Shown piece by piece: positions 1-64,000 of a stretch of DNA of 64,000 nt. The DNA comes from an uncultured Thalassospiraceae bacterium. GTDB taxonomy: Bacteria; Pseudomonadota; Alphaproteobacteria; Rhodospirillales; Casp-alpha2. Every line of letters begins with the position of its first letter. Within the stretch, counting starts at the first letter, position 1. Below the pieces are notes generated by a model. The model did no database searches and was not told where the DNA came from. It saw only the letters and a program-made list of their open reading frames with translations. The stretch covers positions 15,439 to 79,438 of the forward strand of contig CAZVFL010000002.1 in NCBI GenBank assembly GCA_964626025.1. The letters run 5' to 3'. The position numbers were made by a program, and so were the translations under genes.

Positions 1-597
1 GACGGGCGGGTCGTTTTCGCAAACCTTGCCGTGGATGCCGGCCAGCATTTTGCCCGCACGCTCGTCCGATTCCCCGACGAGGAGGAAATCGGGGTTGAGC
101 AAGTCGTTGACGACGCTGCCCAAGGCGATGAATTCCGGGTTGTAGCAAAGGCCGAAATCGGCGCCGCAGCTCTTCCCCGATTTCGATTCAAGGTGTCCAA
201 GCACCTTGCCGCCGATGTCGCCGGGCATGACCGTACTGGTCAAAACCACGAGGTGATATCTGTCCTTCCGCTTGAGGCCGTCGGCGATGTCGTCGCAGGC
301 CTCGAGAACGTATTTCAATGAAAATCCGCCGTCGGCTTGGCTGGGCGTCGGTACGATGATGAACGTCGCGTCGCTATCGGCGACGGCGTCGGCGGTCCCT
401 GTCGTCGCCTTTAGCCGGCCTTCGGCGCGGTCGATCATGTCCTGAAGCCGAGGTTCCTCGACAGGGGCCCGGCCCTGGTTTATGGCCTCGACGAAGGCCT
501 CGTTGACATCCGTGCCGATGACCTCAAACCCTTTCGCCGCCAGCACCGCCGCCAGTGGCGCGCCAAGCTTGCCCAGCCCTATAACGGATATCCGCAT
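1..597 (-). CDS. nucleotide-sugar dehydrogenase (UDP-glucose/GDP-mannose dehydrogenase family), N-terminal 199 codons; 3' end outside window
   Basis: Not in ORF track because it runs off the window. Reverse translation from ATG (597-595) reads MRISVIGLGKLGAPLAAVLAAKGFEVIGTDVN...FIIVPTP...CYNPEFIALG, giving a Rossmann GxGxxG N-terminus and family motifs. Confidence 0.8.
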   Translation of the reverse strand, partial: MRISVIGLGKLGAPLAAVLAAKGFEVIGTDVNEAFVEAINQGRAPVEEPRLQDMIDRAEGRLKATTGTADAVADSDATFIIVPTPSQADGGFSLKYVLEACDDIADGLKRKDRYHLVVLTSTVMPGDIGGKVLGHLESKSGKSCGADFGLCYNPEFIALGSVVNDLLNPDFLLVGESDERAGKMLAGIHGKVCENDPPV

Positions 598-686
598 GCC
601 GTTTTCCGTGCGCAAAAGGTGTTTCACTTAACGTCGAAAAAGATCAATAAAAGTAGGCAGATGCTTAGGGCAAATCGGCATGGCCT

Positions 687-2243
687 TCAACCGATTTGAC
701 GTTTTTGCTCTTGGCTATTAGCCGGAATTATCTCTGGAAGATCGTCATCGACCAGCCCCCAGTTTAGGTCGTTGAAGAGAGGCGAAAGCTTTCCCGCTTT
801 CATATCCAGGGTCATGGCCCAGAACTGACTGTCGCTGAGCCGCTCTATCCTGGATTTTTCCATTCTCGACCATAATGCCTCTTGTGCCTCGGGGGTGAAG
901 CCCGAGCCTTCGGAATGCTCGATATGATAAATTCGCGCGGGATCGTCCAGAACCCGTTCCCTGATCCCCATGGTGGCGGCGGAATGACACAAAAGGCTGT
1001 CGATGTGAAAGGAATACATCTCGAACTCGGCATAGCCGCGAAGACGGAACCAACGGTCCCTGGACAGCAACGTGAAGTCGCCGCAGGCGTTCGTGTGCAG
1101 GCGCCGGCGGCGGAATTCAAACACCACATCGCGCCACGCTTGGCGGCGCTCCCAGATCAGTCGGCGTGTTGCCGTGTGGCAAAAAACGATGGGAATGAAC
1201 CCGAGGACTTTCAGGACCCTTACAGGCCATGAATCCATTTGCCCGCGCCCCAGGTGCCGTCGATAGAGGAGGAACCGCTTCAGCCGGTGGAAGGGATGGC
1301 GCCTTGATCTTCTGAGTCGGCGGCGCCAGTCCCGAACTGGGGTGCGCGCCAGGTTGACCAGCATCATGCGACAAAACAACCAAAGGGTTTCCCCGGCAGA
1401 CAGCTTGCCCTCGGGCCGGCGGCAGGCTTGCAGTCGCAGAAATTTCTTCGTGCCGTAGAACAGGGGATGCCTGTGGTGGCGTTTCTTCTGGCGCTTCTTC
1501 CGGGCGAATTGAATCTGATCCTTGAGCCGGTAGAGGTAGTTGAATTGAATCTGATCCTTGAGCCGGTAGAGGTAGTAAAGAATGATCGGAAAAACCAGCG
1601 TCAACGCCAAAGCCCACGCCAGGACTTTCAGCCTCGATTTGTAGATACGATCGAAGTTTCCCGTTTCGGGATAAAGGGTGCCGTCCCGCTGATTGATCCG
1701 GATGACGTTTTTCTCGCAGAAATCCAGCTTGTCGGTGCCGCTGTCGTCGATGAGGACGACTTCGTCGGCGTCGTGGCGGTCGATGCGGTAGAGGTATTTT
1801 TCCGACAATTTCCGGGCCGCGATCCGTTCCATCAACTGGTCGGAAAACAGGATGTCGATGTTGGTGGCGAGGATGAATTGCCCTCTGGCCCGGTGGATGC
1901 CGACGTTCTTGGCGATCATCTGAAACAGCGGCAGCGCCTCGGCATACTCGAACCGGGCATGAATTTCCGGCGGCACCTCGATGATGCGCACCGCCAGCGG
2001 CCCCGGTTCGGCGGGCCACGACAGGGCGTCGGCCAGCTTCGAGCGGTCCTCGGGCGGGTTCCACTCGACCAGGATCAACTCGGCGGGAATGTCGAATCTC
2101 CGGCATTGGTCGAACAGTCCGTCGATGAAAATCTGCATGCGCGGGAGCAGCTTCCCGCCGTGGTCGTCGTTGCGGGACGCGGCGACGATGCTCAAGTACG
2201 GCGCATCACCCGCACCATCGTTTCGGAGACTTTCTGCCATCAA
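687..2243 (-). CDS. GT-A-type glycosyltransferase-like protein interrupted by a TM/Arg-rich insert
   Basis: 518-aa ORF. N-terminal YLSIVAASRNDDHGG...LILVEWNPP and C-terminal GDFTLLSRDRWFRLRGY look like the two halves of a GT2-like fold. The middle has a hydrophobic helix, a basic stretch and a 12-aa tandem duplication. Confidence 0.6.
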   Translation of the reverse strand: MMAESLRNDGAGDAPYLSIVAASRNDDHGGKLLPRMQIFIDGLFDQCRRFDIPAELILVEWNPPEDRSKLADALSWPAEPGPLAVRIIEVPPEIHARFEYAEALPLFQMIAKNVGIHRARGQFILATNIDILFSDQLMERIAARKLSEKYLYRIDRHDADEVVLIDDSGTDKLDFCEKNVIRINQRDGTLYPETGNFDRIYKSRLKVLAWALALTLVFPIILYYLYRLKDQIQFNYLYRLKDQIQFARKKRQKKRHHRHPLFYGTKKFLRLQACRRPEGKLSAGETLWLFCRMMLVNLARTPVRDWRRRLRRSRRHPFHRLKRFLLYRRHLGRGQMDSWPVRVLKVLGFIPIVFCHTATRRLIWERRQAWRDVVFEFRRRRLHTNACGDFTLLSRDRWFRLRGYAEFEMYSFHIDSLLCHSAATMGIRERVLDDPARIYHIEHSEGSGFTPEAQEALWSRMEKSRIERLSDSQFWAMTLDMKAGKLSPLFNDLNWGLVDDDLPEIIPANSQEQKRQIG

Positions 2244-2599
2244 ATTTGCTCGTTCGAAACCGCTAAAAACCGAACATTAACGTTTCCTGGATACCCCATA
2301 CCCCATTGGCAAAGGGTTCAAATCCCGGGTCGGGCAACCCTATGCCGTGTTACCTTAGCAAGCCAGTAAAAACGCTAAATGGTGCATATGGCACCGGCCT
2401 CGGATGGTTGCCGATGGAATGCTGTGAGATGGCCCCACATGAAATTCATCACTAATACTAGACTGGCGGTTGCGCCGATTCTGTTAGTGATTTTCTGTCT
2501 GCTTGTTTCATTTATGGTTCCCTATCCCGGAGACCTGAGGTGGGAGGTCAGGATCGAGCCTTTCGACTCGAAAGCGGCAACCATGATCACAGAAGCGGG

Positions 2600-2905
2600 A
2601 ATTTCGGCGCCAACTTCAACGTCAAGATCCCGATCACCAACACCTGCGGCGAAACTTCCGCGCCACTGGTGGAGCAGCTGTCGGGCAAGGGCGTCGCCGT
2701 CAACATGACGGCCATGTTCACGCTCGACCAGGTGGAAGAGATCACCGCCGTGCTCGACCCGGCGACGCCGGCCATCCTGTCGGTGTTCGCGGGGCGCGTC
2801 GCCGACAGCGGACGCGACCCGATGCCGCACATGAAACGCGCGGTCGACATCGCCAAGGCGAAGCCCAAATCCGAGGTTCTTTGGGCCAGCTCGCGCGAAC
2901 TCTAT
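2600..2905 (+). pseudogene. transaldolase-family gene fragment (internal piece only)
   Basis: Translation NVKIPITNTCGETSAPLVEQLSGKGVAVNMTAMFTLDQVEE...SVFAGRVADSGRDP...WASSRELY matches the transaldolase/Fsa core but lacks both ends. Composition changes abruptly at 2905. Confidence 0.55.
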
Positions 2906-3642
2906 CATAAGTTAGCCGCGGTCATACGTTCCCAGCAAGAAGATAGTGTGCTGGCGAATGCGCTGAAGATACGCATCAAGGAAATGCGGGAGCGCCATGC
3001 ACGCTTCGAGGATCGTGTTACAAAGAAACGCGAACTGGTTACGACCGTAATGGATCGGGCGGGTATTACAAAAATTGCCGAATCAGAAGCTCGACGGCAC
3101 CACGCTTGTTCGCCTGGATAAGGGCGGCCTTCATTCTTCGAAGCCGCTGCGCTTCCCAAGAATAGTCGATAAAATCCTGTAACCAGACCCGTTCAATCGC
3201 ATCATCAGGCTTGACGGCACGCAGGCATGACGCCTGAAATGACTCATAATCGGTGCAGATTTCTCCATCAATTAGGGGAAGAGTTGGATGGTAAGCGTCG
3301 AGTACATCGACGCCCCCTGGTTTTTCTTCGGGGAAGATTTGCTCCGAACTTTGTTCGAAGGGATGTTTTCCTGCTTCATAATGGCTCCCATGTTACGCAC
3401 TCAGAGTTAACCTGTTCCATGTAGCGCCACCCTAAAGACACAACATATTGATTTAATGCGTAAAATAACGAAATATAGGGTATCAAGCAAGTTATTCTTC
3501 CGATGTTAACCACAGCCCCTTTCAAAAGAAGACCAGCAAAATCATTCATTGAAACCTGCACGTCTAGGGCTATAGGGTTTTGGTAGTCTCCGGCATCTGG
3601 CGTCGGGACCTTATGCGGCAGAGAAGTAAACGGGGATGTGCA

Positions 3643-4713
3643 ATGAATATACTGGTGACGGGGGGAGCAGGCTTCATTGGCTCGGCGGTCATACGCCACA
3701 TTATCCGTAACACCGAAGACAACGTAGTCAATGTCGACAAGCTGACCTATGCCGGAAACTTGGACTCTGTTGAGGAAGTCAGTGGCAACAGCCGCTATTC
3801 GTTCAAGCAGGTAGATATCTGCAATCGTGCCACGTTGAACCGAATATTCGAACAGTTTCGCCCCGACGCTGTCATGCATTTGGCGGCTGAATCCCACGTA
3901 GACCGTTCCATTGACGGCCCTTCGCCTTTCATCGAGACGAATATCTTCGGCACCTACACCTTGTTGGAGGTGGCGCGAGAATATTGGGAGGCGCTGGATG
4001 AGGCAGCGCAACGGAGGTTCCGTTTTCACCACATTTCGACCGATGAGGTCTACGGGGATTTGGGGGGTACGGACGACCTGTTCGTGGAGACGATGGCCTA
4101 CGCACCAAGTTCTCCCTATTCGGCGAGCAAGGCCAGTTCCGACCACCTGGTACGGGCCTGGCATAGCACTTATGGTTTGCCGTGTGTTGTCAGTAACTGT
4201 TCCAACAATTACGGCCCATATCAATTCCCCGAGAAACTAATTCCTTTGATGATCATTAATGCATTGAACGGAAAGGGGTTGCCGGTCTACGGAAAAGGCA
4301 ATCAGGTGCGAGACTGGTTGTATGTCGAGGACCACGCCCGCGCGTTGTGCATGGTGCTCAAGAAGGGCATTCCTGGCGAAACATACAATATCGGTGGCCA
4401 CAACGAGATGCGTAATATCGATGTTGTTGCTATGATATGCGACATCCTGAACGAGCTTGTACCCCATAAACCGCGCGGTGTGTTGGCATTCGAGGACCTG
4501 ATAACGAATGTTCCGGATCGACCGGGCCACGACCTACGTTACGCGATCGATGCGAGCAAGATTGAGCGGGACTTGGGGTGGATTCCCGCCAAGAGTTTCG
4601 AGGGCGGGCTCCGCAAAACGGTTGAATGGTATTTGGGGAACGAGGGTTGGTGGCGGCGCGTGATGGATGGTAGCTACAATCGTCAGCGCATCAGTGGAAG
4701 AAATGTATCGTGA
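3643..4713 (+). CDS. rfbB: dTDP-glucose 4,6-dehydratase
   Basis: [16 protein letters not shown]...DKLTYAGN...[15 protein letters not shown]...[15 protein letters not shown]; internal ATG at 3643 chosen within ORF 3580..4713. Confidence 0.95.
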
Positions 4714-5588
4714 AGTGGAGGGGGATTGTCCTGGCCGGAGGATCGGGTTCGCGCCTGCATCCTGTCACTCGCAGCGTTTCTAAGCAGTTGCTGCCAATCT
4801 ATGACAAGCCGATGATTTATTACCCGTTGTCATTGCTGATGCTAGCGGGGATTCGCAATATTCTTATCATTAGCACGCCGAACGATTTGCCGCTGTACCG
4901 GCACTTGCTAGGCGATGGCAGTGACATCGGCGTGTCCTTCTCCTACGCGGAGCAGCCGCATCCAGATGGACTGGCGCAGGCTTTCATCATCGGCGAGGAA
5001 TTTATCCGCGGAGATCATGTTTGCCTCGTCCTGGGCGATAATATTTTTTATGGCCAGGGTCTGAAGGACAGCCTTGATAGGGCGAGCCATCACGAAACCG
5101 GGGCGACGGTATTCGGTTACCAGGTGCTCGATCCCGAACGTTTCGGAGTTGTCGAAATAGATGCAAACGGGCGCGCCGTTTCAATTGAGGAAAAGCCGGT
5201 CAAGCCGCGTTCGAATTACGCGGTCACGGGACTTTATTTCTATGACAATAATGTTGTGGACATTGCCAAGGGCCTGAAACCCTCGGCCAGGGGCGAACTT
5301 GAGATCACGGATGTGAACCGCGTTTATCTCGAACGTGGCGATCTCAATATCGAAGTATTAGGACGTGGTTTTGCTTGGCTCGATACCGGTACTCACGACA
5401 GCCTGATCGAAGCCGGGCAATTCATCCAGACCATCGAGCGTCGCCAGGGACTGAAGGTCGCCTGTATAGAGGAAATAGCCTGCCGAAACGGCTGGATCAG
5501 CGCGGAAAGTCTGATCGAATTGGGCAACCGATCGACGTCCAATGTCTATGGCCAGTATCTTCTGCACATCGGGCGTGAACTGAGGTGA
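4710..5588 (+). CDS. rfbA: glucose-1-phosphate thymidylyltransferase
   Basis: [37 protein letters not shown]...YGQYLL; GTG start overlaps the rfbB stop (GTGA). Confidence 0.95.
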
Positions 5589-5680
5589 CGCTTGGCCGGC
5601 AAGTGTTGTTTTGTAGACTGGACGAAAAAGAGTTGAGTGGAATCAGCGACCTGTGATTCTTTTACGGTGGCCGAACAGCA

Positions 5681-5775
5681 ATGAAGTTACAAGATGTAGA
5701 CCAACTTGCAGCCCTTGGAGAACGGATTGAAAACTCGGCATATGGCCGTCATCTACTTAAGGGCGCCTCTAAAAA
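5681..5775 (+). pseudogene. remnant of a second rfbA 3' end
   Basis: MKLQDVDQLAALGERIENSAYGRHLLKGA aligns with the RfbA C-terminal ...L.ELG......YGQYLL motif; it lies about 90 bp after the intact rfbA. Confidence 0.5.
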
Positions 5776-5923
5776 TAAGAGCCGCCGCTTTCCGACCTGT
5801 TTAAAATCAATAGGTTGACGTGTGGGATTTCCGCAAAATGAGCTTTTTTAGAGATGCTCTTAAGCTTGCTGGTGTTTCTGGGGAATCATAGTTCTCTGAA
5901 TTTTATAATTTACAGTTGATGTT

Positions 5924-6799
5924 ATGAAAATTTGTATTAGCTGTGGCCATCACTTTTCAGGAGAATCATGGCGTTGCCCGGAATGTACATTTGAACCACC
6001 CGTTGAGCGGGGGTTTTTGACGTTTGCGCCGGACCTTGCCTATGTAAATACAGGGTACGATCCCTCCTGGTATGAAGAATTGGCAACTTTGGAAGAGGGC
6101 AACTTCTGGTTCGTCACTCGAAACAAGTTAATCCTATGGGCCTTACAGAAGTTTTGTCCGGGTCTAGAGAGTTTCCTAGAACTTGGGTGCGGAACCGGCT
6201 ATGTCATTCGGGACATCTCAGCCCGCTTCGCCAATTGTCGATTGATGGGAAGCGAATTATGCGTGGAGGGTTTAGAGTATGCTGAAAAGCGGGTGAAGGG
6301 GCGTGCTACTTTAGTCCAAATGGATGCCACAAACATTCCATTCAAAGAGGAGTTCGATGGGGTCGGAATATTTGATGTAATTGAGCACATCGAGGATGAT
6401 TGCAAGGTATTAATGGAAACACATAAGGCTCTTAAAACGGGCGGCTTTCTTATTGCATCGGTGCCTCAACATATGTTTCTGTGGAGCAAATATGACGAAT
6501 TAGGGCACCACTCTAGGCGATACGAGCCTGGAGAACTCGAAAATAAAATGAAAGATGTGGGATTTCACGTTTTGTATACTAGTTCGTTTAATACTCTTTT
6601 ATTGCCGCTCATGTTGTTGTCTCGAAGTTTAAAAAAGAAATCAAAAGATGAGAACATAGATGTTTTGGAAGAGTTGCGAATACCCAGCGCCATTAACTTT
6701 GGGCTCAAAAGCATTTTAAATGCCGAAGTTATGCTGACCAAACTGGGCGTGCGCTGGCCCATTGGAGGCTCTCGCCTTATTTTGGCAAGAAAAAATTAG
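5924..6799 (+). CDS. class I SAM-dependent methyltransferase with N-terminal Cys4 zinc ribbon
   Basis: CISCGHHFSGESWRCPEC then LELGCGTGYV (motif I) and DVIEHIEDD; AT-rich gene. Confidence 0.8.
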   Translation: MKICISCGHHFSGESWRCPECTFEPPVERGFLTFAPDLAYVNTGYDPSWYEELATLEEGNFWFVTRNKLILWALQKFCPGLESFLELGCGTGYVIRDISARFANCRLMGSELCVEGLEYAEKRVKGRATLVQMDATNIPFKEEFDGVGIFDVIEHIEDDCKVLMETHKALKTGGFLIASVPQHMFLWSKYDELGHHSRRYEPGELENKMKDVGFHVLYTSSFNTLLLPLMLLSRSLKKKSKDENIDVLEELRIPSAINFGLKSILNAEVMLTKLGVRWPIGGSRLILARKN

Positions 6800-6829
6800 T
6801 TATTTACCGATTTACCGGCAATTATCACC

Positions 6830-6858
6830 TTGACATAGTAAGGCGCAATCGCTAGATT
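6830..6858 (+). promoter_or_regulatory. putative inward promoter inside IRL (TTGACA-N17-TAGATT) for the transposase
   Basis: TTGACA at 6830-6835, 17-nt spacer, TAGATT at 6853-6858, about 25 nt upstream of the transposase ATG. Confidence 0.45.
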
Positions 6859-6883
6859 AGGGGTGCAAGGTGAGGACTCCCCA

Positions 6884-7807
6884 ATGAGCGACTTTTCAAA
6901 TCCTATCTTCCACAACGAAACCAAGGCCCGCAAGTGGCTTGAGGCTCGCCTTTGGCCCGATGGCCCGATCTGCCCTCATTGCGGCACGATTGACGAAGCC
7001 ACACTCATGAAAGGCGAGTCACACCGTCCGGGCCTCTACAATTGCAACGCTTGCCGCCAGCCATTCACGGTGACTGTCGGGACGCTGTACGAGCGCTCGA
7101 AAATCCCGCTTCACAAGTGGCTTGCCGCCACGCATCTCATGATGGCCAGTAAGAAAGGCATGTCCGCACTTCAAATCGGTCGCTTATTGAGCCTGAGTAA
7201 GAAAACTGCTTGGTTTCTTTGCCACCGCATCCGCGAGTCGTTGCGCGAGTCAAAATTCGATGAACCGCTTGGCGGGCAGAACAAGGTTGTTGAAGCCGAC
7301 GAAACCTACGTCGGCGGGAAGGCCAAGAACCGCAAAGGCAAGGTTCCGCCCAAGGAAGCCGTAGTCGCCTTGGTCGAGCGCGACGGCAAGGTGCGCTCTT
7401 TTCACATTCCGGCCGTCAGCGCCAAGACACTGCGCCCGATCCTGGTCACTCAGGTTTCGCGCAAGAGCTACCTCATGACCGACGACTCGACCGTCTATCC
7501 CAAGATCGGTGAGGAATATGCCGGACACGGCACCGTCAATCACTCAATCGAGGAATACGTTCGCGGTGGCTTCTGGCATACCAACACCGTTGAAAACTAT
7601 TTCAGCATCCTCAAGCGCGGGATCACCGGAACATATCATCACGTCAGCCAGCAACACCTTAAGCGTTATCTTGCCGAGTTTGATTTCCGTTACAACGAGC
7701 GCTCTGCCCTTGGCGTGAGCGATGCCGAACGCATGGAAAAGTCGATCCAGGGCATTGTCGGCAAGCGCCTTACCTATCGGCGGGCTGATTTCAGGCCGAA
7801 CGTCTAA
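6884..7807 (+). CDS. IS1595-family transposase
   Basis: N-terminal Zn ribbon CPHCG...CNACR, ETYVGGK, DDSTVY, HTNTVENYFSILKRG...HLKRYLAEFDFRYN; ATG at 6884 has GGTGAGGA upstream. Confidence 0.9.
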   Translation: MSDFSNPIFHNETKARKWLEARLWPDGPICPHCGTIDEATLMKGESHRPGLYNCNACRQPFTVTVGTLYERSKIPLHKWLAATHLMMASKKGMSALQIGRLLSLSKKTAWFLCHRIRESLRESKFDEPLGGQNKVVEADETYVGGKAKNRKGKVPPKEAVVALVERDGKVRSFHIPAVSAKTLRPILVTQVSRKSYLMTDDSTVYPKIGEEYAGHGTVNHSIEEYVRGGFWHTNTVENYFSILKRGITGTYHHVSQQHLKRYLAEFDFRYNERSALGVSDAERMEKSIQGIVGKRLTYRRADFRPNV

Positions 7808-7980
7808 GCCGCAACTGACTCGTAAGCAGTTCTGCAAGATGTTGCGCTTGATCCGCACTCAATATCGTGCCGAGTGCCGAGCCGCCGCGTTCAACAAGCA
7901 GTCCTAGGTTTGATTCGGCCCCGCTACACGAGACTTGTATAGTTCCGTTCTTAGTGTCCACCACGCGAACGGAGGCTTCC

Positions 7981-8250
7981 ATGGGCGTGCTTGACGACAT
8001 TATTAAGACCCTTGACCGCATCCCCGTTTGGAAGCGGCTCCAAATTATTCCAGAAGAGGTTGACGATCTACGCAATCGCGTAGTTGAGCTAGAAGAAAAG
8101 CTTGGCGGCAAATGGCCGCCTGACGTTTGTAAGTTTTGCGGGGCACGCGCCGCGCGGTTAACTGGAACCCGCGGCCCAGACGCAAAGGGGAAATTGTATC
8201 AGCTTTGGGGGTGCGGAGAGTGCAGCAACGTAGAGCGACGACTAGCCTGA
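7981..8250 (+). CDS. hypothetical small protein, helical N-terminus plus C-terminal CxxC...CxxC zinc ribbon (IS cargo)
   Basis: ATG at 7981 preceded by GGAGG; CKFCG...CGEC; no recognisable family. Confidence 0.5.
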   Translation: MGVLDDIIKTLDRIPVWKRLQIIPEEVDDLRNRVVELEEKLGGKWPPDVCKFCGARAARLTGTRGPDAKGKLYQLWGCGECSNVERRLA

Positions 8251-8436
8251 TCGATTTTCGCCCTTCTGCACCTTTTTCTTCGGCTTCCGCTTTTCTCCCT
8301 TCGCCGTTCGGTGCTTCGGTCCGCTCTTGACCGCAGCGTCAACCGCGCGCTCGAACTGTTCCCATGCGTCGGGAACCAGCTCGATATTCTTACCGGGTTT
8401 CTGATCGGTTTTGGTTTTTAGTTTCATCTTGGTCAT
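8242..8436 (-). CDS. hypothetical small Lys-rich protein (IS cargo)
   Basis: MTKMKLKTKTDQKPGKNIELVPDAWEQFERAVDAAVKSGPKHR...; start uncertain and no clear RBS. Confidence 0.35.
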   Translation of the reverse strand: MTKMKLKTKTDQKPGKNIELVPDAWEQFERAVDAAVKSGPKHRTAKGEKRKPKKKVQKGENRSG

Positions 8437-8487
8437 AAGGAAACTATCCGCAGACACATCGAATGAGCAAGGAGGGGAGACGAGCAA

Positions 8488-9108
8488 ATGGCCACAAAAA
8501 GACAGATCGCCGCAATCGAGCTATACGCGAATCTCATGGCCGAAATTAAGGTTCGCACACGGTCGATTGAAACGGCGTGTAGCGGCCAGACCGGAATCCC
8601 AAGCCCACTAGTCAGGGAGTTTTGCTACCTCCAACTCCGAATGATCTGCGAGCTGATCGCCCTGGGCTGCCTCACCGCCCATGGCGATATTAAGGGGGCA
8701 CAAACAAGCAAATTCGCCAAAGAATACTCCGCAGATCGAATCCTTTCGATGCTCGAAAAGCTACATCCCGACTTCTATCCGAAGCCTGTGAAACACACAA
8801 AGGTTGGCCCCAGTCGGCACCAACTTGTGGACATTAAGGACGGCTTTATGACCAAAGCTGAATTATTGCGGCTGAACACAAAATGCGGTGCCGTACTTCA
8901 CCGGGGTAGCGTCAAAAAGCTGCTCACCGACAACATGTCAATTCAGGCGAACTATCCTGAGATAATGGGCACGGTCGAAAAAATCGTCGCCTTACTCCGA
9001 GACCATCGCCTCTTACTTCTCGGAGGCCAAATCGGAATAATCTGTGCGCTCGAATTACCGACCACCGGCAAAGTGCAGGTGGCTATTGCTGAGGCGCAGG
9101 AAGAATAG
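8488..9108 (+). CDS. hypothetical protein, 206 aa (IS cargo)
   Basis: ATG preceded by AGGAGG about 10 nt upstream; no family recognised. Confidence 0.55.
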   Translation: MATKRQIAAIELYANLMAEIKVRTRSIETACSGQTGIPSPLVREFCYLQLRMICELIALGCLTAHGDIKGAQTSKFAKEYSADRILSMLEKLHPDFYPKPVKHTKVGPSRHQLVDIKDGFMTKAELLRLNTKCGAVLHRGSVKKLLTDNMSIQANYPEIMGTVEKIVALLRDHRLLLLGGQIGIICALELPTTGKVQVAIAEAQEE

Positions 9109-9361
9109 CTACGATCTTCCAGTTTACGATGCCGCCGGCGTCATCTAGCCAGCTAACCTCATCCCCGACCCGAAACTCATGCTCCACCTTAGGCGCAGCC
9201 TCAATCTCATCCTGTATAGAATCGCGACGTTCGCGGGCTGAAGCATATTGGACCACCCCGCGAATCATCTCATTCTTGACGGATAACTCAGAGACGCCCG
9301 TCTCGGTCATCTCGGGAGTAATCTCAATCTCGGCACCGGCCTTTCCGTCCCTATTTACCAT
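9083..9361 (-). CDS. hypothetical protein, 92 aa (IS cargo)
   Basis: ORF starts about 10 nt inside IRR, whose TTGACA faces inward; no family recognised. Confidence 0.4.
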   Translation of the reverse strand: MVNRDGKAGAEIEITPEMTETGVSELSVKNEMIRGVVQYASARERRDSIQDEIEAAPKVEHEFRVGDEVSWLDDAGGIVNWKIVAILPAPQQ

Positions 9362-9487
9362 ATATCGGGCCTACTATGTCAAGGTGATAATTGCCGATTT
9401 ACCGATAAGTATTTATTGCTCAATTTTACAATTAATATATTCATACTTAGCTCTATAGAAGCAACTATTTCAGGTTTTCTCACCTGA

Positions 9488-9680
9488 AGAATTAACTCGG
9501 TCATGACTATTCCTGGAAAATCTGGATTGGTTACTAAATTTGGCGGCAGCAATTCGCATATGGCCATTCGTTGTGCTGAACTGGGTATTCCAGCGGCGAT
9601 TGGGTGCGGTGAGCAGACCTTCGACCGGGTCATAGAAGGAAAAACAATTTACTTGGATTGCGCTTCCAAGCTTTTAAACC
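9488..9680 (+). pseudogene. C-terminal stump of a PEP-utilising-enzyme mobile (phosphohistidine) domain protein
   Basis: GLVTKFGGSNSHMAIRCAELGIPAAIGCG is the swivelling-His motif. There is an in-frame TGA at 9485 and only AT-rich junk upstream. Confidence 0.55.
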
Positions 9681-9912
9681 AGGGGACCGCATCCAACGGC
9701 GGTGGGACATCGGTTACGAAGCGTCCGTCGCGAATGGAGGGCTCCGTGGAGATATCTGAAAGCCGATGTTCAAAACTCTTCACGCCGGCACGGAGCCGTT
9801 CGCGCTCATCTTCCGAGAGCACGTTCCGGAGGACAACAACTCCTTTGTTATGCAGTTCGCCGGCAATTTCAGCCAATCTTTCTGGCGTTAGATCAGCAGA
9901 CATCACCGGCAT
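9649..9912 (-). pseudogene. short ORF, possibly the N-terminal fragment of a PhyH-like Fe/2OG dioxygenase
   Basis: LTPERLAEIAGELHNKGVVVLRNVLSEDERERL resembles PhyH N-termini; only 87 aa; weak. Confidence 0.3.
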
Positions 9913-10016
9913 AGGTCAGCTTGTCCAAATTGAGGACAAGGTGCCCCTCGCGCACTGAGATGACGCACAAGGGCAGAACCAATGAAGCCATGCCCTCCTG
10001 TGAGGAGGATTTTCAT
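9905..10016 (-). pseudogene. frameshifted 5' remnant of a second rfbB
   Basis: Reverse strand shows GGAGG, then ATG, then MKILLTGGHGFIGSALVRHL. The DKLTYAG motif continues in another frame (VREGHLVLNLDKLTYAGDV). Confidence 0.55.
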
Positions 10017-10073
10017 TCATCCCTCCATCGCGGTTCAAAACTGCTGAATGACAATATCACAGCCAAATTCTGT

Positions 10074-11015
10074 TCATGAGAATCGTGTGCGGAATTTGTT
10101 GAGAGGCAGCAGCGATACTTCCTCACCATCTTCATTATCACTCACCGCCGAGCAGACCCGAAGAAGTCCTGAACCACAAACCACGATGGGGTGTCCTTCT
10201 TGAACAAAGATGATTTTCCCCGGCGTTCTATTTTCAATATGCACATCGCCTAGCGCGTCTGCTTCCAGCACGCGCGCGGGACGGTTATTGATTAGCGTAA
10301 ACGCGCCCTTATAGGGAAAGCTAACGGCATCCACAAAGCGTTTGATCTCGGCCGCAGACTTGGTCCAGTCGATATGATAGTCCTGATCGTCCCGCCACAG
10401 GCTGTAGCTTGCGTCGGCCTCTTCCTGTGGCTGACCGTCCAAGGGGTGGCCCCGCATTATTTTCGAAGTTATTTCGGTGGCAAGACTCACATAACAATCG
10501 GTTATCGTATCGATGGCTTGTTGTATTGTTAGCGGGTAGGTAATGCTCTTCGCGTCCTGCGCGATGATATCGCCTTTATCATATTCATCATGAGAAAATA
10601 AAGCGGTTACGCCGATTTCATGGTCTCCGTTAATCAAACTTGAGACCAGCGGGCCAAAGCCACGGTAGCGCGGCAATAAAGAATCGTGAAAAATAATTAA
10701 TTCGGTTTGTTCAAGATTGATAAGCCAGCGCCATGATATGGCAAAGGCGTATTCGGACGTTATTTTTATTTCATCTCTCCTGTTAAAAAACTTTATATTA
10801 TGCTGTCCGCAATGCCTTTTTATCTCATCGAAATAATCTTTTAATACATTTTCATCGGAGGCTGAAACAACAACGTCTATAACGTTTTTGCATTTCGCTG
10901 TCAGCGCCTGAAGAACGGCTAAACCTTTTTGCCCAGTAAGAAAAAGAGCTAGTGTTGGCATTGTTTCGGAAATCCTCATCTTGTCTTCTGATTGTCTTCT
11001 GACAGGTGACGACAT
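10074..11015 (-). CDS. formyltransferase (Fmt/ArnA-N-like), probable sugar N-formyltransferase
   Basis: IIFHDSLLPRYRGFGPL (the HxSLLPxxRG formyltransferase motif) and a C-terminal Fmt-like domain. True start is probably an internal Met (MRIS at 10979 or MPTL at 10961). Confidence 0.8.
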   Translation of the reverse strand: MSSPVRRQSEDKMRISETMPTLALFLTGQKGLAVLQALTAKCKNVIDVVVSASDENVLKDYFDEIKRHCGQHNIKFFNRRDEIKITSEYAFAISWRWLINLEQTELIIFHDSLLPRYRGFGPLVSSLINGDHEIGVTALFSHDEYDKGDIIAQDAKSITYPLTIQQAIDTITDCYVSLATEITSKIMRGHPLDGQPQEEADASYSLWRDDQDYHIDWTKSAAEIKRFVDAVSFPYKGAFTLINNRPARVLEADALGDVHIENRTPGKIIFVQEGHPIVVCGSGLLRVCSAVSDNEDGEEVSLLPLNKFRTRFS

Positions 11016-11129
11016 GTGAACCGATATTTCCCGTGTAGCTTTCTATTCGTTGCCGATCAAACTCAAATTGCGCCGCCGTTGTTGTGGTTTTACCTCCGCA
11101 GTCGTCCGATTGCTTGATTTTGGTGAGTT

Positions 11130-11377
11130 AGCCGATGAGGACAACGGGATAATATTCGTCCAGAACGTGCTTGTCGGCATGGTCTCGTTGCCCGGATGAT
11201 CTCATACCCTGAAAGAGGCGCAAATTATTATCGAAGAATGGAGAAACCATTACAACACTAAGAGGCCGCACAGTGTTTTGGGCGACCACCCACCGGCTTC
11301 GGAAACCGCCATTCCGTTAGACCAAAGGCCGGTAATGCACTAACATTTAAGGCTGACCGCTTCGTGGGGGCAGGTTA
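11130..11377 (+). mobile_element. IS3-family right-end remnant (decayed OrfB C-terminus plus terminal IR)
   Basis: LKEAQIIIEEWRNHYNTKRPHSVLGDHPPA then a stop, followed by ...CTTCGTGGGGGCAGGTTA. Confidence 0.65.
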
Positions 11378-11432
11378 ACTTGGACTGACAAATTTTAACC
11401 CACCCCTTATCTAGAGTAGTTATGGGTACTTA

Positions 11433-12386
11433 ATGAGCTCTGAGCGTCCCCACATATCTGCTGTTAGCCCCGTTTTCCAAGCGGAAGAATGTATCCCCGA
11501 ATTGTATCGCCGTCTTAGTAACGCATTGGGAAGCATATCCGATAATTTCGAGATCATCCTTGTTGAGGATTGCGGCGATGATTCATCTTGGAATTTAATT
11601 ACCAAAATCGCGGAAAAAGATAGCCGCGTTAAGGGCATAAAGCTGGGCCGGAACTTCGGGCAGCACTACGCCATTACAGCAGGGCTTGATATCGCCGAAG
11701 GTGATTGGGTGGTAATCCTGGATTGCGACCTCCAGGACCCACCCGAGGCTATTCCCAAACTCTATGCTAAAGCGCAGGAAGGGTTTGATGTTGTTGAAGC
11801 AGAGTTTGTTAATCGCGATAGTGATTATTTTGGATTCCGATCTTGGTTATTTTGGAAAACTCTAAGTTTTCTGTCAAAGATGAAATTTAATCACAAAATT
11901 GGAAACTTTCGTATTATATCAAGAAAAGTTTTGATCAATTTTAAGAACTTCAGGGAACAACTCCGCTTTTTGGGCGGCATTTTATTGCTAATGGGATTTG
12001 ATACCGCACGGATACCTATTGCGCGGGAAAATCGCTTTGCTGGAAAGACAAGCTATTCCTTGCGAAGAATGATTTTCATGTCGATGGATATAATAATTGC
12101 GTACTCGGATAGGCCTCTAAAACTATCTATCGCATTTGGGTTTTTTATTTCTACTTTATCATTTTTATTTGGTATTTATGTATTTATTTTGTACATATTT
12201 GGTATTACTGAAATAACCGGGTGGCCAAGCTTAATAATTTCGATCTATTTTATTGGCGGTATTATTATAGCAAATTTGGGACTACTGGGAATCTATGTTG
12301 GGCGGACATTTGATGAAACGAAAAACCGCCCCCTATACATCATAGATAAAACGACATTTAATATAAATAACGTTGAGAAAAACTGA
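11433..12386 (+). CDS. GT2 polyprenyl-phosphate glycosyltransferase (ArnC/GtrB-like)
   Basis: ISAVSPVFQAEECIPELYRRL...EIILVEDCGDD...DCDLQDPPE plus two C-terminal TM helices; AT-rich. Confidence 0.85.
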   Translation: MSSERPHISAVSPVFQAEECIPELYRRLSNALGSISDNFEIILVEDCGDDSSWNLITKIAEKDSRVKGIKLGRNFGQHYAITAGLDIAEGDWVVILDCDLQDPPEAIPKLYAKAQEGFDVVEAEFVNRDSDYFGFRSWLFWKTLSFLSKMKFNHKIGNFRIISRKVLINFKNFREQLRFLGGILLLMGFDTARIPIARENRFAGKTSYSLRRMIFMSMDIIIAYSDRPLKLSIAFGFFISTLSFLFGIYVFILYIFGITEITGWPSLIISIYFIGGIIIANLGLLGIYVGRTFDETKNRPLYIIDKTTFNINNVEKN

Positions 12387-12600
12387 CTTGATTTTCTAAA
12401 AAACTAAATAAAACCGATATCAAAAATATTAGCACTGCGTTTATCATCTAATATTTTTAGCGGATTTATTAAATATTTATAAGGATTTTAAATCCTTAGA
12501 TGGTCAGGGCCAAGTCCGCTGAGATAGTGGGCTTTCTTTTTATCCTATATACAGCGAGATTTATCTCACCGTTCAAGCGCGAAAATTATTTAATCCGACG

Positions 12601-13743
12601 TTGGAGAAAAACGTGCGAATTCCCTTAAGCCGTCCACGAATTACCAGCAAAGAACGAGAGTATGTCCTTAAGGCTCTCAATAGCGGAGATATTTCGGGGG
12701 ATGGCAAGTTTTCCCAGAAGTGCCATCTACTTCTAGGCAAAGATACAGGATGTGAACATGCTCTTCTAACTCACTCCTGTACCGCGGCTTTGGAGATGGC
12801 GGGACTGTTAATCGACCTTCAGCCGGGCGATGAGGTTATTATGCCATCGTACGCTTTCGTCTCTACGGCGACAGCAGTGACCCTTCGTGGGGCGATGCCG
12901 GTCTTTGTGGATATTAGGGAGGACACTTTCAACCTTGATGAAAAACTGATTGAGCCTGCCGTTACTGACCGCACAAAAGCTATTTTTGTCGTCCATTATG
13001 CTGGGGTGGCATCCGATATGGAGCCAATAATGACCATCGCAAGGGAACATAATTTGTTTGTCGTAGAAGACGCGGCTCAGGCTTATAAAGCCACATATAA
13101 CGGACAGGCTTTGGGAACCATTGGTGATTATGGGGCATTAAGCTTTCATGTTACGAAAAATATTCAATCAGGAGAGGGGGGCGCCCTACTCATAAATAAT
13201 CATGAAAATATAGAACGTGCTGAGATATTAAGGGAAAAAGGGACTAATCGGAGGGCATTTTTAGCAGGTGAAGTCGATAAATACACTTGGGTTGACCACG
13301 GATCCTCTTATCTTCCATCGGATTTGATAGCGGCTTGTTTGCTTGCACAACTCGAAGATGCGGAGGAGATAACTGCAGCTCGGTTAAAGATTTGGAACAG
13401 GTATCACGAGTTGCTGACCCCCGAAACGAAATCTGGAAACTTTCGCTGTCCGATTATACCTGATTATGCGTCACATAATGCCCATATGTACCCAATACTT
13501 TTAGAAAATTCAGAAGTGCGTAATAAAGTACAAGCAGATTTATGCCGCAAAAGTATTCAAGCGACGTTCCACTATATCCCATTACATTCTTCTCCTGCGG
13601 GGCTACGTTATGGTCGGGCCGCAGGTCAGATGGACGTAACAGACAATGTGGCCGCACGTATTTTGAGGTTGCCATTGTATCCAAACTTGAGCACGGACGA
13701 ACAAAGCAAGGTTGTTGAGTTATTGTTAGACTCAATGCCCTGA
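12601..13743 (+). CDS. wecE: dTDP-4-amino-4,6-dideoxyhexose transaminase (DegT/WecE type)
   Basis: Close resemblance to E. coli WecE along the length: LTHSCTAALEMAGLLIDLQPGDEVIMPSYAFVSTA...VHYAGV...NLFVVEDAAQA...REKGTNR...VDKYTWVD.GSSY. Start is TTG 12601 or GTG 12613. Confidence 0.9.
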   Translation: MEKNVRIPLSRPRITSKEREYVLKALNSGDISGDGKFSQKCHLLLGKDTGCEHALLTHSCTAALEMAGLLIDLQPGDEVIMPSYAFVSTATAVTLRGAMPVFVDIREDTFNLDEKLIEPAVTDRTKAIFVVHYAGVASDMEPIMTIAREHNLFVVEDAAQAYKATYNGQALGTIGDYGALSFHVTKNIQSGEGGALLINNHENIERAEILREKGTNRRAFLAGEVDKYTWVDHGSSYLPSDLIAACLLAQLEDAEEITAARLKIWNRYHELLTPETKSGNFRCPIIPDYASHNAHMYPILLENSEVRNKVQADLCRKSIQATFHYIPLHSSPAGLRYGRAAGQMDVTDNVAARILRLPLYPNLSTDEQSKVVELLLDSMP

Positions 13744-13827
13744 ATTTTTAGTTGCATCTTTCTATTGTTTTTAGAATTTTCGCGTAAGGGAGTTTGTTTT
13801 GTACTGGCAGCGCGTGGAGGTCTTGTC

Positions 13828-14439
13828 GTGAGAGGCGTTGCCGTAAGCCAGCGCGTCGACGTCTGGGAAAGTCGGAACGAACGGCGCGACGCTTTGGATC
13901 AACGCTTGGCCGGCTGGTTAGCGCAAGCCGGTTTTGTGCCGTTTCCCGTTCCCAATTCCCTGTCGCAAGGGCAATTGGAGGAATGGCTTGGCGGGGTGAA
14001 GCCAGGCGCCTGTCTGCTGTCGGGAGGAAACGAAATCGGCGATCCGCTCGAGCGTGACCGGACCGAGGCGCAATTGCTGAAGTACGCGCAACGCCAACGG
14101 CTCCCTCTTTTAGGGATATGTCGAGGCATGCAATTCATGGCGGCCCGTGCCGGGGTGGAGTTGCGTCGCCTCGACGGTCACATTGCAACTCGACACGCGA
14201 TTACGATGGCTCCCGATGCGGAAGGGGAGCTGCCGGGCGAGGTGAACAGTTTCCATGGTTGGGGGCTAAAGGAGCCCCCCTCCGGGTATAAGGTCCTTGC
14301 ACGCGCGACGCACGACGGCACCGTCGAAGCGATAAGCCACAATTCCTTACCCTGGGAAGGATGGATGTGGCACCCCGAGCGAGAGGAGTCATTTTGTGAT
14401 ATTCAGTTGGGGCGATTGCAAGGCTTGTTCGGAAAGTAG
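13828..14439 (+). CDS. class I glutamine-amidotransferase-like hydrolase (peptidase C26 family)
   Basis: LLGICRGMQ (nucleophile elbow) and WHPE near the C-terminus; GTG 13828 preceded by GGAGG. Confidence 0.8.
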   Translation: MRGVAVSQRVDVWESRNERRDALDQRLAGWLAQAGFVPFPVPNSLSQGQLEEWLGGVKPGACLLSGGNEIGDPLERDRTEAQLLKYAQRQRLPLLGICRGMQFMAARAGVELRRLDGHIATRHAITMAPDAEGELPGEVNSFHGWGLKEPPSGYKVLARATHDGTVEAISHNSLPWEGWMWHPEREESFCDIQLGRLQGLFGK

Positions 14440-14531
14440 AAAGCATTCGTGGCACCGCTGACCGATGGAATATATACAGATTCTATTGGCTTGGGCATTG
14501 ATTGGCTTCGAGCATGAATATCAGGTGATCT

Positions 14532-15266
14532 ATGAATGCGATTATTTTGGCGGCTGGCCGCGGTCGCCGTATGAAGGATAAGACCGACGGTCGTCCCAAG
14601 TGCCTTGTCGAACTTCGAGGTCGTCCATTGCTTGAATGGCAGTTGGACGCGTTGCTCGAAGCCGGCATCGACGACATCGGCATCGTGACCGGATACAAGC
14701 GAGAGATGCTGGCCAAATGGGCGTTCAACGAATTTCATAACCCGCATTGGGCACAGACCAACATGCTGTCCTCACTTGCCTGTGCGGAGGAATGGCTGAA
14801 GGAAGGCCCCTGCATCGTCAGCTACTCGGACATTTTCTACGATCCTTCCGCGATCCAGGCACTGATGGAATGTGATGCCCCGATTGCGATTACCTATGAC
14901 CCGCGCTGGCTTGAGCTTTGGAGGAAGCGGTTCGAGGACCCTTTATCCGACGCAGAGACCTTTCGATTGAACGCGGACTCAACACTTGCAGAAATCGGTG
15001 ATAAGGCTTCAACGACTGACGAGATCGAAGGGCAGTATATGGGACTGTTGCGCTTTACCCCAGAGGGATGGGGCGAGGTGGAACTCATCCGGACAAGTGT
15101 AACATCAGACGTTTGCGATAAGATGCACATGACCGGTATGCTGCAACGGGTTATTGTGGCGGCCCGCATGCCGATCACTGCCCTACCTTTTGAAGGCGAA
15201 TGGGGAGAGGTGGATACCCCGGATGATCTGGCCGTCTACCAGGATTTGCAGGGCGGTTCCTTATGA
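14532..15266 (+). CDS. LicC-like phospho-substrate cytidylyl/nucleotidyltransferase
   Basis: MNAIILAAGRGRRM...RPKCLVEL... then WLELWRKRFEDPLSDAETF and EGQYMGLLRF. Confidence 0.8.
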   Translation: MNAIILAAGRGRRMKDKTDGRPKCLVELRGRPLLEWQLDALLEAGIDDIGIVTGYKREMLAKWAFNEFHNPHWAQTNMLSSLACAEEWLKEGPCIVSYSDIFYDPSAIQALMECDAPIAITYDPRWLELWRKRFEDPLSDAETFRLNADSTLAEIGDKASTTDEIEGQYMGLLRFTPEGWGEVELIRTSVTSDVCDKMHMTGMLQRVIVAARMPITALPFEGEWGEVDTPDDLAVYQDLQGGSL

Positions 15267-15438
15267 ACGATCTTCCGGCGCCGCAACCGGACTGCCTGCC
15301 AAAGGGGGAACCTCGCGCAGCATGCTGATGATATGTTCAGGGGTATAGGCGTTTACGGCTCATTCGTTCCTCCTTATCTAGGATTAGAATGCGCCAAACT
15401 CTCTCATAGGCGTTGGACCACTTCGTGGGGGCAGGTCA
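15267..15438 (-). mobile_element. IS3-family left-end remnant (IRL plus first ~30 codons of OrfA)
   Basis: Reverse strand reads TGACCTGCCCCCACGAAGTGGTCC...TAAGGAGGAACGA ATG then MSRKRLYPEHIISMLREV. Confidence 0.65.
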
Positions 15439-15718
15439 CGACTTCAAGGTAATTTCTTGAACCAGGAAAAAACTTAGTCACCACCCAAAAGATTAGCCGA
15501 TTACATCCCTTGAACCAAAAGCTATCGTCCTCAATGGACGCGAGCGCCTCGAATGCGGCGGGATCAAAGATGTCCTCCGTTTCGCTCTTTGAAAGCGGCA
15601 GCAATTGGACCACGCCTTCAATAGCCAGCGGCCTTTTTTCGCAACGCAGGCAAATCCATTCTTTCGTATGGATCGTGGCGGAACAAAAAAGACAAAGTTT
15701 CATGAGATGCGCCGACAA
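15439..15718 (-). pseudogene. 5' part of a second Zn-ribbon methyltransferase, truncated by the IS3 end
   Basis: CLFCSATIHTKEWICLRC...EDDSFWFKGCNRLIFWVV.KFFPG parallels CISCG...CPEC...EEGNFWFVTRNKLILWAL.KFCPG of the 5924 gene. It stops before motif I at the IS inverted repeat. Confidence 0.65.
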
Positions 15719-15744
15719 TCTTCATGTAACCGACAACACGGCGT

Positions 15745-17913
15745 TCATTGCGATTCGGGGATCGAGAATACGGTCACCGAGAAAATCTTTGCCCGTGTTC
15801 CGACGGGGCTCGCGGAGTTCCTGAAAATAAGGTATTCGGCATCGGATATTTCGTCGAGCCGGACATAGGCGAAGCGACTGTCGCCGGAAGGGCCGATCCT
15901 CGCCTCGTCCAGCAACTTGGAAGTATTTCCACGCTCGGTAACGGTAATTCCAAGAAATCCGTCTTCAACCTTTAACCTTACCCGGACGATCGCCGGTCCT
16001 GCCAGGTCGGCCAAAGCATTCGGCAGCAATTTTGTTTGCGCCGAATAGTTCCATGACACAGACGTCGTAGCCAGGGATATGCCGTCCGGAATTGTTTCAA
16101 TCCGGCCGCCGTTGATCCCTTCCAGATCGTCCAGCGACACCTGAAACAGTACTTTGCCGACTGGTCTTGGTTGCGGAATTATTTCCACAACGGCGAGAGC
16201 ATAACCCCAATCTTGCCCCTTGAATTGGTCGGCGACGACCGGCTTGAACGAAACCCCGTTTTCTGCCAACGCCGCGATGCCGTTCGAAACCTCTTTTTCG
16301 GTCATTCCAAGAAGGGCAAGAAAGCGCGCCTCCCCTACGTGATCGAGGAAATACTTATCAGCGACCAACATTCCCACGGTTTCAGCTACATAGGCGAGAC
16401 TGTAGCTATAAAGAAACGTCGATTGGACCGACGGTAAATAATAGCCCTTGCCCGGCTGGCCGGAATACTGGCCGGAATACCAAAACCGCACGCGGCCGAC
16501 CCGTGGCGGCCCCAAACCATTGATCGTTTTCTGGAGAAACCGCGCCCCCTGATAGACGTCCCGCTCCAAGGTACGCGCGGTCTCGGAATGAAGTCTCGCC
16601 ATCCCATCGAACGCATAACCCTTTACCGCCCAATTTATTGTGGCCAGAAATACAAGACTGGACGCGATCGCGACGGAGGATAAAGCGAAGCGTGGTAGGA
16701 CCCTTGAAAGAACGGCCCCCACCGGGATGAACACCAACATGGCCGCATAGATATCTTGATTCTGAACGCCAATCAGGCCTGGAATATGTTGGCCGGCAAT
16801 CCAAAAAATCAAATGAACCGCCAAACAAGAAAAAATGACAGTTTTCTGTGTCTCCCCTCCTTTTACGTGCAACTCTCCAATGATAACAATCATGGACAAG
16901 AAAACGGCCGGAACAAAATATATTAAATAATAATGAAGACCCCAGATTCCAGATTTAAAAACAATGTGCAAAATAAAATATATAATTATTACAATCAACA
17001 GATATACGGTTGACGCGCCAAATAAACGTTTATGTTGAAGCCGCCCCCCCGCCGCCACGCCAAGGGCGATCGCGCCGGACAAAAAGGCGAAAGGGAATAT
17101 CGCCTGATAGAGCCCGCGTGAAAATATGATCTCGAAGCCATGATACCAGCGCGCTCCCCCTCCCTCGAGCAGCCACCGCGCCATCGAAATCGCCGGTTTT
17201 TCAAAGAAGAAACCGAACGCCGGGTAGAACAGGGCCATGGCGGAACCCATCACTACGTAGGCGCCGACAAAGCCGCCAACGATCCAGGCGGTCTTCGCGA
17301 CTATCCTGCGATAGGGCAGCCCCCATTGTGTTATGAGCCACGGCAAGCCGAAGGCACCGGCGATTGCAAACGTGAAGGTGTTCGTGTTTGTCGCAAGGGC
17401 AAACATCATGCCGGCGAAAAACGACTTCGCGGACGACGACCTGTCCTCAATGACCAGTAGCCCAACCCCCGCAAGAAGGTAGATCGCGGCCACTCCGTCG
17501 TAGTGGTCGCTAAGAAGCGAGAGCAAAATCCAGGGATTGAACGCAAAAAAGACGGCCCAAAAAACGCTCACGGACACCGAGAAAAATTTCTTGGATACGC
17601 CGAAAACAGTCGCCGTGCCGGCCACAAGAAGCACGTACCGGAATACGTGGTATCCGGCATCTTCGCCCAGAACCCAAATGAAAAACCGCGCAGGGAAGAT
17701 AAATGCAATCCGCGCCGCGTAATAAGTCGGCCCATAACGCTCAATCAGATTGTCGTAATCGTGGATGTAGCCCGTATAGATGAACGCGTCGAGCCCACCT
17801 GCCTGGAATATCGTCGCCTTGATACTCAATAGCGCCAGAAGCGGTAAGCCCCATATCACCGCGACCGATTGCCACTCTCGAGCCAAATACTGTTTCAGCG
17901 TCTTCAATTTCAT
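15745..17913 (-). CDS. large polytopic membrane protein with ~250-aa C-terminal soluble domain; candidate GT-C-fold glycosyltransferase
   Basis: More than 12 hydrophobic segments and an acidic first loop (IHDYDNL); start set at MKLKTLKQY (17913). Fold assignment is inference only. Confidence 0.6.
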   Translation of the reverse strand: MKLKTLKQYLAREWQSVAVIWGLPLLALLSIKATIFQAGGLDAFIYTGYIHDYDNLIERYGPTYYAARIAFIFPARFFIWVLGEDAGYHVFRYVLLVAGTATVFGVSKKFFSVSVSVFWAVFFAFNPWILLSLLSDHYDGVAAIYLLAGVGLLVIEDRSSSAKSFFAGMMFALATNTNTFTFAIAGAFGLPWLITQWGLPYRRIVAKTAWIVGGFVGAYVVMGSAMALFYPAFGFFFEKPAISMARWLLEGGGARWYHGFEIIFSRGLYQAIFPFAFLSGAIALGVAAGGRLQHKRLFGASTVYLLIVIIIYFILHIVFKSGIWGLHYYLIYFVPAVFLSMIVIIGELHVKGGETQKTVIFSCLAVHLIFWIAGQHIPGLIGVQNQDIYAAMLVFIPVGAVLSRVLPRFALSSVAIASSLVFLATINWAVKGYAFDGMARLHSETARTLERDVYQGARFLQKTINGLGPPRVGRVRFWYSGQYSGQPGKGYYLPSVQSTFLYSYSLAYVAETVGMLVADKYFLDHVGEARFLALLGMTEKEVSNGIAALAENGVSFKPVVADQFKGQDWGYALAVVEIIPQPRPVGKVLFQVSLDDLEGINGGRIETIPDGISLATTSVSWNYSAQTKLLPNALADLAGPAIVRVRLKVEDGFLGITVTERGNTSKLLDEARIGPSGDSRFAYVRLDEISDAEYLIFRNSASPVGTRAKIFSVTVFSIPESQ

Positions 17914-18198
17914 GACGGTCTCAATAACGCAAAAAAACTCCACGAAACAGCGATTTTTGGCAATGTCGCGGGTTTGGCCATTCACAGCCATACGCGGATA
18001 TCGGCCACCCGGACCAAAGCGAATCGATCGGTCATCACGGCATGGCATCCCGGGGTGGATTCCCTAGACCGGTTGCAGTATTATCGGGCGTCGGCGGACG
18101 TTACGTGCGTCGCCCGTTGTTTTAGAATCGGATCCTAAGATCGCGGCGACCGGACCGGCGGCACCTATTCAACCCGTCATGGATCAAAGCGGACTTCC

Positions 18199-19242
18199 GT
18201 GGAAAACATCAACGACCAACCGAAAGTGCTTTCACGCCTCGTCGGCGCGGGGGTTTTCAGCGACCAGCCTTTTACGTTGTTCGATGTCGGATGCAGCGGC
18301 GGCATTCACGAGGCTTGGCGAGCGTTCGGCCCCCGGACCGCGGCGTATGGATTCGATCCGCAGGCAACCGAGTGCCAAAGGCTTCAGGCGGCCGAGCCTT
18401 CGCCGTCGATCGAATACGTTTCGACCTACGTCGGCCTGCCGGACGATCACCCGATAAAAAGAGACCGGCTTGCCGCCAACAACGCGGGAATCGCCGGGCA
18501 GATCAATCCGTGGTCACGGTTGAGCACGGCGGAGGCGATTTCGCGAACCGATCTTCAATCCCAGTCCCAACCCATTCACGAGGACCTTGTGCCCGCTGAT
18601 CAAATCGTCTCCATCGCCGACTTCGTGGCGGCGCAGGAATTAGCGTACGTCGATTTCATCAAGGTCGATACCGACGGATCCGATCTTGATGTCGTCATAT
18701 CCGCCGAACCCATCCTTGAAAGCCATCGCGTGCTCGGACTGTACATCGAGGTCAATTTTATCGGCGGCCACGAAGAATACGAAAACACCTTCCTGAATAT
18801 CGACAGGGTGCTTCGCCGGCACGGTTATTCCCTGTTCGACCTTAGCCTTCGCCGCTACTCGCGCGCAGCACTGCCGCTGCCGTTCGAATACAACATCCTT
18901 GCCCAGACCCATGGCGGCCAGCCGATCCAGGGCGATGCGTTGTACCTTCGTGATTTTGGCGCCCCCGACTATGAGGAAACCTGGCCCGACATCATAAGCG
19001 CTGACAACATTCAGAAATTATTGGGCCTTTTCGATCTTTTCAGTTTGCCGGACTGTGCCGCCGAGATATTGACGAACCGCCGCGAGATGCTTGCCCCGAT
19101 CATCGACGTCGATGAATTGCTTGACCTGTTGACCCCGCCCCTCGACGGTCGTCAAACCGACTATCAGTCATACGTTTCCGCGTTCAGGGAGAACCCGGCC
19201 CGGTTCTTTCCCGGAACCGCCTCCAAGGCTGGAGGGAACTAA
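18199..19242 (+). CDS. FkbM-family methyltransferase
   Basis: LFDVGCSGG...DFIKVDTDGSDLDV; GTG start uncertain. Confidence 0.7.
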   Translation: MENINDQPKVLSRLVGAGVFSDQPFTLFDVGCSGGIHEAWRAFGPRTAAYGFDPQATECQRLQAAEPSPSIEYVSTYVGLPDDHPIKRDRLAANNAGIAGQINPWSRLSTAEAISRTDLQSQSQPIHEDLVPADQIVSIADFVAAQELAYVDFIKVDTDGSDLDVVISAEPILESHRVLGLYIEVNFIGGHEEYENTFLNIDRVLRRHGYSLFDLSLRRYSRAALPLPFEYNILAQTHGGQPIQGDALYLRDFGAPDYEETWPDIISADNIQKLLGLFDLFSLPDCAAEILTNRREMLAPIIDVDELLDLLTPPLDGRQTDYQSYVSAFRENPARFFPGTASKAGGN

Positions 19243-19249
19243 CCCACTT

Positions 19250-19413
19250 CCCGTCGCCGGTGGCTAAAGGAAAAGGCCGCCGGATTGTTTCGTCGATAAA
19301 GACATGAGTTTGGCGCGAACGCCGTTTGGGGATGAAATGCACAACGATCATTACGCAACGGATGAATTCAACGGGAAATTCCCAACCCAGGGCCACTTCG
19401 TGGGGGCAGGTCA
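19250..19413 (+). mobile_element. IS3-family terminal remnant
   Basis: Ends in CCACTTCGTGGGGGCAGGTCA, the same terminus as at 15438; a composition switch follows. Confidence 0.45.
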
Positions 19414-19487
19414 CAACACGACGCGTAAAATCGTATTTACTGTGGATGAAACTAGATAGAGCCAATTGAAATTTTGCGGAGAGTTGC

Positions 19488-19680
19488 ATGGGCTTCCAAA
19501 TTCGAGGATTAACACTGAAATTCGCGGCTGAGATAAGTGGCCTCAATCTTGCGAACCCAGTTAAGGAGCAGGACAAGTCATCCTTGAAAAAGGCCCTGTG
19601 CAACTTTGCAGTTCTAGTTATTTGTGGGCAAGAAGCGCTTACCAAGGCTCGTATGATGGAGTTCGCCAGCCTGATTGGTC
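19488..19680 (+). pseudogene. N-terminal fragment of a TauD/TfdA-family dioxygenase
   Basis: FAAEISGLNLANPV...LKKAL.NFAVLVICGQ.LT...MMEFASLIG parallels the N-terminus of the intact TauD-like gene at 52168-52998. Confidence 0.4.
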
Positions 19681-20029
19681 ACCATAGACGATGTCGTCTA
19701 TAGCGTCTTGCTCTGAGGCTAAATGGCAGGTGTTAGCAGAATATAAGAAATATTTCCCAATATGGGGGCCGATGATCGAAGATATCAAATCCAAAGAAAG
19801 CTTTCGAAATCTCGTCGAACAAGACATTTCAGATTTAAACCTGACCTTTAAAAGCGGACAGATTAGTTACTATATCCGCAAAGTTCTAAGTGGCTCCTGA
19901 CACACATCGAAACAGGATCTGTCTTCAAAATGCCTTTCAAACGGCTGCTGGCACGGTGGCGACAAGACGGGGCGCGTAACCAAGCGTCGGTCGTCCACCG
20001 CGAGCTGGCGACGGAGAAACCACCGCCGG

Positions 20030-20713
20030 ATGGGGGTACCGAGGCATTCGATACCCCCCGAGGCCGTGTCCATCAACAAGGCGCGGCTGGACCATCTGGC
20101 CTCTTTGGACCTCCCGCTCGACGGCAAGCGTGTGCTCGATGTCGGTTGCGGTGTCGGCCATCATGCCAAGTTTTATGTCGATCGGGGGTGTGAGGCTAAT
20201 TGCGTCGATGCCCGCGAGGCGAACATCGAGGCTCTCAAACTCCTGCACCCCGAACTCGACGCCCATACGCGCGACGTCGAACGCGACGATTTAAGCGATC
20301 TTGGCCGCTTCGACGTCGTCCACTGTTACGGGCTTCTTTACCACCTTGAAAACCCCATGGCCGCCTTGCGCAATATTGCGGCCGTATGCGACGAGTTGAT
20401 GATTATCGAGACGATCATCTGCGATCATCCGTTGCCGGTCCTTCGAATCGAGGACGAATACCTGTCCGCGAACCAGGCCCTGCACGGCGTCGCCTCGCGG
20501 CCGAGCCCGGCATACATCGCCATGGCCTTGAACCGCATCGGGTTCGATCACGTCTATCGTTGCCTGACGGTGCCCGATCATGAGGATTTTCACTTTCCGA
20601 TGATCAGCGATCTGAGCAGCCAGCGCGACGGACACAATATCCGCATGGTATTCGTCGCGTCCCGCAGGTCCCTGGCCAGCGATCGGTTGGCCCCCATGGT
20701 CCGTTCTTCGTGA
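20030..20713 (+). CDS. class I SAM-dependent methyltransferase
   Basis: KRVLDVGCGVGHH (motif I), DVVHCYGLLYHL. Confidence 0.75.
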   Translation: MGVPRHSIPPEAVSINKARLDHLASLDLPLDGKRVLDVGCGVGHHAKFYVDRGCEANCVDAREANIEALKLLHPELDAHTRDVERDDLSDLGRFDVVHCYGLLYHLENPMAALRNIAAVCDELMIIETIICDHPLPVLRIEDEYLSANQALHGVASRPSPAYIAMALNRIGFDHVYRCLTVPDHEDFHFPMISDLSSQRDGHNIRMVFVASRRSLASDRLAPMVRSS

Positions 20714-21630
20714 TCCAAGCCATCAAAAAGCTGTGGCTTGGGTCCTACGCGCGCCATGCGGCTGACGCCGGCATTGAACCATGGCCCGGCTGGATCACGG
20801 GAACCGGAACGGACGCCGAGACCAAGACCATGATCCAGAGGCGAACACATTGGGAGGCCTTGAAACAGCCACGCCCCATGCTCTGGCTCGATAACTTAAA
20901 AGTCCTCTTGTTTCCGGGCAATGAAACCAGCCGCGTCGTGTTCCTGACCGGACTCTATGAACCCAGCGAATTTTCCCGGCTTGCCGGAGTCCTCAAGCCG
21001 GGCATGACGGTCATCGATATCGGCGCCAATATGGGCCTCTACACGATGTTCGCCGCGAAACGAATCGGCCCGACGGGAAAGGTCGTCGCCCTTGAGCCCA
21101 GCAAGCGGGAATTCGGCCGGCTCGAAACCCATGTCCGCCTCAACGGCCTTGGCAACGTCCATTGCCTGCAAACCGCCGTCGGCCGAGAGGTGGGTACGGC
21201 GACACTGAAAGTCGCCGAGGAATGGAATGCGGGACACAATACCCTGGGCGATTTTGGTTACCCCGAAACCCGGCTGGAACGGACTGAAACCGTCGACATC
21301 CACACACTCGATGATCTCATGGAATCCTTGAACATCAAAAAAGTCGACATCATCAAGCTTGATGTCGAGGGCGCCGAGGAAGCCGTTCTCGACGGGGCGG
21401 CACGTACGCTCGCGAACCATCGGCCCAAGATTTTGGTTGAAATGTCGGAACGCAGCCTCGCCAATCAACATAGCAGCGTAAGCCGCGTCGCAACAAGGCT
21501 GCGCGAGGCAGGATATGCTCTCCATGTTTTTAGCATTGAGACGGGACTTCCGGTTCCGCACGAAGGTGAATTGACGGTCATGACGGGCTTCGGCTCGGAA
21601 AACATCGTCGCCCTGCCCATGTCTTCGTAG
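20710..21630 (+). CDS. FkbM-family methyltransferase
   Basis: VIDIGANMGLYT...VVALEP...IIKLDVEGAEEAVL; the GTG overlaps the upstream stop. Confidence 0.8.
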   Translation: MIQAIKKLWLGSYARHAADAGIEPWPGWITGTGTDAETKTMIQRRTHWEALKQPRPMLWLDNLKVLLFPGNETSRVVFLTGLYEPSEFSRLAGVLKPGMTVIDIGANMGLYTMFAAKRIGPTGKVVALEPSKREFGRLETHVRLNGLGNVHCLQTAVGREVGTATLKVAEEWNAGHNTLGDFGYPETRLERTETVDIHTLDDLMESLNIKKVDIIKLDVEGAEEAVLDGAARTLANHRPKILVEMSERSLANQHSSVSRVATRLREAGYALHVFSIETGLPVPHEGELTVMTGFGSENIVALPMSS

Positions 21631-21671
21631 TAGTCAGTTGGGGGTGCGCCGCAACAGCCTGGCTTGCCAAG

Positions 21672-22103
21672 GTGCTCAATTCCCATCCGGAGATTCTCTG
21701 TCGTCATGCGTTAAATGTTTGGCTCAGCAATCTTACAAACCAGGAAAGGCTGGAGGGTTGGCAATACATGAGGTTGATGGCTTGGAAAGGAGGGCATTAT
21801 AAGGCTGTCGGAGATATCCACGGATTCGTGGAAAGCACGCGGTTTTATATGCATACCGACTCCTACGCGTGCTTCCAACTTTTCATGTCCGGATTGAATC
21901 AGGCCATCTTCGTCGGAGACCACGTGGTTTATCACGCGGACCATGACCGGAGCGGTCGCGCCAGCCGCGCCGAGCACATCGATATGGCTTCGCATATGCG
22001 CAATTTTTCGGACATGTGCCACAAGGAGATCCCCGCCAAAATCAACGGCGAATGTTGGGGGAACCCTCAGAGCTTTTTACCGTCTAAATATTTGGACTCC
22101 TAG
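21672..22103 (+). CDS. hypothetical protein
   Basis: ORF only (may start at TTG 21639); WLAKVLNSHPEI faintly resembles a sulfotransferase N-terminus; unsupported. Confidence 0.35.
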   Translation: MLNSHPEILCRHALNVWLSNLTNQERLEGWQYMRLMAWKGGHYKAVGDIHGFVESTRFYMHTDSYACFQLFMSGLNQAIFVGDHVVYHADHDRSGRASRAEHIDMASHMRNFSDMCHKEIPAKINGECWGNPQSFLPSKYLDS

Positions 22104-22185
22104 GTGGCTAACATTTCCACGAACAAGGGGAGCGGAGACCGAAAGTCATGAACGGTATTTCGCCCCGGCATTTGACCGCCGTCCG

Positions 22186-22689
22186 ATGTTAGAAGTGACG
22201 AAAACAGCGTTGGATGGGGTGTTGATCGTAAAGCCGCCTACTATCTTCGAGGATTTTCGAGGGGATTACGTCGAAACCTATAATCGCGAGCTATATCGCG
22301 AAGCCGGAATTATTGATGAATTCGTACAGGACGACTACGCGACGTCCCATAAACACGTGCTGCGCGGACTACATGGCGACGACATAACGACCAAACTCGT
22401 TTCCTGCACATTCGGCGAACTTTTCTTTGTTGTGCTCGATGCTCGGGCCGACTCCGAGGCATTCATGAAATGGGAGTCCTTCGAACTCAGCTCAAGAAAC
22501 CGCCTTCAGGCCTATGTTCCCGTCGGATACGCGATCGGCTATCTGGTGATGTCGGAAACCGCCATTTTCCACTACAAGCAGACCACGTATTTCGAAGAAG
22601 CCACCCCTTTTACGATCAAGTGGAACGACCCTCGGGCAGCAATCGATTGGCCTGTCGACGTCACGATCCGCTCCGAGCGCGATCAATAG
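22186..22689 (+). CDS. RmlC-type cupin (dTDP-4-dehydrorhamnose 3,5-epimerase family)
   Basis: FEDFRGDYVETY...VLRGLHG...KLVSC.FGE.F.VVLD.R...Y.P.G.A.G...HYK.T..Y; internal ATG 22186. Confidence 0.75.
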   Translation: MLEVTKTALDGVLIVKPPTIFEDFRGDYVETYNRELYREAGIIDEFVQDDYATSHKHVLRGLHGDDITTKLVSCTFGELFFVVLDARADSEAFMKWESFELSSRNRLQAYVPVGYAIGYLVMSETAIFHYKQTTYFEEATPFTIKWNDPRAAIDWPVDVTIRSERDQ

Positions 22690-22723
22690 CCGCTTCCGGA
22701 TGTAACGACTATCCAGACCTTAG

Positions 22724-22951
22724 TGACCGGCTCTCCTTAACTGGATGCAAATGTTTAGTTAGAGGGGCTTGGTATCTCGGTCATTGCAAGAAGAAGTCAA
22801 ACGGATGCCCAGAAAACTATTTTCCGTCAAGCAGATCATCTATTATCTGAGGGAAGCCGAGGTTTTATTAGCAAAGGGCCAGATTTTCGGCGGTGCCTGC
22901 CGCCATATCGGCGTGTCAGAGCAGAGCATTGATAATCGGAATCCCGTCTAG
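22724..22951 (+). mobile_element. IS3-family left-end remnant with truncated OrfA
   Basis: TGACCGGCTCTCC... then MPRKLFSVKQIIYYLREAEVLLAKGQ...CRHIGVSEQS (OrfA HTH region), truncated. Confidence 0.6.
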
Positions 22952-23057
22952 TTAAACCGAAACCCATCAATAGGTTGAAATAATTGGTTTAAGATCGAAT
23001 ACCAAGAATCAGGGGCATGACAAAACCAACAGGCGCATGCAAGAGAGGACAAGTTTA

Positions 23058-23930
23058 ATGCAGCCGGATAATGCCGAGACCTTGTCGACTTCGAAATCGC
23101 GATTCGCCCGCAAAATGATGCGGATCGACTCAGAACCGAGGAAGTTGTCTGGCTTGTTCGGAGAGCTTTGGGAATATCGAAATTTGCTCTACGTTTTTGT
23201 CTGGCGCGACGTAAAGCTGCGTTACAAGGAAATGGCGGCCGGCGTCGCTTGGGCGATCCTGCAACCCCTTTTGATGATGATCGTCTTCAGCGTCTTCTTT
23301 GGTCTTGTGATGCGCGTTCCCACCGGGGACATCCCATATCCGCTTTTCGTTTACAGCGGTTTGGTGCTTTGGCAATTGTTATCCAGAGCCTTGATGCAGG
23401 CCAGCACCAGCATCAAAAACAATAGCCTCCTAATTTTGGGAATCTACTTTCCACGAGTGATCCTTCCTCTCTCGATACTTCTGAGCGAATTGGTAGATTT
23501 CACCTTCACCCTTTTAGTGCTTATTCCGCTGATGCTTTACTACGGTATTTTCCCATCCTCGACGGTTTTGATGTTGCCGGTTTTTGTGCTTTTTGCACTT
23601 TTGGCTTCTTTGGCGATCGGCTTGTGGTTTTCTGCACTCGACTCGAAATATCGCGATGTCCAGCAATTGTTGCCGGTTTTGCTTCAGGCATGGTTTTTCA
23701 TGACTCCGGTTATCTATCCGATCAGCCTAATCCCGGAAGGCTGGCGTTCTCTTTACGCCCTCAACCCGATGGTCGGAGCCGTTGAGGGATTGCGCTGGTC
23801 GTTGCTTCCGGGGTTGCCGCCGCCGGACCCGCTGATTTTGGCGTTTTCCGGAGTGGGACTTATTTTGGTGCTGGTCGGCGGCTTGGTTGCATTCAACCGC
23901 CTTGAGGGCACCATGGCCGATACAATCTAG
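23058..23930 (+). CDS. wzm: ABC-2 type polysaccharide export permease
   Basis: LWEYRNLLYVFVWRDVKLRYK...AWAILQPLL and six hydrophobic segments; ATG 23058 has GAGAGGA upstream. Confidence 0.85.
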   Translation: MQPDNAETLSTSKSRFARKMMRIDSEPRKLSGLFGELWEYRNLLYVFVWRDVKLRYKEMAAGVAWAILQPLLMMIVFSVFFGLVMRVPTGDIPYPLFVYSGLVLWQLLSRALMQASTSIKNNSLLILGIYFPRVILPLSILLSELVDFTFTLLVLIPLMLYYGIFPSSTVLMLPVFVLFALLASLAIGLWFSALDSKYRDVQQLLPVLLQAWFFMTPVIYPISLIPEGWRSLYALNPMVGAVEGLRWSLLPGLPPPDPLILAFSGVGLILVLVGGLVAFNRLEGTMADTI

Positions 23931-23944
23931 GCGTGCTTCCCAAC

Positions 23945-24775
23945 ATGTCCAAAACCGTTATTAAAGTGGAAAAAATTGGCAAGGAGTATGGATTCGGCGA
24001 AAACCAGCCGCATATGTTGTTGCGGGAATCCATCAACCGGTTTCTGACGAGGCCCTTTCGCCGGTTTTTTCCCCAAGAAAACGAAACCACGCTTCAGGAT
24101 CAAACGTTTTGGGCGCTGAAGGGTATTTCCTTTGAGGTCAAAGCCGGCGAGACCGTGGGGATCATAGGCCCCAACGGCGCCGGAAAAAGTACGCTTCTCA
24201 AGTTAATCTCCCGGATCACTTTGCCGACCGAGGGTCATATCGAAATATACGGCCGAGTAGATTCTCTTCTCGGTGTTGGCATGGGGCTCCACCGTGAATT
24301 TACGGGCCGCGAGAATATTTTTCTTATGGGCTCCATTCTCGGCATGAATTGGTCGGAGATCAGACGCAAATTAGACGATATTATTTCTTTCGCCGATGTC
24401 GGAAACTACATCGACACGCCGGTCAAATACTATTCCAATGGCATGGTGGTTCGCCTTGGTTTTTCCGTCGCGGTCCACCTGGATCCTGAAATCTTGATCA
24501 TCGACGAAGTCCTGTCGGTCGGCGACGCGGCCTTCCAGCAGAAATGCTTTGCCAAAATAACCGAGGTCACCAGCAGGGGGCTCGCTATCTTGTTGGTCAG
24601 CCACAACATGGAAATGGTGCGAACTCTTTGTAACAGCGCCCACCTTATCGAAGGAGGGCGCATTGTCGTTAGCGGTGACGTAGAGAAGGTGGTTTCCGCT
24701 TATCTTGAAAAGGTGGAAGGCGAGTCCTCCGCTGATGGCGCGAATAAAGTCACCCTGGGGAATATCAGCGGTTAG
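23945..24775 (+). CDS. wzt: polysaccharide export ABC transporter ATP-binding protein (NBD only)
   Basis: GIIGPNGAGKSTLLK (Walker A), YSNGMVVRLGF (signature-like), ILIIDE (Walker B); no C-terminal extension. Confidence 0.85.
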   Translation: MSKTVIKVEKIGKEYGFGENQPHMLLRESINRFLTRPFRRFFPQENETTLQDQTFWALKGISFEVKAGETVGIIGPNGAGKSTLLKLISRITLPTEGHIEIYGRVDSLLGVGMGLHREFTGRENIFLMGSILGMNWSEIRRKLDDIISFADVGNYIDTPVKYYSNGMVVRLGFSVAVHLDPEILIIDEVLSVGDAAFQQKCFAKITEVTSRGLAILLVSHNMEMVRTLCNSAHLIEGGRIVVSGDVEKVVSAYLEKVEGESSADGANKVTLGNISG

Positions 24776-24778
24776 GAG

Positions 24779-26791
24779 CTAGCTTGCGCCATGCCCCCCG
24801 ATCCAATGTTCGTGCCAAGCCGTCAGGTTGAACAGAAGCCAGAGATGCAGCGCATTGTCCTGGCGGCAGTCCCGGTGGTTCTTGAACCGCCGGGCGATAT
24901 GGTCCTGGTTGAAATAGCCGTCTTTCATTAGCGGTGATCCCATGACGGCGGTCTCGGCCTGTTTGCCAAAATCACCCCTCAGCCATTCCGCCATGGGCGC
25001 GCCGAATCCCATTTTCGGGCGGTGGAGCACATCTTCGGGGAGGATGCCTGAGAGAGACTTTTTCAAAAGATATTTAGATACCCCGCCTTTGACCTTCCAG
25101 GATTGCGGGATGTCCATGGTGAAGTCCACCAGCCGGTGATCGAGGAACGGCACCCGACCTTCGACGGATGTGGACATGGTGATCTTGTCGACCCGCATGA
25201 GAAGCAATTCGGCCAGGCGCACCTTGAACTCGTTGTGGATCATCCGGGTCAGTTCGTCTTGTTCCGGATGGTTGGAATCAAACGACCGCATCAGGGCCGA
25301 AATGACCTCGCCGCTGTCGCCCGAACCCAACCCGCCTGTGTCCAGCCCCGCTTCTTCCAGCACCGGCCACGGCCCGCCTTCGACTGGGGCGGTAAGGACT
25401 CTATCCTTGTGGACATTCCAATAGGCATGCGCCGCGCCCCAGAAAAGTTCCTGGCCCCTGGCGCCGCGCCCGAGAATATCGGCGATGCGGTCGAGCCTTG
25501 GCGTATGGGGGCAAGTCAGCCCTTTCGCCAACGAAGCCGCCCCCTTCTGGGCCGGCCGGGGCAGGGCATTGAAAGCGCCCCAGAACCAACGATGCAGTTT
25601 GAGATAGAGCCGGTAGCTGTCATAGCCGGCGAATTGCTCGTCCGAGCCTTCGCCCACCTGGACGACGGTGACACCGGAGTCCTTGGCCAGCTTGGAGACA
25701 AAATACAGCGGCACGCAGACCCAGTCGGCGATGGGCTCGTCCTGGTGATGCACAAGATCATCCAGGTAACCCTGCATGTCGCTTTCGCCGATCAGCACCT
25801 CGTGGTGGTTGGTCTTGAAATCCCGGGCCACCCGCCGAGCGTAATCCAGCTCGTTCAGATGAGTGTGGTCCTTGAAGCCGACGGTGAATGTCTCCACCGG
25901 ACGGTCCATCAGGCGGCTCATCAAGGCGACGTTGGCCGACGAATCGATGCCGCCCGACAGAAACACCCCGAACGGCACGTCAGACATCATGCGTTTTTCG
26001 ATGCTGGCCTCAAGCCGTTGGCGGATGCCGGTGGTGTAAAAATCTTCCACCGCCGATTCGGACAACCCCTTGAGATCGCCCGGATCGATGCCTTTGCCGG
26101 GAACGGCGTCCCAATAGCGTCGCGCGATCATGGCGCCGGAGGAATCGACTTTCAGGATATGCCCGGCCGGGAGCTTGAAGATATCCTTGAACATGGTCAA
26201 CGGCGCCGGCGCCACCATGAAGCTGAGGTAATGGTTGAGCGCCGCCGGTTCCACGTCGCGGGGAACGTCCGGATCGCTCAGGATGGCCTTGATTTCGGAC
26301 GCGAACCGGAAAGCGCCGGCGGTACGCATGAAATAAACCGGCTTGATGCCGATGCGGTCACGAGCGAGGAAAAGGCGTTTTTCGCCGTTATCCCAAAGGC
26401 CGAAGGCGAACATCCCGTCCAGCCGGTCCACCAGCCCGTCGATTCCCCATTCCTTGTAGCCGTGGACGAGGACCTCGGTGTCCGAATGGTCGGTGCGGAA
26501 ACGATGACCGGCCCGTTCCAGGGTCCGGCGAAGGTCCAGGTGATTATAGATTTCACCGTTGAAGGTGACCCAGACGGTCTCCTCGGCGTCGCACATGGGC
26601 TGGGCGGCAGCGTCGGAAAGGTCGACGATGGCAAGACGGCGGTGGGCCAAGCCGATGTTACGGTCGGGCGATAGCCAATTTCCCTCGCCGTCCGGCCCCC
26701 GATGGGCCATGCTGTCGCCCATGGCCTTGAGGGCGCTTCCATCCACCGAGCGGGTGCCGCCGAACCTGAGAATGCCCGCTATGCCGCACAT
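24779..26791 (-). CDS. asparagine synthase-family glutamine amidotransferase (AsnB-like)
   Basis: MCGIAG N-terminal nucleophile, FLSGGIDSS PP-loop; 670 aa. Confidence 0.9.
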   Translation of the reverse strand: MCGIAGILRFGGTRSVDGSALKAMGDSMAHRGPDGEGNWLSPDRNIGLAHRRLAIVDLSDAAAQPMCDAEETVWVTFNGEIYNHLDLRRTLERAGHRFRTDHSDTEVLVHGYKEWGIDGLVDRLDGMFAFGLWDNGEKRLFLARDRIGIKPVYFMRTAGAFRFASEIKAILSDPDVPRDVEPAALNHYLSFMVAPAPLTMFKDIFKLPAGHILKVDSSGAMIARRYWDAVPGKGIDPGDLKGLSESAVEDFYTTGIRQRLEASIEKRMMSDVPFGVFLSGGIDSSANVALMSRLMDRPVETFTVGFKDHTHLNELDYARRVARDFKTNHHEVLIGESDMQGYLDDLVHHQDEPIADWVCVPLYFVSKLAKDSGVTVVQVGEGSDEQFAGYDSYRLYLKLHRWFWGAFNALPRPAQKGAASLAKGLTCPHTPRLDRIADILGRGARGQELFWGAAHAYWNVHKDRVLTAPVEGGPWPVLEEAGLDTGGLGSGDSGEVISALMRSFDSNHPEQDELTRMIHNEFKVRLAELLLMRVDKITMSTSVEGRVPFLDHRLVDFTMDIPQSWKVKGGVSKYLLKKSLSGILPEDVLHRPKMGFGAPMAEWLRGDFGKQAETAVMGSPLMKDGYFNQDHIARRFKNHRDCRQDNALHLWLLFNLTAWHEHWIGGHGAS

Positions 26792-27029
26792 GAGCCCTCA
26801 ACGCCCCTGCGGGCGTCCAAGAGGCCGTTATGTCTCCCGCCCTTGCCCATCCACAAAAGGCCCGGGCTTTTGGACAAAACCCGGATCGTTGGCGTTTCGT
26901 TCATCTGGTCCATGCGGACGACGACTGTAATGGACTTATTACCGGGAATGTATAGAAATTATAAGCAGTTGGAACCGGTCAGCCATGGCACGCGGATATA
27001 ATATTTAAGGGCCCATGAACGAATAGGCG

Positions 27030-29849
27030 ATGAACCACCTGATATCCCAATATCCGGTAACGCGGGATTACCTGAACCGCTTGGTTGAAATAACCGGCGA
27101 CCCCCTGGAGCCGGTCGTTGTTTCGTCAATTACGGCCCACGGAGGCTATCTGGAGATTTTCAGATATTTTCGTAGCCTTAAATCCGAAACCGTTTACCTG
27201 CCGGTCCTCGATCCTTCGGGCCGGCCGTTGTTACCGCCGCTGCAAATCCTGTCGATGCTGGTCCGGACCCGGAAGCGCCTGATCGTGGAGCCAGATTTTT
27301 CCACCCACACCTTCGGATTAACTGAAGTTCTCCTGGGCGCACTCTGGATGGCATATGGCACCGTTGCCGGGCTTCTGACGGTCCTGAACGATTGGCGGCG
27401 TTTGGGCCGGCTCCTTAAAGCCGAGCGAACGGCGCCCCGCGAAACCCGCGACAACCACGTCGTCTATCTCAAAACAAATCTCTGGCTGGGTATCCAGGCG
27501 GGCGGGTCCGTGGCCCATACCAGCGGCGTGGTCAAGGGCCTGCTGGCCAAAGGCCATGAAGTTAAATTCGTTTCCGTGGAGGCGCCGGTCGCCATGCCGG
27601 AAAACAACGCGCTGAAAATCAACCCGATCACTCCTTTTGGCGCATACGTTATCCCGCGCGAGCTCAACCATTACCGCCATAACGGACGATTTATCGACGG
27701 CGCGTCGGGTTTATTCCGTAAATCCAAAGGATTTATCTATCAACGCCTGTCGCTTGGAAATTACGCTGGCGTGATTTTGTCCCGTCGCCATGGGGTGCCG
27801 CTGGTGCTTGAATACAACGGCTCGGAAGATTGGCTGGCCAATAACTGGGGAACGCCCCTGACCCTGAAAAAACTGGTGTTACGGTCCGAGAACGTCTGCT
27901 TGAAGCACGCCCACCTGGTGGTGACGGTATCCGACGTTCTCCGGGACGAACTTATCGAACGGGGCGTTGATCGGAATCGGATTGTCAGCAATCCGAACGG
28001 CGTTGATGCCCATCTCTTCGACCCGGACCGTTTTTCCAAAAAAGCCATTAGCGAACTTCGGGAGGGATACGGAATTCCCAAGGACTCTCTGGTGGTCACC
28101 TTTGTCGGCACGTTCGGTCCCTGGCACGGCGCCGAGGTTTTCGCCCAGGCCGCCGCCGAATTGGCGGAAAACGATTCGGCGCTCCTGGATAAGCACAAGC
28201 TTCATTTCCTGTTCATCGGCGACGGCGTTCGGCGCCCGATGGTCGAGGACATCGTCGCCAGGTCACGCGCGGCCGACCACGTGACCGTCACCGGTTTGAT
28301 CGACCAGGAGCAACCGCCGATTCATCTGGCGATTTCCGACATTCTCGTTTCCCCCCACGTTCCCAACCCCGATGGCTCTCCCTTCTTCGGCTCGCCGACC
28401 AAGTTGTTCGAGTACCTGGCTTCGGGGCGGCCGGTGATCGGCAGCGACTTGGGTCAGATTGCGGAGGTTCTGGAAGATTGCCCCCATGTAACGGATATCC
28501 CCTCCGCCGAAAAGGCCCCGGTATCCAAGGCTTGCGGCATTCGGGTAGGACCGGAAAACGTCTCGGAACTGGTGACAGCCATCAAATTCCTGGCCGAAAA
28601 CCCTGAATGGCGGAAAACAGCCGGCCGTAACGCGCGTGGGCGGGCGCTTGAACGCTATACCTGGGACCATCATGTCGGGGCTGTCCTCGAAGGGTTACGA
28701 AGAGTTCAGGCCCTGGATGCCGTCCCGGCCAAGCCACGCGTCAGGCTGCTTTTCAACGGCCTTCACTCGAAAAGCGGCGGCGGCGTGACGTACTTGAACA
28801 ACATTCTCCCCCATTTTGCTGCCGACCGTGACCTTGATATCCATCTTTGCGTCCATGACGACCAGAGGGAACTCCTGCCCGATACCCTGGACAACATCAC
28901 CGTCCACACCCTGGATTTTCCACAAGGGTTTTGGCGGCTTCAGTTGAGAGAACAGATTGATATTCCGAAACTGGCAAGGAAGATCGGCGCAAACGTCACC
29001 TTCTCGCCAGCCAACTACGGTCCGTTGACGGTCCCCAATTCGGTGATTTTGCTACGAAATGCGCTCAGCGTCGCTTTCGTCGAACGCCGGCCGGTGAAGC
29101 TGGCCTATTGGGCATTGGTTTACCTGGCGACTTTTCTCTCGCTTTTGAGGGCCCGGGGCGCCATCACGGTTTCCGACTATGCCCGGCGGGCGGCGAGTGG
29201 CAGCCTGGCCGGATTTTTCAGGGACCGCCTTACGGTCATCCCCCACGGAGTCTCCGAGATTTTTCTGCCGCCTAAAAAAAGCGCCAAACGCGGGAAATTC
29301 CTGCTGGCCGTTTCCGACCTTTACGTTCAGAAAAACTTTAAAAACCTGATATATGCGGTGGCGCGTATTGCGTCCGATCATCCGGGCGTGACGCTAAAAA
29401 TCGCCGGCCGGCCAATCGACACGGAATATTTTGCAGAGTTAAAGAATTTAGTTTCCAAGGAAGGACTCGACGGCAAGGTCGAATTCCTGGGCCAGATCCA
29501 TCCCCAGGAACTCGTGGCCCTCTATCAACGCTGCGGCGTCTTCGTCTTCCCCTCGACCGTCGAGACCTTCGGCAATCCCCTTGTCGAAGCCATGGCCTGC
29601 GGGGCGCCGATTGCTTGCTCCAATACCGCGGCCATGCCCGAGGTGGTCGGTGACGCGGCGGTGTTTTTTAACCCGCGGGATGTAGAAAACATGGCGTCTG
29701 TGATCGGCCGCTTCTTAAACGATGCCGAATTGTGCCGGGACCTGGGCAAAAAAGCCGTGGTGCGCGCCAGGAATTATTCCTGGGAACAGACCGCCGAAAA
29801 AACACTGGCCGTCATCAAGGACGCCAGCATGGGGACCGGCTTGCCGTGA
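27030..29849 (+). CDS. two-domain GT4 glycosyltransferase (939 aa) with ~150-aa N-terminal extension
   Basis: Two GT-B/GT4 units: ...GSPTKLFEYLASGRPVIGS... and ...FGNPLVEAMACGAPIACS... Confidence 0.85.
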   Translation: MNHLISQYPVTRDYLNRLVEITGDPLEPVVVSSITAHGGYLEIFRYFRSLKSETVYLPVLDPSGRPLLPPLQILSMLVRTRKRLIVEPDFSTHTFGLTEVLLGALWMAYGTVAGLLTVLNDWRRLGRLLKAERTAPRETRDNHVVYLKTNLWLGIQAGGSVAHTSGVVKGLLAKGHEVKFVSVEAPVAMPENNALKINPITPFGAYVIPRELNHYRHNGRFIDGASGLFRKSKGFIYQRLSLGNYAGVILSRRHGVPLVLEYNGSEDWLANNWGTPLTLKKLVLRSENVCLKHAHLVVTVSDVLRDELIERGVDRNRIVSNPNGVDAHLFDPDRFSKKAISELREGYGIPKDSLVVTFVGTFGPWHGAEVFAQAAAELAENDSALLDKHKLHFLFIGDGVRRPMVEDIVARSRAADHVTVTGLIDQEQPPIHLAISDILVSPHVPNPDGSPFFGSPTKLFEYLASGRPVIGSDLGQIAEVLEDCPHVTDIPSAEKAPVSKACGIRVGPENVSELVTAIKFLAENPEWRKTAGRNARGRALERYTWDHHVGAVLEGLRRVQALDAVPAKPRVRLLFNGLHSKSGGGVTYLNNILPHFAADRDLDIHLCVHDDQRELLPDTLDNITVHTLDFPQGFWRLQLREQIDIPKLARKIGANVTFSPANYGPLTVPNSVILLRNALSVAFVERRPVKLAYWALVYLATFLSLLRARGAITVSDYARRAASGSLAGFFRDRLTVIPHGVSEIFLPPKKSAKRGKFLLAVSDLYVQKNFKNLIYAVARIASDHPGVTLKIAGRPIDTEYFAELKNLVSKEGLDGKVEFLGQIHPQELVALYQRCGVFVFPSTVETFGNPLVEAMACGAPIACSNTAAMPEVVGDAAVFFNPRDVENMASVIGRFLNDAELCRDLGKKAVVRARNYSWEQTAEKTLAVIKDASMGTGLP

Positions 29850-31030
29850 CCGCCCTCATCCCCAAACGCCTGATTGTCATGTTCGCCTTTTTGATGCCGG
29901 CGGTTGGCGTGCTGGCGCCGAAAGGAACCGTCATCTTGCTGGTGGTTACGGGGTTGGCTGGCCTTCTTTGGTGGGCGAAAGAGGGATTTCCTGCCCTTCC
30001 GGTAAATTATCGGATCATTGCCGCCCTCGCCGCCCTGGCGCTGTGGGCGGCGATCAGTGCCGCTTGGGCGATTGCGCCGGCCAAGGCTTTGTTGCTGGTC
30101 GTGAAATTGACCGGCCTGGCGGTCGCCGGCATCGGCCTTCTGTTCGCTGTCTCCCGGCTTGATGACGGCCACCGGCGCGATGCCGAAACCGCCCTTCTTT
30201 GGGGCATGGCCCTGGGCCTGGCAGCGCTTGTCGTCGGTTTCGTTTATGCGAAGACGACGGGGCGCCCCCTTTGGAGCGCCTCTCAATCGGATCCCCTGAC
30301 GACGCTGAATAACGGCGCCGTGGCCATAAGCCTCCTAGCCTGGCCTGTGTTGGCCGTTTTGTGGCGCCGCGGCCGAAAACGGCTGGTTGCCGCCGCAGCC
30401 GCGGCCGTCTACCTGGCGTTCATGTTTCTATCCAGCGGCGCCGCCTTGTTGGCGCCGGTGACGGGGCTGGCGGCGTTCCTTGTCGTGTGGACTCTTGGCC
30501 GCCGGGGCGCGCTGATATTTGCAGCCATCATTGCCGCGCTGGTCCTTTTCGCGCCCCAGGTCGTCTCTTCCTTTGTGTCGGGGGACAAAGTCAAGGAAAT
30601 CAGCGCGGAACTTTCTCCGTCGGCGCTCCATCGTCTCGACATGTGGGGATTTACCGCCGAGAAAATCGCAGAAAAGCCATTATGGGGATGGGGCATGGAC
30701 GCTTCACGGTCTATCCCCGGGGGCGGCCGCCACTTGGCCCCCGAGGTGGAAATTCTGCCGCTGCACCCACACAACGCCTTCCTTCAAGTGCGGCTGGAGC
30801 TGGGTATGCCCGGCATTATCATCGTTGCGGCCTTGGCGGGTTTGTTCTTCGCCGCCGTCGTCGGCGGTGCCGGCGATCGTTTCGCCGCCGCGGTCATGGC
30901 CGGGGCGGGGGGGTCTTATTTGACGGTGGCGTCCGTGTCCTATGGAATTTGGCAGAACTGGTGGGTGGCGTTCGCCTGGGCGTTGGCGGCGTTGACCGCG
31001 TTGGCCGTTCGTTCGTCATCCCCGGGGTAG
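29846..31030 (+). CDS. O-antigen ligase/polymerase family (Wzy_C) membrane protein
   Basis: Multiple TM segments and HPHNAFLQVRLELGMPG loop motif; GTG 29846 overlaps the upstream stop (GTGA). Confidence 0.75.
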   Translation: MTALIPKRLIVMFAFLMPAVGVLAPKGTVILLVVTGLAGLLWWAKEGFPALPVNYRIIAALAALALWAAISAAWAIAPAKALLLVVKLTGLAVAGIGLLFAVSRLDDGHRRDAETALLWGMALGLAALVVGFVYAKTTGRPLWSASQSDPLTTLNNGAVAISLLAWPVLAVLWRRGRKRLVAAAAAAVYLAFMFLSSGAALLAPVTGLAAFLVVWTLGRRGALIFAAIIAALVLFAPQVVSSFVSGDKVKEISAELSPSALHRLDMWGFTAEKIAEKPLWGWGMDASRSIPGGGRHLAPEVEILPLHPHNAFLQVRLELGMPGIIIVAALAGLFFAAVVGGAGDRFAAAVMAGAGGSYLTVASVSYGIWQNWWVAFAWALAALTALAVRSSSPG

Positions 31031-31035
31031 GGAAC

Positions 31036-32961
31036 TTAACGCCACCGCTCCTGCCAGGCCTGGAACATCAGCACCGACCATATGCGGGCGTCGGCGGCCG
31101 GCTCGTTCCTGAGGAGCTTACCCCAGGCGCCGCCGACGGCAGCAGGATCGAGAACGCCATCCTCGGAAAGGCGTTTCTCGGTTAACAATTCCTCCGCCCA
31201 GTCCCTGAGCGGGCCGCGAAGCCAATCACCCAAAGGCAGGCTGAAGCCCATTTTCGGGCGCTCGGTCAGTTCCGGCGGCACGTAGCGGGCGAGCACCCGG
31301 CGTAGTAGCCATTTGCCCTTGGCCCCACGAATCCTGAAATCGGCAGGCAGCCGCCAGGCGAACTCGAATATGCGGTGGTCGAGAAGCGGCTCCCGCGCCT
31401 CGAGGCCGAAGGCCATGCTGGCGCGGTCCAGCTTGGCCAGTATGTCGTCGGGAAGGTAGGTGAGGCTGTCCAGATACATCATGCGCTCCCGGATGTCGCC
31501 TTCCGTATTTTCCTCCCATACCGGCGACCCGGCATCCGCGGCGCCGGGAACCAGCGCCTCAGGCGCATCCCAAATGCTGACCAGGCGGCGGAAAAAGGCC
31601 TCGAAATCGCCGCTGGCCAGGTGTTCCGCCAGCCAGCGTATGGTGCGGCCCTTCTGGCCCGGGGTGAAGCGTGCCGGCAATACGGAAAACAGGGCATTCC
31701 ACGCCACCAGAGGCAATCCCCTCATCACCCCCGCCACCGCCGGGCGGAGCGGAGACGGAATTCGTTGCAGCACGGCCCAAATCCGGGGGGCCTGGAGATA
31801 ACGGTCATAGCCGCCGAACAGCTCATCACCGCCGTCGCCCGACAATGACACCGTGACCTCGCGCCTAGCCAGTTGGGACACCAGCGCCGTCGGGATTTGC
31901 GAGGAATCGGCAAACGGCTCGTCGTACATTTCGGCCAGCCGGGGAATGATCTCCCGCGCCTCGCCGGGCCGGACCATGAGCTCCGTGTGGTCGGTGCCCA
32001 GGTGTTCGGCGACCCGCTTGGCGTCCCGGGCCTCGTTGACGGCTTCTTCCTCGAAGCCGATGGTGAACGACTTCACCGGCTGCCCGCTTTCCGCCTGCAT
32101 GGCGGCGACGACCGTGGACGAATCGATGCCGCCGGAAAGAAAGGCGCCCAGCGGCACATCGGCAACCATCCGCATCTTCACCGAGTCGCGGATCAAGCGG
32201 TCAAGCTCGTCCGTGGCCTCTTCGGCGGAGGCGGTGAGGGGATTCGCCTTGCCGGCCTCTCTGACGCCGGCAAGCGACCAATAGGTGGTCGTCTTTTCCT
32301 TCCCGTCGGGGCCGATGGAAACGATGGTGCCCGGCATCAATTTGCCGATTCCCTTGTAGATCGAGAACGGCGCCGGGACATAAGCGAAACGGAAATAGGC
32401 CGCCAGCGCGTTGCGGTCGATTTCAGGGGTCCAATCCGGATGAGCGCGGAGCGCCTTGAGTTCCGAGCCGAAAATCAAAAGGTTCCCCTGCCGGCCCCAA
32501 TAAAGGGGCTTCACGCCGATGCGGTCGCGGACAAGATGGAGCGTCCGTTCCTTCCGGTCCCAGAGCGCGATGGCGAACATGCCGATGAAGCGGCGGACGG
32601 CTTGCTCAAGGCCCCAGGCCTCGATGGCTTCGAGGATGACCTCGGTGTCGGATGATCCCTTGAACCGCGTTCCCGCCGCCGCCAGCTCGTCCCTCAGTTC
32701 GGGGAAGTTGTAAACCTCGCCGTTGAAGACGATGACATGCCGGCCGCTGGCCGAAACCATGGGCTGATGGCCCTGGGCCGAGAGATCGATGATCGAAAGA
32801 CGGCGAAACCCCAGCGCCACGCCCGCCTCGGCGTCCACCCAAACACCGTCGTCGTCCGGACCCCGGTGACGGAGCGTCTCGGCCATCGCCCCGACGCGCC
32901 CGCGAAGAACGTCGGCTGGCGTGCTCCGGGTAAAATCAATAAACCCGGTCAGGCCGCACAT
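31036..32961 (-). CDS. asparagine synthase-family glutamine amidotransferase (second, diverged paralogue)
   Basis: MCGLTG start at 32961, FLSGGIDSS PP-loop. Confidence 0.9.
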   Translation of the reverse strand: MCGLTGFIDFTRSTPADVLRGRVGAMAETLRHRGPDDDGVWVDAEAGVALGFRRLSIIDLSAQGHQPMVSASGRHVIVFNGEVYNFPELRDELAAAGTRFKGSSDTEVILEAIEAWGLEQAVRRFIGMFAIALWDRKERTLHLVRDRIGVKPLYWGRQGNLLIFGSELKALRAHPDWTPEIDRNALAAYFRFAYVPAPFSIYKGIGKLMPGTIVSIGPDGKEKTTTYWSLAGVREAGKANPLTASAEEATDELDRLIRDSVKMRMVADVPLGAFLSGGIDSSTVVAAMQAESGQPVKSFTIGFEEEAVNEARDAKRVAEHLGTDHTELMVRPGEAREIIPRLAEMYDEPFADSSQIPTALVSQLARREVTVSLSGDGGDELFGGYDRYLQAPRIWAVLQRIPSPLRPAVAGVMRGLPLVAWNALFSVLPARFTPGQKGRTIRWLAEHLASGDFEAFFRRLVSIWDAPEALVPGAADAGSPVWEENTEGDIRERMMYLDSLTYLPDDILAKLDRASMAFGLEAREPLLDHRIFEFAWRLPADFRIRGAKGKWLLRRVLARYVPPELTERPKMGFSLPLGDWLRGPLRDWAEELLTEKRLSEDGVLDPAAVGGAWGKLLRNEPAADARIWSVLMFQAWQERWR

Positions 32962-33073
32962 GGCCGTTTCCGATGGGTGTTTTGAGAGGGCCGGTGAACC
33001 ATTGCCTGGGGATAGTATCGTGCCACGGGCTACCGCGTCCACTTGGGCCAGACGGGGGCCGGTGAACGGGGTT

Positions 33074-34396
33074 TTATTCCGCTTCCCCGCCGACGGTCCG
33101 TTCCAGGCGCGGGTAAAAGGCGCCCAGGGTCAAGGCGCGGGTGATCATGAACAGAGAGAACGCCAGCCACAGCCCGTGGGTGCCATAGGCCGGGACCAGC
33201 GGAACCAGAACAATGGCGAAAACGGCCAGCGATGCCGCCATGCCGTTGCGCATTTCGGCGGTCCAGGTCGCGCCGATGAAGATGCCGTCAAGCTGGTAGC
33301 TCCACACCGAGATCAGCGGCAATAATTGGGCCCAGATAAGATATTCGCGGGTTGCCTGGCGGACCTCGGGCACGCCGGTCAGGATATCGACGAAAACCGT
33401 GCCCAGGGCCAGGTAGAAAAAGGTGAAACAGACCGAAAAGACCACCGCCCACAGGCTGGTCGCCTTGACCGCTTTGCGAAACCGGCCGCGGTTGCGGGCA
33501 CCGACGGCTTCTCCGGTCAGCGCCTCGGCGGCGTTGGCGAAACCGTCGAGCGCATACGACGTGAAAAGATGAAAGTTCAACAACACCGCGTTGGCGGCCA
33601 GAACCACGTCGCCAATCCGGGCGCCAATGGCGGCGACGATGACGAAGGCCGTCTGCAGGCACAGCGACCGGATCAGGATATCGCCGTTGACCCGGAACAT
33701 GCGGGCCAACCGTTTGCCGTCGAAGGCCCGTTCCAGGTGCCAATGGCCGCCGACGCGCTTTAGGTTCACCCGGACCAGCCACAGGCCCAGGCCGATGGCG
33801 CTGATCTCGGAAATCAGGGTCGCCCAGGCGACGCCCTCGACACCCCAGCCGAGCCCGAGGACGAACCAGAGATCCAGGGTGATGTTGACGCCGTTCATGA
33901 ATATTTGGGTGGCCAGCGCGGCGCGAGTGTTCTGGATGCCGAAGAACCAGCCCAGCAGGGCGAAATTCAAAAGCGCCATCGGCGCCCCCCAGATGCGGAT
34001 GGAGAAATAAGCGTCGGTCAGGGGCCGGACCTGGGGCCCGGGATCGACGATTCCAAGGGAAGCCCACAGGATGGGCAATTGAATGGCAATCAGGCCGGCG
34101 CCGATCAACAGCGCCAACAGACCCGCCCTGGCCAGCCAGGCGCGTACTTCGTCGGGGTCCCGGGCGCCCAATGACTGCGCCGTCAGGCCCGTGGTGCCCA
34201 TGCGCAGGAAATTAAACCCGTGGTAGATGAAGTTGAAAATGAGCGCACCGACGGCAACCGCACCCAGGTAATGCGGCCCCGGCAGGTGGCCGACGACGGC
34301 GATGTCGACGGCGCCGAGCAACGGCACCGAAACATTGGAGATAATCACCGGCCCGGCCAGCGCCCAGGTCTTGCGGTTCCAGTTTTCGCCCGCCAT
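33074..34396 (-). CDS. MATE family efflux transporter
   Basis: 12-TM profile and N-terminus ...LAGPVIISNVSVPLLGAVDIAVVGHL. Confidence 0.85.
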   Translation of the reverse strand: MAGENWNRKTWALAGPVIISNVSVPLLGAVDIAVVGHLPGPHYLGAVAVGALIFNFIYHGFNFLRMGTTGLTAQSLGARDPDEVRAWLARAGLLALLIGAGLIAIQLPILWASLGIVDPGPQVRPLTDAYFSIRIWGAPMALLNFALLGWFFGIQNTRAALATQIFMNGVNITLDLWFVLGLGWGVEGVAWATLISEISAIGLGLWLVRVNLKRVGGHWHLERAFDGKRLARMFRVNGDILIRSLCLQTAFVIVAAIGARIGDVVLAANAVLLNFHLFTSYALDGFANAAEALTGEAVGARNRGRFRKAVKATSLWAVVFSVCFTFFYLALGTVFVDILTGVPEVRQATREYLIWAQLLPLISVWSYQLDGIFIGATWTAEMRNGMAASLAVFAIVLVPLVPAYGTHGLWLAFSLFMITRALTLGAFYPRLERTVGGEAE

Positions 34397-34533
34397 GTCC
34401 TAATGATCCCTGAATTATTGGCGCCCGTGGGGTCATAGACGGCCCCGACGCCAAAGGCCGCGCACAATGGCACAGCGAATCAGTTGAAAACAGCCCTTTT
34501 GCCGTTTCCGTTGTCGCTTTCGGGGGCGGCGGT

Positions 34534-34944
34534 TTATTTAACGAAGGCCCGGCAATTGACGGCGATAAACGGCTCCTTGCCGGTCGGCCTGGCCCTGATT
34601 TCGATCCCCTGGTCAGGCAAAATAACCCGCCAGACGACATCGGACCGGGCCGGACATTGGGCGCCGATGATTTCAACCGTCTTATCCCGTGGCCCCTGGA
34701 TAAGCGCCTCTGCTTCCGTTCGGGGAAGGCTGAGGTCCACCCAAACCTCGTCGGCGCCGGTGGAAACGCCGGTGATTTTCCAGTTTTCGGGGACCGGGTT
34801 TTCCCGGTAATAGGCCTTCAAATGCTTTTCGGCATCTTTTAAAGCCCGGCTTAGCTGGGGATTTGGCGGCGCCTGGACGTACATAAGCGTGGCCATGATC
34901 AGGACAAAGCCAAGAACCAATAACGGTCGCGGGCGGGGGCGCAT
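34534..34944 (-). CDS. small exported hypothetical protein
   Basis: MRPRPRPLLVLGFVLIMATLMYVQA signal-like N-terminus; internal start chosen in ORF 34534..35382. Confidence 0.5.
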   Translation of the reverse strand: MRPRPRPLLVLGFVLIMATLMYVQAPPNPQLSRALKDAEKHLKAYYRENPVPENWKITGVSTGADEVWVDLSLPRTEAEALIQGPRDKTVEIIGAQCPARSDVVWRVILPDQGIEIRARPTGKEPFIAVNCRAFVK

Positions 34945-35017
34945 GGCTCCACTGTTTCCGGTTTCGACCCTCGAATCAAGTTGACTCCCGGCCCCGGACA
35001 GTGCATATACACTGATT

Positions 35018-35497
35018 ATGGCGAGGAGAACAAAAAATCCATCATCGGCGATGCTCGGCGAAACCGCCGGTTGCGTGTGCCTCAATCTGCGTGGCGCTGC
35101 CCGCGCGGTGACGCAGTTGTATGACGAAATTCTCAAACCCAGCGGCCTCAAGGCAACGCAGTTTTCCGTCCTGGCGGTGATTGCCCAGGTCGGCCCGGCC
35201 AGCATGTCCGTTATTTCCCGGACCCTGGTCATGGACAGGACCACACTCACCCGCAACCTGAAGCCCTTGTTGGAGCGCCGCCTGGTCAAGCTGCGCAAGG
35301 GCGAAGACCGCCGCCAACGGACCATCCAGCTCACCCGGAATGGCAAGACGGCCTTGGCGCGGGCCCTGCCGTTGTGGAACAAGGCCCAAAACCAGGTGGT
35401 GACCGGCCTCGGTCAGGCCCGGTGGCGGGGAATGGCTCAACTGCTTGGGGAAACGGTCCGGCTTTCAAGGGTACAAACCGCCAGGAATCGAGACTGA
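35018..35497 (+). CDS. MarR family transcriptional regulator
   Basis: LKATQFSVLAVIAQVGPASMSVISRTLVMDRTTLTRNLKPL...DRRQRTIQLTRNG winged-HTH pattern. Confidence 0.85.
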   Translation: MARRTKNPSSAMLGETAGCVCLNLRGAARAVTQLYDEILKPSGLKATQFSVLAVIAQVGPASMSVISRTLVMDRTTLTRNLKPLLERRLVKLRKGEDRRQRTIQLTRNGKTALARALPLWNKAQNQVVTGLGQARWRGMAQLLGETVRLSRVQTARNRD

Positions 35498-35573
35498 GCA
35501 AGGCTTTGATAAGGGACATGGCCCCCCGGCCGGGGGTTGTGCTAACATCGGCCATGACTGGTGGGGGGTTGCA

Positions 35574-36983
35574 TTGAAGCGACTCGTCACCGGCTTTTTT
35601 CAACCTAATGCCCGGGTCATTAACCAAGGTGGCGGGAGCGGAAAAATCGTTAAATATTTTATATTGGCGCTTGGTATCCTGCTGTTGCCCTTCTCGGGGG
35701 CGGCCGCCGAAAAATCCATTAAACCCACCTCCATGGTAAGGGGTTATGTCCCTGTTCAGCTGGAGTCGTTCTCCGTTCCCACCATCATCGGCAACAACCT
35801 GCCGGGCCGCGGCCCGATCACCTTGTTCCTGGTCGTCCGCGGCCAATGGAACGTCACCAGGCTTTGCCGTTACCTGCCCCGTGTTCACGAAGCCATAACC
35901 CTTACGGTCGATCAAAACCCGGTGCCCGTCGTCGGCGAGACATATCAGCTCGATGACATCGGCCAACGCCTGCACCGGGCGATCAACAATGCCCTGCCGG
36001 CCCCTCTGGTCATCCGCCTGCACTTATTTCCGGTGGCCCGTGAGGTAGGCCACAAAGCCGTCTATCTGGAATTGCCCGGCACCAATGAAAACTGCATGAG
36101 CCTCCGGGAAATGCCCGCCGATACGATGATTATGCTCAAGGGCGAAAACCCGATCGCCAAGACCTTCCGGATCCCCGATCCCAAAGGCCCGCCCCAACCG
36201 GCGGAAGGCCCTTCCACGGCATCCGCCAAACCGGTCGGGCGCGCCGTCGCCGAACCTCCCATCATCGTCCAGCGGGCGACACCCCAACCGGCCCCCGAGC
36301 CCCGTTCCGAGCCGAACGGCTGCGTAAAATTGGGCGATGTCTGGAAGGATAGCTTCCACAAGGTTTCAGGGGCCAAGTATTGGCTTGATCGTGCTTTTTC
36401 ACTCGATGAAAACAAAGACGGCGCCATTGACAACGTCGTTCTCATCCTCAAGGCCGACAACAGGAAAGATATCTCTGTCTATTACTTTCCCACCAAAGGC
36501 CGGCAAACGGTCAAAACCGTGCCGACGCTCCGGCTCGAAGATGACCGGGTCGTGTTGAGAACCTGTTTTGGACAGGCGCATTTCAAAAAACCGGTGATCA
36601 AGATAAAAGAGCCTCCCAGCGGCTTCAAGGTGGACCTGGCCAAGGAGGTGGCGGACAAGGCCGCCGAAGAGGCAAAGCCCACGCTACCGACGCCGGTGGT
36701 GAGAAAAAAATTCCTGGAAGGCGCCGGTATGGTTTTTGCCATCGTAATGGGGGCGGGCGTTCTGCTGGTCCTGGGTGGCGGCGCCGGTTTCGCCATCGCT
36801 CGCCGCCGCAAAGACCGCCTGCGGAAGGAACGCAGGGGAGGCGAGGAACGCCGGGTCGGAGAACGCCGGCAGCGGGAGAGTTCCTTCGAAGGACCCGATA
36901 AGCGAAAAGACAAGGACCGCCGCGCCGACGCCGACAGGCGTGAGGAACAAGACCGGCGCCAGGATGAAGACCGCCGTACCTGA
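35574..36983 (+). CDS. hypothetical exported, C-terminally membrane-anchored protein with (D/E)RR-rich tail
   Basis: Signal-like KYFILALGILLLPFSGAAA, late TM GMVFAIVMGAGVLLVLGGGAGFAIA, then a charged tail; TTG start is a guess. Confidence 0.5.
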   Translation: MKRLVTGFFQPNARVINQGGGSGKIVKYFILALGILLLPFSGAAAEKSIKPTSMVRGYVPVQLESFSVPTIIGNNLPGRGPITLFLVVRGQWNVTRLCRYLPRVHEAITLTVDQNPVPVVGETYQLDDIGQRLHRAINNALPAPLVIRLHLFPVAREVGHKAVYLELPGTNENCMSLREMPADTMIMLKGENPIAKTFRIPDPKGPPQPAEGPSTASAKPVGRAVAEPPIIVQRATPQPAPEPRSEPNGCVKLGDVWKDSFHKVSGAKYWLDRAFSLDENKDGAIDNVVLILKADNRKDISVYYFPTKGRQTVKTVPTLRLEDDRVVLRTCFGQAHFKKPVIKIKEPPSGFKVDLAKEVADKAAEEAKPTLPTPVVRKKFLEGAGMVFAIVMGAGVLLVLGGGAGFAIARRRKDRLRKERRGGEERRVGERRQRESSFEGPDKRKDKDRRADADRREEQDRRQDEDRRT

Positions 36984-37772
36984 TTAAAACAGTTCGCCGC
37001 TGCTCTCGCCCTTTGACAGGGCCCGATGGTCGCGGACACTGAAGGGGATGGAGGCGATATAGACGATCCCGATCACCGACAGGGTCATCCAGGGCGCGTT
37101 AATCAGGAATACGGCAATGCCGGCCGTAATCAGCATGGTCGGAAGAATCCATCGGCGCTCGATCTTCAGTTTCTTGAACGAATAGGTCGGGATGGTGCTG
37201 ACCAGCATTCCCGCCAACACCAGCAGGAACAGGCCGACCACCCAGGGTTGGCGGAAAAAGGCGTCACCTATTTGAAATGAAAAAACTATCGGCAGCAAGG
37301 CCAGCAAGCCGCCGGCGGGCGCCGGTATGCCGGTGAAAAACCGGGACTGCCACTGGGGCGCGTCCTGGTCTTCCATCATCACGTTGAACCGCGCCAACCG
37401 AAGCCCGCAGCAGATGGCGAACAGCATGACCAGAACCCAGCCAAGCCTGCCGGCGTCCTGCATGGTCCATAGATACAGCACCAGCGCCGGCGACACCCCG
37501 AAACAGACGAAATCGGAAAGCGAGTCCAGTTCGGCGCCGAACTTGCTGGCGCCCTTGAGCAACCGTGCGATGCGTCCGTCCAGGCCATCGAGGATGCCGG
37601 CCGCGACGATGGCAATCACGGCGTGTTCCCACCGGCCGTCCAGGCTGAAACGGATGGCGGTCAGACCCGCGGCCAGCGCCAACAGAGTCAGGATATTGGG
37701 GATCAATCGGTTGAACGAAAGCCCCTTGAACCGTTTTCTCCGGACTGAGGCGATGGCTCGCGGTTTTCTCAT
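36984..37772 (-). CDS. pssA: CDP-diacylglycerol--serine O-phosphatidyltransferase
   Basis: DGLDGRIARLLKGASKFGAELDSLSD (CDP-alcohol phosphatidyltransferase motif), followed by psd. Confidence 0.9.
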   Translation of the reverse strand: MRKPRAIASVRRKRFKGLSFNRLIPNILTLLALAAGLTAIRFSLDGRWEHAVIAIVAAGILDGLDGRIARLLKGASKFGAELDSLSDFVCFGVSPALVLYLWTMQDAGRLGWVLVMLFAICCGLRLARFNVMMEDQDAPQWQSRFFTGIPAPAGGLLALLPIVFSFQIGDAFFRQPWVVGLFLLVLAGMLVSTIPTYSFKKLKIERRWILPTMLITAGIAVFLINAPWMTLSVIGIVYIASIPFSVRDHRALSKGESSGELF

Positions 37773-37817
37773 TTAGGTGTCCCCCTGGTATTTCCCAAGG
37801 TCCCGTTAACCTAGCGC

Positions 37818-38504
37818 CTAGGACCTGACCTCTCCGGCCCGGGCCGGTTCCTGGGCCCTGATATCGGCGATGACGGTTTCACCGCCCACCGAACGTTGGC
37901 CCACGGAAACCAACGGCTCCACGCCTTCCGGCAGATAGATGTCAACGCGGCTTCCAAAGCGGATCATACCGAACCTTTCGCCGGCCTTCACGGCCTGGCC
38001 TTCGGCGACGTCGCAAAGGATCCTCCGGGCGATAAGGCCGGCAATCTGAACGAGGGCGATGTCACGGCCGTCGGCCATGGTCAACTGCAGGCTCTGGCGC
38101 TCGTTGAACTCACTGGCCTTGTCCAAAGACGCATTCAAGAACCTGCCGGGCCGGTAACTCAACCCGGTGATGGTGCCGTCGATGGGAATCCGGTTCACGT
38201 GCACGTCGAACACGTTCATGAAAACGGCGATGCGGGCGCGCGCCTTGTCGCCCATCTTCAATTCCTGGGGCGGCGTCGCCTCGTCGATTTGCTGGACGAC
38301 GCCGTCGGCGGGGCTGATGATCAACCCGTCGCGCGCCGGCGTCACCCGGTCGGGATCGCGGAAGAAATAAACGCACCACACCGTCAACACGGCGCCCAAG
38401 GCGCCCAACGCCGTCGAAAAGGCGCCCATGACCACCGCCGCCACGGCGAACAGCGCAATGAACGGCCAGCCGGCCCTGTGTATGGGAACGAAAAGGGTTT
38501 TCAC
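37818..38504 (-). CDS. psd: phosphatidylserine decarboxylase proenzyme
   Basis: [15 protein letters not shown] (GS self-cleavage site); short alphaproteobacterial type. Confidence 0.9.
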
Positions 38505-38601
38505 CGTGTAACCAGGCCCTCCGAGGTTTGCTCAGGCGGCATTCTAGTCTTTCCCCCCGGCCTTCCCAAGAACGGAAATGCCCGGCATCCTTAGTTCCCC
38601 C

Positions 38602-39681
38602 TCAATTGGTCGCCGGAAGCGCGAATACCTGGCCCGGATAGATCAGGTCAGGGTCCCTGATATGGTCCTTGTTGGCCTCGAAGATCATCGTATAGCGGAT
38701 GCCTTTGCCGTAGGCCCGCCGCGCCAACCGCCAAAGGGAATTGCCGGGCTGGACGATGACAAAGGGCTCTCCTGTCGCGTCGGCCAACGGGGCGGCGCGT
38801 GAAAACGGCATCGACACCCGGGCCACGACCTTGCCGGCGTTATCGACCTGGTCGGTGCGCAGCGTATAAAGCCCCGGCTCGATCCGGCTTTCGGGTTTGA
38901 GACGCCAAAGGCCGTCGTCGTCCGCCCTGGCGCGGCCGATGAACCCGTCGTCCAGATAGATGTTGACGCTTGCCCCCGGTTCGGCATGGCCGCTGATGTT
39001 GAGCTGCCCCAACGTGTCGTAATCCAGGGTATCGATGCTGAGCCCCGAAAGGCTTTTGCCGGAAGGCGTCTGCATAACCGTGCTGGCGCCGCCGCCCTTC
39101 GGCATCTTGAGCGCAAGCGCGCCTGAAGGCCCATGGGCGGCCCTGCCGGCGATGTCCCTGTCTCGTTCGGGAACAACCAATACGACGACGCTGTCCGACG
39201 TCACGCTTTCGGCGCCCGGAACGCGCATCTCAAGGCTCAATTCGCGGGTTCCTGGCGCCAGCGGCTGCCGTGGCACGAACACCCATTCGCCGCGGGCGTT
39301 GGCGGTCACTTCGCCGAGGGGCTTCGCGTTGTCCAGGATGACGACGGTGCTGCCCGGCCGGGCGCGGCCCGCCATCACCGCATCACCGCCAGGCTCGACC
39401 CGGACCACGTCGAAACGGGGCGTTCCTTGTGTGTCCCCGGGGGCGTCCCCGGGCATGTCCCCTGGCGCGGACCCAGGCTTGGCGTCCGCCGTTGCCTGTT
39501 GGCGGCCGGGTTTGCCGCCGATCTCGTCCTCCCACAGCACCACAGTGGCGGCGATGGCGCCGATGATGGCGGCAGCCCCGATGCCGGCGGCAATGAGAAA
39601 CGGATTTTTCGGCATGGGCCGGCCCCCTCGGCGGAGAAATGGATTCTTGATATTACCAATGCTGATCGGTAATGGCGGCAA
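38602..39681 (-). CDS. LysM domain-containing protein
   Basis: C-terminal VIVQPGNSLWRLARRAYGKG.RYTMIFEANKDHIRDPDLIYPGQVFALP; start may be an internal Met (39615). Confidence 0.8.
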   Translation of the reverse strand: MPPLPISIGNIKNPFLRRGGRPMPKNPFLIAAGIGAAAIIGAIAATVVLWEDEIGGKPGRQQATADAKPGSAPGDMPGDAPGDTQGTPRFDVVRVEPGGDAVMAGRARPGSTVVILDNAKPLGEVTANARGEWVFVPRQPLAPGTRELSLEMRVPGAESVTSDSVVVLVVPERDRDIAGRAAHGPSGALALKMPKGGGASTVMQTPSGKSLSGLSIDTLDYDTLGQLNISGHAEPGASVNIYLDDGFIGRARADDDGLWRLKPESRIEPGLYTLRTDQVDNAGKVVARVSMPFSRAAPLADATGEPFVIVQPGNSLWRLARRAYGKGIRYTMIFEANKDHIRDPDLIYPGQVFALPATN

Positions 39682-39697
39682 AATTATGGCGCCGGGA

Positions 39698-40636
39698 TCA
39701 GCGGTCCCTGGCGGCGCCGGATTTGCCCTTTTTCTTCTGTTCGACCCGGTGACGGACGGGTTTGAGAGAGCGGAGATAGAGAATCACCGCCTTGAGGTCG
39801 GCATCCTTGAGCCGGCTGGTGGTTTCTTCGACGACTTCTCCCATGGGCCCGCCGACGAAATCCCCATCGGGAAGCATGCCCAACTTAAACAAGTCCTTGA
39901 TATCGGCGTCGGACCAGCGGCCGATGCCGGTTTCCTTGTCGGGCGTGATGTTGGGGACGATCCCGCCTTCCGGGCCTTTGCCGGTGCCGGCCAGCGTCAT
40001 GCCGGCCTTGGGGCCGCCAAGGATGTTGCGGGGCGTGTGGCATTCGCCGCAATGGCTGAGCGCCCTGACCAGATAAGCCCCCCGGTTCCATTCGGCGCTT
40101 CGGGCCTTGTCGGGGCGGAACGGTCCGGGGGTGAAATAAAGCGCCTTCCAGAGCGGAACCATGAACCGCCAACCGAAAGGCGGGGCGGCGCCGTGCGGCT
40201 CGTTCGGCCTTGCCACGGGGGGGCGCGTGAACAAATAAGCCTTGATGTCCAGAATGTCGGCGTCGGTGAGGCCGGTGTAGGACGGATAGGGAAAGACGGG
40301 AAAATAATGGCGGCCATCGGGGGCGACGCCCAACCGCATGGCCCGGATGAAGTCCCCGTCGCTCCACTTGCCGATACCGTGTTGGGGGTCGGGGGTGATG
40401 TTGGGGCTTGTGAAAACCCCGAAGGGCGGTTTCAACTTGCGCCCGCCGGCCAACGGCGCGCCTTTGCCTTTTTTGTCCGTATGGCAGGCGGCGCAGCCGG
40501 CGGCGTCGAACAGGTACTTGCCCCGCCCGGTGTCGCCGCCGAAGGCCGGCGCCGATAGGGCGGCGATCAAACAGAAAGCGGCCCCCCGGAAAAGCCAAAC
40601 CGCCAGGGGCCCAAGGATTCGGCTTAGGTCAACCAC
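39698..40636 (-). CDS. dihaem c-type cytochrome
   Basis: Two CxxCH sites (CAACH, CGECH) and a signal peptide. Confidence 0.85.
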   Translation of the reverse strand: MVDLSRILGPLAVWLFRGAAFCLIAALSAPAFGGDTGRGKYLFDAAGCAACHTDKKGKGAPLAGGRKLKPPFGVFTSPNITPDPQHGIGKWSDGDFIRAMRLGVAPDGRHYFPVFPYPSYTGLTDADILDIKAYLFTRPPVARPNEPHGAAPPFGWRFMVPLWKALYFTPGPFRPDKARSAEWNRGAYLVRALSHCGECHTPRNILGGPKAGMTLAGTGKGPEGGIVPNITPDKETGIGRWSDADIKDLFKLGMLPDGDFVGGPMGEVVEETTSRLKDADLKAVILYLRSLKPVRHRVEQKKKGKSGAARDR

Positions 40637-40643
40637 CTTCCGG

Positions 40644-41126
40644 CTATTTGACCTTCGGCCCGCGGAAGGTCTTGTGGCAACCGCCGCAGCCCTTCTTGCC
40701 GGTGGCGACGAACTGTTGGGCGATCGCCTCCTTGTCGCCGCCGCCGGCGATTTTGGAAAGCTTCCTCGCCTCCGTCTCCAGGGTCCTGGTGGAGGCCACG
40801 AACTTGTCCCAATCGAGCCAGATTTCGGGATTGGCGCGGGTTTTCTTGGCGTCCACCTCGGGCCGGCCCGTTCCCTTGGGGAACAACGGCGGAATCTTCG
40901 GCGCCACGGCGGCCAGCGCCATGGCGGCCTTCTTGACGTCCGCGGCGGAGCCTTTGCCTTTTTTCAAGAAATCCTTGACGACGGCAAAGTTCTTGAGGAC
41001 GACGTTTTTCATCACGTCCTTGCGCTTGTCGATCACCGACATGTCCACCGCCGTCGCCGGCGCGGCGGCGGCCACAAAACCCAGGGCGAGGCCGGCGATC
41101 ACGGCCTTGCGGAAATTGAAAATCAT
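40644..41126 (-). CDS. class II cytochrome c (c'/c-556 family)
   Basis: Signal peptide, four-helix-length protein, single C-terminal CGGCH. Confidence 0.75.
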   Translation of the reverse strand: MIFNFRKAVIAGLALGFVAAAAPATAVDMSVIDKRKDVMKNVVLKNFAVVKDFLKKGKGSAADVKKAAMALAAVAPKIPPLFPKGTGRPEVDAKKTRANPEIWLDWDKFVASTRTLETEARKLSKIAGGGDKEAIAQQFVATGKKGCGGCHKTFRGPKVK

Positions 41127-41261
41127 TATGGTCCTCCCGATTTTTGGCTTCCCCGTTTCGGCGTTGATAAATCAACGAGACGCGCCAACCCTTACTACTA
41201 TATAAAAACCCGCAACGAACAAAACAACGATGCGGCCTCTCGAAAAATTGAACGGAACCCC

Positions 41262-41846
41262 ATGACCAAAATTTCGTCGCTTTCAGTTTTCTGCGGCTCC
41301 AAGACCGGCGACGATCCGGCCTTTGAGGCCGACGCCCGCCGATTGGGCGAGCTGATGGTCGAGCGCGGCGTCAAGCTGGTCTTCGGCGGCGGGCGCATCG
41401 GCCTGATGGGGGTGGTGGCGAAGGCGGTTTTGGATGGCGGCGGCCATGCCATCGGCGTTATCCCCGAATTTTTGAAGGAATTGGAGGTCGGCGACGACAG
41501 CGTCACCGAGCAGATCGTCACCCAATCCATGCATGAACGCAAAAGCCGCATGTTCGAGCTCGCCGACGGTTTCGTCGTCCTCGCGGGCGGTCTCGGCACC
41601 CTCGACGAAACGCTTGAAATCGTCACCTGGAAGCAGCTTCAGCTTCACGCCAAGCCCGTGGTCGTGGTCAATTCGGGCGGCTACTGGTCGCCGTTGGAAG
41701 CCCTGGTCCAGAGCATCATCGAAGGCGGTTTCGCGCACCCGGCGGTGGCCGAGCTTTTCACCATGGTGGAAACGCCCGAAGACGTGTTCCCGGCGCTCGA
41801 AGCGGCGCCCGAACCCAAGGCCGAAGTGCTGACCAGCCACCTTTGA
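41262..41846 (+). CDS. LOG family (TIGR00730-type) nucleotide phosphoribohydrolase
   Basis: VFCGS..G......A..LG......LV.GGG..GLMG ... PGGLGTLDE-like GGLGTLDETLE. Confidence 0.85.
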   Translation: MTKISSLSVFCGSKTGDDPAFEADARRLGELMVERGVKLVFGGGRIGLMGVVAKAVLDGGGHAIGVIPEFLKELEVGDDSVTEQIVTQSMHERKSRMFELADGFVVLAGGLGTLDETLEIVTWKQLQLHAKPVVVVNSGGYWSPLEALVQSIIEGGFAHPAVAELFTMVETPEDVFPALEAAPEPKAEVLTSHL

Positions 41847-41890
41847 GCGTCCAGGGTTACCGCATATGAGGCGCGGCGGACTTAACTCTC

Positions 41891-41989
41891 CTTCGAGACG
41901 GGTCTTCGACCCTCCTCAGGATGAGGAAATCCTCATGCCTTACCCCAAGCCTTATGCTGAGGAGGCCGTCTTGACGGCCGTCTCGAAGC
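41891..41989. repeat. nested three-layer palindromic intergenic element
   Basis: CTTCGAGACGG (41891-41901) pairs with CCGTCTCGAAG (41979-41989). CCTCCTCAG (41911-19) pairs with CTGAGGAGG (41957-65). ATGAGGA (41921-27) pairs with TCCTCAT (41930-36). Confidence 0.7.
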
Positions 41990-42105
41990 ACGGGGCGGCC
42001 ATCGCGGATAGCCACTTGTAAGCCCCGCCGCCCCTTGCCAACGGCCGCCGGGCCCCCTAAGTTGCGGCAAAACCCGCCTGGAACCTCATCCTGGGAGACC
42101 CTCTC

Positions 42106-43320
42106 ATGGCAAAAATCAAGGTCAAGAACCCCATCGTCGAGCTCGACGGCGACGAGATGACGCGCATCATCTGGGCCTTCATCAAGGGCAAGCTGATCCT
42201 GCCTTACCTGGACGTGGACCTGAAATATTTCGACCTGTCGGTGCAAAAGCGCGACGAAACCGGCGACCAGATCACCATCGATTCAGCCAACGCAATCTTG
42301 GAACATGGCGTCGGCGTCAAGTGCGCGACCATCACGCCGGACGAAGGCCGGGTCGAGGAATTCGGCCTCAAGGAGATGTGGCGCTCGCCCAACGGCACCA
42401 TCCGCAACATCTTGGGCGGCACCATCTTCCGCCGGCCGATCATCTGCAAGAACGTGCCCCGGCTGGTGCCCGGCTGGACCAAGCCCATCGTCATCGGCCG
42501 CCATGCCTTCGGCGATCAGTACCGGGCCACCGACATCATCATCCCCGGGGCCGGGAAACTGACCATGCGGTTCGAGCCCTCGGACGGCGGCGAGGTGATC
42601 GAGCGCGAAGTGTTCCAGTTCGAGGACGCGGGCGTGGCCATGTCCATGTACAACCTGGACGAATCTATCCAGGGCTTCGCCCGGTCGTGCTTCAACTACG
42701 CGCTGGATCTGGGCTGGCCTTTGTATCTGTCGACCAAGAACACCATCCTCAAGATCTATGACGGGCGGTTTAAGGACATTTTCCAGGAAATCTTCGAGGC
42801 CGAGTTCAAAAACAAGTACGACGACGCCGGCATCACCTACGAACACCGGCTCATCGACGACATGGTGGCGGCGGCCTTGAAGTGGGAAGGCGCCTTCGTC
42901 TGGGCGTGCAAGAACTACGACGGCGACGTGCAGTCGGACACCCTGGCCCAGGGCTTCGGCTCGCTCGGCCTGATGACGTCGGTGCTGCTGACGCCGGACG
43001 GCAAGACCGTCGAGGCCGAGGCGGCGCACGGCACCGTCACCCGCCATTACCGCCAGCACCAGGAAGGCAAGGAGACCTCCACCAACCCCATCGCCTCCAT
43101 CTTCGCGTGGACGCGGGCGCTCTCATACCGGGGCAAGTTCGATGACACCCCCGATGTGGTCAAATTTGCCGAAACCCTTGAGGCGGTCTGCATCGAAACC
43201 GTCGAGTCGGGCTTCATGACCAAGGACCTGGCGCTGCTCATCGGCCCCGACCAGGCGTGGCTGAACACGCAAGCGTTTTTGGACAAGCTGGACGAAAACC
43301 TGAAAGCCAAGATGGGGTAG
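42106..43320 (+). CDS. icd: NADP-dependent isocitrate dehydrogenase
   Basis: [23 protein letters not shown]...; full-length 404-aa type. Confidence 0.97.
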
Positions 43321-43324
43321 GGGG
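43062..43324 (+). repeat. copy A of the 263-bp icd 3'-end direct repeat (copy B at 43815-44077)
   Basis: Base-by-base comparison: 258 of 263 positions identical and the last 169 bp are perfect. Confidence 0.95.
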
Positions 43325-43455
43325 GGGGGTCGGGCTGGCGGGCGGCCGAAACACCCTATTTACCCCGCAAAGCGAACAAAGCTCAGCCTCGGCGTTGAGG
43401 TCCGTTTTTGACCCAAAGCGGACGTCCCCTAACGGCGTTTAACCGTTTTGGAACG

Positions 43456-43629
43456 TTAAAGCGCGTCGGCAACCTGGTTAAACATGTTGCTCAGTTCGGT
43501 ACCGACTAGCGTAACGGCGGCGATGATGACGACGGAGATAAGGGCGGCGATAAGCCCATATTCGATGGCGGTCGCGCCGTCTTCGTTTCCCCGGAGGACT
43601 TTTAAGTACCGGATGATCAAGTAAGTCAT
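43456..43629 (-). CDS. flp: Flp/Fap family type IVb pilin (57 aa)
   Basis: Below the ORF-track size cutoff. Reverse translation is MTYLIIRYLKVLRGNEDGATAIEYGLIAALISVVIIAAVTLVGTELSNMFNQVADAL, with the G/ATAIEYGLI Flp processing motif and GGAG about 10 nt upstream. Confidence 0.8.
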   Translation of the reverse strand: MTYLIIRYLKVLRGNEDGATAIEYGLIAALISVVIIAAVTLVGTELSNMFNQVADAL

Positions 43630-43814
43630 TTTAATAACTCCATTTTAAATAAAGGACACTTTCTCTAAGTAAAAAATAATGTCATCATGTAATATATTTT
43701 GCTAATCCTTTATTTATTTGCATTTTATAAATAAAAAAACATAAAATTTTAGATAACGCCGTTTTTCTGGTATTTTCCCAAAAAACCAGGATGTCCGTGG
43801 CTGCGGCCACATTT

Positions 43815-44073
43815 GGAAGGCAAGGAGACCTCCACCAACCCCATCGCTTCCATCTTCGCGTGGACGCGGGCGCTCTCATACCGGGGCAAGTTCGACGACA
43901 CGCCGGACGTGGTCAAATTTGCCGAAACCCTTGAGGCGGTCTGCATCGAAACCGTCGAGTCGGGCTTCATGACCAAGGACCTGGCGCTGCTCATCGGCCC
44001 CGACCAGGCGTGGCTGAACACGCAAGCGTTTTTGGACAAGCTGGACGAAAACCTGAAAGCCAAGATGGGGTAG
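43815..44073 (+). pseudogene. displaced duplicate of the icd 3' end (last 85 codons)
   Basis: Encodes exactly the same amino acids as icd 43063-43317 but lacks the upstream 319 codons. Confidence 0.9.
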
Positions 44074-44284
44074 GGGGAATCCCGCCGAATCAATGCCCTG
44101 AACGTCCGCTTTATCCCCTCAAAACTGACCTAATGGACATCGCCGGCACTCGACCGCATATGTCCCCGAGGAAGATGATGCTAGGATACATAAGCGCGGA
44201 CTGTGGCGTGGTACGTGCATCCCGCCGTGGGGGCGGTGGTGCGGAACGTGATATCCTGCTGTTTCTGATTCTGCGAAGGAACCC

Positions 44285-45178
44285 GTGCCCATGTGCGATA
44301 CCCTCGTCGCCCTGTCCTCCGCGACCGCCGACGGCTCGGTCATTTTCGCCAAGAACAGCGACCGCCCCGCCGGCGAAGCTCAGAGCATCCGCCGCTACAC
44401 CCGCCAATCCCATCCGGCCGCCGGAGCGGTTCGCTGCACCTATATTGAGATTCCTCAGGTGGAAACCACGGCCGCTGTCCTCCTGTCCCAGCCGGACTGG
44501 ATGTGGGGTGCGGAAATGGGCGCCAACGAGCATGGCGTCGTCATCGGCAACGAGGCCGTCTGGACCCAGGCGCCGATGGGGCCGCCGGCGCTCCTCGGCA
44601 TGGACTTGGTGCGCCTCGGCCTTGAGCGCGGCCGCTCGGCGCGTGAGGCCGTGGATATCATCACTGCATTGCTGGAGGATCATGGCCAGGGGGGTGCATG
44701 CGGCGAGGACGACCCCTCCTTCGCCTATCACAACTCGTTCCTCCTGGCCGATGCCCGGGAAGCCTGGGTCGTGGAGACGGCGGATCGGGAGTGGGTGGCG
44801 GAGCGCGTGGCCTCGGGGACACGTAACATCTCCAATGGTCTGTCCATCCGAACCGAATACGAAAAGTCCTCGAAAAGTCTCAGGGGGCACGACCTGGATT
44901 TCGCCACCCATTTCAGCGCCGCCCCCGTTCAGTTGGACCCGGCGTCCCGAGAATCCTGGGGCCGGCGTCTCATGGCCGAGCACATGGGCCAAATCACGGC
45001 GGAGACGATGATGAATATCTTGTCGCACCATGACAGCGGCATTTGCATGCACGGGGCTTTTGCCACCACGGCCTCCATGGTTTCACGCTTGACCACGGAC
45101 GGCGCCGACGAGCACTGGATGACCGGCGCGCCATATCCTTGCCGGACGGCGTTTAAACCGGTTTCCGTCGCGGCTTGA
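44285..45178 (+). CDS. peptidase C69/secernin-like Ntn hydrolase
   Basis: M(P)MCDTLVAL... gives an N-terminal Cys nucleophile directly after Met; VIFAKNSDR, GANEHGVVIGNEAV. Confidence 0.75.
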   Translation: MPMCDTLVALSSATADGSVIFAKNSDRPAGEAQSIRRYTRQSHPAAGAVRCTYIEIPQVETTAAVLLSQPDWMWGAEMGANEHGVVIGNEAVWTQAPMGPPALLGMDLVRLGLERGRSAREAVDIITALLEDHGQGGACGEDDPSFAYHNSFLLADAREAWVVETADREWVAERVASGTRNISNGLSIRTEYEKSSKSLRGHDLDFATHFSAAPVQLDPASRESWGRRLMAEHMGQITAETMMNILSHHDSGICMHGAFATTASMVSRLTTDGADEHWMTGAPYPCRTAFKPVSVAA

Positions 45179-45286
45179 ACTGAGCGACGATGTCTGCTTT
45201 ACCCCGCGAAAGCGGACATTAATTTCCACTTTACGCTTCCAGCCCATCAAATTTAAAACCGGGATACGGCCGACGCCGCCCGCCCC

Positions 45287-45315
45287 TTGACAATCCCCCG
45301 CCGCCTGACTATGTT
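45287..45315 (+). promoter_or_regulatory. near-consensus sigma70-type promoter facing the repeat arrays
   Basis: TTGACA (45287-92), 17-nt spacer, TATGTT (45310-15). Confidence 0.45.
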
Positions 45316-45400
45316 CTGTGTTCGTTCTTTGACATTGTAAATAGGAAAAACCGGCAACGTCCGGCCGCGGCGGCGGTATGCTGCGGCTGCGAAATAAAAT

Positions 45401-45440
45401 GCGTACATTTGCGTACTTTTAGGTACCTTTGCGTACATTC
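45401..45440 (+). repeat. four exactly phased 10-bp repeats with GTAC core
   Basis: GCGTACATTT / GCGTACTTTT / AGGTACCTTT / GCGTACATTC. Confidence 0.85.
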
Positions 45441-45460
45441 CTATGGGATTTTCCATAATC

Positions 45461-45718
45461 CCGCGCCTCTTGGTTATTGTCCCGGTCGGACCTTCGGTCC
45501 TCCGCGCCTCCTGGTTATTGTCCCGGTCGGACCTTCGGTCCTCCGCGCCTCCTGGTTATTGTCCCGGTCGGACCTTCGGTCCTCCGCGCCTCTTGTTTTG
45601 TCCCGGTCGGACCTTCGGTCCTCCGCGCCTCTTGGTTATTGTTCCGGTCGGACCTTCGGCCCTCCGCGCCTCTTGGTTATTGTCCCGGTCGGACCTTCGG
45701 TCCTCCGCGCCTCTTGGT
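45461..45718 (+). repeat. tandem array of 6.3 copies of a 41-bp unit, no spacers
   Basis: Unit is CCGCGCCTCTTGGTTATTGTCCCGGTCGGACCTTCGGTCCT. Units start at 45461, 45502, 45543, 45584 (39-bp variant), 45623 and 45664, with a partial unit at 45705-45718. Confidence 0.95.
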
Positions 45719-45832
45719 CAAAATGCTAACGGATGTTGAAGTTTCACCGGTAATCGGGGTTGTTTTGTTTTGAATCAAGTGCTTATTGCGTTTCGACCAG
45801 GAGGCAAGGCTCTTGCGTTTGCACGCCGGGGA

Positions 45833-45848
45833 TAATGTTATAACATTA
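45833..45848. promoter_or_regulatory. 16-bp perfect palindrome, probable operator of the toxin-antitoxin operon
   Basis: TAATGTTATAACATTA lies 29 nt upstream of the antitoxin GTG and overlaps -10-like GATAAT/TATAAC. Confidence 0.5.
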
Positions 45849-45876
45849 AGTATAACTACTTGTTCAGGAGAATCCA

Positions 45877-46104
45877 GTGTCCAACACCTTGACGGTCCGC
45901 AAGATCGGAAATTCCCACGGCGTGATTCTGCCCAAGGCCGAACTCGAGCGGCTTGGCGTCGGCGAGGGGGATAAATTATTCGTTGTTCGCACCACAGACG
46001 GCATCCGCCTGACGCCTTATGATTCTGATTTCGCCAAGGTTATGGAAGCCTCTCGCGATTTCATGCGACGACACCGCGATACGATGCGTGAACTGGCGAA
46101 GTGA
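45877..46104 (+). CDS. AbrB/MazE/SpoVT-fold type II antitoxin
   Basis: LTVRKIGNSHGVILPKAELERLGVGEGDKLFV; GGAG upstream of the GTG. Confidence 0.85.
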   Translation: MSNTLTVRKIGNSHGVILPKAELERLGVGEGDKLFVVRTTDGIRLTPYDSDFAKVMEASRDFMRRHRDTMRELAK

Positions 46105-46505
46105 CGGCCAAGCCCCCCACTGAACCCAAGTGGCTCACGGTGGAGATGGTGTTGGCGTTCCATGCCGAACAGTTGGCGCTGTATGGCGGTGGAGAGGGGC
46201 TCAGGGACCCGGGTCTTCTCGAAAGCGGACTGGCCAGGGCGGCCAACCGCCATCACTATGACCCGGCCTCGACGGTGTTTGAATTGGCCGCCGCCTATGG
46301 CATCGGCATCGTCAAGAACCATCCCTTTATCGACGGCAACAAGCGCACCGGATTGCTTTCCATGCATGCTTTCCTATTCCTGAACGGCTGGGATTTTAAT
46401 TCCGACCAAGCCGAGGAAGTCCAAATGATCATGAAACTCGCCGCCGGGGAGTTGGAAGAAGAAGACTTGGCGCGCTGGGTCGGGGAAAACAGCCGCAAGG
46501 CCTGA
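46101..46505 (+). CDS. doc: Doc (death-on-curing) family Fic-domain toxin
   Basis: HPFIDGNKRTG Fic/Doc motif; start overlaps the antitoxin stop (GTGA). Confidence 0.9.
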   Translation: MTAKPPTEPKWLTVEMVLAFHAEQLALYGGGEGLRDPGLLESGLARAANRHHYDPASTVFELAAAYGIGIVKNHPFIDGNKRTGLLSMHAFLFLNGWDFNSDQAEEVQMIMKLAAGELEEEDLARWVGENSRKA

Positions 46506-47180
46506 TTACACCCCAACCATACCCCCAAGCGCCTTATAGACGTCCCCGGGCCCGGCATTTCTTGCGACTTGAGCCACCGGCACGCCGGGCAGAAATCGCG
46601 CCAGGGTTTCCACCGTGTCGGCAACCGGCATGGGGCTTTCCAAGGACTCATCCACCACCACGCCGGCGATCCGGATGCCACGCCCCTGCATGGCGGTTAC
46701 CGTTGAAAGCGTATGGCTGAGGGTGCCCAGGTACGAACCGACGATAACAAGTGCAGTTGCACTTATATCCGCCATCCAGTCCAAAACCGTGTGGGTTTCG
46801 TCCAATGGCACCATGGCGCCGCCGATGCCTTCGATCAGGAGCACGTCTTCGGGCCCGGCCATGGCGTCCAGGCAGAACCCGGTGAGCGCATTGAAGTCGA
46901 TTTCCCGGCCCTCGCGCCGGGCCGCCCAGTCCGGCGACAAGGGTTCCAGGAACCGCCACGGCGAGCACGCCTCGATGGCGTCTTTCGTCGGCTCGGCGCC
47001 GAGGCTGCGGATCAGGACGGCGGTGTCCGTCTCCTCCAACGCTTGGTGGTCAAAGCCGCTGATGACGGGCTTGAGGGCGCGCACCGAAACGCCTTTGTCC
47101 TTGAGCGCGGTAGCGAGGGCGGCAGTGACGTAGGTCTTGCCGGTGCCGGTGCCGGAAGCGGTAACGAAAAAAGTTTTCAC
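46506..47180 (-). CDS. bioD: dethiobiotin synthase
   Basis: (V)KTFFVTASGTGTGKTYV P-loop; GTG start overlaps the bioF stop. Confidence 0.9.
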   Translation of the reverse strand: MKTFFVTASGTGTGKTYVTAALATALKDKGVSVRALKPVISGFDHQALEETDTAVLIRSLGAEPTKDAIEACSPWRFLEPLSPDWAARREGREIDFNALTGFCLDAMAGPEDVLLIEGIGGAMVPLDETHTVLDWMADISATALVIVGSYLGTLSHTLSTVTAMQGRGIRIAGVVVDESLESPMPVADTVETLARFLPGVPVAQVARNAGPGDVYKALGGMVGV

Positions 47181-48340
47181 GCTTTTCCGTCGAGGATACG
47201 GGTCTTGATAATCTCCGCCAGCCTTTGCACGTCCTCGTCCTGGTGGGCGGCGGTGAAGGTGACGCGCAGCCGGGCCGTGCCTTCGGCTACCGTCGGCGGG
47301 CGGATCGGCACCACCAGATAACCCTCGTCCTCCAGCAGTTTCGCCGCTTGAAGCGTGGGCTCCGCCTCGCCGATGACGATGGGGACGATGGGGCTTTCGG
47401 CTTCGGCCAAGCCCAGCGCTTCGGTGAAGGCGCGGGCTTTCTTGAGCGGCAGCGCCGCGAAATCGGGATCGCCCTCGATCAGGTCCAAGGCCGCGATCGC
47501 CGCCGCCACCACGCCCGGCGGCAGGCCGGTGGAATAGATGAACGTCCGGCACCGGGTGCGGACCAGGTCTATGACCGACTTACCGGCGCACAGATAGCCC
47601 CCGTAGCCGCCGATGGCCTTCGACAACGTCCCCATCTGCAACGGCACCCTTCCGCCGCCGCCGTTGGCGTAGGCGGACCCCCGGCCGCCGCCGAGGACGC
47701 CAACGCCATGGGCGTCGTCGGTCATCAGCCAGCCGTCGTGCTCGTCCGCCGCGTCCGCCAACGCACCCAGGGGCGCCAGGTCGCCGTCCATGGAAAACAC
47801 CCCGTCGGTGACGATCAACGCCCGCGGGTGGTTCGCCCGGTGTCGGCCCAGGATTTCGCGGAGATGGCCGACATCGTTGTGGCGAAATATGTGTATATGC
47901 GCCTTTGTCAGCCCGGCGCCGGCGTAAATGCAGGCGTGCGATAGCTCGTCCACGCAGATCATGTCGTCGGCGCCCGCCAGCGCCGGGATGATGCCCGTAT
48001 TGGCGAGATAGCCCGAGCCGAAGACGCAGGCGGCCTCGGCGCCCTTCAACTTGGCGAGCTTTTCCTCCAGCGTCGCGAACAGCGGGTGGTTGCCGGTGAC
48101 CAGCCGGGAGGCGCCCGCGCCGACGCCCCATTTTTCGGTCGCCTCCATGGCCGCCTTCTTTATCTTTTGGTGCTGGCTGAGGTTCAGGTAATCGTTGCAT
48201 GAAAACGAGATCAGGCGCCGGCCCCCGCGCATGACCTCGATGGGACCGACGCGTTCGGTCACCACCAGGGTGCGCAGAAGGTTCCGCTGATCGAGGGCGG
48301 CCAGCTTTTGGGAGGCGAACTGGTCGAGGGATCGGGACAA
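47177..48340 (-). CDS. bioF: 8-amino-7-oxononanoate synthase
   Basis: Class II aminotransferase pattern, GTLSKA PLP-lysine motif; operon context bioB-A-F-D. Confidence 0.9.
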   Translation of the reverse strand: MSRSLDQFASQKLAALDQRNLLRTLVVTERVGPIEVMRGGRRLISFSCNDYLNLSQHQKIKKAAMEATEKWGVGAGASRLVTGNHPLFATLEEKLAKLKGAEAACVFGSGYLANTGIIPALAGADDMICVDELSHACIYAGAGLTKAHIHIFRHNDVGHLREILGRHRANHPRALIVTDGVFSMDGDLAPLGALADAADEHDGWLMTDDAHGVGVLGGGRGSAYANGGGGRVPLQMGTLSKAIGGYGGYLCAGKSVIDLVRTRCRTFIYSTGLPPGVVAAAIAALDLIEGDPDFAALPLKKARAFTEALGLAEAESPIVPIVIGEAEPTLQAAKLLEDEGYLVVPIRPPTVAEGTARLRVTFTAAHQDEDVQRLAEIIKTRILDGKA

Positions 48341-48343
48341 TTT

Positions 48344-49645
48344 TCAAGCCTCCCCGACCACGTTGACGACGGCGTCCGTTAGCCGTGTTAAGTCGTCTTC
48401 AGCGATGGTGAACGCCGGCATCAGATAGACGATATTGCCGAACGGGCGGACCCAGCAGCCTTCCTCGACGAACCGCGCCCTGAGCCCGTTCATGTCCCTG
48501 ATTTCCGCAAGCTCGACGACACCAATAGCCCCCTTGACGCGGACGTCCTTGACGTCCCCCCAGCGGCCTTTCATTCCCCGGCAGGGTTCCAGCGCCCGGG
48601 CAAGGTGTTTCTCTATGGCCGCCACCTGTTCCAGCCGGGGCTCCGTTTCGAACAAATCCAAAGAAGCGTTGGCGGCGGCCGAGGCCAGTGCGTTGCCGGT
48701 GAACGTGGGCCCGTGCATCAGCGCCTTGTCGAGCTCGTCCGAGAGGAACCCCTCGAAAACCTGCCGGCTGGCGATGGTCGCGGCCAACGGCATGGTGCCG
48801 CCGGTCAGCGATTTCGACAGGGTCATGATGTCCGGCGCGAGTTCGGCCTGTTCAGAGGCGAACATGGTGCCCAGCCGGCCCAAGCCGGTCATGATCTCGT
48901 CCAATATCAGCAAAAGCCCGTGGGCGTCGCAGGTTTCGCGGACGGCCTTCAGGGTTTCCGTGGAATGGAAGATCATGCCGCCGGCGCCCTGGACCAGGGG
49001 CTCCAAGATCACGGCGGCGCTTGTGTCGGCGTGTTTGGCGACGAAGGCCTCGAAATGCCGGCGTGATTCGTCGTCCCGGGGAAGGGCGACCCTGGGCTGG
49101 CCCCCCATCAGGCCCGAAAACCGGCCGTGGATGCCGTCGTCGGGGTCGCCGACGGCCATGGTGGCGATGGTGTCGCCGTGGTACGCGCCCTTGAAACAGA
49201 TGAATTTGGTGCGCTCCCCGTTTCCCTGGTTGAGCCAGTACTGGACCGCCATCTTCATGGCGATCTCGACCGAGACGGAGCCCGATTCGGAAAAGAAGAC
49301 ACGCTCCAGCCGACCGGGGGCCATCGCCGCCAACCGTTCCGCCAGGGTGAAGGCGGGCTCGTTGGCAAGCCCGGCGAGCATGACGTGGGGCATTTGTTCC
49401 AATTGGCGGGAAACCGCGTCGCGGATGTGCGGGTGGTTGTAGCCGTGGCACGCCGACCACCAGGACGCCACGCCGTCAATCAGTTGCCGGCCGTCGGCCA
49501 AGATGATGCGGGTGCCTTCGGTGGCGGTGACGGCCTCGGGCGCGGGCGCCGTCTGCATCTGGGCATACGGCATCCAAATATGGCGGTAGCCTTCGTCAAG
49601 CCACGGCGCCAAGGATTCGGGTTTGGGTTCGGGCCGGGCGGTCAT
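48344..49645 (-). CDS. bioA: adenosylmethionine-8-amino-7-oxononanoate aminotransferase
   Basis: Class III aminotransferase ([17 protein letters not shown]); operon context. Confidence 0.9.
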
Positions 49646-50613
49646 TGCGGCCGGCGGGCGGGTTCTAGCCCCAGGCGCTCAAACAGCCGGGCATCGGCGT
49701 CCATCTCCGGGTTGGGGGTGGTCAGCAGTTTTTCGCCGACGAAGATGGACCCGGCGCCGGCCAGGAAACACAGCGCCTGCATCTCGTCGGTCATCTGCTC
49801 GCGGCCCGCCGACAGCCGGATCACCGAGGCCGGCATCATGGTCTTCGCCGCTGCGATGGTGCGCACGAATTCGATCCCGTCCAAATCACCGACACCGGCC
49901 AGCGGCGTGCCCTCGACCCGGACCAGCATGTTGATGGGCACGCTTTCCGGGTGCGGTTTCAGGTTGGCGAGGGCACACAGCATCCCGGCCCGGTCAGCCT
50001 GGCTTTCGCCCATGCCGACGATGCCGCCCGAGCAGACCTTGACCCCGGCCCGGCGCACGTTTTTTAGGGTTTCCAGCCTGTCCTGGTAGGTCCGGGTGGT
50101 GATGATTTGGCCGTAGAATTCCTCGGACGTGTCCAGGTTGTGATTGTAGTAATCGAGCCCGGCATTTTTGAGCCTTTTCGCCTGGGCTTCGGTTAGCATA
50201 CCGAGCGTCGCGCAGCTTTCCAGGCCGAGCGCGCCGACGCCCTCGATCATGGCGCAGATGTTGTCCAGGTCGGAATCCTTGGGTTCCCGCCAGGCGGCGC
50301 CCAGGCAGTACCGCGTGGCGCCGGCGTCCCGGGCCTGTTCGGCCTCGGCCAGCACGTCGGCCACGGCCATGATCTTTTCGGCCTTGACGCCGGTGTCGTA
50401 GCGGGCCGATTGCGGGCAATAGGCGCAGTCTTCGGGGCAGCCGCCGGTCTTGACCGACAAAAGACGCGACATTTGCACCCGGTTGGCGTCGAAATAACGG
50501 CGGTGAAGGGCTTGCGCTTCCATGATCAGGTCGTTGAAAGGCAACCGGAACAAGGCCTCGGCTTGATCATGGGTCCAATCGTGGCGGAGGGCGGTTTCAG
50601 TGTTTGACGGCAT
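49642..50613 (-). CDS. bioB: biotin synthase
   Basis: Radical-SAM [11 protein letters not shown] motif; YNHNLDTS. Confidence 0.95.
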
Positions 50614-50793
50614 CGGGGGCGGACCGGAACATTGCGGAAATCACGATTTGAAGTCTAGGGTAGGGCGCGTATGGTAACAAGGCTTCGCCCTCCCACTGTG
50701 TCCTTGACTGTGGGGGGGGCGTGGCCTAAAAAATCGCGTCTCCGGGGCCGCATGGGGTGGCCCTGGTCTTTGTTCCGGAAAAGGCCTAAGCCA

Positions 50794-51087
50794 ATGTCCA
50801 GACGGTGCCAGCTTACGGGCCGCGGCGTGCAGAGCGGAAACAACGTCAGCCACGCCCATAATAAGACCCGCCGCCGGTTTCTGCCGAACCTCCAGAAGGC
50901 CTCGCTTTTCAGCGAAGCCTTGGGAAAGTCGGTGCGCCTGAAGCTTTCGGCCTATGCGATCCGGACGGTGGAACGAAAGGGCGGCCTGGACGCCTTCCTG
51001 ATGAATGCCCGGACCGCCGATCTGGCGCCGGAAATCCAGCGGCTGAAAAAGCGGATCAAAAAGGCCCGGGATAAGGCCGCGGCCTGA
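50794..51087 (+). CDS. rpmB: 50S ribosomal protein L28
   Basis: MSRRCQLTGRGVQSGNNVSHAHNKTRRRFLPNLQ; internal ATG of ORF 50671..51087. Confidence 0.9.
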   Translation: MSRRCQLTGRGVQSGNNVSHAHNKTRRRFLPNLQKASLFSEALGKSVRLKLSAYAIRTVERKGGLDAFLMNARTADLAPEIQRLKKRIKKARDKAAA

Positions 51088-51126
51088 AAATTCAGAAATT
51101 TCAAGGATCTCGGGCCCGCCTGGCGG

Positions 51127-52140
51127 TCATCGGCCCATCAATTCGAACATCAGCAAAAGGGTCCTTTGCTCGGCGTTGAAATTGTCGTCCGAGACAAGAT
51201 AGACCAGAACCTCGCCCCGTGGGCCCCGGCGGGCATCGACGCCCTCGAAGTTGTCGACGCTGAGGGGCGGACGGATTTCGGCCAGGGTGGCGCCCTTGAG
51301 CCGGGCGCCGGGCTTTATGGAGTCCCGGTGAAGCCGCTTCACGACGACGTGGTTGTTGCCGCGGGGCGAGAAATATCCCTCAAGCACCAGCACGTCGCCG
51401 CCCGGCAGGGTCGCCGCGCCGGTGACCCGGTAGCGGTCCTCCGGGGCGTAGGTCAGGACGGACCAGCCGTTGACGTCGCTGATCCAGCCCACGGTTTCCT
51501 TCAGGCCCTTCTGTCCTTCGCTGAGCGCCAGCAGGCGCCCGTCGGCCAGCAGGGTCAGGGCCTCGATACCCTTGTTGAAGGGCATCGCCGGCAGCTCCGC
51601 CGGTCCCGGCAGCGGCTCAGGCACCGTTACCCCCGGCAGGTACCTCAAAAGCCGGTGGCGTCTCTCGAAGGCGACGATGATTTCGCCCTCGACGCCGGGG
51701 CTCATGGATTCCGCGTCGCCGTCGGCCATTGACAACAGGGGAAACCCGTCCAGCCCGGCCAGCGAGTCCAGTTCCGTTTGGCTGAGCCCGGCCAGGTTCC
51801 CGTCCTCGTCGTAGACCAGGCGCGCCGAAAACCGCTGTCCCCGGTCGGAAAGGGCGATCATGCGCTGCCCATCGGAACTGATGCCGAGGGCCGACAGCCC
51901 GCCGAAGTTCGCATCGGGGACCTGAAGATGAAGCCCGCCTCGATAGCGAAGGCGCCCGACCGTTCGTTGGGCCGGATCATCCGGATTGAGCGGCACCGGC
52001 GTGGCGTTTACGGTGATGGTCTTGGCCGAGGCAAGGCCCGGCATGACGGCGGCCACAAAGACGGCCCCCAGGAAAGCCAGGAGGCAAGCCAAGAGGCTGA
52101 TCTCCGCAAAACCCGGGAAATGAATGCGAAAACTCATCAT
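51127..52140 (-). CDS. secreted esterase-like-activity-of-phytase family protein
   Basis: Signal peptide; FGGLSALGISSDG and the repeat architecture are typical of the family. Confidence 0.65.
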   Translation of the reverse strand: MMSFRIHFPGFAEISLLACLLAFLGAVFVAAVMPGLASAKTITVNATPVPLNPDDPAQRTVGRLRYRGGLHLQVPDANFGGLSALGISSDGQRMIALSDRGQRFSARLVYDEDGNLAGLSQTELDSLAGLDGFPLLSMADGDAESMSPGVEGEIIVAFERRHRLLRYLPGVTVPEPLPGPAELPAMPFNKGIEALTLLADGRLLALSEGQKGLKETVGWISDVNGWSVLTYAPEDRYRVTGAATLPGGDVLVLEGYFSPRGNNHVVVKRLHRDSIKPGARLKGATLAEIRPPLSVDNFEGVDARRGPRGEVLVYLVSDDNFNAEQRTLLLMFELMGR

Positions 52141-52167
52141 CCGATTATTTCCAACACCGGCCCTGGG

Positions 52168-52998
52168 CTACCCGGTGCCGCCGATGATCATCCGCCATAG
52201 CGTACGCGGCTGGCCCTCGTAGCCGCCGGTGGCCGAATGCATGGTGGCCCGGTTGTCGCAGGCGACGATCTGCCCCGGTTGCCATTTATGACGATATTGG
52301 AATTCCGGCTTGGTGGCGTGGTCGAACAACTCATCCAGAAGGGCCTGGCTTTCGTTCTCGTCCAGGCCGGCGATGCCGACCGTAAAACCGGGGTTGACGT
52401 ATAAGGTCTTCCTGCCGGTTTCGCGGTGGATGCGGACCATGGGGTGGGCGACATCCGGGTGGCTGTTTTGCTGGTCTTCGCTGAGATCAACCACCGCGGC
52501 GCCACCCTTGTAGCCGTAGCGATGAACGGCATTGAGACCCTCGATCCTTTTTTTGGTTTCATCGGGCAGGGTTTCGTAGGCCTTGACCATGTTGATAAAC
52601 AGCGTATCGCCGCCTTTCGGGGGCACATTTACGGAATAAAGCATGGTCGCGTCGGAGGGATTGACGTCATAGGACAAGTCAGAATGCCAAAAAGCGCCCG
52701 CCGTCATATCCGTGGTCCGGCCGGCGCCGGTTTTTTCATCGGTCGAAACAATGGAAACCTCGGAGGTGTCGGGGTGGTGGTATTGCTCAAGGATATGCGG
52801 AACCAGTTTCCCGAAACGGCGTCCAAACCCCACCAACGCCGGCAAATCGGCCTCAATGCCGGAGACAACGAAGACCAGATGATCCAACAACGCTTGCCGG
52901 ACAACGGCAAGGTCGGCGGGGGCCAGGGGGACCGAAAGATCGATTCCCGATATTTCCGCGCCCAAGGGCCCGTCAAGCGGCGAGACGGTGATGGCCAT
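52168..52998 (-). CDS. TauD/TfdA family Fe(II)/2-oxoglutarate dioxygenase
   Basis: GAEISGIDLS...WHSDLSY...DTLF...ATGGY pattern. Confidence 0.85.
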   Translation of the reverse strand: MAITVSPLDGPLGAEISGIDLSVPLAPADLAVVRQALLDHLVFVVSGIEADLPALVGFGRRFGKLVPHILEQYHHPDTSEVSIVSTDEKTGAGRTTDMTAGAFWHSDLSYDVNPSDATMLYSVNVPPKGGDTLFINMVKAYETLPDETKKRIEGLNAVHRYGYKGGAAVVDLSEDQQNSHPDVAHPMVRIHRETGRKTLYVNPGFTVGIAGLDENESQALLDELFDHATKPEFQYRHKWQPGQIVACDNRATMHSATGGYEGQPRTLWRMIIGGTG

Positions 52999-53252
52999 GG
53001 GTCTTGAATCCTGAAAAATTCATGTCTAGTCCCTAAATTTTATAAGATGATATTTTTGTAAATTTTGTCTCTCAAAAAAGTGTATTTACACTATATATAG
53101 GCATTAGAAACTTAGTAAACTGAATTAAATCAATAAGATAATGTAATTTATTTGAAAGGCTATGGTGCTAAAAATTGAAGATTATGATAAAAAAAAGAGT
53201 GTGACTACAAATGAATTATGCGTGCCCGGAGTATATGCGGGCTATATAAAGG

Positions 53253-55088
53253 TCAGGCGCGCCGCTTTTTCAGCGTCGGCCCGTCCTCGTCGAAAAGTTC
53301 CGTCAGGTTCCGCATCATGGTGCCGCCCAGTTCCTCGGCGTCGATCAACGTCACGGCGCGCCGGTAATAGCGGGTGACGTCGTGGCCGATGCCGATGGCG
53401 GTTAATTCCACCTCTGAACGGGTTTCGATCCAGTGAATGGCCTCGCGCAGGTGTCTCTCGAGGTAATTGCCGGGATTGGCGCTGAGGGTGGCGTCATCAA
53501 CGGGCGCGCCGTCGGAAATCACCATCAGGATGCGACGCTGTTCGGTCCGGCCGAGCAGCCGGTGATGGGCCCAAAGAAGCGCTTCGCCGTCGATGTTCTC
53601 TTTCAACAGGCCCTCGCGCAGCATCAGGCCGAGGTTCTTGCGCGCCCGCCGCCAGGGTGTGTCGGCGCTTTTATAGACGATATGGCGTAAATCGTTAAGC
53701 CTTCCCGGGTTCTTGGGCTTGCCGTCGTTGACCCATTTTTCCCTGGCCGTGCCGCCTTTCCAGGACCGCGTGGTGAAACCCAGGATTTCGACCTTGACGC
53801 CGCAGCGTTCAAGCGTGCGGGCTAGAATGTCGGCGCTCATGGCCGCCACGCTAATCGGCCGGCCCCGCATGGAGCCCGAATTGTCGATCAACAAACTGAC
53901 CACGGTGTCGCGGAATTCCATATCCCGTTCTCGCTTGAAGCTGAGCGGGTGAGTGGGGTTGGCGACAATGCGGGCCAGCCTGCCGGAATCCAGCAACCCT
54001 TCTTCCAGGTCGAATTCCCATGACCGGGTCTGCTTGGCCATCAGGCGCCGCTGCAGGCGGTTGGCAAGCCTGGAAACTACGCCCTGCAGGTGGGAAAGTT
54101 GCTGGTCGAGCTGATGACGGAGCCTGGCCAGTTCGTCGGGTTCGCAAAGGGTCTCGGCCTCGATGATTTCATCGAATTGGGTGGTAAAGGCCCGGTAAAG
54201 GGCCTCGCCGGGAAAGTCGTTTTTCATCCATTGTTGGTCCCATTGGGACGGTCCGGCCGGTTCTTCATCGCCTTCACCGGCCATGAACTGTTCGCCGTCG
54301 CTGTCCGAATACTCACCGTCATCGGTCAATTCGCCTTCGCCCCGCTGCCCCGCCAACGCGCCATCGGCCTCCATTTCCCGTTCGCTGCCGTCTTGTTCGT
54401 CCTGGTCGGAGTCTTCCGTGTCCTCGTCCTGGTCGTCCGGGGCCGGAGGCTCTGCTTCATCGTCGATCAGGTCGAGGGCCTGGATCACCGCCGTCACCTG
54501 GACGGCAAAGGCTTCCTGGTCATTGGCGGATTCCCCAAGCTTGCGCATTTTTTGGCCTATACGCTTATCCAGCCACTGTCGCCAGACGTCGACCATGCGC
54601 TTAGCCGAATGAGGCGGGGCCTCGCCGGTCAATTGTTCGCGCGCCAAAAGCCCCAGGACATCGGCAAGATTCACCTCCTTGCGTTCGGTGACGCCGGCAA
54701 AACCCTTGGCCCGGCAACGTTCATCCAAGAGCGCGCCTAAATTTTCCGCGACCCCGGCCATGCGCCGGGCGCCAAGCGATTCGCAACGCACCTGTTCGAT
54801 GGCCTCGAAAACGGCACGCGCCTCGGCGCCCCGGGGAAGGTGCTTCGAGTGCACGGCATCGTCGTGGTAGCGGAGCCTAAGCGCCAGCGCGTCGGAGACG
54901 CCACGCAGCTTCGTCATCGCCGCCTTGTTCACCTGCGGCGCCGGCGCCGGCAGATGGGCGGTTTCCTCGCCAAGCGAGGCGCCGCCATGGCCGAATTGAA
55001 CGTTAAGCCCGTCGCGCCCGGACAATGCCTTCAAGGCGGCGGCGGTGACCCGTTTTACCAGATCGGGAATGGGTTCTGTCGGCGTCAA
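53253..55088 (-). CDS. cobT: cobaltochelatase subunit CobT
   Basis: Acidic central region and C-terminal vWA domain ([11 protein letters not shown]); downstream of cobS. Confidence 0.88.
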
Positions 55089-55099
55089 GGGAACTTTCC

Positions 55100-56095
55100 C
55101 TAGCTCACCTCTTGGGCCGCCGATTCGGGCAGCTCCTCGCCCATGCAGCGTTGATAATATTCGGCGACCACGGGGCGTTCGACCTCATCGCACTTGTTGA
55201 GGAACGTCATCCTGAAGGCGAAGGCCTGATCGTGGAAAATCTCGGTGTTTTCGGCCCAGGTGATGACGGTTCGGGGCGACATCACGGTCGAAATGTCGCC
55301 GTTCATGAAGCCGGCGCGGGTCAGGTCCGCGACCTCGACCATGGCGCTGGCTTTTCCGCGGCTTTCCTTGGTGTTATAGGACGGCACTTTGGCGAGCACG
55401 ATTTCAAGCTCTTTGTCGTGGGGCAGGTAATTCAGCGTCGCCACCACGTTCCAGCGGTCCATCTGGCCCTGGTTTATCTGTTGGGTGCCGTGGTAAAGCC
55501 CGGTGGTGTCGCCCAGCCCGACCGTGTTGGTGGTCGAAAACAGCCTGAAATAGGGGTGCGGGCGAATCACCCGGTTTTGGTCCAGCAACGTCAGCTTGCC
55601 CTCGACCTCCAGCACCCGCTGGATCACGAACATCACGTCGGGCCGCCCGGCATCATATTCGTCGAACACCAGCGCCGTCGGATTCTGTACCGCCCAGGGC
55701 AGCATGCCTTCGCGGAATTCCGTGACCTGCTGGCCGTCGCGCAGCACGATGGCGTCCTTTCCGACCAGGTCGATACGGCTGATGTGGCTGTCCAGGTTGA
55801 TGCGGATGCAGGGCCAGTTGAGCCGCGCCGCCACCTGCTCGATATGGGTGGACTTGCCGGTCCCGTGGTAGCCCTGGATCATGACCCGGCGGTTGTGGGC
55901 GAAACCGGACAGGATGGCCAGCGTCGTGTCGTGGTCGAAGCGGTAGGCGTCGTCGACGTCCGGCACGTGGTCCTCGGGTTGGCTGAAGGCCGGGACCTCC
56001 ATGTCGCTGTCGATGCCGAACAATTGCCGCACCGAAACCTTCATATCCGGCATTTGTTGCGACAGCGTTGTGCCTGTGTCGAAAGAGGTGGTCAT
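55100..56095 (-). CDS. cobS: cobaltochelatase subunit CobS (AAA+/MoxR-like)
   Basis: [32 protein letters not shown]...; 331 aa. Confidence 0.9.
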
Positions 56096-56192
56096 GATGT
56101 CAAGGTTCCAAATGGCTCAAGCGGCAGGGTCGAGCTAAATTTGGGCGCAATAGCGGGTAAAAACAAGGGCGTAAGCCAAACGGCTCATCCCG

Positions 56193-56786
56193 TCAAGAGG
56201 CCAGCATATCCATGATAATCTGGTAGGCCTCGTTGATTTCCTTGATTTTTTCTTCTGCGGCCTTGTCGCCGCCGTTGGTGTCGGGGTGGTGCTGTTTAAC
56301 CAGTTCCTTATAACGCGCCTTCACCGCATCGGTTTTCACCGGGCCTGTAAGGCCGAAAACGGCGACGGCCCATGCCTGGCGTCTTCCTGGTTTGGCGTTC
56401 CGGTCGGGGCGCTTTCCAAATCCGCCCTTTTCATCCCATTCGGGCCCGAATGCGCCCATTCGGCCCATTAGATCCTCGGCCGTGAACGGTCCATGGTCAC
56501 CTTTTCCGTTTCCGCCTCCAAGCGGCCAACTCGGGCGGTTCCAGACCGTATCCTGCCGGACATCGACTTCGACCTCGTCGTCGCTCATTCCGGCGTAATA
56601 GTTCCAGCCGATATTGTATTCGCGCGCATGCAAGAGGCAGAACCAGTGATAGCTTTTGATTTCGTCCCTTGATTTTGGCGCCCGATGCAGGCCCTCGTCC
56701 ACGCAACCCGGCCAGTCGCAATAGCGGATTTCCGGGCCATCCGACTCGAAGCACTCAAACGAAATGGAACTCGATGGGTTCGCCAT
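56193..56786 (-). CDS. J-domain-containing protein
   Basis: C-terminal VKARYKELVKQHHPDTNGGDKAAEEKIKEINEAYQII (HPD motif). Confidence 0.8.
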   Translation of the reverse strand: MANPSSSISFECFESDGPEIRYCDWPGCVDEGLHRAPKSRDEIKSYHWFCLLHAREYNIGWNYYAGMSDDEVEVDVRQDTVWNRPSWPLGGGNGKGDHGPFTAEDLMGRMGAFGPEWDEKGGFGKRPDRNAKPGRRQAWAVAVFGLTGPVKTDAVKARYKELVKQHHPDTNGGDKAAEEKIKEINEAYQIIMDMLAS

Positions 56787-56870
56787 AACCCTAAAACTAT
56801 GGGCAATCCCTCGGGGGCTGGCAAGCGCCGGCGGAAAATTTCCTTCTTGACCTCGTTTCTTTTCAAGGAC

Positions 56871-57731
56871 TTAGGTTTTTTTCGCTCGCCTGAGGTCATC
56901 AAGGGCGACCACTAAAACCCCAAGGGCAATCAAGATCAGTCCCGAAATCATGGTCAGCGTGAGTGTCTCACCCAGAAACAGGGCTGAAGAGGCAACCCCC
57001 AATACCGGCACGCCCAGAGACCCCAGCGACGTGCTCATCGCCGGGAGCGTCCTGGAAACGGTGACATAGGCCCAAAAAGCGAATCCGGAAGCCACCAGCC
57101 CGTTATAAGCCATGATCAGCGTCAGAGGCGCTGTCCACCGAATATCGGCATCGCCCTCAATGACGGTGGCGGCGGCATATAGAAGCCCCGCACCCAACAG
57201 CATTTGCCAGGGTATCAATTGGATGATGGGGGATGTCCACGTGTAGCGGCGGATATGAACGATGGCGATGGCGAAACTGAAAGACGCCAAAAGCATCAGG
57301 CCGTTGCCGATTAGCGCCTTTTGATCGCCTAAGTCGAAGGCCAGCGGGTTGAACAGCACCCCGATACCCGCCAATCCCAGCGCCAACCCGCCCAACTTGG
57401 CCCGGGTCGGCCGTTCGCCGAGAAACAGGAAGGCCAACGGCAGGACCCACAACGGGATGATAAAAACCAGGATCGCCGAACGCCCGGCCTCCATGTATTG
57501 AAGGCCCGTATGGATCAGCCCCGCCGGCAGGCCGATCTGGAAAACGCCGACGGATATCAGGATCGGAAACTCATTGCGGCGGGGCCAAGCCAGGTTCCCC
57601 TGTAGGGCCAAATAGGTAAAAAGACAAAGGGTGCCCAGGAACATCCGCGTTGCCGCAAACCACAACGGCGTGACGTAGAGCAACCCCAATTTCATTATCG
57701 GCCAGTTCACCCCCCAAAAAATGATGACCAA
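56871..57731 (-). CDS. DMT superfamily (EamA) transporter
   Basis: Ten hydrophobic segments and a duplicated EamA pattern; start (TTG) uncertain. Confidence 0.8.
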   Translation of the reverse strand: MVIIFWGVNWPIMKLGLLYVTPLWFAATRMFLGTLCLFTYLALQGNLAWPRRNEFPILISVGVFQIGLPAGLIHTGLQYMEAGRSAILVFIIPLWVLPLAFLFLGERPTRAKLGGLALGLAGIGVLFNPLAFDLGDQKALIGNGLMLLASFSFAIAIVHIRRYTWTSPIIQLIPWQMLLGAGLLYAAATVIEGDADIRWTAPLTLIMAYNGLVASGFAFWAYVTVSRTLPAMSTSLGSLGVPVLGVASSALFLGETLTLTMISGLILIALGVLVVALDDLRRAKKT

Positions 57732-58070
57732 GGCCAGGAGAACGTAAGCTCGCCCCAGGGTTTCCGTATGGTTATTTTTGTTAATGGCGGTCTATGTCCT
57801 TCTGCATACTTGTAATTCTATTGTATTCTGGCCGAAAGTTATCAATTGGCAGGGTATGAAGAGTTGGAAAACTTAATATACGGCTTTAACCGTAAAAACC
57901 TTGTTGAGGCGTTGGGAGATATCGCGAAATTCCGAAGCATGGTGAACATGCCGCGACCGTCCTGCGTGCCGGCTGCAGGGATTATGGCTTTGTGAATTAC
58001 GATTCTGGTTTTGTCGGCGGCGCGGAGAACGGTTCGGCTTCGTTTTTGGAAAGTGACTAGTCAAAAGATA

Positions 58071-58355
58071 ATGAGAGCGAAATTGATAAGCAAAAATGTA
58101 ACCATCCACGGCCGCAGAACGAGTCTCCGCCTGGAGCAGGCCAGCTGGGAGGCCATAAGCGACATCTGTAAATGCGAAGGGCTGACGTTACACGAATTGT
58201 GTTCGTTGATCGAAAACCGACGCAATGGCGCCAGCAGGACATCGGCGGTTCGGGCCTTTATCGTTACCTATTACCGCACCGTGGCGGCCGAATACGGCGC
58301 CCTTCAGGGGGGAACGGCGTCTTCGATTCTTCCCGAGCTTGCCGCCCGGCGCTAA
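58071..58355 (+). CDS. ribbon-helix-helix domain protein (RHH_4-like)
   Basis: KNVTIHGRRTSLRLEQASWEAISDICKCEGLTLHELCSLIE. Confidence 0.6.
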   Translation: MRAKLISKNVTIHGRRTSLRLEQASWEAISDICKCEGLTLHELCSLIENRRNGASRTSAVRAFIVTYYRTVAAEYGALQGGTASSILPELAARR

Positions 58356-58394
58356 GCAAGCCGCCTTGGCCCGGCGCCCCTAATCGGGGACCGT

Positions 58395-58943
58395 TCAGGT
58401 TTCCTCGTAAAAATCCGGCCATTGCCGCCGGACGATTTCGCTGCCCTGGGCGTATGCATGGCAGGTGTTAATCTGCGGAGGCTTTTCGCCAGGCGCGGCC
58501 GTCTTGCGCCGTTGCCTGGCCGAGAAAATGGTTTGATGGGCCGTCACCGCCACCGGCCCCGTTACCAAGTCGGTGATATGGGTGCATCCCTTGATACCAC
58601 CCATCCGCCTGATCACTTCCTTGCGCCAGCCGGAGACGATGGCAAGCCCTTCCAGCGTGGCGATGGTATGGGTAATGTTCCCACAGATGTTGTAGGGTCC
58701 GGCCTCGGTCGAGGCCTCGGCCTTCTGGACAACCAAATCGTCGTCTACGGTCAACCGGACCACCATATGATGGACCGGCTCGCCGATGGCCACGCCGCCC
58801 CGATCGACGTTGTCGAAGGCATAGGTCTTGGTGTCGACGATCTTTCCTTCGATATCCCAAAGGCCGTCTTCCCTCTGGTAGCCGAGGCATTGAATATCGC
58901 GGGTATGAAGGTGTTTGCGCGGTTGTGGTTTCGATAGCGGCAT
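58395..58943 (-). CDS. DUF2889-like protein
   Basis: HTRDIQCLGYQREDGLWDIEG...GCTHITDL pattern recalled from that family; recollection only. Confidence 0.55.
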   Translation of the reverse strand: MPLSKPQPRKHLHTRDIQCLGYQREDGLWDIEGKIVDTKTYAFDNVDRGGVAIGEPVHHMVVRLTVDDDLVVQKAEASTEAGPYNICGNITHTIATLEGLAIVSGWRKEVIRRMGGIKGCTHITDLVTGPVAVTAHQTIFSARQRRKTAAPGEKPPQINTCHAYAQGSEIVRRQWPDFYEET

Positions 58944-59030
58944 GACGGACTATCCCTCAATGTTGGATTCAAGCGACCGGCCCCCACCGGCGGGCGGCGG
59001 TCTTGGGAGCGGAAGGTTGAAGAAGCCTCT

Positions 59031-59477
59031 TCAGGCACCGTAACGGTCGCCGAAGATGAAAGCTTCCGTTTCGCGGATATTTTCCTCAAGCGACGATTTC
59101 GCAGCCGCAAAGAGGTCGCGGAGCGACACGATGCCAACGCATTTACCGTCATCAACCACCGGCAAATGCCGGTATTGACGCGACTGCATCAATTCCAGCG
59201 CATCGCCGGCGGAATCATCGGGCGCCAGCGTATCCGGGTTACTGGTCATGATATCGGCGATTTGCGTTTTTTTTGGGTCAAGTCCCTTGCCGACGAGACG
59301 CCGTGTTATGTCGCGTTCGGTGACGATGCCGGACAAATTTCCGTCTTTGTCGAGAATGATGACGGCGCCGATATTGGCGCTGGTCATCATGGTAGCGGCT
59401 TCGAAAGCGGTGTTTTCCGGCTTTAACGAACTGATGGACTGTCGCTTGACGATGTCGGGAATTATTTTGCGTTGCAT
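59031..59477 (-). CDS. CBS domain pair protein
   Basis: Two CBS-like repeats (GIVTERDITRRL; GIVSLRDLF); internal ATG 59477 of ORF 59031..59906. Confidence 0.8.
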   Translation of the reverse strand: MQRKIIPDIVKRQSISSLKPENTAFEAATMMTSANIGAVIILDKDGNLSGIVTERDITRRLVGKGLDPKKTQIADIMTSNPDTLAPDDSAGDALELMQSRQYRHLPVVDDGKCVGIVSLRDLFAAAKSSLEENIRETEAFIFGDRYGA

Positions 59478-59622
59478 AATCCCATCCCTTTGACATTTCC
59501 TGCCCTGAGTGACCGTTCCGTCAATTTTAGGGCAAGGAAGGGGGGGCCGCACAAGGGGGTTTAAGAATCCTTCTAGATTCCAATGCCTAAGCAAGAATCC
59601 CCTAAAAACTCTAGGGAACGAA

Positions 59623-60882
59623 TCAGTCAATTTCCCGGGGCGGGATGATGCGCACACAGGTAATTTGATGGCGGAGCCGGCGGATGATTTCAAACTGAAA
59701 CCCATGGAAGCGGAATCTCTGGCCGACTTCCGGGATACGCCTCGATTCATGCAATACCAAGCCTGCGATGGTGGATGCCTCTTCGTCGGGAAGCTTCCAT
59801 TCGAACTCGCGGTTGAGGTCGCGGATGGTGGTGGCGCCGTCGATGAGATAGCTTCCGTCGGCGCGAGCCCTGACACCGGTGACGGAAACGTCGTGCACGT
59901 CGTCAATCTCGCCGACGATTTCCTCGAGAATATCTTCCAGCGTCACCACCCCCATCAGGCTGCCGTATTCGTCGACGACAAGGGCAAAATGCTCACGCCG
60001 CCGTCGAAAGGCTTCCAGTTGGTCAACAAGCAGGGTCTGTTCCGGGATGAACCACGGTTCGGCCGCCAGCGACGTCACGTCAAGGCCGCTCAGATCCTGG
60101 CCGCGTGTTCGCACCTCGCGTAGCAGCGCTTTGGCATGTAGCACACCGATGACGTTGTCCGGGTTATCGCGCCATAACGGCACCCGGGTATAGGGGCTGT
60201 CCAAAACCTCGGCCACCACTTGTTCCGGATCGAGGTCGCCGTCGATGGCGGTGACGTTTTTTCGGTGAATCATGATTTCGCCAACCTGCACTTCGCCCAA
60301 ATCGAGGACGCTGCGCAGCATGGCGCGTTCTTGTCTTCCGCCGTCGGTTTCGGTGTGAAGTTCTATGGCGCCCCTGAGTTCCTCAGCGCTTGAGCCGAAA
60401 ACGTCTTCTGCGTGGTATTCGGTGTCGAATATCTTGAGGATGCCGCGAACGGCAAAGTTGATGACCGCCGTCACCGGCGTCAGCATCCAGACCAGGCCGC
60501 TGACCACCGGAGCAACGGCGAGCGCCGCCTGGTTGGCGTTCCTGAAGGCATAGGTTTTCGGCAGGATTTCGGCGAAGACAAGGATCAGCAAGGTCATGGT
60601 GATGGTTGCATAAACCACCCCGGCGTCGCCGAAGATCACGATCAGCAAACTGGTGGCCAGGGCCGAGGCCATGATGTTTACGAGATTGTTGCCCAGCAAA
60701 ATCACCCCGATCAGTCTTTCCTTGTGCTCGAAAAGGCGATTGACGACCCTGGCCCGGTGGTCGCCATTTTGATCAAGCTGGTGCATCAACGGCCTGGAAG
60801 CGGCGGTTAGCGCCGTTTCCGAACCGGAAAAGAAGGCGGATAATATCAACAGGACGGTGATGGTGATAAGGGTACCTAACAT
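59623..60882 (-). CDS. HlyC/CorC (CNNM/TlyC) family transporter
   Basis: DUF21 TM region, CBS pair and C-terminal CorC_HlyC domain. Confidence 0.85.
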   Translation of the reverse strand: MLGTLITITVLLILSAFFSGSETALTAASRPLMHQLDQNGDHRARVVNRLFEHKERLIGVILLGNNLVNIMASALATSLLIVIFGDAGVVYATITMTLLILVFAEILPKTYAFRNANQAALAVAPVVSGLVWMLTPVTAVINFAVRGILKIFDTEYHAEDVFGSSAEELRGAIELHTETDGGRQERAMLRSVLDLGEVQVGEIMIHRKNVTAIDGDLDPEQVVAEVLDSPYTRVPLWRDNPDNVIGVLHAKALLREVRTRGQDLSGLDVTSLAAEPWFIPEQTLLVDQLEAFRRRREHFALVVDEYGSLMGVVTLEDILEEIVGEIDDVHDVSVTGVRARADGSYLIDGATTIRDLNREFEWKLPDEEASTIAGLVLHESRRIPEVGQRFRFHGFQFEIIRRLRHQITCVRIIPPREID

Positions 60883-60936
60883 GGCAATACTCTGGTGATG
60901 TCTAAAGGTTGAAGGTTACGATGCGTTGCCCGGGAT

Positions 60937-62064
60937 TTAGTCGGTCCCGGGGGCCAAATGTTCTTCGAGGACGGCACTCAGATCCTCAGGCTCGACGTCA
61001 CGGTTGATGAAGGCCTTGCCGATGCCACGGACTAAAACAAACGTGAGCGATCCGGCACGGACCTTTTTGTCCTTTCCCATCCATTCGACGAGCTTGGCCG
61101 CCGACCAGGTTTCATCGGCAAGGCCTTCAAGACCCACCGGCAGACCCATGGCCTTGAAGTGGCCCTGGACCCGGTCCCGGTCCTCGGCGGGGCACAACCC
61201 CATCCGTACGGACAGGTCAAAGGCGAGGCCTATGCCGATGGCGACGGCTTCGCCGTGAACAAGGTTCTCGCCATAACCCGACTGGGCTTCGAGCGCGTGG
61301 CCAAAGGTATGGCCGAGGTTCAAGAGCGCGCGGGAGCCTTTCTCTCTTTCGTCGTCGGCAACGATGGCGGCCTTGGCTTGGCAACTGGTCAACACCGCAT
61401 GGCGGCAAGCATCGGCTTCGGCCTCTATGACGGCCTTGCCGTTGGCTTCCAGCCAGGCAAAAAAATCAGCATCCCCGATCAGGCCGTACTTGACCACTTC
61501 GGCGTAGCCGGCCCTCAGGTCGCGTGGTTGAAGGCTACCCAAGGTGCCGATGTCAGCCAAAACCAGACGCGGCTGGTGGAAGGCGCCAACCAGGTTTTTG
61601 CCCTGCGGGGTGTTGATTCCTGTTTTACCGCCGACCGAACTGTCCACCTGGGCTAAAAGCGTGGTCGGTATTTGCACTAAATCCAGCCCGCGGAGCGTAA
61701 TCGCAGCGGCAAAGCCGGTGATGTCGCCGATGACACCGCCGCCGAGGGCCAGCAAGGTCGTCGCTCTATCAATGCCGGCATCCAATAGTTTTCCGATCAG
61801 ATCCTCGGCATGGGCATAGTCCTTGGTCTGCTCTCCGGCCTCCAGCGCGATGCTTTCATGGCCGATCCCTACATCGTCCAGCGATGTTTCCAAGGTGCCG
61901 AGCCAATGCTTCTTAACGTTATCATCGGTGATGATGACCACTTTCGGTTCGGCCAGCAGCGGTTGGATAAGCCGGCCGGCGTCGGCAAGCAATCCTTCGC
62001 CAACGACGATGTCGTAGCTGCGTTCGCCAAGTTCCACGGTCATGGTCGAATACTCGGCGCTCAT
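60937..62064 (-). CDS. aroB: 3-dehydroquinate synthase
   Basis: ALGGGVIGD..GF.AA...RG......PTTLLAQVDSSVGGKTGIN; ATG overlaps the aroK stop (ATGA). Confidence 0.92.
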   Translation of the reverse strand: MSAEYSTMTVELGERSYDIVVGEGLLADAGRLIQPLLAEPKVVIITDDNVKKHWLGTLETSLDDVGIGHESIALEAGEQTKDYAHAEDLIGKLLDAGIDRATTLLALGGGVIGDITGFAAAITLRGLDLVQIPTTLLAQVDSSVGGKTGINTPQGKNLVGAFHQPRLVLADIGTLGSLQPRDLRAGYAEVVKYGLIGDADFFAWLEANGKAVIEAEADACRHAVLTSCQAKAAIVADDEREKGSRALLNLGHTFGHALEAQSGYGENLVHGEAVAIGIGLAFDLSVRMGLCPAEDRDRVQGHFKAMGLPVGLEGLADETWSAAKLVEWMGKDKKVRAGSLTFVLVRGIGKAFINRDVEPEDLSAVLEEHLAPGTD

Positions 62065-62624
62065 GAGCGGGCCTCCCTTCCGGCGGGCCCGGAGAGCGCC
62101 CCAAGGGCCTCGGTGATCATTCCGACCGTGACATCGGCGCCTTCTTCCTTGGAATCGACGATGATATCGGCTTCGGCATAGACGGGGTAACGCTTGTCCA
62201 TCAGTTTTTTCAAGACAGCCTTGGGCTCCCGGTTTTTCAACAATGGCCGTCCGCCGCGCCGCCGGGTGCGCTTCACCAGAACATCCAACTCGACGCGCAG
62301 CCAGACCGATACTCCCTTCTCGGCGAACAGGGCCCGGGTCTTTGGGTTCATGAAAGCGCCGCCCCCTGTCGCCAGGATTACCGGCCTTTCTTCCAAAAGC
62401 CGCTGGATCACCCGCTCTTCCACATCGCGGAAGGCCGATTCGCCGTAAAGTTCGAAAATATCCTCGATCGAACATCCGGCGGCCTTGACGATTTTCTCGT
62501 CGGCATCAATAAACGTCATTTCCATTTTTTCGGCGAGCTTACGGCCGACGCTGGTCTTCCCAGCCCCCATGAGGCCAACCAGAATAATGGATTTGCCGGA
62601 CAATCGTGATTGATCCGCCGTCAT
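62061..62624 (-). CDS. aroK: shikimate kinase
   Basis: LVGLMGAGKTSVGR Walker A; ...ATGGGA... Confidence 0.92.
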   Translation of the reverse strand: MTADQSRLSGKSIILVGLMGAGKTSVGRKLAEKMEMTFIDADEKIVKAAGCSIEDIFELYGESAFRDVEERVIQRLLEERPVILATGGGAFMNPKTRALFAEKGVSVWLRVELDVLVKRTRRRGGRPLLKNREPKAVLKKLMDKRYPVYAEADIIVDSKEEGADVTVGMITEALGALSGPAGREARS

Positions 62625-62853
62625 GCGAAACGAGGTTTATGACCGGCAACAAGACCGGTTAAGACGCGCCAAGATTCCGCCCCCTGATCCAGGCCTGGGG
62701 GCCACGGTCGTTGAAAGCGCATGCCCGAGCCGATAAACTGCGGGCCTAGGGATTGCCGAAAAATTGCCATAGTCGAAACTTAGCATAAACAATATAGGCT
62801 GTCGTTAAATCACCAACGGCGCCAATTTCGGATGAACAACCGGAGCATCAAGG

Positions 62854-62994
62854 ATGAAAAGCTTTTCCAGGTTTGTGTTTCTGCTGGTCATCCTGGCGCT
62901 TATCGGCGGCGGCGCATTCCTGGCGACGTGGGATATACCGCCGCCCGTAAAAAAAGTTGAAAGAGTCCTCCCCGATGACCGCTTCCCCCGTTAA
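62854..62994 (+). CDS. possible 46-aa single-TM protein
   Basis: GGAG-type RBS; MKSFSRFVFLLVILALIGGGAFLATW...; below the ORF-track cutoff; speculative. Confidence 0.3.
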   Translation: MKSFSRFVFLLVILALIGGGAFLATWDIPPPVKKVERVLPDDRFPR

Positions 62995-64000
62995 ACAGCA
63001 CCGCCAAGGAATAGCCGCACTTAAGGCGGCAGCCATAATGTTGCTGGCTTTGTTGATGGTTGCTGTCCCCGGGTCCAACGGTCAAGCCCAGCAGAATCAG
63101 CCGGTGCTCCTGTCGCCCCCGCAGAAACTGGCTCCACCGACCGCCGTTCCCCCGGCTCCGGAAAGTGAAGGCGACGGCTCATCTGCCGATACGGTGCAAC
63201 CCATTGCCGCCACCCCGCCACCCGGCGGGACCGGGGTGCAAATCGACAGCCTGCAAACCATTGATTCCGATACGGCAGGGACCTTGACCGCCGAACAAGG
63301 CGGTTTCGGCGCCGACATGTGGAAGGGAACCGAGCGCGCCATTGTCGAACGGTTGCTGCCGCAACTGCCGGTCAGCACATCGTCTGCGGCCATGCGGAAT
63401 CTGATGCGCAGAATGCTGTTAAGCATTGCACGGGTGCCCGAGGGCAAATCCCAAGGGGCAAGCCTGGTGGCGATCAGGGTCAAGTTGCTGGCCGCCATGG
63501 GGGACTTGGTTGCCGTCAATATTCTTCTCAACGTGACGCCGGGCCGGGCGACGGACCAGGAACTGATCCGGGTGGAAACCGAAGCCCGCTTCCTGGCCAA
63601 CGATAATGCGCGGGCCTGCGCGTTGGCCGGCGGACAGGTTCGCGATCACAAAATTCCCTATTGGCAGAAAGCTTTTCTTTTCTGTCAGGCGCTGACGGGC
63701 GAACACAGCAAGGCGGCGCTTGGCGTTTCGGTGATGCGGGAAGCCGGTAATGAAGACGAAGTTTTCTTTTCGTTGATCGAATCCCTTGGTTCCGGCACCC
63801 CGGCGATCCTTACAACGCTCGCCAATCCGACGCCCTTGCACCTGGCCATGGCGCGGGTAGCCAAGGCGAAACTGCCGGCCGATGTCATTTCGTCCAGCGG
63901 CCCAGGTATTCTCCGCACCATCGCCATTAGCCCCAACGCGCCGGTCGGGCTTAGGCTTGAAGCGGCCGAGCGCGCGGAATCGGCCGGCGCGTTGCCCGTG
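62975..64000 (+). CDS. hypothetical exported protein, 5' part (runs off the window)
   Basis: Open frame to the window end; signal-like AALKAAAIMLLALLMVAVPGSNGQA; not in ORF track because there is no stop. Confidence 0.5.
   Translation, partial: MTASPVKQHRQGIAALKAAAIMLLALLMVAVPGSNGQAQQNQPVLLSPPQKLAPPTAVPPAPESEGDGSSADTVQPIAATPPPGGTGVQIDSLQTIDSDTAGTLTAEQGGFGADMWKGTERAIVERLLPQLPVSTSSAAMRNLMRRMLLSIARVPEGKSQGASLVAIRVKLLAAMGDLVAVNILLNVTPGRATDQELIRVETEARFLANDNARACALAGGQVRDHKIPYWQKAFLFCQALTGEHSKAALGVSVMREAGNEDEVFFSLIESLGSGTPAILTTLANPTPLHLAMARVAKAKLPADVISSSGPGILRTIAISPNAPVGLRLEAAERAESAGALPV

Follow-up and report, generated by a model that had tools for sequence, protein, structure and literature searches.

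Probable remnants of a phosphoramidate-donor gene cassette, with a split kinase gene, in a bacterial polysaccharide locus

Results

Two adjacent genes in the window (the whole 64-kb stretch of DNA analysed) encode a hydrolase and a nucleotidyltransferase that are probably the remnants of a phosphoramidate-donor cassette, decayed at this place by the splitting of its kinase gene and the loss of the genes upstream. Judged by its gene content, the locus is a decayed copy of a known type of pathway, and no working new system. In C. jejuni, the donor for O-methyl phosphoramidate (MeOPN) is made by Cj1418, an L-glutamine kinase, Cj1416, a CTP:phosphoglutamine cytidylyltransferase, Cj1417, a gamma-glutamyl-CDP-amidate hydrolase, and Cj1415, a cytidine diphosphoramidate kinase. 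The steps of the Cj1415-Cj1418 pathway are set out in PMC11800397. An initial annotation of the window had read the pair as Cj1417/Cj1416-like, and this reading is supported by the curated profile NF045546, by synteny with kinase and APS-kinase-like genes in relatives, and by the IMG names of these relatives.

Two intact genes resembling Cj1417 and Cj1416

The surviving pair consists of:

13828..14439, + strand: Cj1417-like hydrolase, intact; GTG start, 203 aa, class-I glutamine-amidotransferase fold
14532..15266, + strand: Cj1416-like (LicC-fold) nucleotidyltransferase, intact; 244 aa, Pfam NTP_transf_3

The first ORF was initially described as a Peptidase-C26/class I amidotransferase-like hydrolase, which agrees with its Pfam matches (Peptidase_C26 and GATase). 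Its triad, Cys98 (GICRGMQ), His182 and Glu184 (WHPE), lies in columns that are invariant in 16 aligned family members, and all family-invariant residues of this alignment are kept. The family-HMM score was 278.9, for a member range of 257-337. Among NCBIfam models the best was NF045546, gamma-glutamyl-CDP-amidate hydrolase, with 85 bits and an end-to-end alignment (residues 4-191 to model positions 3-187 of 198), about 40 bits ahead of the runner-up family (46 bits); PuuD (NF008471) ranked fourth with 37 bits. NF045546 was also the top model for 16/16 aligned hydrolase relatives. The window hydrolase and Cj1417 are only distantly related, because 85 bits is far under the NF045546 equivalog cutoff of 250 bits, which the hydrolase of comparison locus L002 (93 bits) did not reach either; nor did the window protein reach the PuuD cutoff of 266 bits. 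Hydrolase relatives are named 'gamma-glutamyl-gamma-aminobutyrate hydrolase family protein' by PGAP/RefSeq and 'N5-(cytidine 5'-diphosphoramidyl)-L-glutamine hydrolase' by IMG, and the IMG names of 65-71% identical relatives follow the Cj1417, Cj1416 and Cj1418 reactions. These data support a Cj1417-like hydrolase, with a predicted conversion of CDP-L-glutamine to CDP-amidate and glutamate.

The second ORF, annotated as a LicC-like nucleotidyltransferase, directly follows the hydrolase. It matches NTP_transf_3 over residues 3-122 and has the N-terminal LAAGxGxR...K motif (ILAAGRGRRMKDKTDGRPK). Its closest solved relative is LicC (PDB 1jyk), with a match confined to residues 2-91; no full-length LicC similarity was found, and choline-kinase and LicD domains were absent from the neighbouring ORFs scanned. 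Its identity to the transferases located downstream of the hydrolase in intact cassettes is 62-72%, and its family-HMM score is 371.7 (rank 33 of 87). Relatives at 67-71% identity carry the IMG name 'L-glutamine-phosphate cytidylyltransferase', and the PGAP name is 'phosphocholine cytidylyltransferase family protein'. By cassette context and IMG names it is a putative Cj1416-type CTP:phosphoglutamine cytidylyltransferase. For the pair as a whole, identity to the nearest relatives is only 57-72%. When the hydrolase, transferase, kinase and APS-kinase-like proteins were searched by sequence against the PDB, no entry from Campylobacter came up, nor was there a Campylobacter protein among the best 120 homologues listed in each of three homologue searches.

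The kinase gene is split

A stump of a PEP-enzyme-type phosphohistidine domain had been placed at 9488-9680. The stump is real, but protein homology extends over 9521-9670 only. The features between it and the hydrolase are:

9521..9670, + strand: L-glutamine-kinase stump, codons ~725-774 of ~780; phosphohistidine domain ('swivel') containing GGSNSHMAIR, last residues ...IYLDCASK
9671..13810, no strand: low-GC foreign block splitting the kinase gene, 4.14 kb; gene debris and three genes
9899..10016, - strand: rmlB-like epimerase/dehydratase N-terminal fragment, ~37 codons, inside the block (tblastn and Pfam)
10074-11015, - strand: formyltransferase, in the block (Pfam/NCBIfam family matches)
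11433-12386, + strand: ArnC/PgfS-like GT2, in the block (Pfam/NCBIfam family matches)
12601-13743, + strand: WecE-like aminotransferase, in the block (Pfam/NCBIfam family matches)
13811..13831, + strand: kinase 3' tail, six last codons and stop (RVEVLS*), GTGA overlap with the hydrolase start

The stump covers positions 24-71 of 72 of the Pfam PEP-utilizers mobile domain and positions 734-784 of 789 of NF004508/PRK05849 (E 3e-22, against 1e-8 for pyruvate phosphate dikinase). By tblastn it is 50-53% identical to residues ~719-774 of intact cassette kinases and, on this homology, it is a true remnant of the cassette glutamine kinase. On the other side of the block, the hydrolase start is preceded by the last six kinase codons only. 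The window's RVEVLS* agrees with the consensus RRVEVLA/S of 74 intact kinases, and DNA homology to the comparator locus L086 starts at 13809. A full-length L-glutamine kinase (~770-790 aa, with an N-terminal ATP-binding domain) is absent, its 5' ~724 codons being missing. GC content is 32-50% in the block versus 55-62% in the hydrolase and transferase genes, with a jump at the junction. The rmlB-like fragment is 73-75% identical to the N-terminus of L086 rmlB (tblastn) and matches Pfam Epimerase positions 1-23. No repeats flanking the block were found.

Intact cassette proteins were searched by tblastn against the whole 64-kb window, and no APS-kinase-like gene (queries from L002 and L005 at E<=0.01, from L086 at E<=0.001), cassette methyltransferase or full kinase was detected. 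Nor does the window hold a second copy of any cassette gene, or a sulfotransferase-like gene. The initial statement that neither a Cj1415-like kinase nor an intact glutamine kinase is present thus holds over the 64 kb, and the pathway, suspected to be broken, is indeed so at this locus, where stump and tail are all that is left of the kinase. Because the kinase 5' end, the APS-kinase-like gene and the methyltransferase gene are gone, the phosphoramidate donor cannot be made by the locus alone. For want of a glutamine kinase in cis, the hydrolase and transferase would lack a substrate, so that the locus alone could not modify a glycan with phosphoramidate.

An insertion element at the site of the missing genes

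Around the remnants, the following features were identified:

3580..5588, + strand: rmlB and rmlA, shared locus backbone; collinear with L086, 74% and 76% identity
5924..6799, + strand: Zn-ribbon SAM methyltransferase, intact; Methyltransf_11/25, collinear with the 291-aa methyltransferase (MT291) of L086, 50% identity
6801..9411, no strand: IS1595-family element, 2.6 kb; 40-nt terminal inverted repeats, transposase and passenger ORFs
6863-7807: IS transposase (transposase domains and NF033547)
15440..15703, - strand: second Zn-ribbon methyltransferase, N-terminal fragment of ~87 codons; tblastn 41% to L086 MT291 residues 1-87

The IS1595-family element, whose inverted repeats (6801-6840 and 9372-9411) are 85% complementary, ends 110 bp upstream of the kinase stump, at the expected site of the upstream cassette genes. 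No target-site duplication was found, and the element is therefore tied to the deletion by circumstantial evidence only; as no repeats flank the 4.14-kb block either, we can only infer the mechanism of both rearrangements.

As annotated, one Zn-ribbon methyltransferase is intact. The second had been called IS-truncated: it is truncated, but the label is inaccurate because the fragment lies away from the IS and does not adjoin it. Its 104-aa ORF has no Pfam match. Equating the two with Cj1419 and Cj1420 is unsupported, because they are accessory types, and the conserved methyltransferase that belongs to the cassette itself (~260 aa) is missing from the window. Other backbone genes of the window (CobT, isocitrate dehydrogenase, AroB-like) point to chromosomal DNA, at ~60-65% GC.

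The same genes form an intact cassette in many bacteria

A search of species-representative genomes gave at least 542 stretches that match, with intact relatives in Pseudomonas, Leptospira, Marinobacter, Aeromonas, Prochlorococcus, Synechococcus, Rhizobium, Nitrospira and many MAGs. The module had been presented as one found outside Campylobacter; its occurrence there is confirmed, but it is no rarity, with relatives in hundreds of species. Cultured carriers of an intact cassette include Pseudomonas putida GM4FR, Marinobacter oulmenensis DSM 22359, Aeromonas piscicola LMG 24783 and Leptospira alexanderi.

A full-length PRK05849-type kinase stands beside the hydrolase in 75/81 comparison loci from many phyla (about 2 kb upstream of it in the type B loci), an APS-kinase-like gene is present in 74/82 clustered loci and a transferase in 80/82, and most comparison loci also have the methyltransferase. 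The usual order is APS-kinase, methyltransferase, kinase, hydrolase, transferase, with the genes tightly clustered and frequently overlapping; hydrolase followed by transferase, as in the window, is found in 80/82 clustered loci. The cassette kinases are named 'glutamine kinase' by IMG, and that of L002 scored 940 bits against NF004508/PRK05849 (cutoff 501).

Locus L086, collinear with the window, has an intact set: sulfotransferase-like gene, GT2, APS-kinase, a methyltransferase (MT260), kinase, hydrolase and transferase. Besides rmlB, rmlA and MT291, its GT2 (53%), hydrolase (57%) and transferase (72%) could be aligned with their window counterparts. Sulfotransferase-fold genes adjoin the cassette in at least 29/82 loci, and a CysQ-like gene lies between hydrolase and transferase in about 10. 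A ~400-aa protein of the Pseudomonas type, upstream of the cassette, was considered as a divergent sulfotransferase and rejected (hhalign probability 0.2%). One other truly truncated case was found among the comparison loci, L055, which also resembles IS-linked decay. Two further apparent kinase-less cases were discarded, L069 being due to a scaffold gap and L061 to a contig end.

Discussion

How the cassette would work, and how it may have decayed

With the chemistry transferred from Campylobacter biochemistry, the intact cassette is predicted to act in four steps. The kinase would N-phosphorylate L-glutamine, CTP would then be consumed to give CDP-L-glutamine, hydrolysis would remove the glutamyl group to leave CDP-amidate, and the APS-kinase-like enzyme would 3'-phosphorylate CDP-amidate, yielding a phosphoramidate donor that resembles PAPS. 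The anatomy of the break, like the homology and the synteny, is read directly from the DNA, whereas in which order the disruptions came, and what brought them about, is our reconstruction. The 4.14-kb low-GC block would have entered the kinase gene seven codons short of its stop. A deletion would have taken the first ~724 codons of this gene and, with them, the APS-kinase-like, methyltransferase and putative transferase genes upstream; the IS1595-family element would now occupy their site.

The hydrolase and transferase genes keep their start codons with Shine-Dalgarno-like sequences, and no terminator-like site was found between aminotransferase and hydrolase; promoter and terminator scans gave counts at background level. 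Both genes are probably transcribed by read-through from the GT2 and aminotransferase genes of the block.

The undecayed state of both ORFs could mean that they are still in use, for instance with a kinase elsewhere in the genome. The pathway would then still work, with kinase, APS-kinase-like enzyme and transferase encoded elsewhere and the window pair supplying the middle steps in trans. Intact ORFs with family-typical HMM scores (278.9 and 371.7), the start regions and the lack of a terminator-like site just described, and the fact that the visible part of the genome is 64 kb only are all compatible with this. We nevertheless think it unlikely: the cassette genes are tightly clustered, often overlapping, in the comparison loci, the window has no second copy of any of them, and the sole other truly truncated case, L055, likewise resembles IS-linked decay. 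Less probable still is that the inserted formamido-sugar module (aminotransferase, formyltransferase, GT2) recruited the pair, after loss of the kinase, for another reaction, for example the activation or trimming of a different phospho- or gamma-glutamyl intermediate. The pair is co-oriented with GT2 and aminotransferase and lies directly downstream, 84 bp past the aminotransferase stop, with both ORFs intact. However, intact ORFs are equally compatible with a recent break, kinase-less adjacency of aminotransferase and hydrolase occurs in 0/82 other loci, and the conservation of all family-invariant residues argues against a new specificity.

Equally improbable is that the pair is unrelated to phosphoramidate and consists of a PuuD-type gamma-glutamyl-amine hydrolase and a LicC-type phosphocholine or phosphonate cytidylyltransferase. 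PGAP names of relatives would suggest just this, LicC 1jyk is the closest match to the transferase among solved structures, and the hydrolase scores under the NF045546 cutoff. Against this, the PuuD model gives 37 bits versus 85 for NF045546, the LicC match is confined to the N-terminal 90 residues, no choline-kinase or LicD-type domain was found in the scanned neighbours, synteny with a PRK05849 kinase and an APS-kinase-like gene is near-universal, and the newer IMG names track the Campylobacter reactions. Remnants of a phosphoramidate-donor cassette thus remain the reading that we prefer.

Wider meaning

The pipeline names 'PuuD-family hydrolase' and 'phosphocholine cytidylyltransferase' should be corrected here to remnants of a phosphoramidate-donor cassette, and phosphoramidate modification should not be predicted for the polysaccharide locus of the window. 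More interesting than this relic is a by-product of the analysis, the broad and poorly annotated spread of the intact cassette: hundreds of species outside Campylobacter have kept a gene set of the Cj1415-Cj1418 type together as a tight cassette, under generic RefSeq names. Methyl phosphoramidate glycans are still described as Campylobacter-only (PMC6429109, PMC3907429), and no report of a phosphoramidate glycan outside Campylobacter was found in the literature searched. The phosphoramidate transfer step is still listed as unresolved by the Raushel laboratory (PMC12409886).

We tentatively propose, at somewhat less than even chances, that the five genes of the cassette produce 3'-phospho-CDP-amidate, an analogue of PAPS, from which sulfotransferase-fold enzymes would place (methyl)phosphoramidate on O-antigen or flagellar glycans, a CysQ-like phosphatase recycling the 3',5'-bisphosphate by-product. 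As part of this proposal, and with the same reserve, the intact relatives might represent a widespread, essentially unstudied system. If so, phosphoramidate glycans would be common in nature and no Campylobacter speciality, and the sulfotransferase fold would be a candidate for the still-uncharacterised transfer step. The cultured carriers make the question directly testable by 31P-NMR.

Comparison with known systems

The environmental cassette and the C. jejuni MeOPN pathway have four enzyme folds in common. The core order kinase-hydrolase-transferase recurs in the relatives of the window, and SAM methyltransferases adjoin the cassette as Cj1419 and Cj1420 do in Campylobacter (PMC11800397). 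The kinship is distant, however, with 85 bits for the window hydrolase versus an equivalog cutoff of 250. The cassette lies in O-antigen-like (rml, wzm/wzt) or flagellar loci, versus the kps capsule locus, and its partners are often sulfotransferase-fold and CysQ-like proteins; in the window, moreover, the kinase is destroyed and the Cj1415-like gene absent.

With PuuD, a gamma-glutamyl-GABA hydrolase of the Peptidase C26 group, the window hydrolase shares the class-I amidotransferase fold and Cys-His-Glu triad, but the cassette has kinase/transferase synteny in place of a putrescine-utilisation context. Similarly, the window transferase shares with LicC (CTP:phosphocholine cytidylyltransferase, 1jyk) the nucleotidyltransferase fold and N-terminal nucleotide-binding motif, but similarity covers ~90 N-terminal residues, and the cassette transferase is paired with a hydrolase and a kinase.

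The PAPS system comprises the APS kinase CysC, sulfotransferases and the 3',5'-bisphosphate nucleotidase CysQ. Unlike the window, which has no CysC-like, sulfotransferase-fold or CysQ-like component, intact cassettes have a CysC-like kinase and, in part of the loci, sulfotransferase-fold neighbours or a CysQ-like gene, which fit the logic of a 3'-phospho-nucleotide donor. The cassette donor would differ in carrying phosphoramidate on CDP, versus sulfate on AMP.

Identity of the hydrolase and transferase genes

The hydrolase/nucleotidyltransferase pair proposed in the initial annotation was confirmed by ORF reading and Pfam matches, and both genes are intact:

13828-14439, + strand, hydrolase: GTG start, 203 aa, Pfam Peptidase_C26 and GATase
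14532-15266, + strand, transferase: LicC-like nucleotidyltransferase, 244 aa, NTP_transf_3

The cysteine of the hydrolase GICRGMQ motif and the histidine and glutamate of WHPE fall in columns that are invariant in an alignment with 16 relatives. The top curated family for this protein, matched end to end, is NF045546, “gamma-glutamyl-CDP-amidate hydrolase” (85 bits, versus 46 for the runner-up family and 37 for PuuD), and the same preference was found in 16 out of 16 relatives tested. As 85 bits is well below the equivalog cutoff of 250, the window hydrolase is a distant relative of Campylobacter jejuni Cj1417 rather than an NCBI-grade equivalog. The best solved relative of the transferase is LicC, in a match confined to the first ~90 residues. 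In IMG, product names in the kinase family follow the Cj1418 reaction (“glutamine kinase”), those in the hydrolase family the Cj1417 reaction (“N5-(cytidine 5'-diphosphoramidyl)-L-glutamine hydrolase”) and those in the transferase family the Cj1416 reaction (“L-glutamine-phosphate cytidylyltransferase”); RefSeq/PGAP gives the same genes generic names. Together with Cj1415, these C. jejuni enzymes convert glutamine, ATP and CTP into CDP-phosphoramidate 3'-phosphate (PMC11800397), and it is by analogy with this Campylobacter enzymology that a pathway chemistry can be proposed for the window pair.

Gene context in relatives

Gene context is the decisive evidence for what the pair is. Homologue searches returned more than 4,000 relatives of the hydrolase and more than 6,900 of the transferase, and a scan of species-representative genomes gave at least 542 matching stretches, the best 80 of which were compared, plus contigs from exact look-up. 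In these loci, the hydrolase gene almost always follows a full-length kinase gene of ~770 aa and is followed by the transferase gene. The kinase was full-length in 75 of 81 loci and cut by the contig end in 4 others; L061 has none on its contig, which stops there. The only truly truncated kinase is that of L055 (7570-10001, Rhodospirillaceae MAG), where the N-terminal half is gone, a fragment of an IS3-type transposase directly precedes the gene, and the APS-kinase-like and methyltransferase genes are missing too. This is an independent decay event. An intact cassette kinase scores 940 bits on PRK05849 (cutoff 501).

An APS-kinase-like gene is present in 74 of 82 clustered loci, and one subtype of ~250-260-aa methyltransferase in at least 62, the commonest order being APS-kinase, methyltransferase, kinase, hydrolase, transferase. 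In a second arrangement (L011, L014, L017, L025, L028, L048, L059, L073), kinase and APS-kinase lie ~2 kb upstream of the hydrolase; the kinase and transferase there share only 34-43% identity with their main-type counterparts. Just upstream of the hydrolase, L061 and L073 have a formyltransferase-like ORF and/or a methyltransferase. A plasmid-borne variant (Vibrio alfacsensis NZ_CP140104.1, L087, 3104-11682) has a kinase of greater length (995 aa) and, after it, hydrolase, transferase and a gene of the CDP-glycerol glycerophosphotransferase family, with cysD and cysN divergently adjacent. In a Rhodocyclaceae MAG (L002, 15204-20660), an intact cassette immediately precedes flagellin, flaG, fliD and fliS, so that some cassettes may modify flagellin glycans rather than O-antigen.

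Sulfotransferase-domain proteins (PF00685/PF13469) are encoded in at least 29 of the 82 loci, either right before the APS-kinase-like gene or after the transferase (L002 3922-6353, L005 5198-6367, L009 3408-4517, L086 3154-4059 and others). These proteins are candidate phosphoramidate transferases that would use a PAPS-like 3'-phospho-CDP-amidate as donor. About 10 loci (L005 10611-11372; L010, L018-L020, L030, L056, L057, L068, L070) carry, between hydrolase and transferase, a gene for a CysQ-like 3'(2'),5'-bisphosphate nucleotidase (194 bits on TIGR01331, cutoff 229), consistent with recycling of the by-product cytidine 3',5'-bisphosphate. In Pseudomonas spp., Castellaniella and Rhizobium, the slot upstream of the APS-kinase-like gene holds a conserved ~400-aa protein lacking a Pfam match (L047 5170-6381 and 13 similar loci). 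In a profile comparison with the sulfotransferase-like set, no similarity emerged (hhalign probability 0.2%), and the protein may belong to a different transferase family.

A split and truncated kinase gene in the window

The kinase stump reported in the initial annotation does exist: residues 7-57 of ORF 9503-9958 match the PEP-utilizers mobile domain, and the stump matches the last 51 positions of NCBIfam NF004508/PRK05849 (E 3e-22), far better than pyruvate phosphate dikinase (1e-8). When all cassette proteins of three intact loci were searched by tblastn against the whole 64-kb window, three matches were obtained, to the hydrolase (57%), the transferase (62-72%) and kinase residues ~719-774 (9521-9670, + strand, 50-53%); none was found for the APS-kinase-like, cassette methyltransferase, CysQ-like or sulfotransferase-like genes. 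The surrounding features are:

6801-9411: IS1595-family element, 2,611 bp, with 40-nt inverted repeats, transposase and passenger ORFs
7867-8250: passenger ORF, C-terminal CxxC...CxxC, no family match
8488-9108: passenger ORF, 206 aa, no family match
9083-9361, - strand: passenger ORF, no family match
9671-13810: inserted block with a short rmlB N-terminal fragment, a formyltransferase (- strand), an ArnC/PgfS-like GT2 and a WecE-type dTDP-4-amino-4,6-dideoxyhexose aminotransferase

The stump ends in ...IYLDCASK at 9670, and 13811-13831, just ahead of the hydrolase start, translates in the kinase frame as RVEVLS*, its TGA overlapping the hydrolase GTG (GTGA). Since intact kinases (74 compared) end in the consensus ...DCAGRRVEVLA/S, and DNA homology with the comparator L086 begins at 13809, this is one kinase gene, split seven codons before its stop by the 4,140-bp block. 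The GC content of the block is 32-50%, versus 55-62% in the hydrolase and transferase; no flanking repeats were found around it.

Separately from this insertion, the first ~724 kinase codons are absent from the locus. The right end of the IS1595-family element is 110 bp upstream of the stump, and its left end directly adjoins the stop codon of a Zn-ribbon methyltransferase gene (5924-6799). No target-site duplication was seen at the element. An IS-associated deletion is consistent with this layout, and unproven.

L086, a 10-kb Logan contig, carries rmlB, rmlA, a 291-aa Zn-ribbon methyltransferase, a sulfotransferase-domain protein, a GT2, an APS-kinase-like gene, a 260-aa methyltransferase, a 773-aa kinase, hydrolase and transferase. 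As its gene order matches that of the window at both ends (rmlB 74%, rmlA 76%, Zn-ribbon methyltransferase 50%, hydrolase 57%, transferase 72%), it suggests which genes formerly lay between 6800 and 9520. The ancestral order is one that we infer, because L086 is a cousin and not an ancestor.

Downstream of rmlA/rmlB, the low-GC module (10074-13743) comprises the formyltransferase (- strand), the polyprenyl-phosphate GT2 and the aminotransferase; nearby, 15745-18048 encodes a multi-pass membrane protein of 767 aa that matches neither Pfam nor NCBIfam. Together they look like an Arn/Gtr-style route in which a lipid carrier would be loaded with a 4-formamido-4,6-dideoxyhexose for transfer in the periplasm, and the membrane protein could be an unrecognised transferase. 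A 939-aa double GT4 glycosyltransferase at the polysaccharide cluster's edge is flanked by two paralogous AsnB-type asparagine synthases (24779-26791 and 31036-33042, both - strand), which may amidate a uronic acid or similar glycan residue.

Discussion

Against HMMs of the comparison-locus families, the hydrolase of the window scores 278.9 bits (member range 257-337) and the transferase 371.7 bits (rank 33 of 87), and in sequence both look like normal family members. Both retain Shine-Dalgarno-like sequences, no terminator-like site was found between the upstream aminotransferase gene and the pair, and the two genes may still be transcribed. With no glutamine kinase, they would lack their substrate, unless the genome encodes such a kinase at another site. 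We consider it probable that the pair is the middle of a phosphoramidate-donor pathway, now non-functional in cis.

The initial annotation had left the pathway, if rightly assigned, as broken or completed elsewhere. The break in cis stands, homology of the pair and decay of the locus being well documented; completion in trans, with the missing genes at other genomic sites, is a rival for which the good state of both survivors speaks, and appears rather unlikely. Generic PuuD plus LicC functions, for which the LicC match would speak, are set against the preference for NF045546 and the conserved kinase neighbour, and deserve very little credence. It is just as hard to believe that the formamido-sugar module, although inserted directly upstream, has co-opted the pair. 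A decayed middle of a donor pathway remains our preferred reading.

In the literature consulted, MeOPN is treated as Campylobacter-only (PMC6429109; PMC3907429), the single exception found being a preprint reporting a similar cluster in Borg elements, and the phosphoramidate transfer step is still listed as unresolved in PMC12409886. The wide spread of intact cassettes, with their PAPS-like logic, is the most interesting lead. Among known systems, the C. jejuni MeOPN donor pathway comes closest, sharing the folds and the core order kinase-hydrolase-transferase. Differences are the low sequence similarity between the two, another placement of the APS-kinase and methyltransferase, the sulfotransferase-fold and CysQ-like partners seen in relatives, and the context, an rml/wzm-wzt O-antigen-type locus in the window versus the kps capsule in C. 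jejuni. The window instance is a decayed copy of an already known pathway type.
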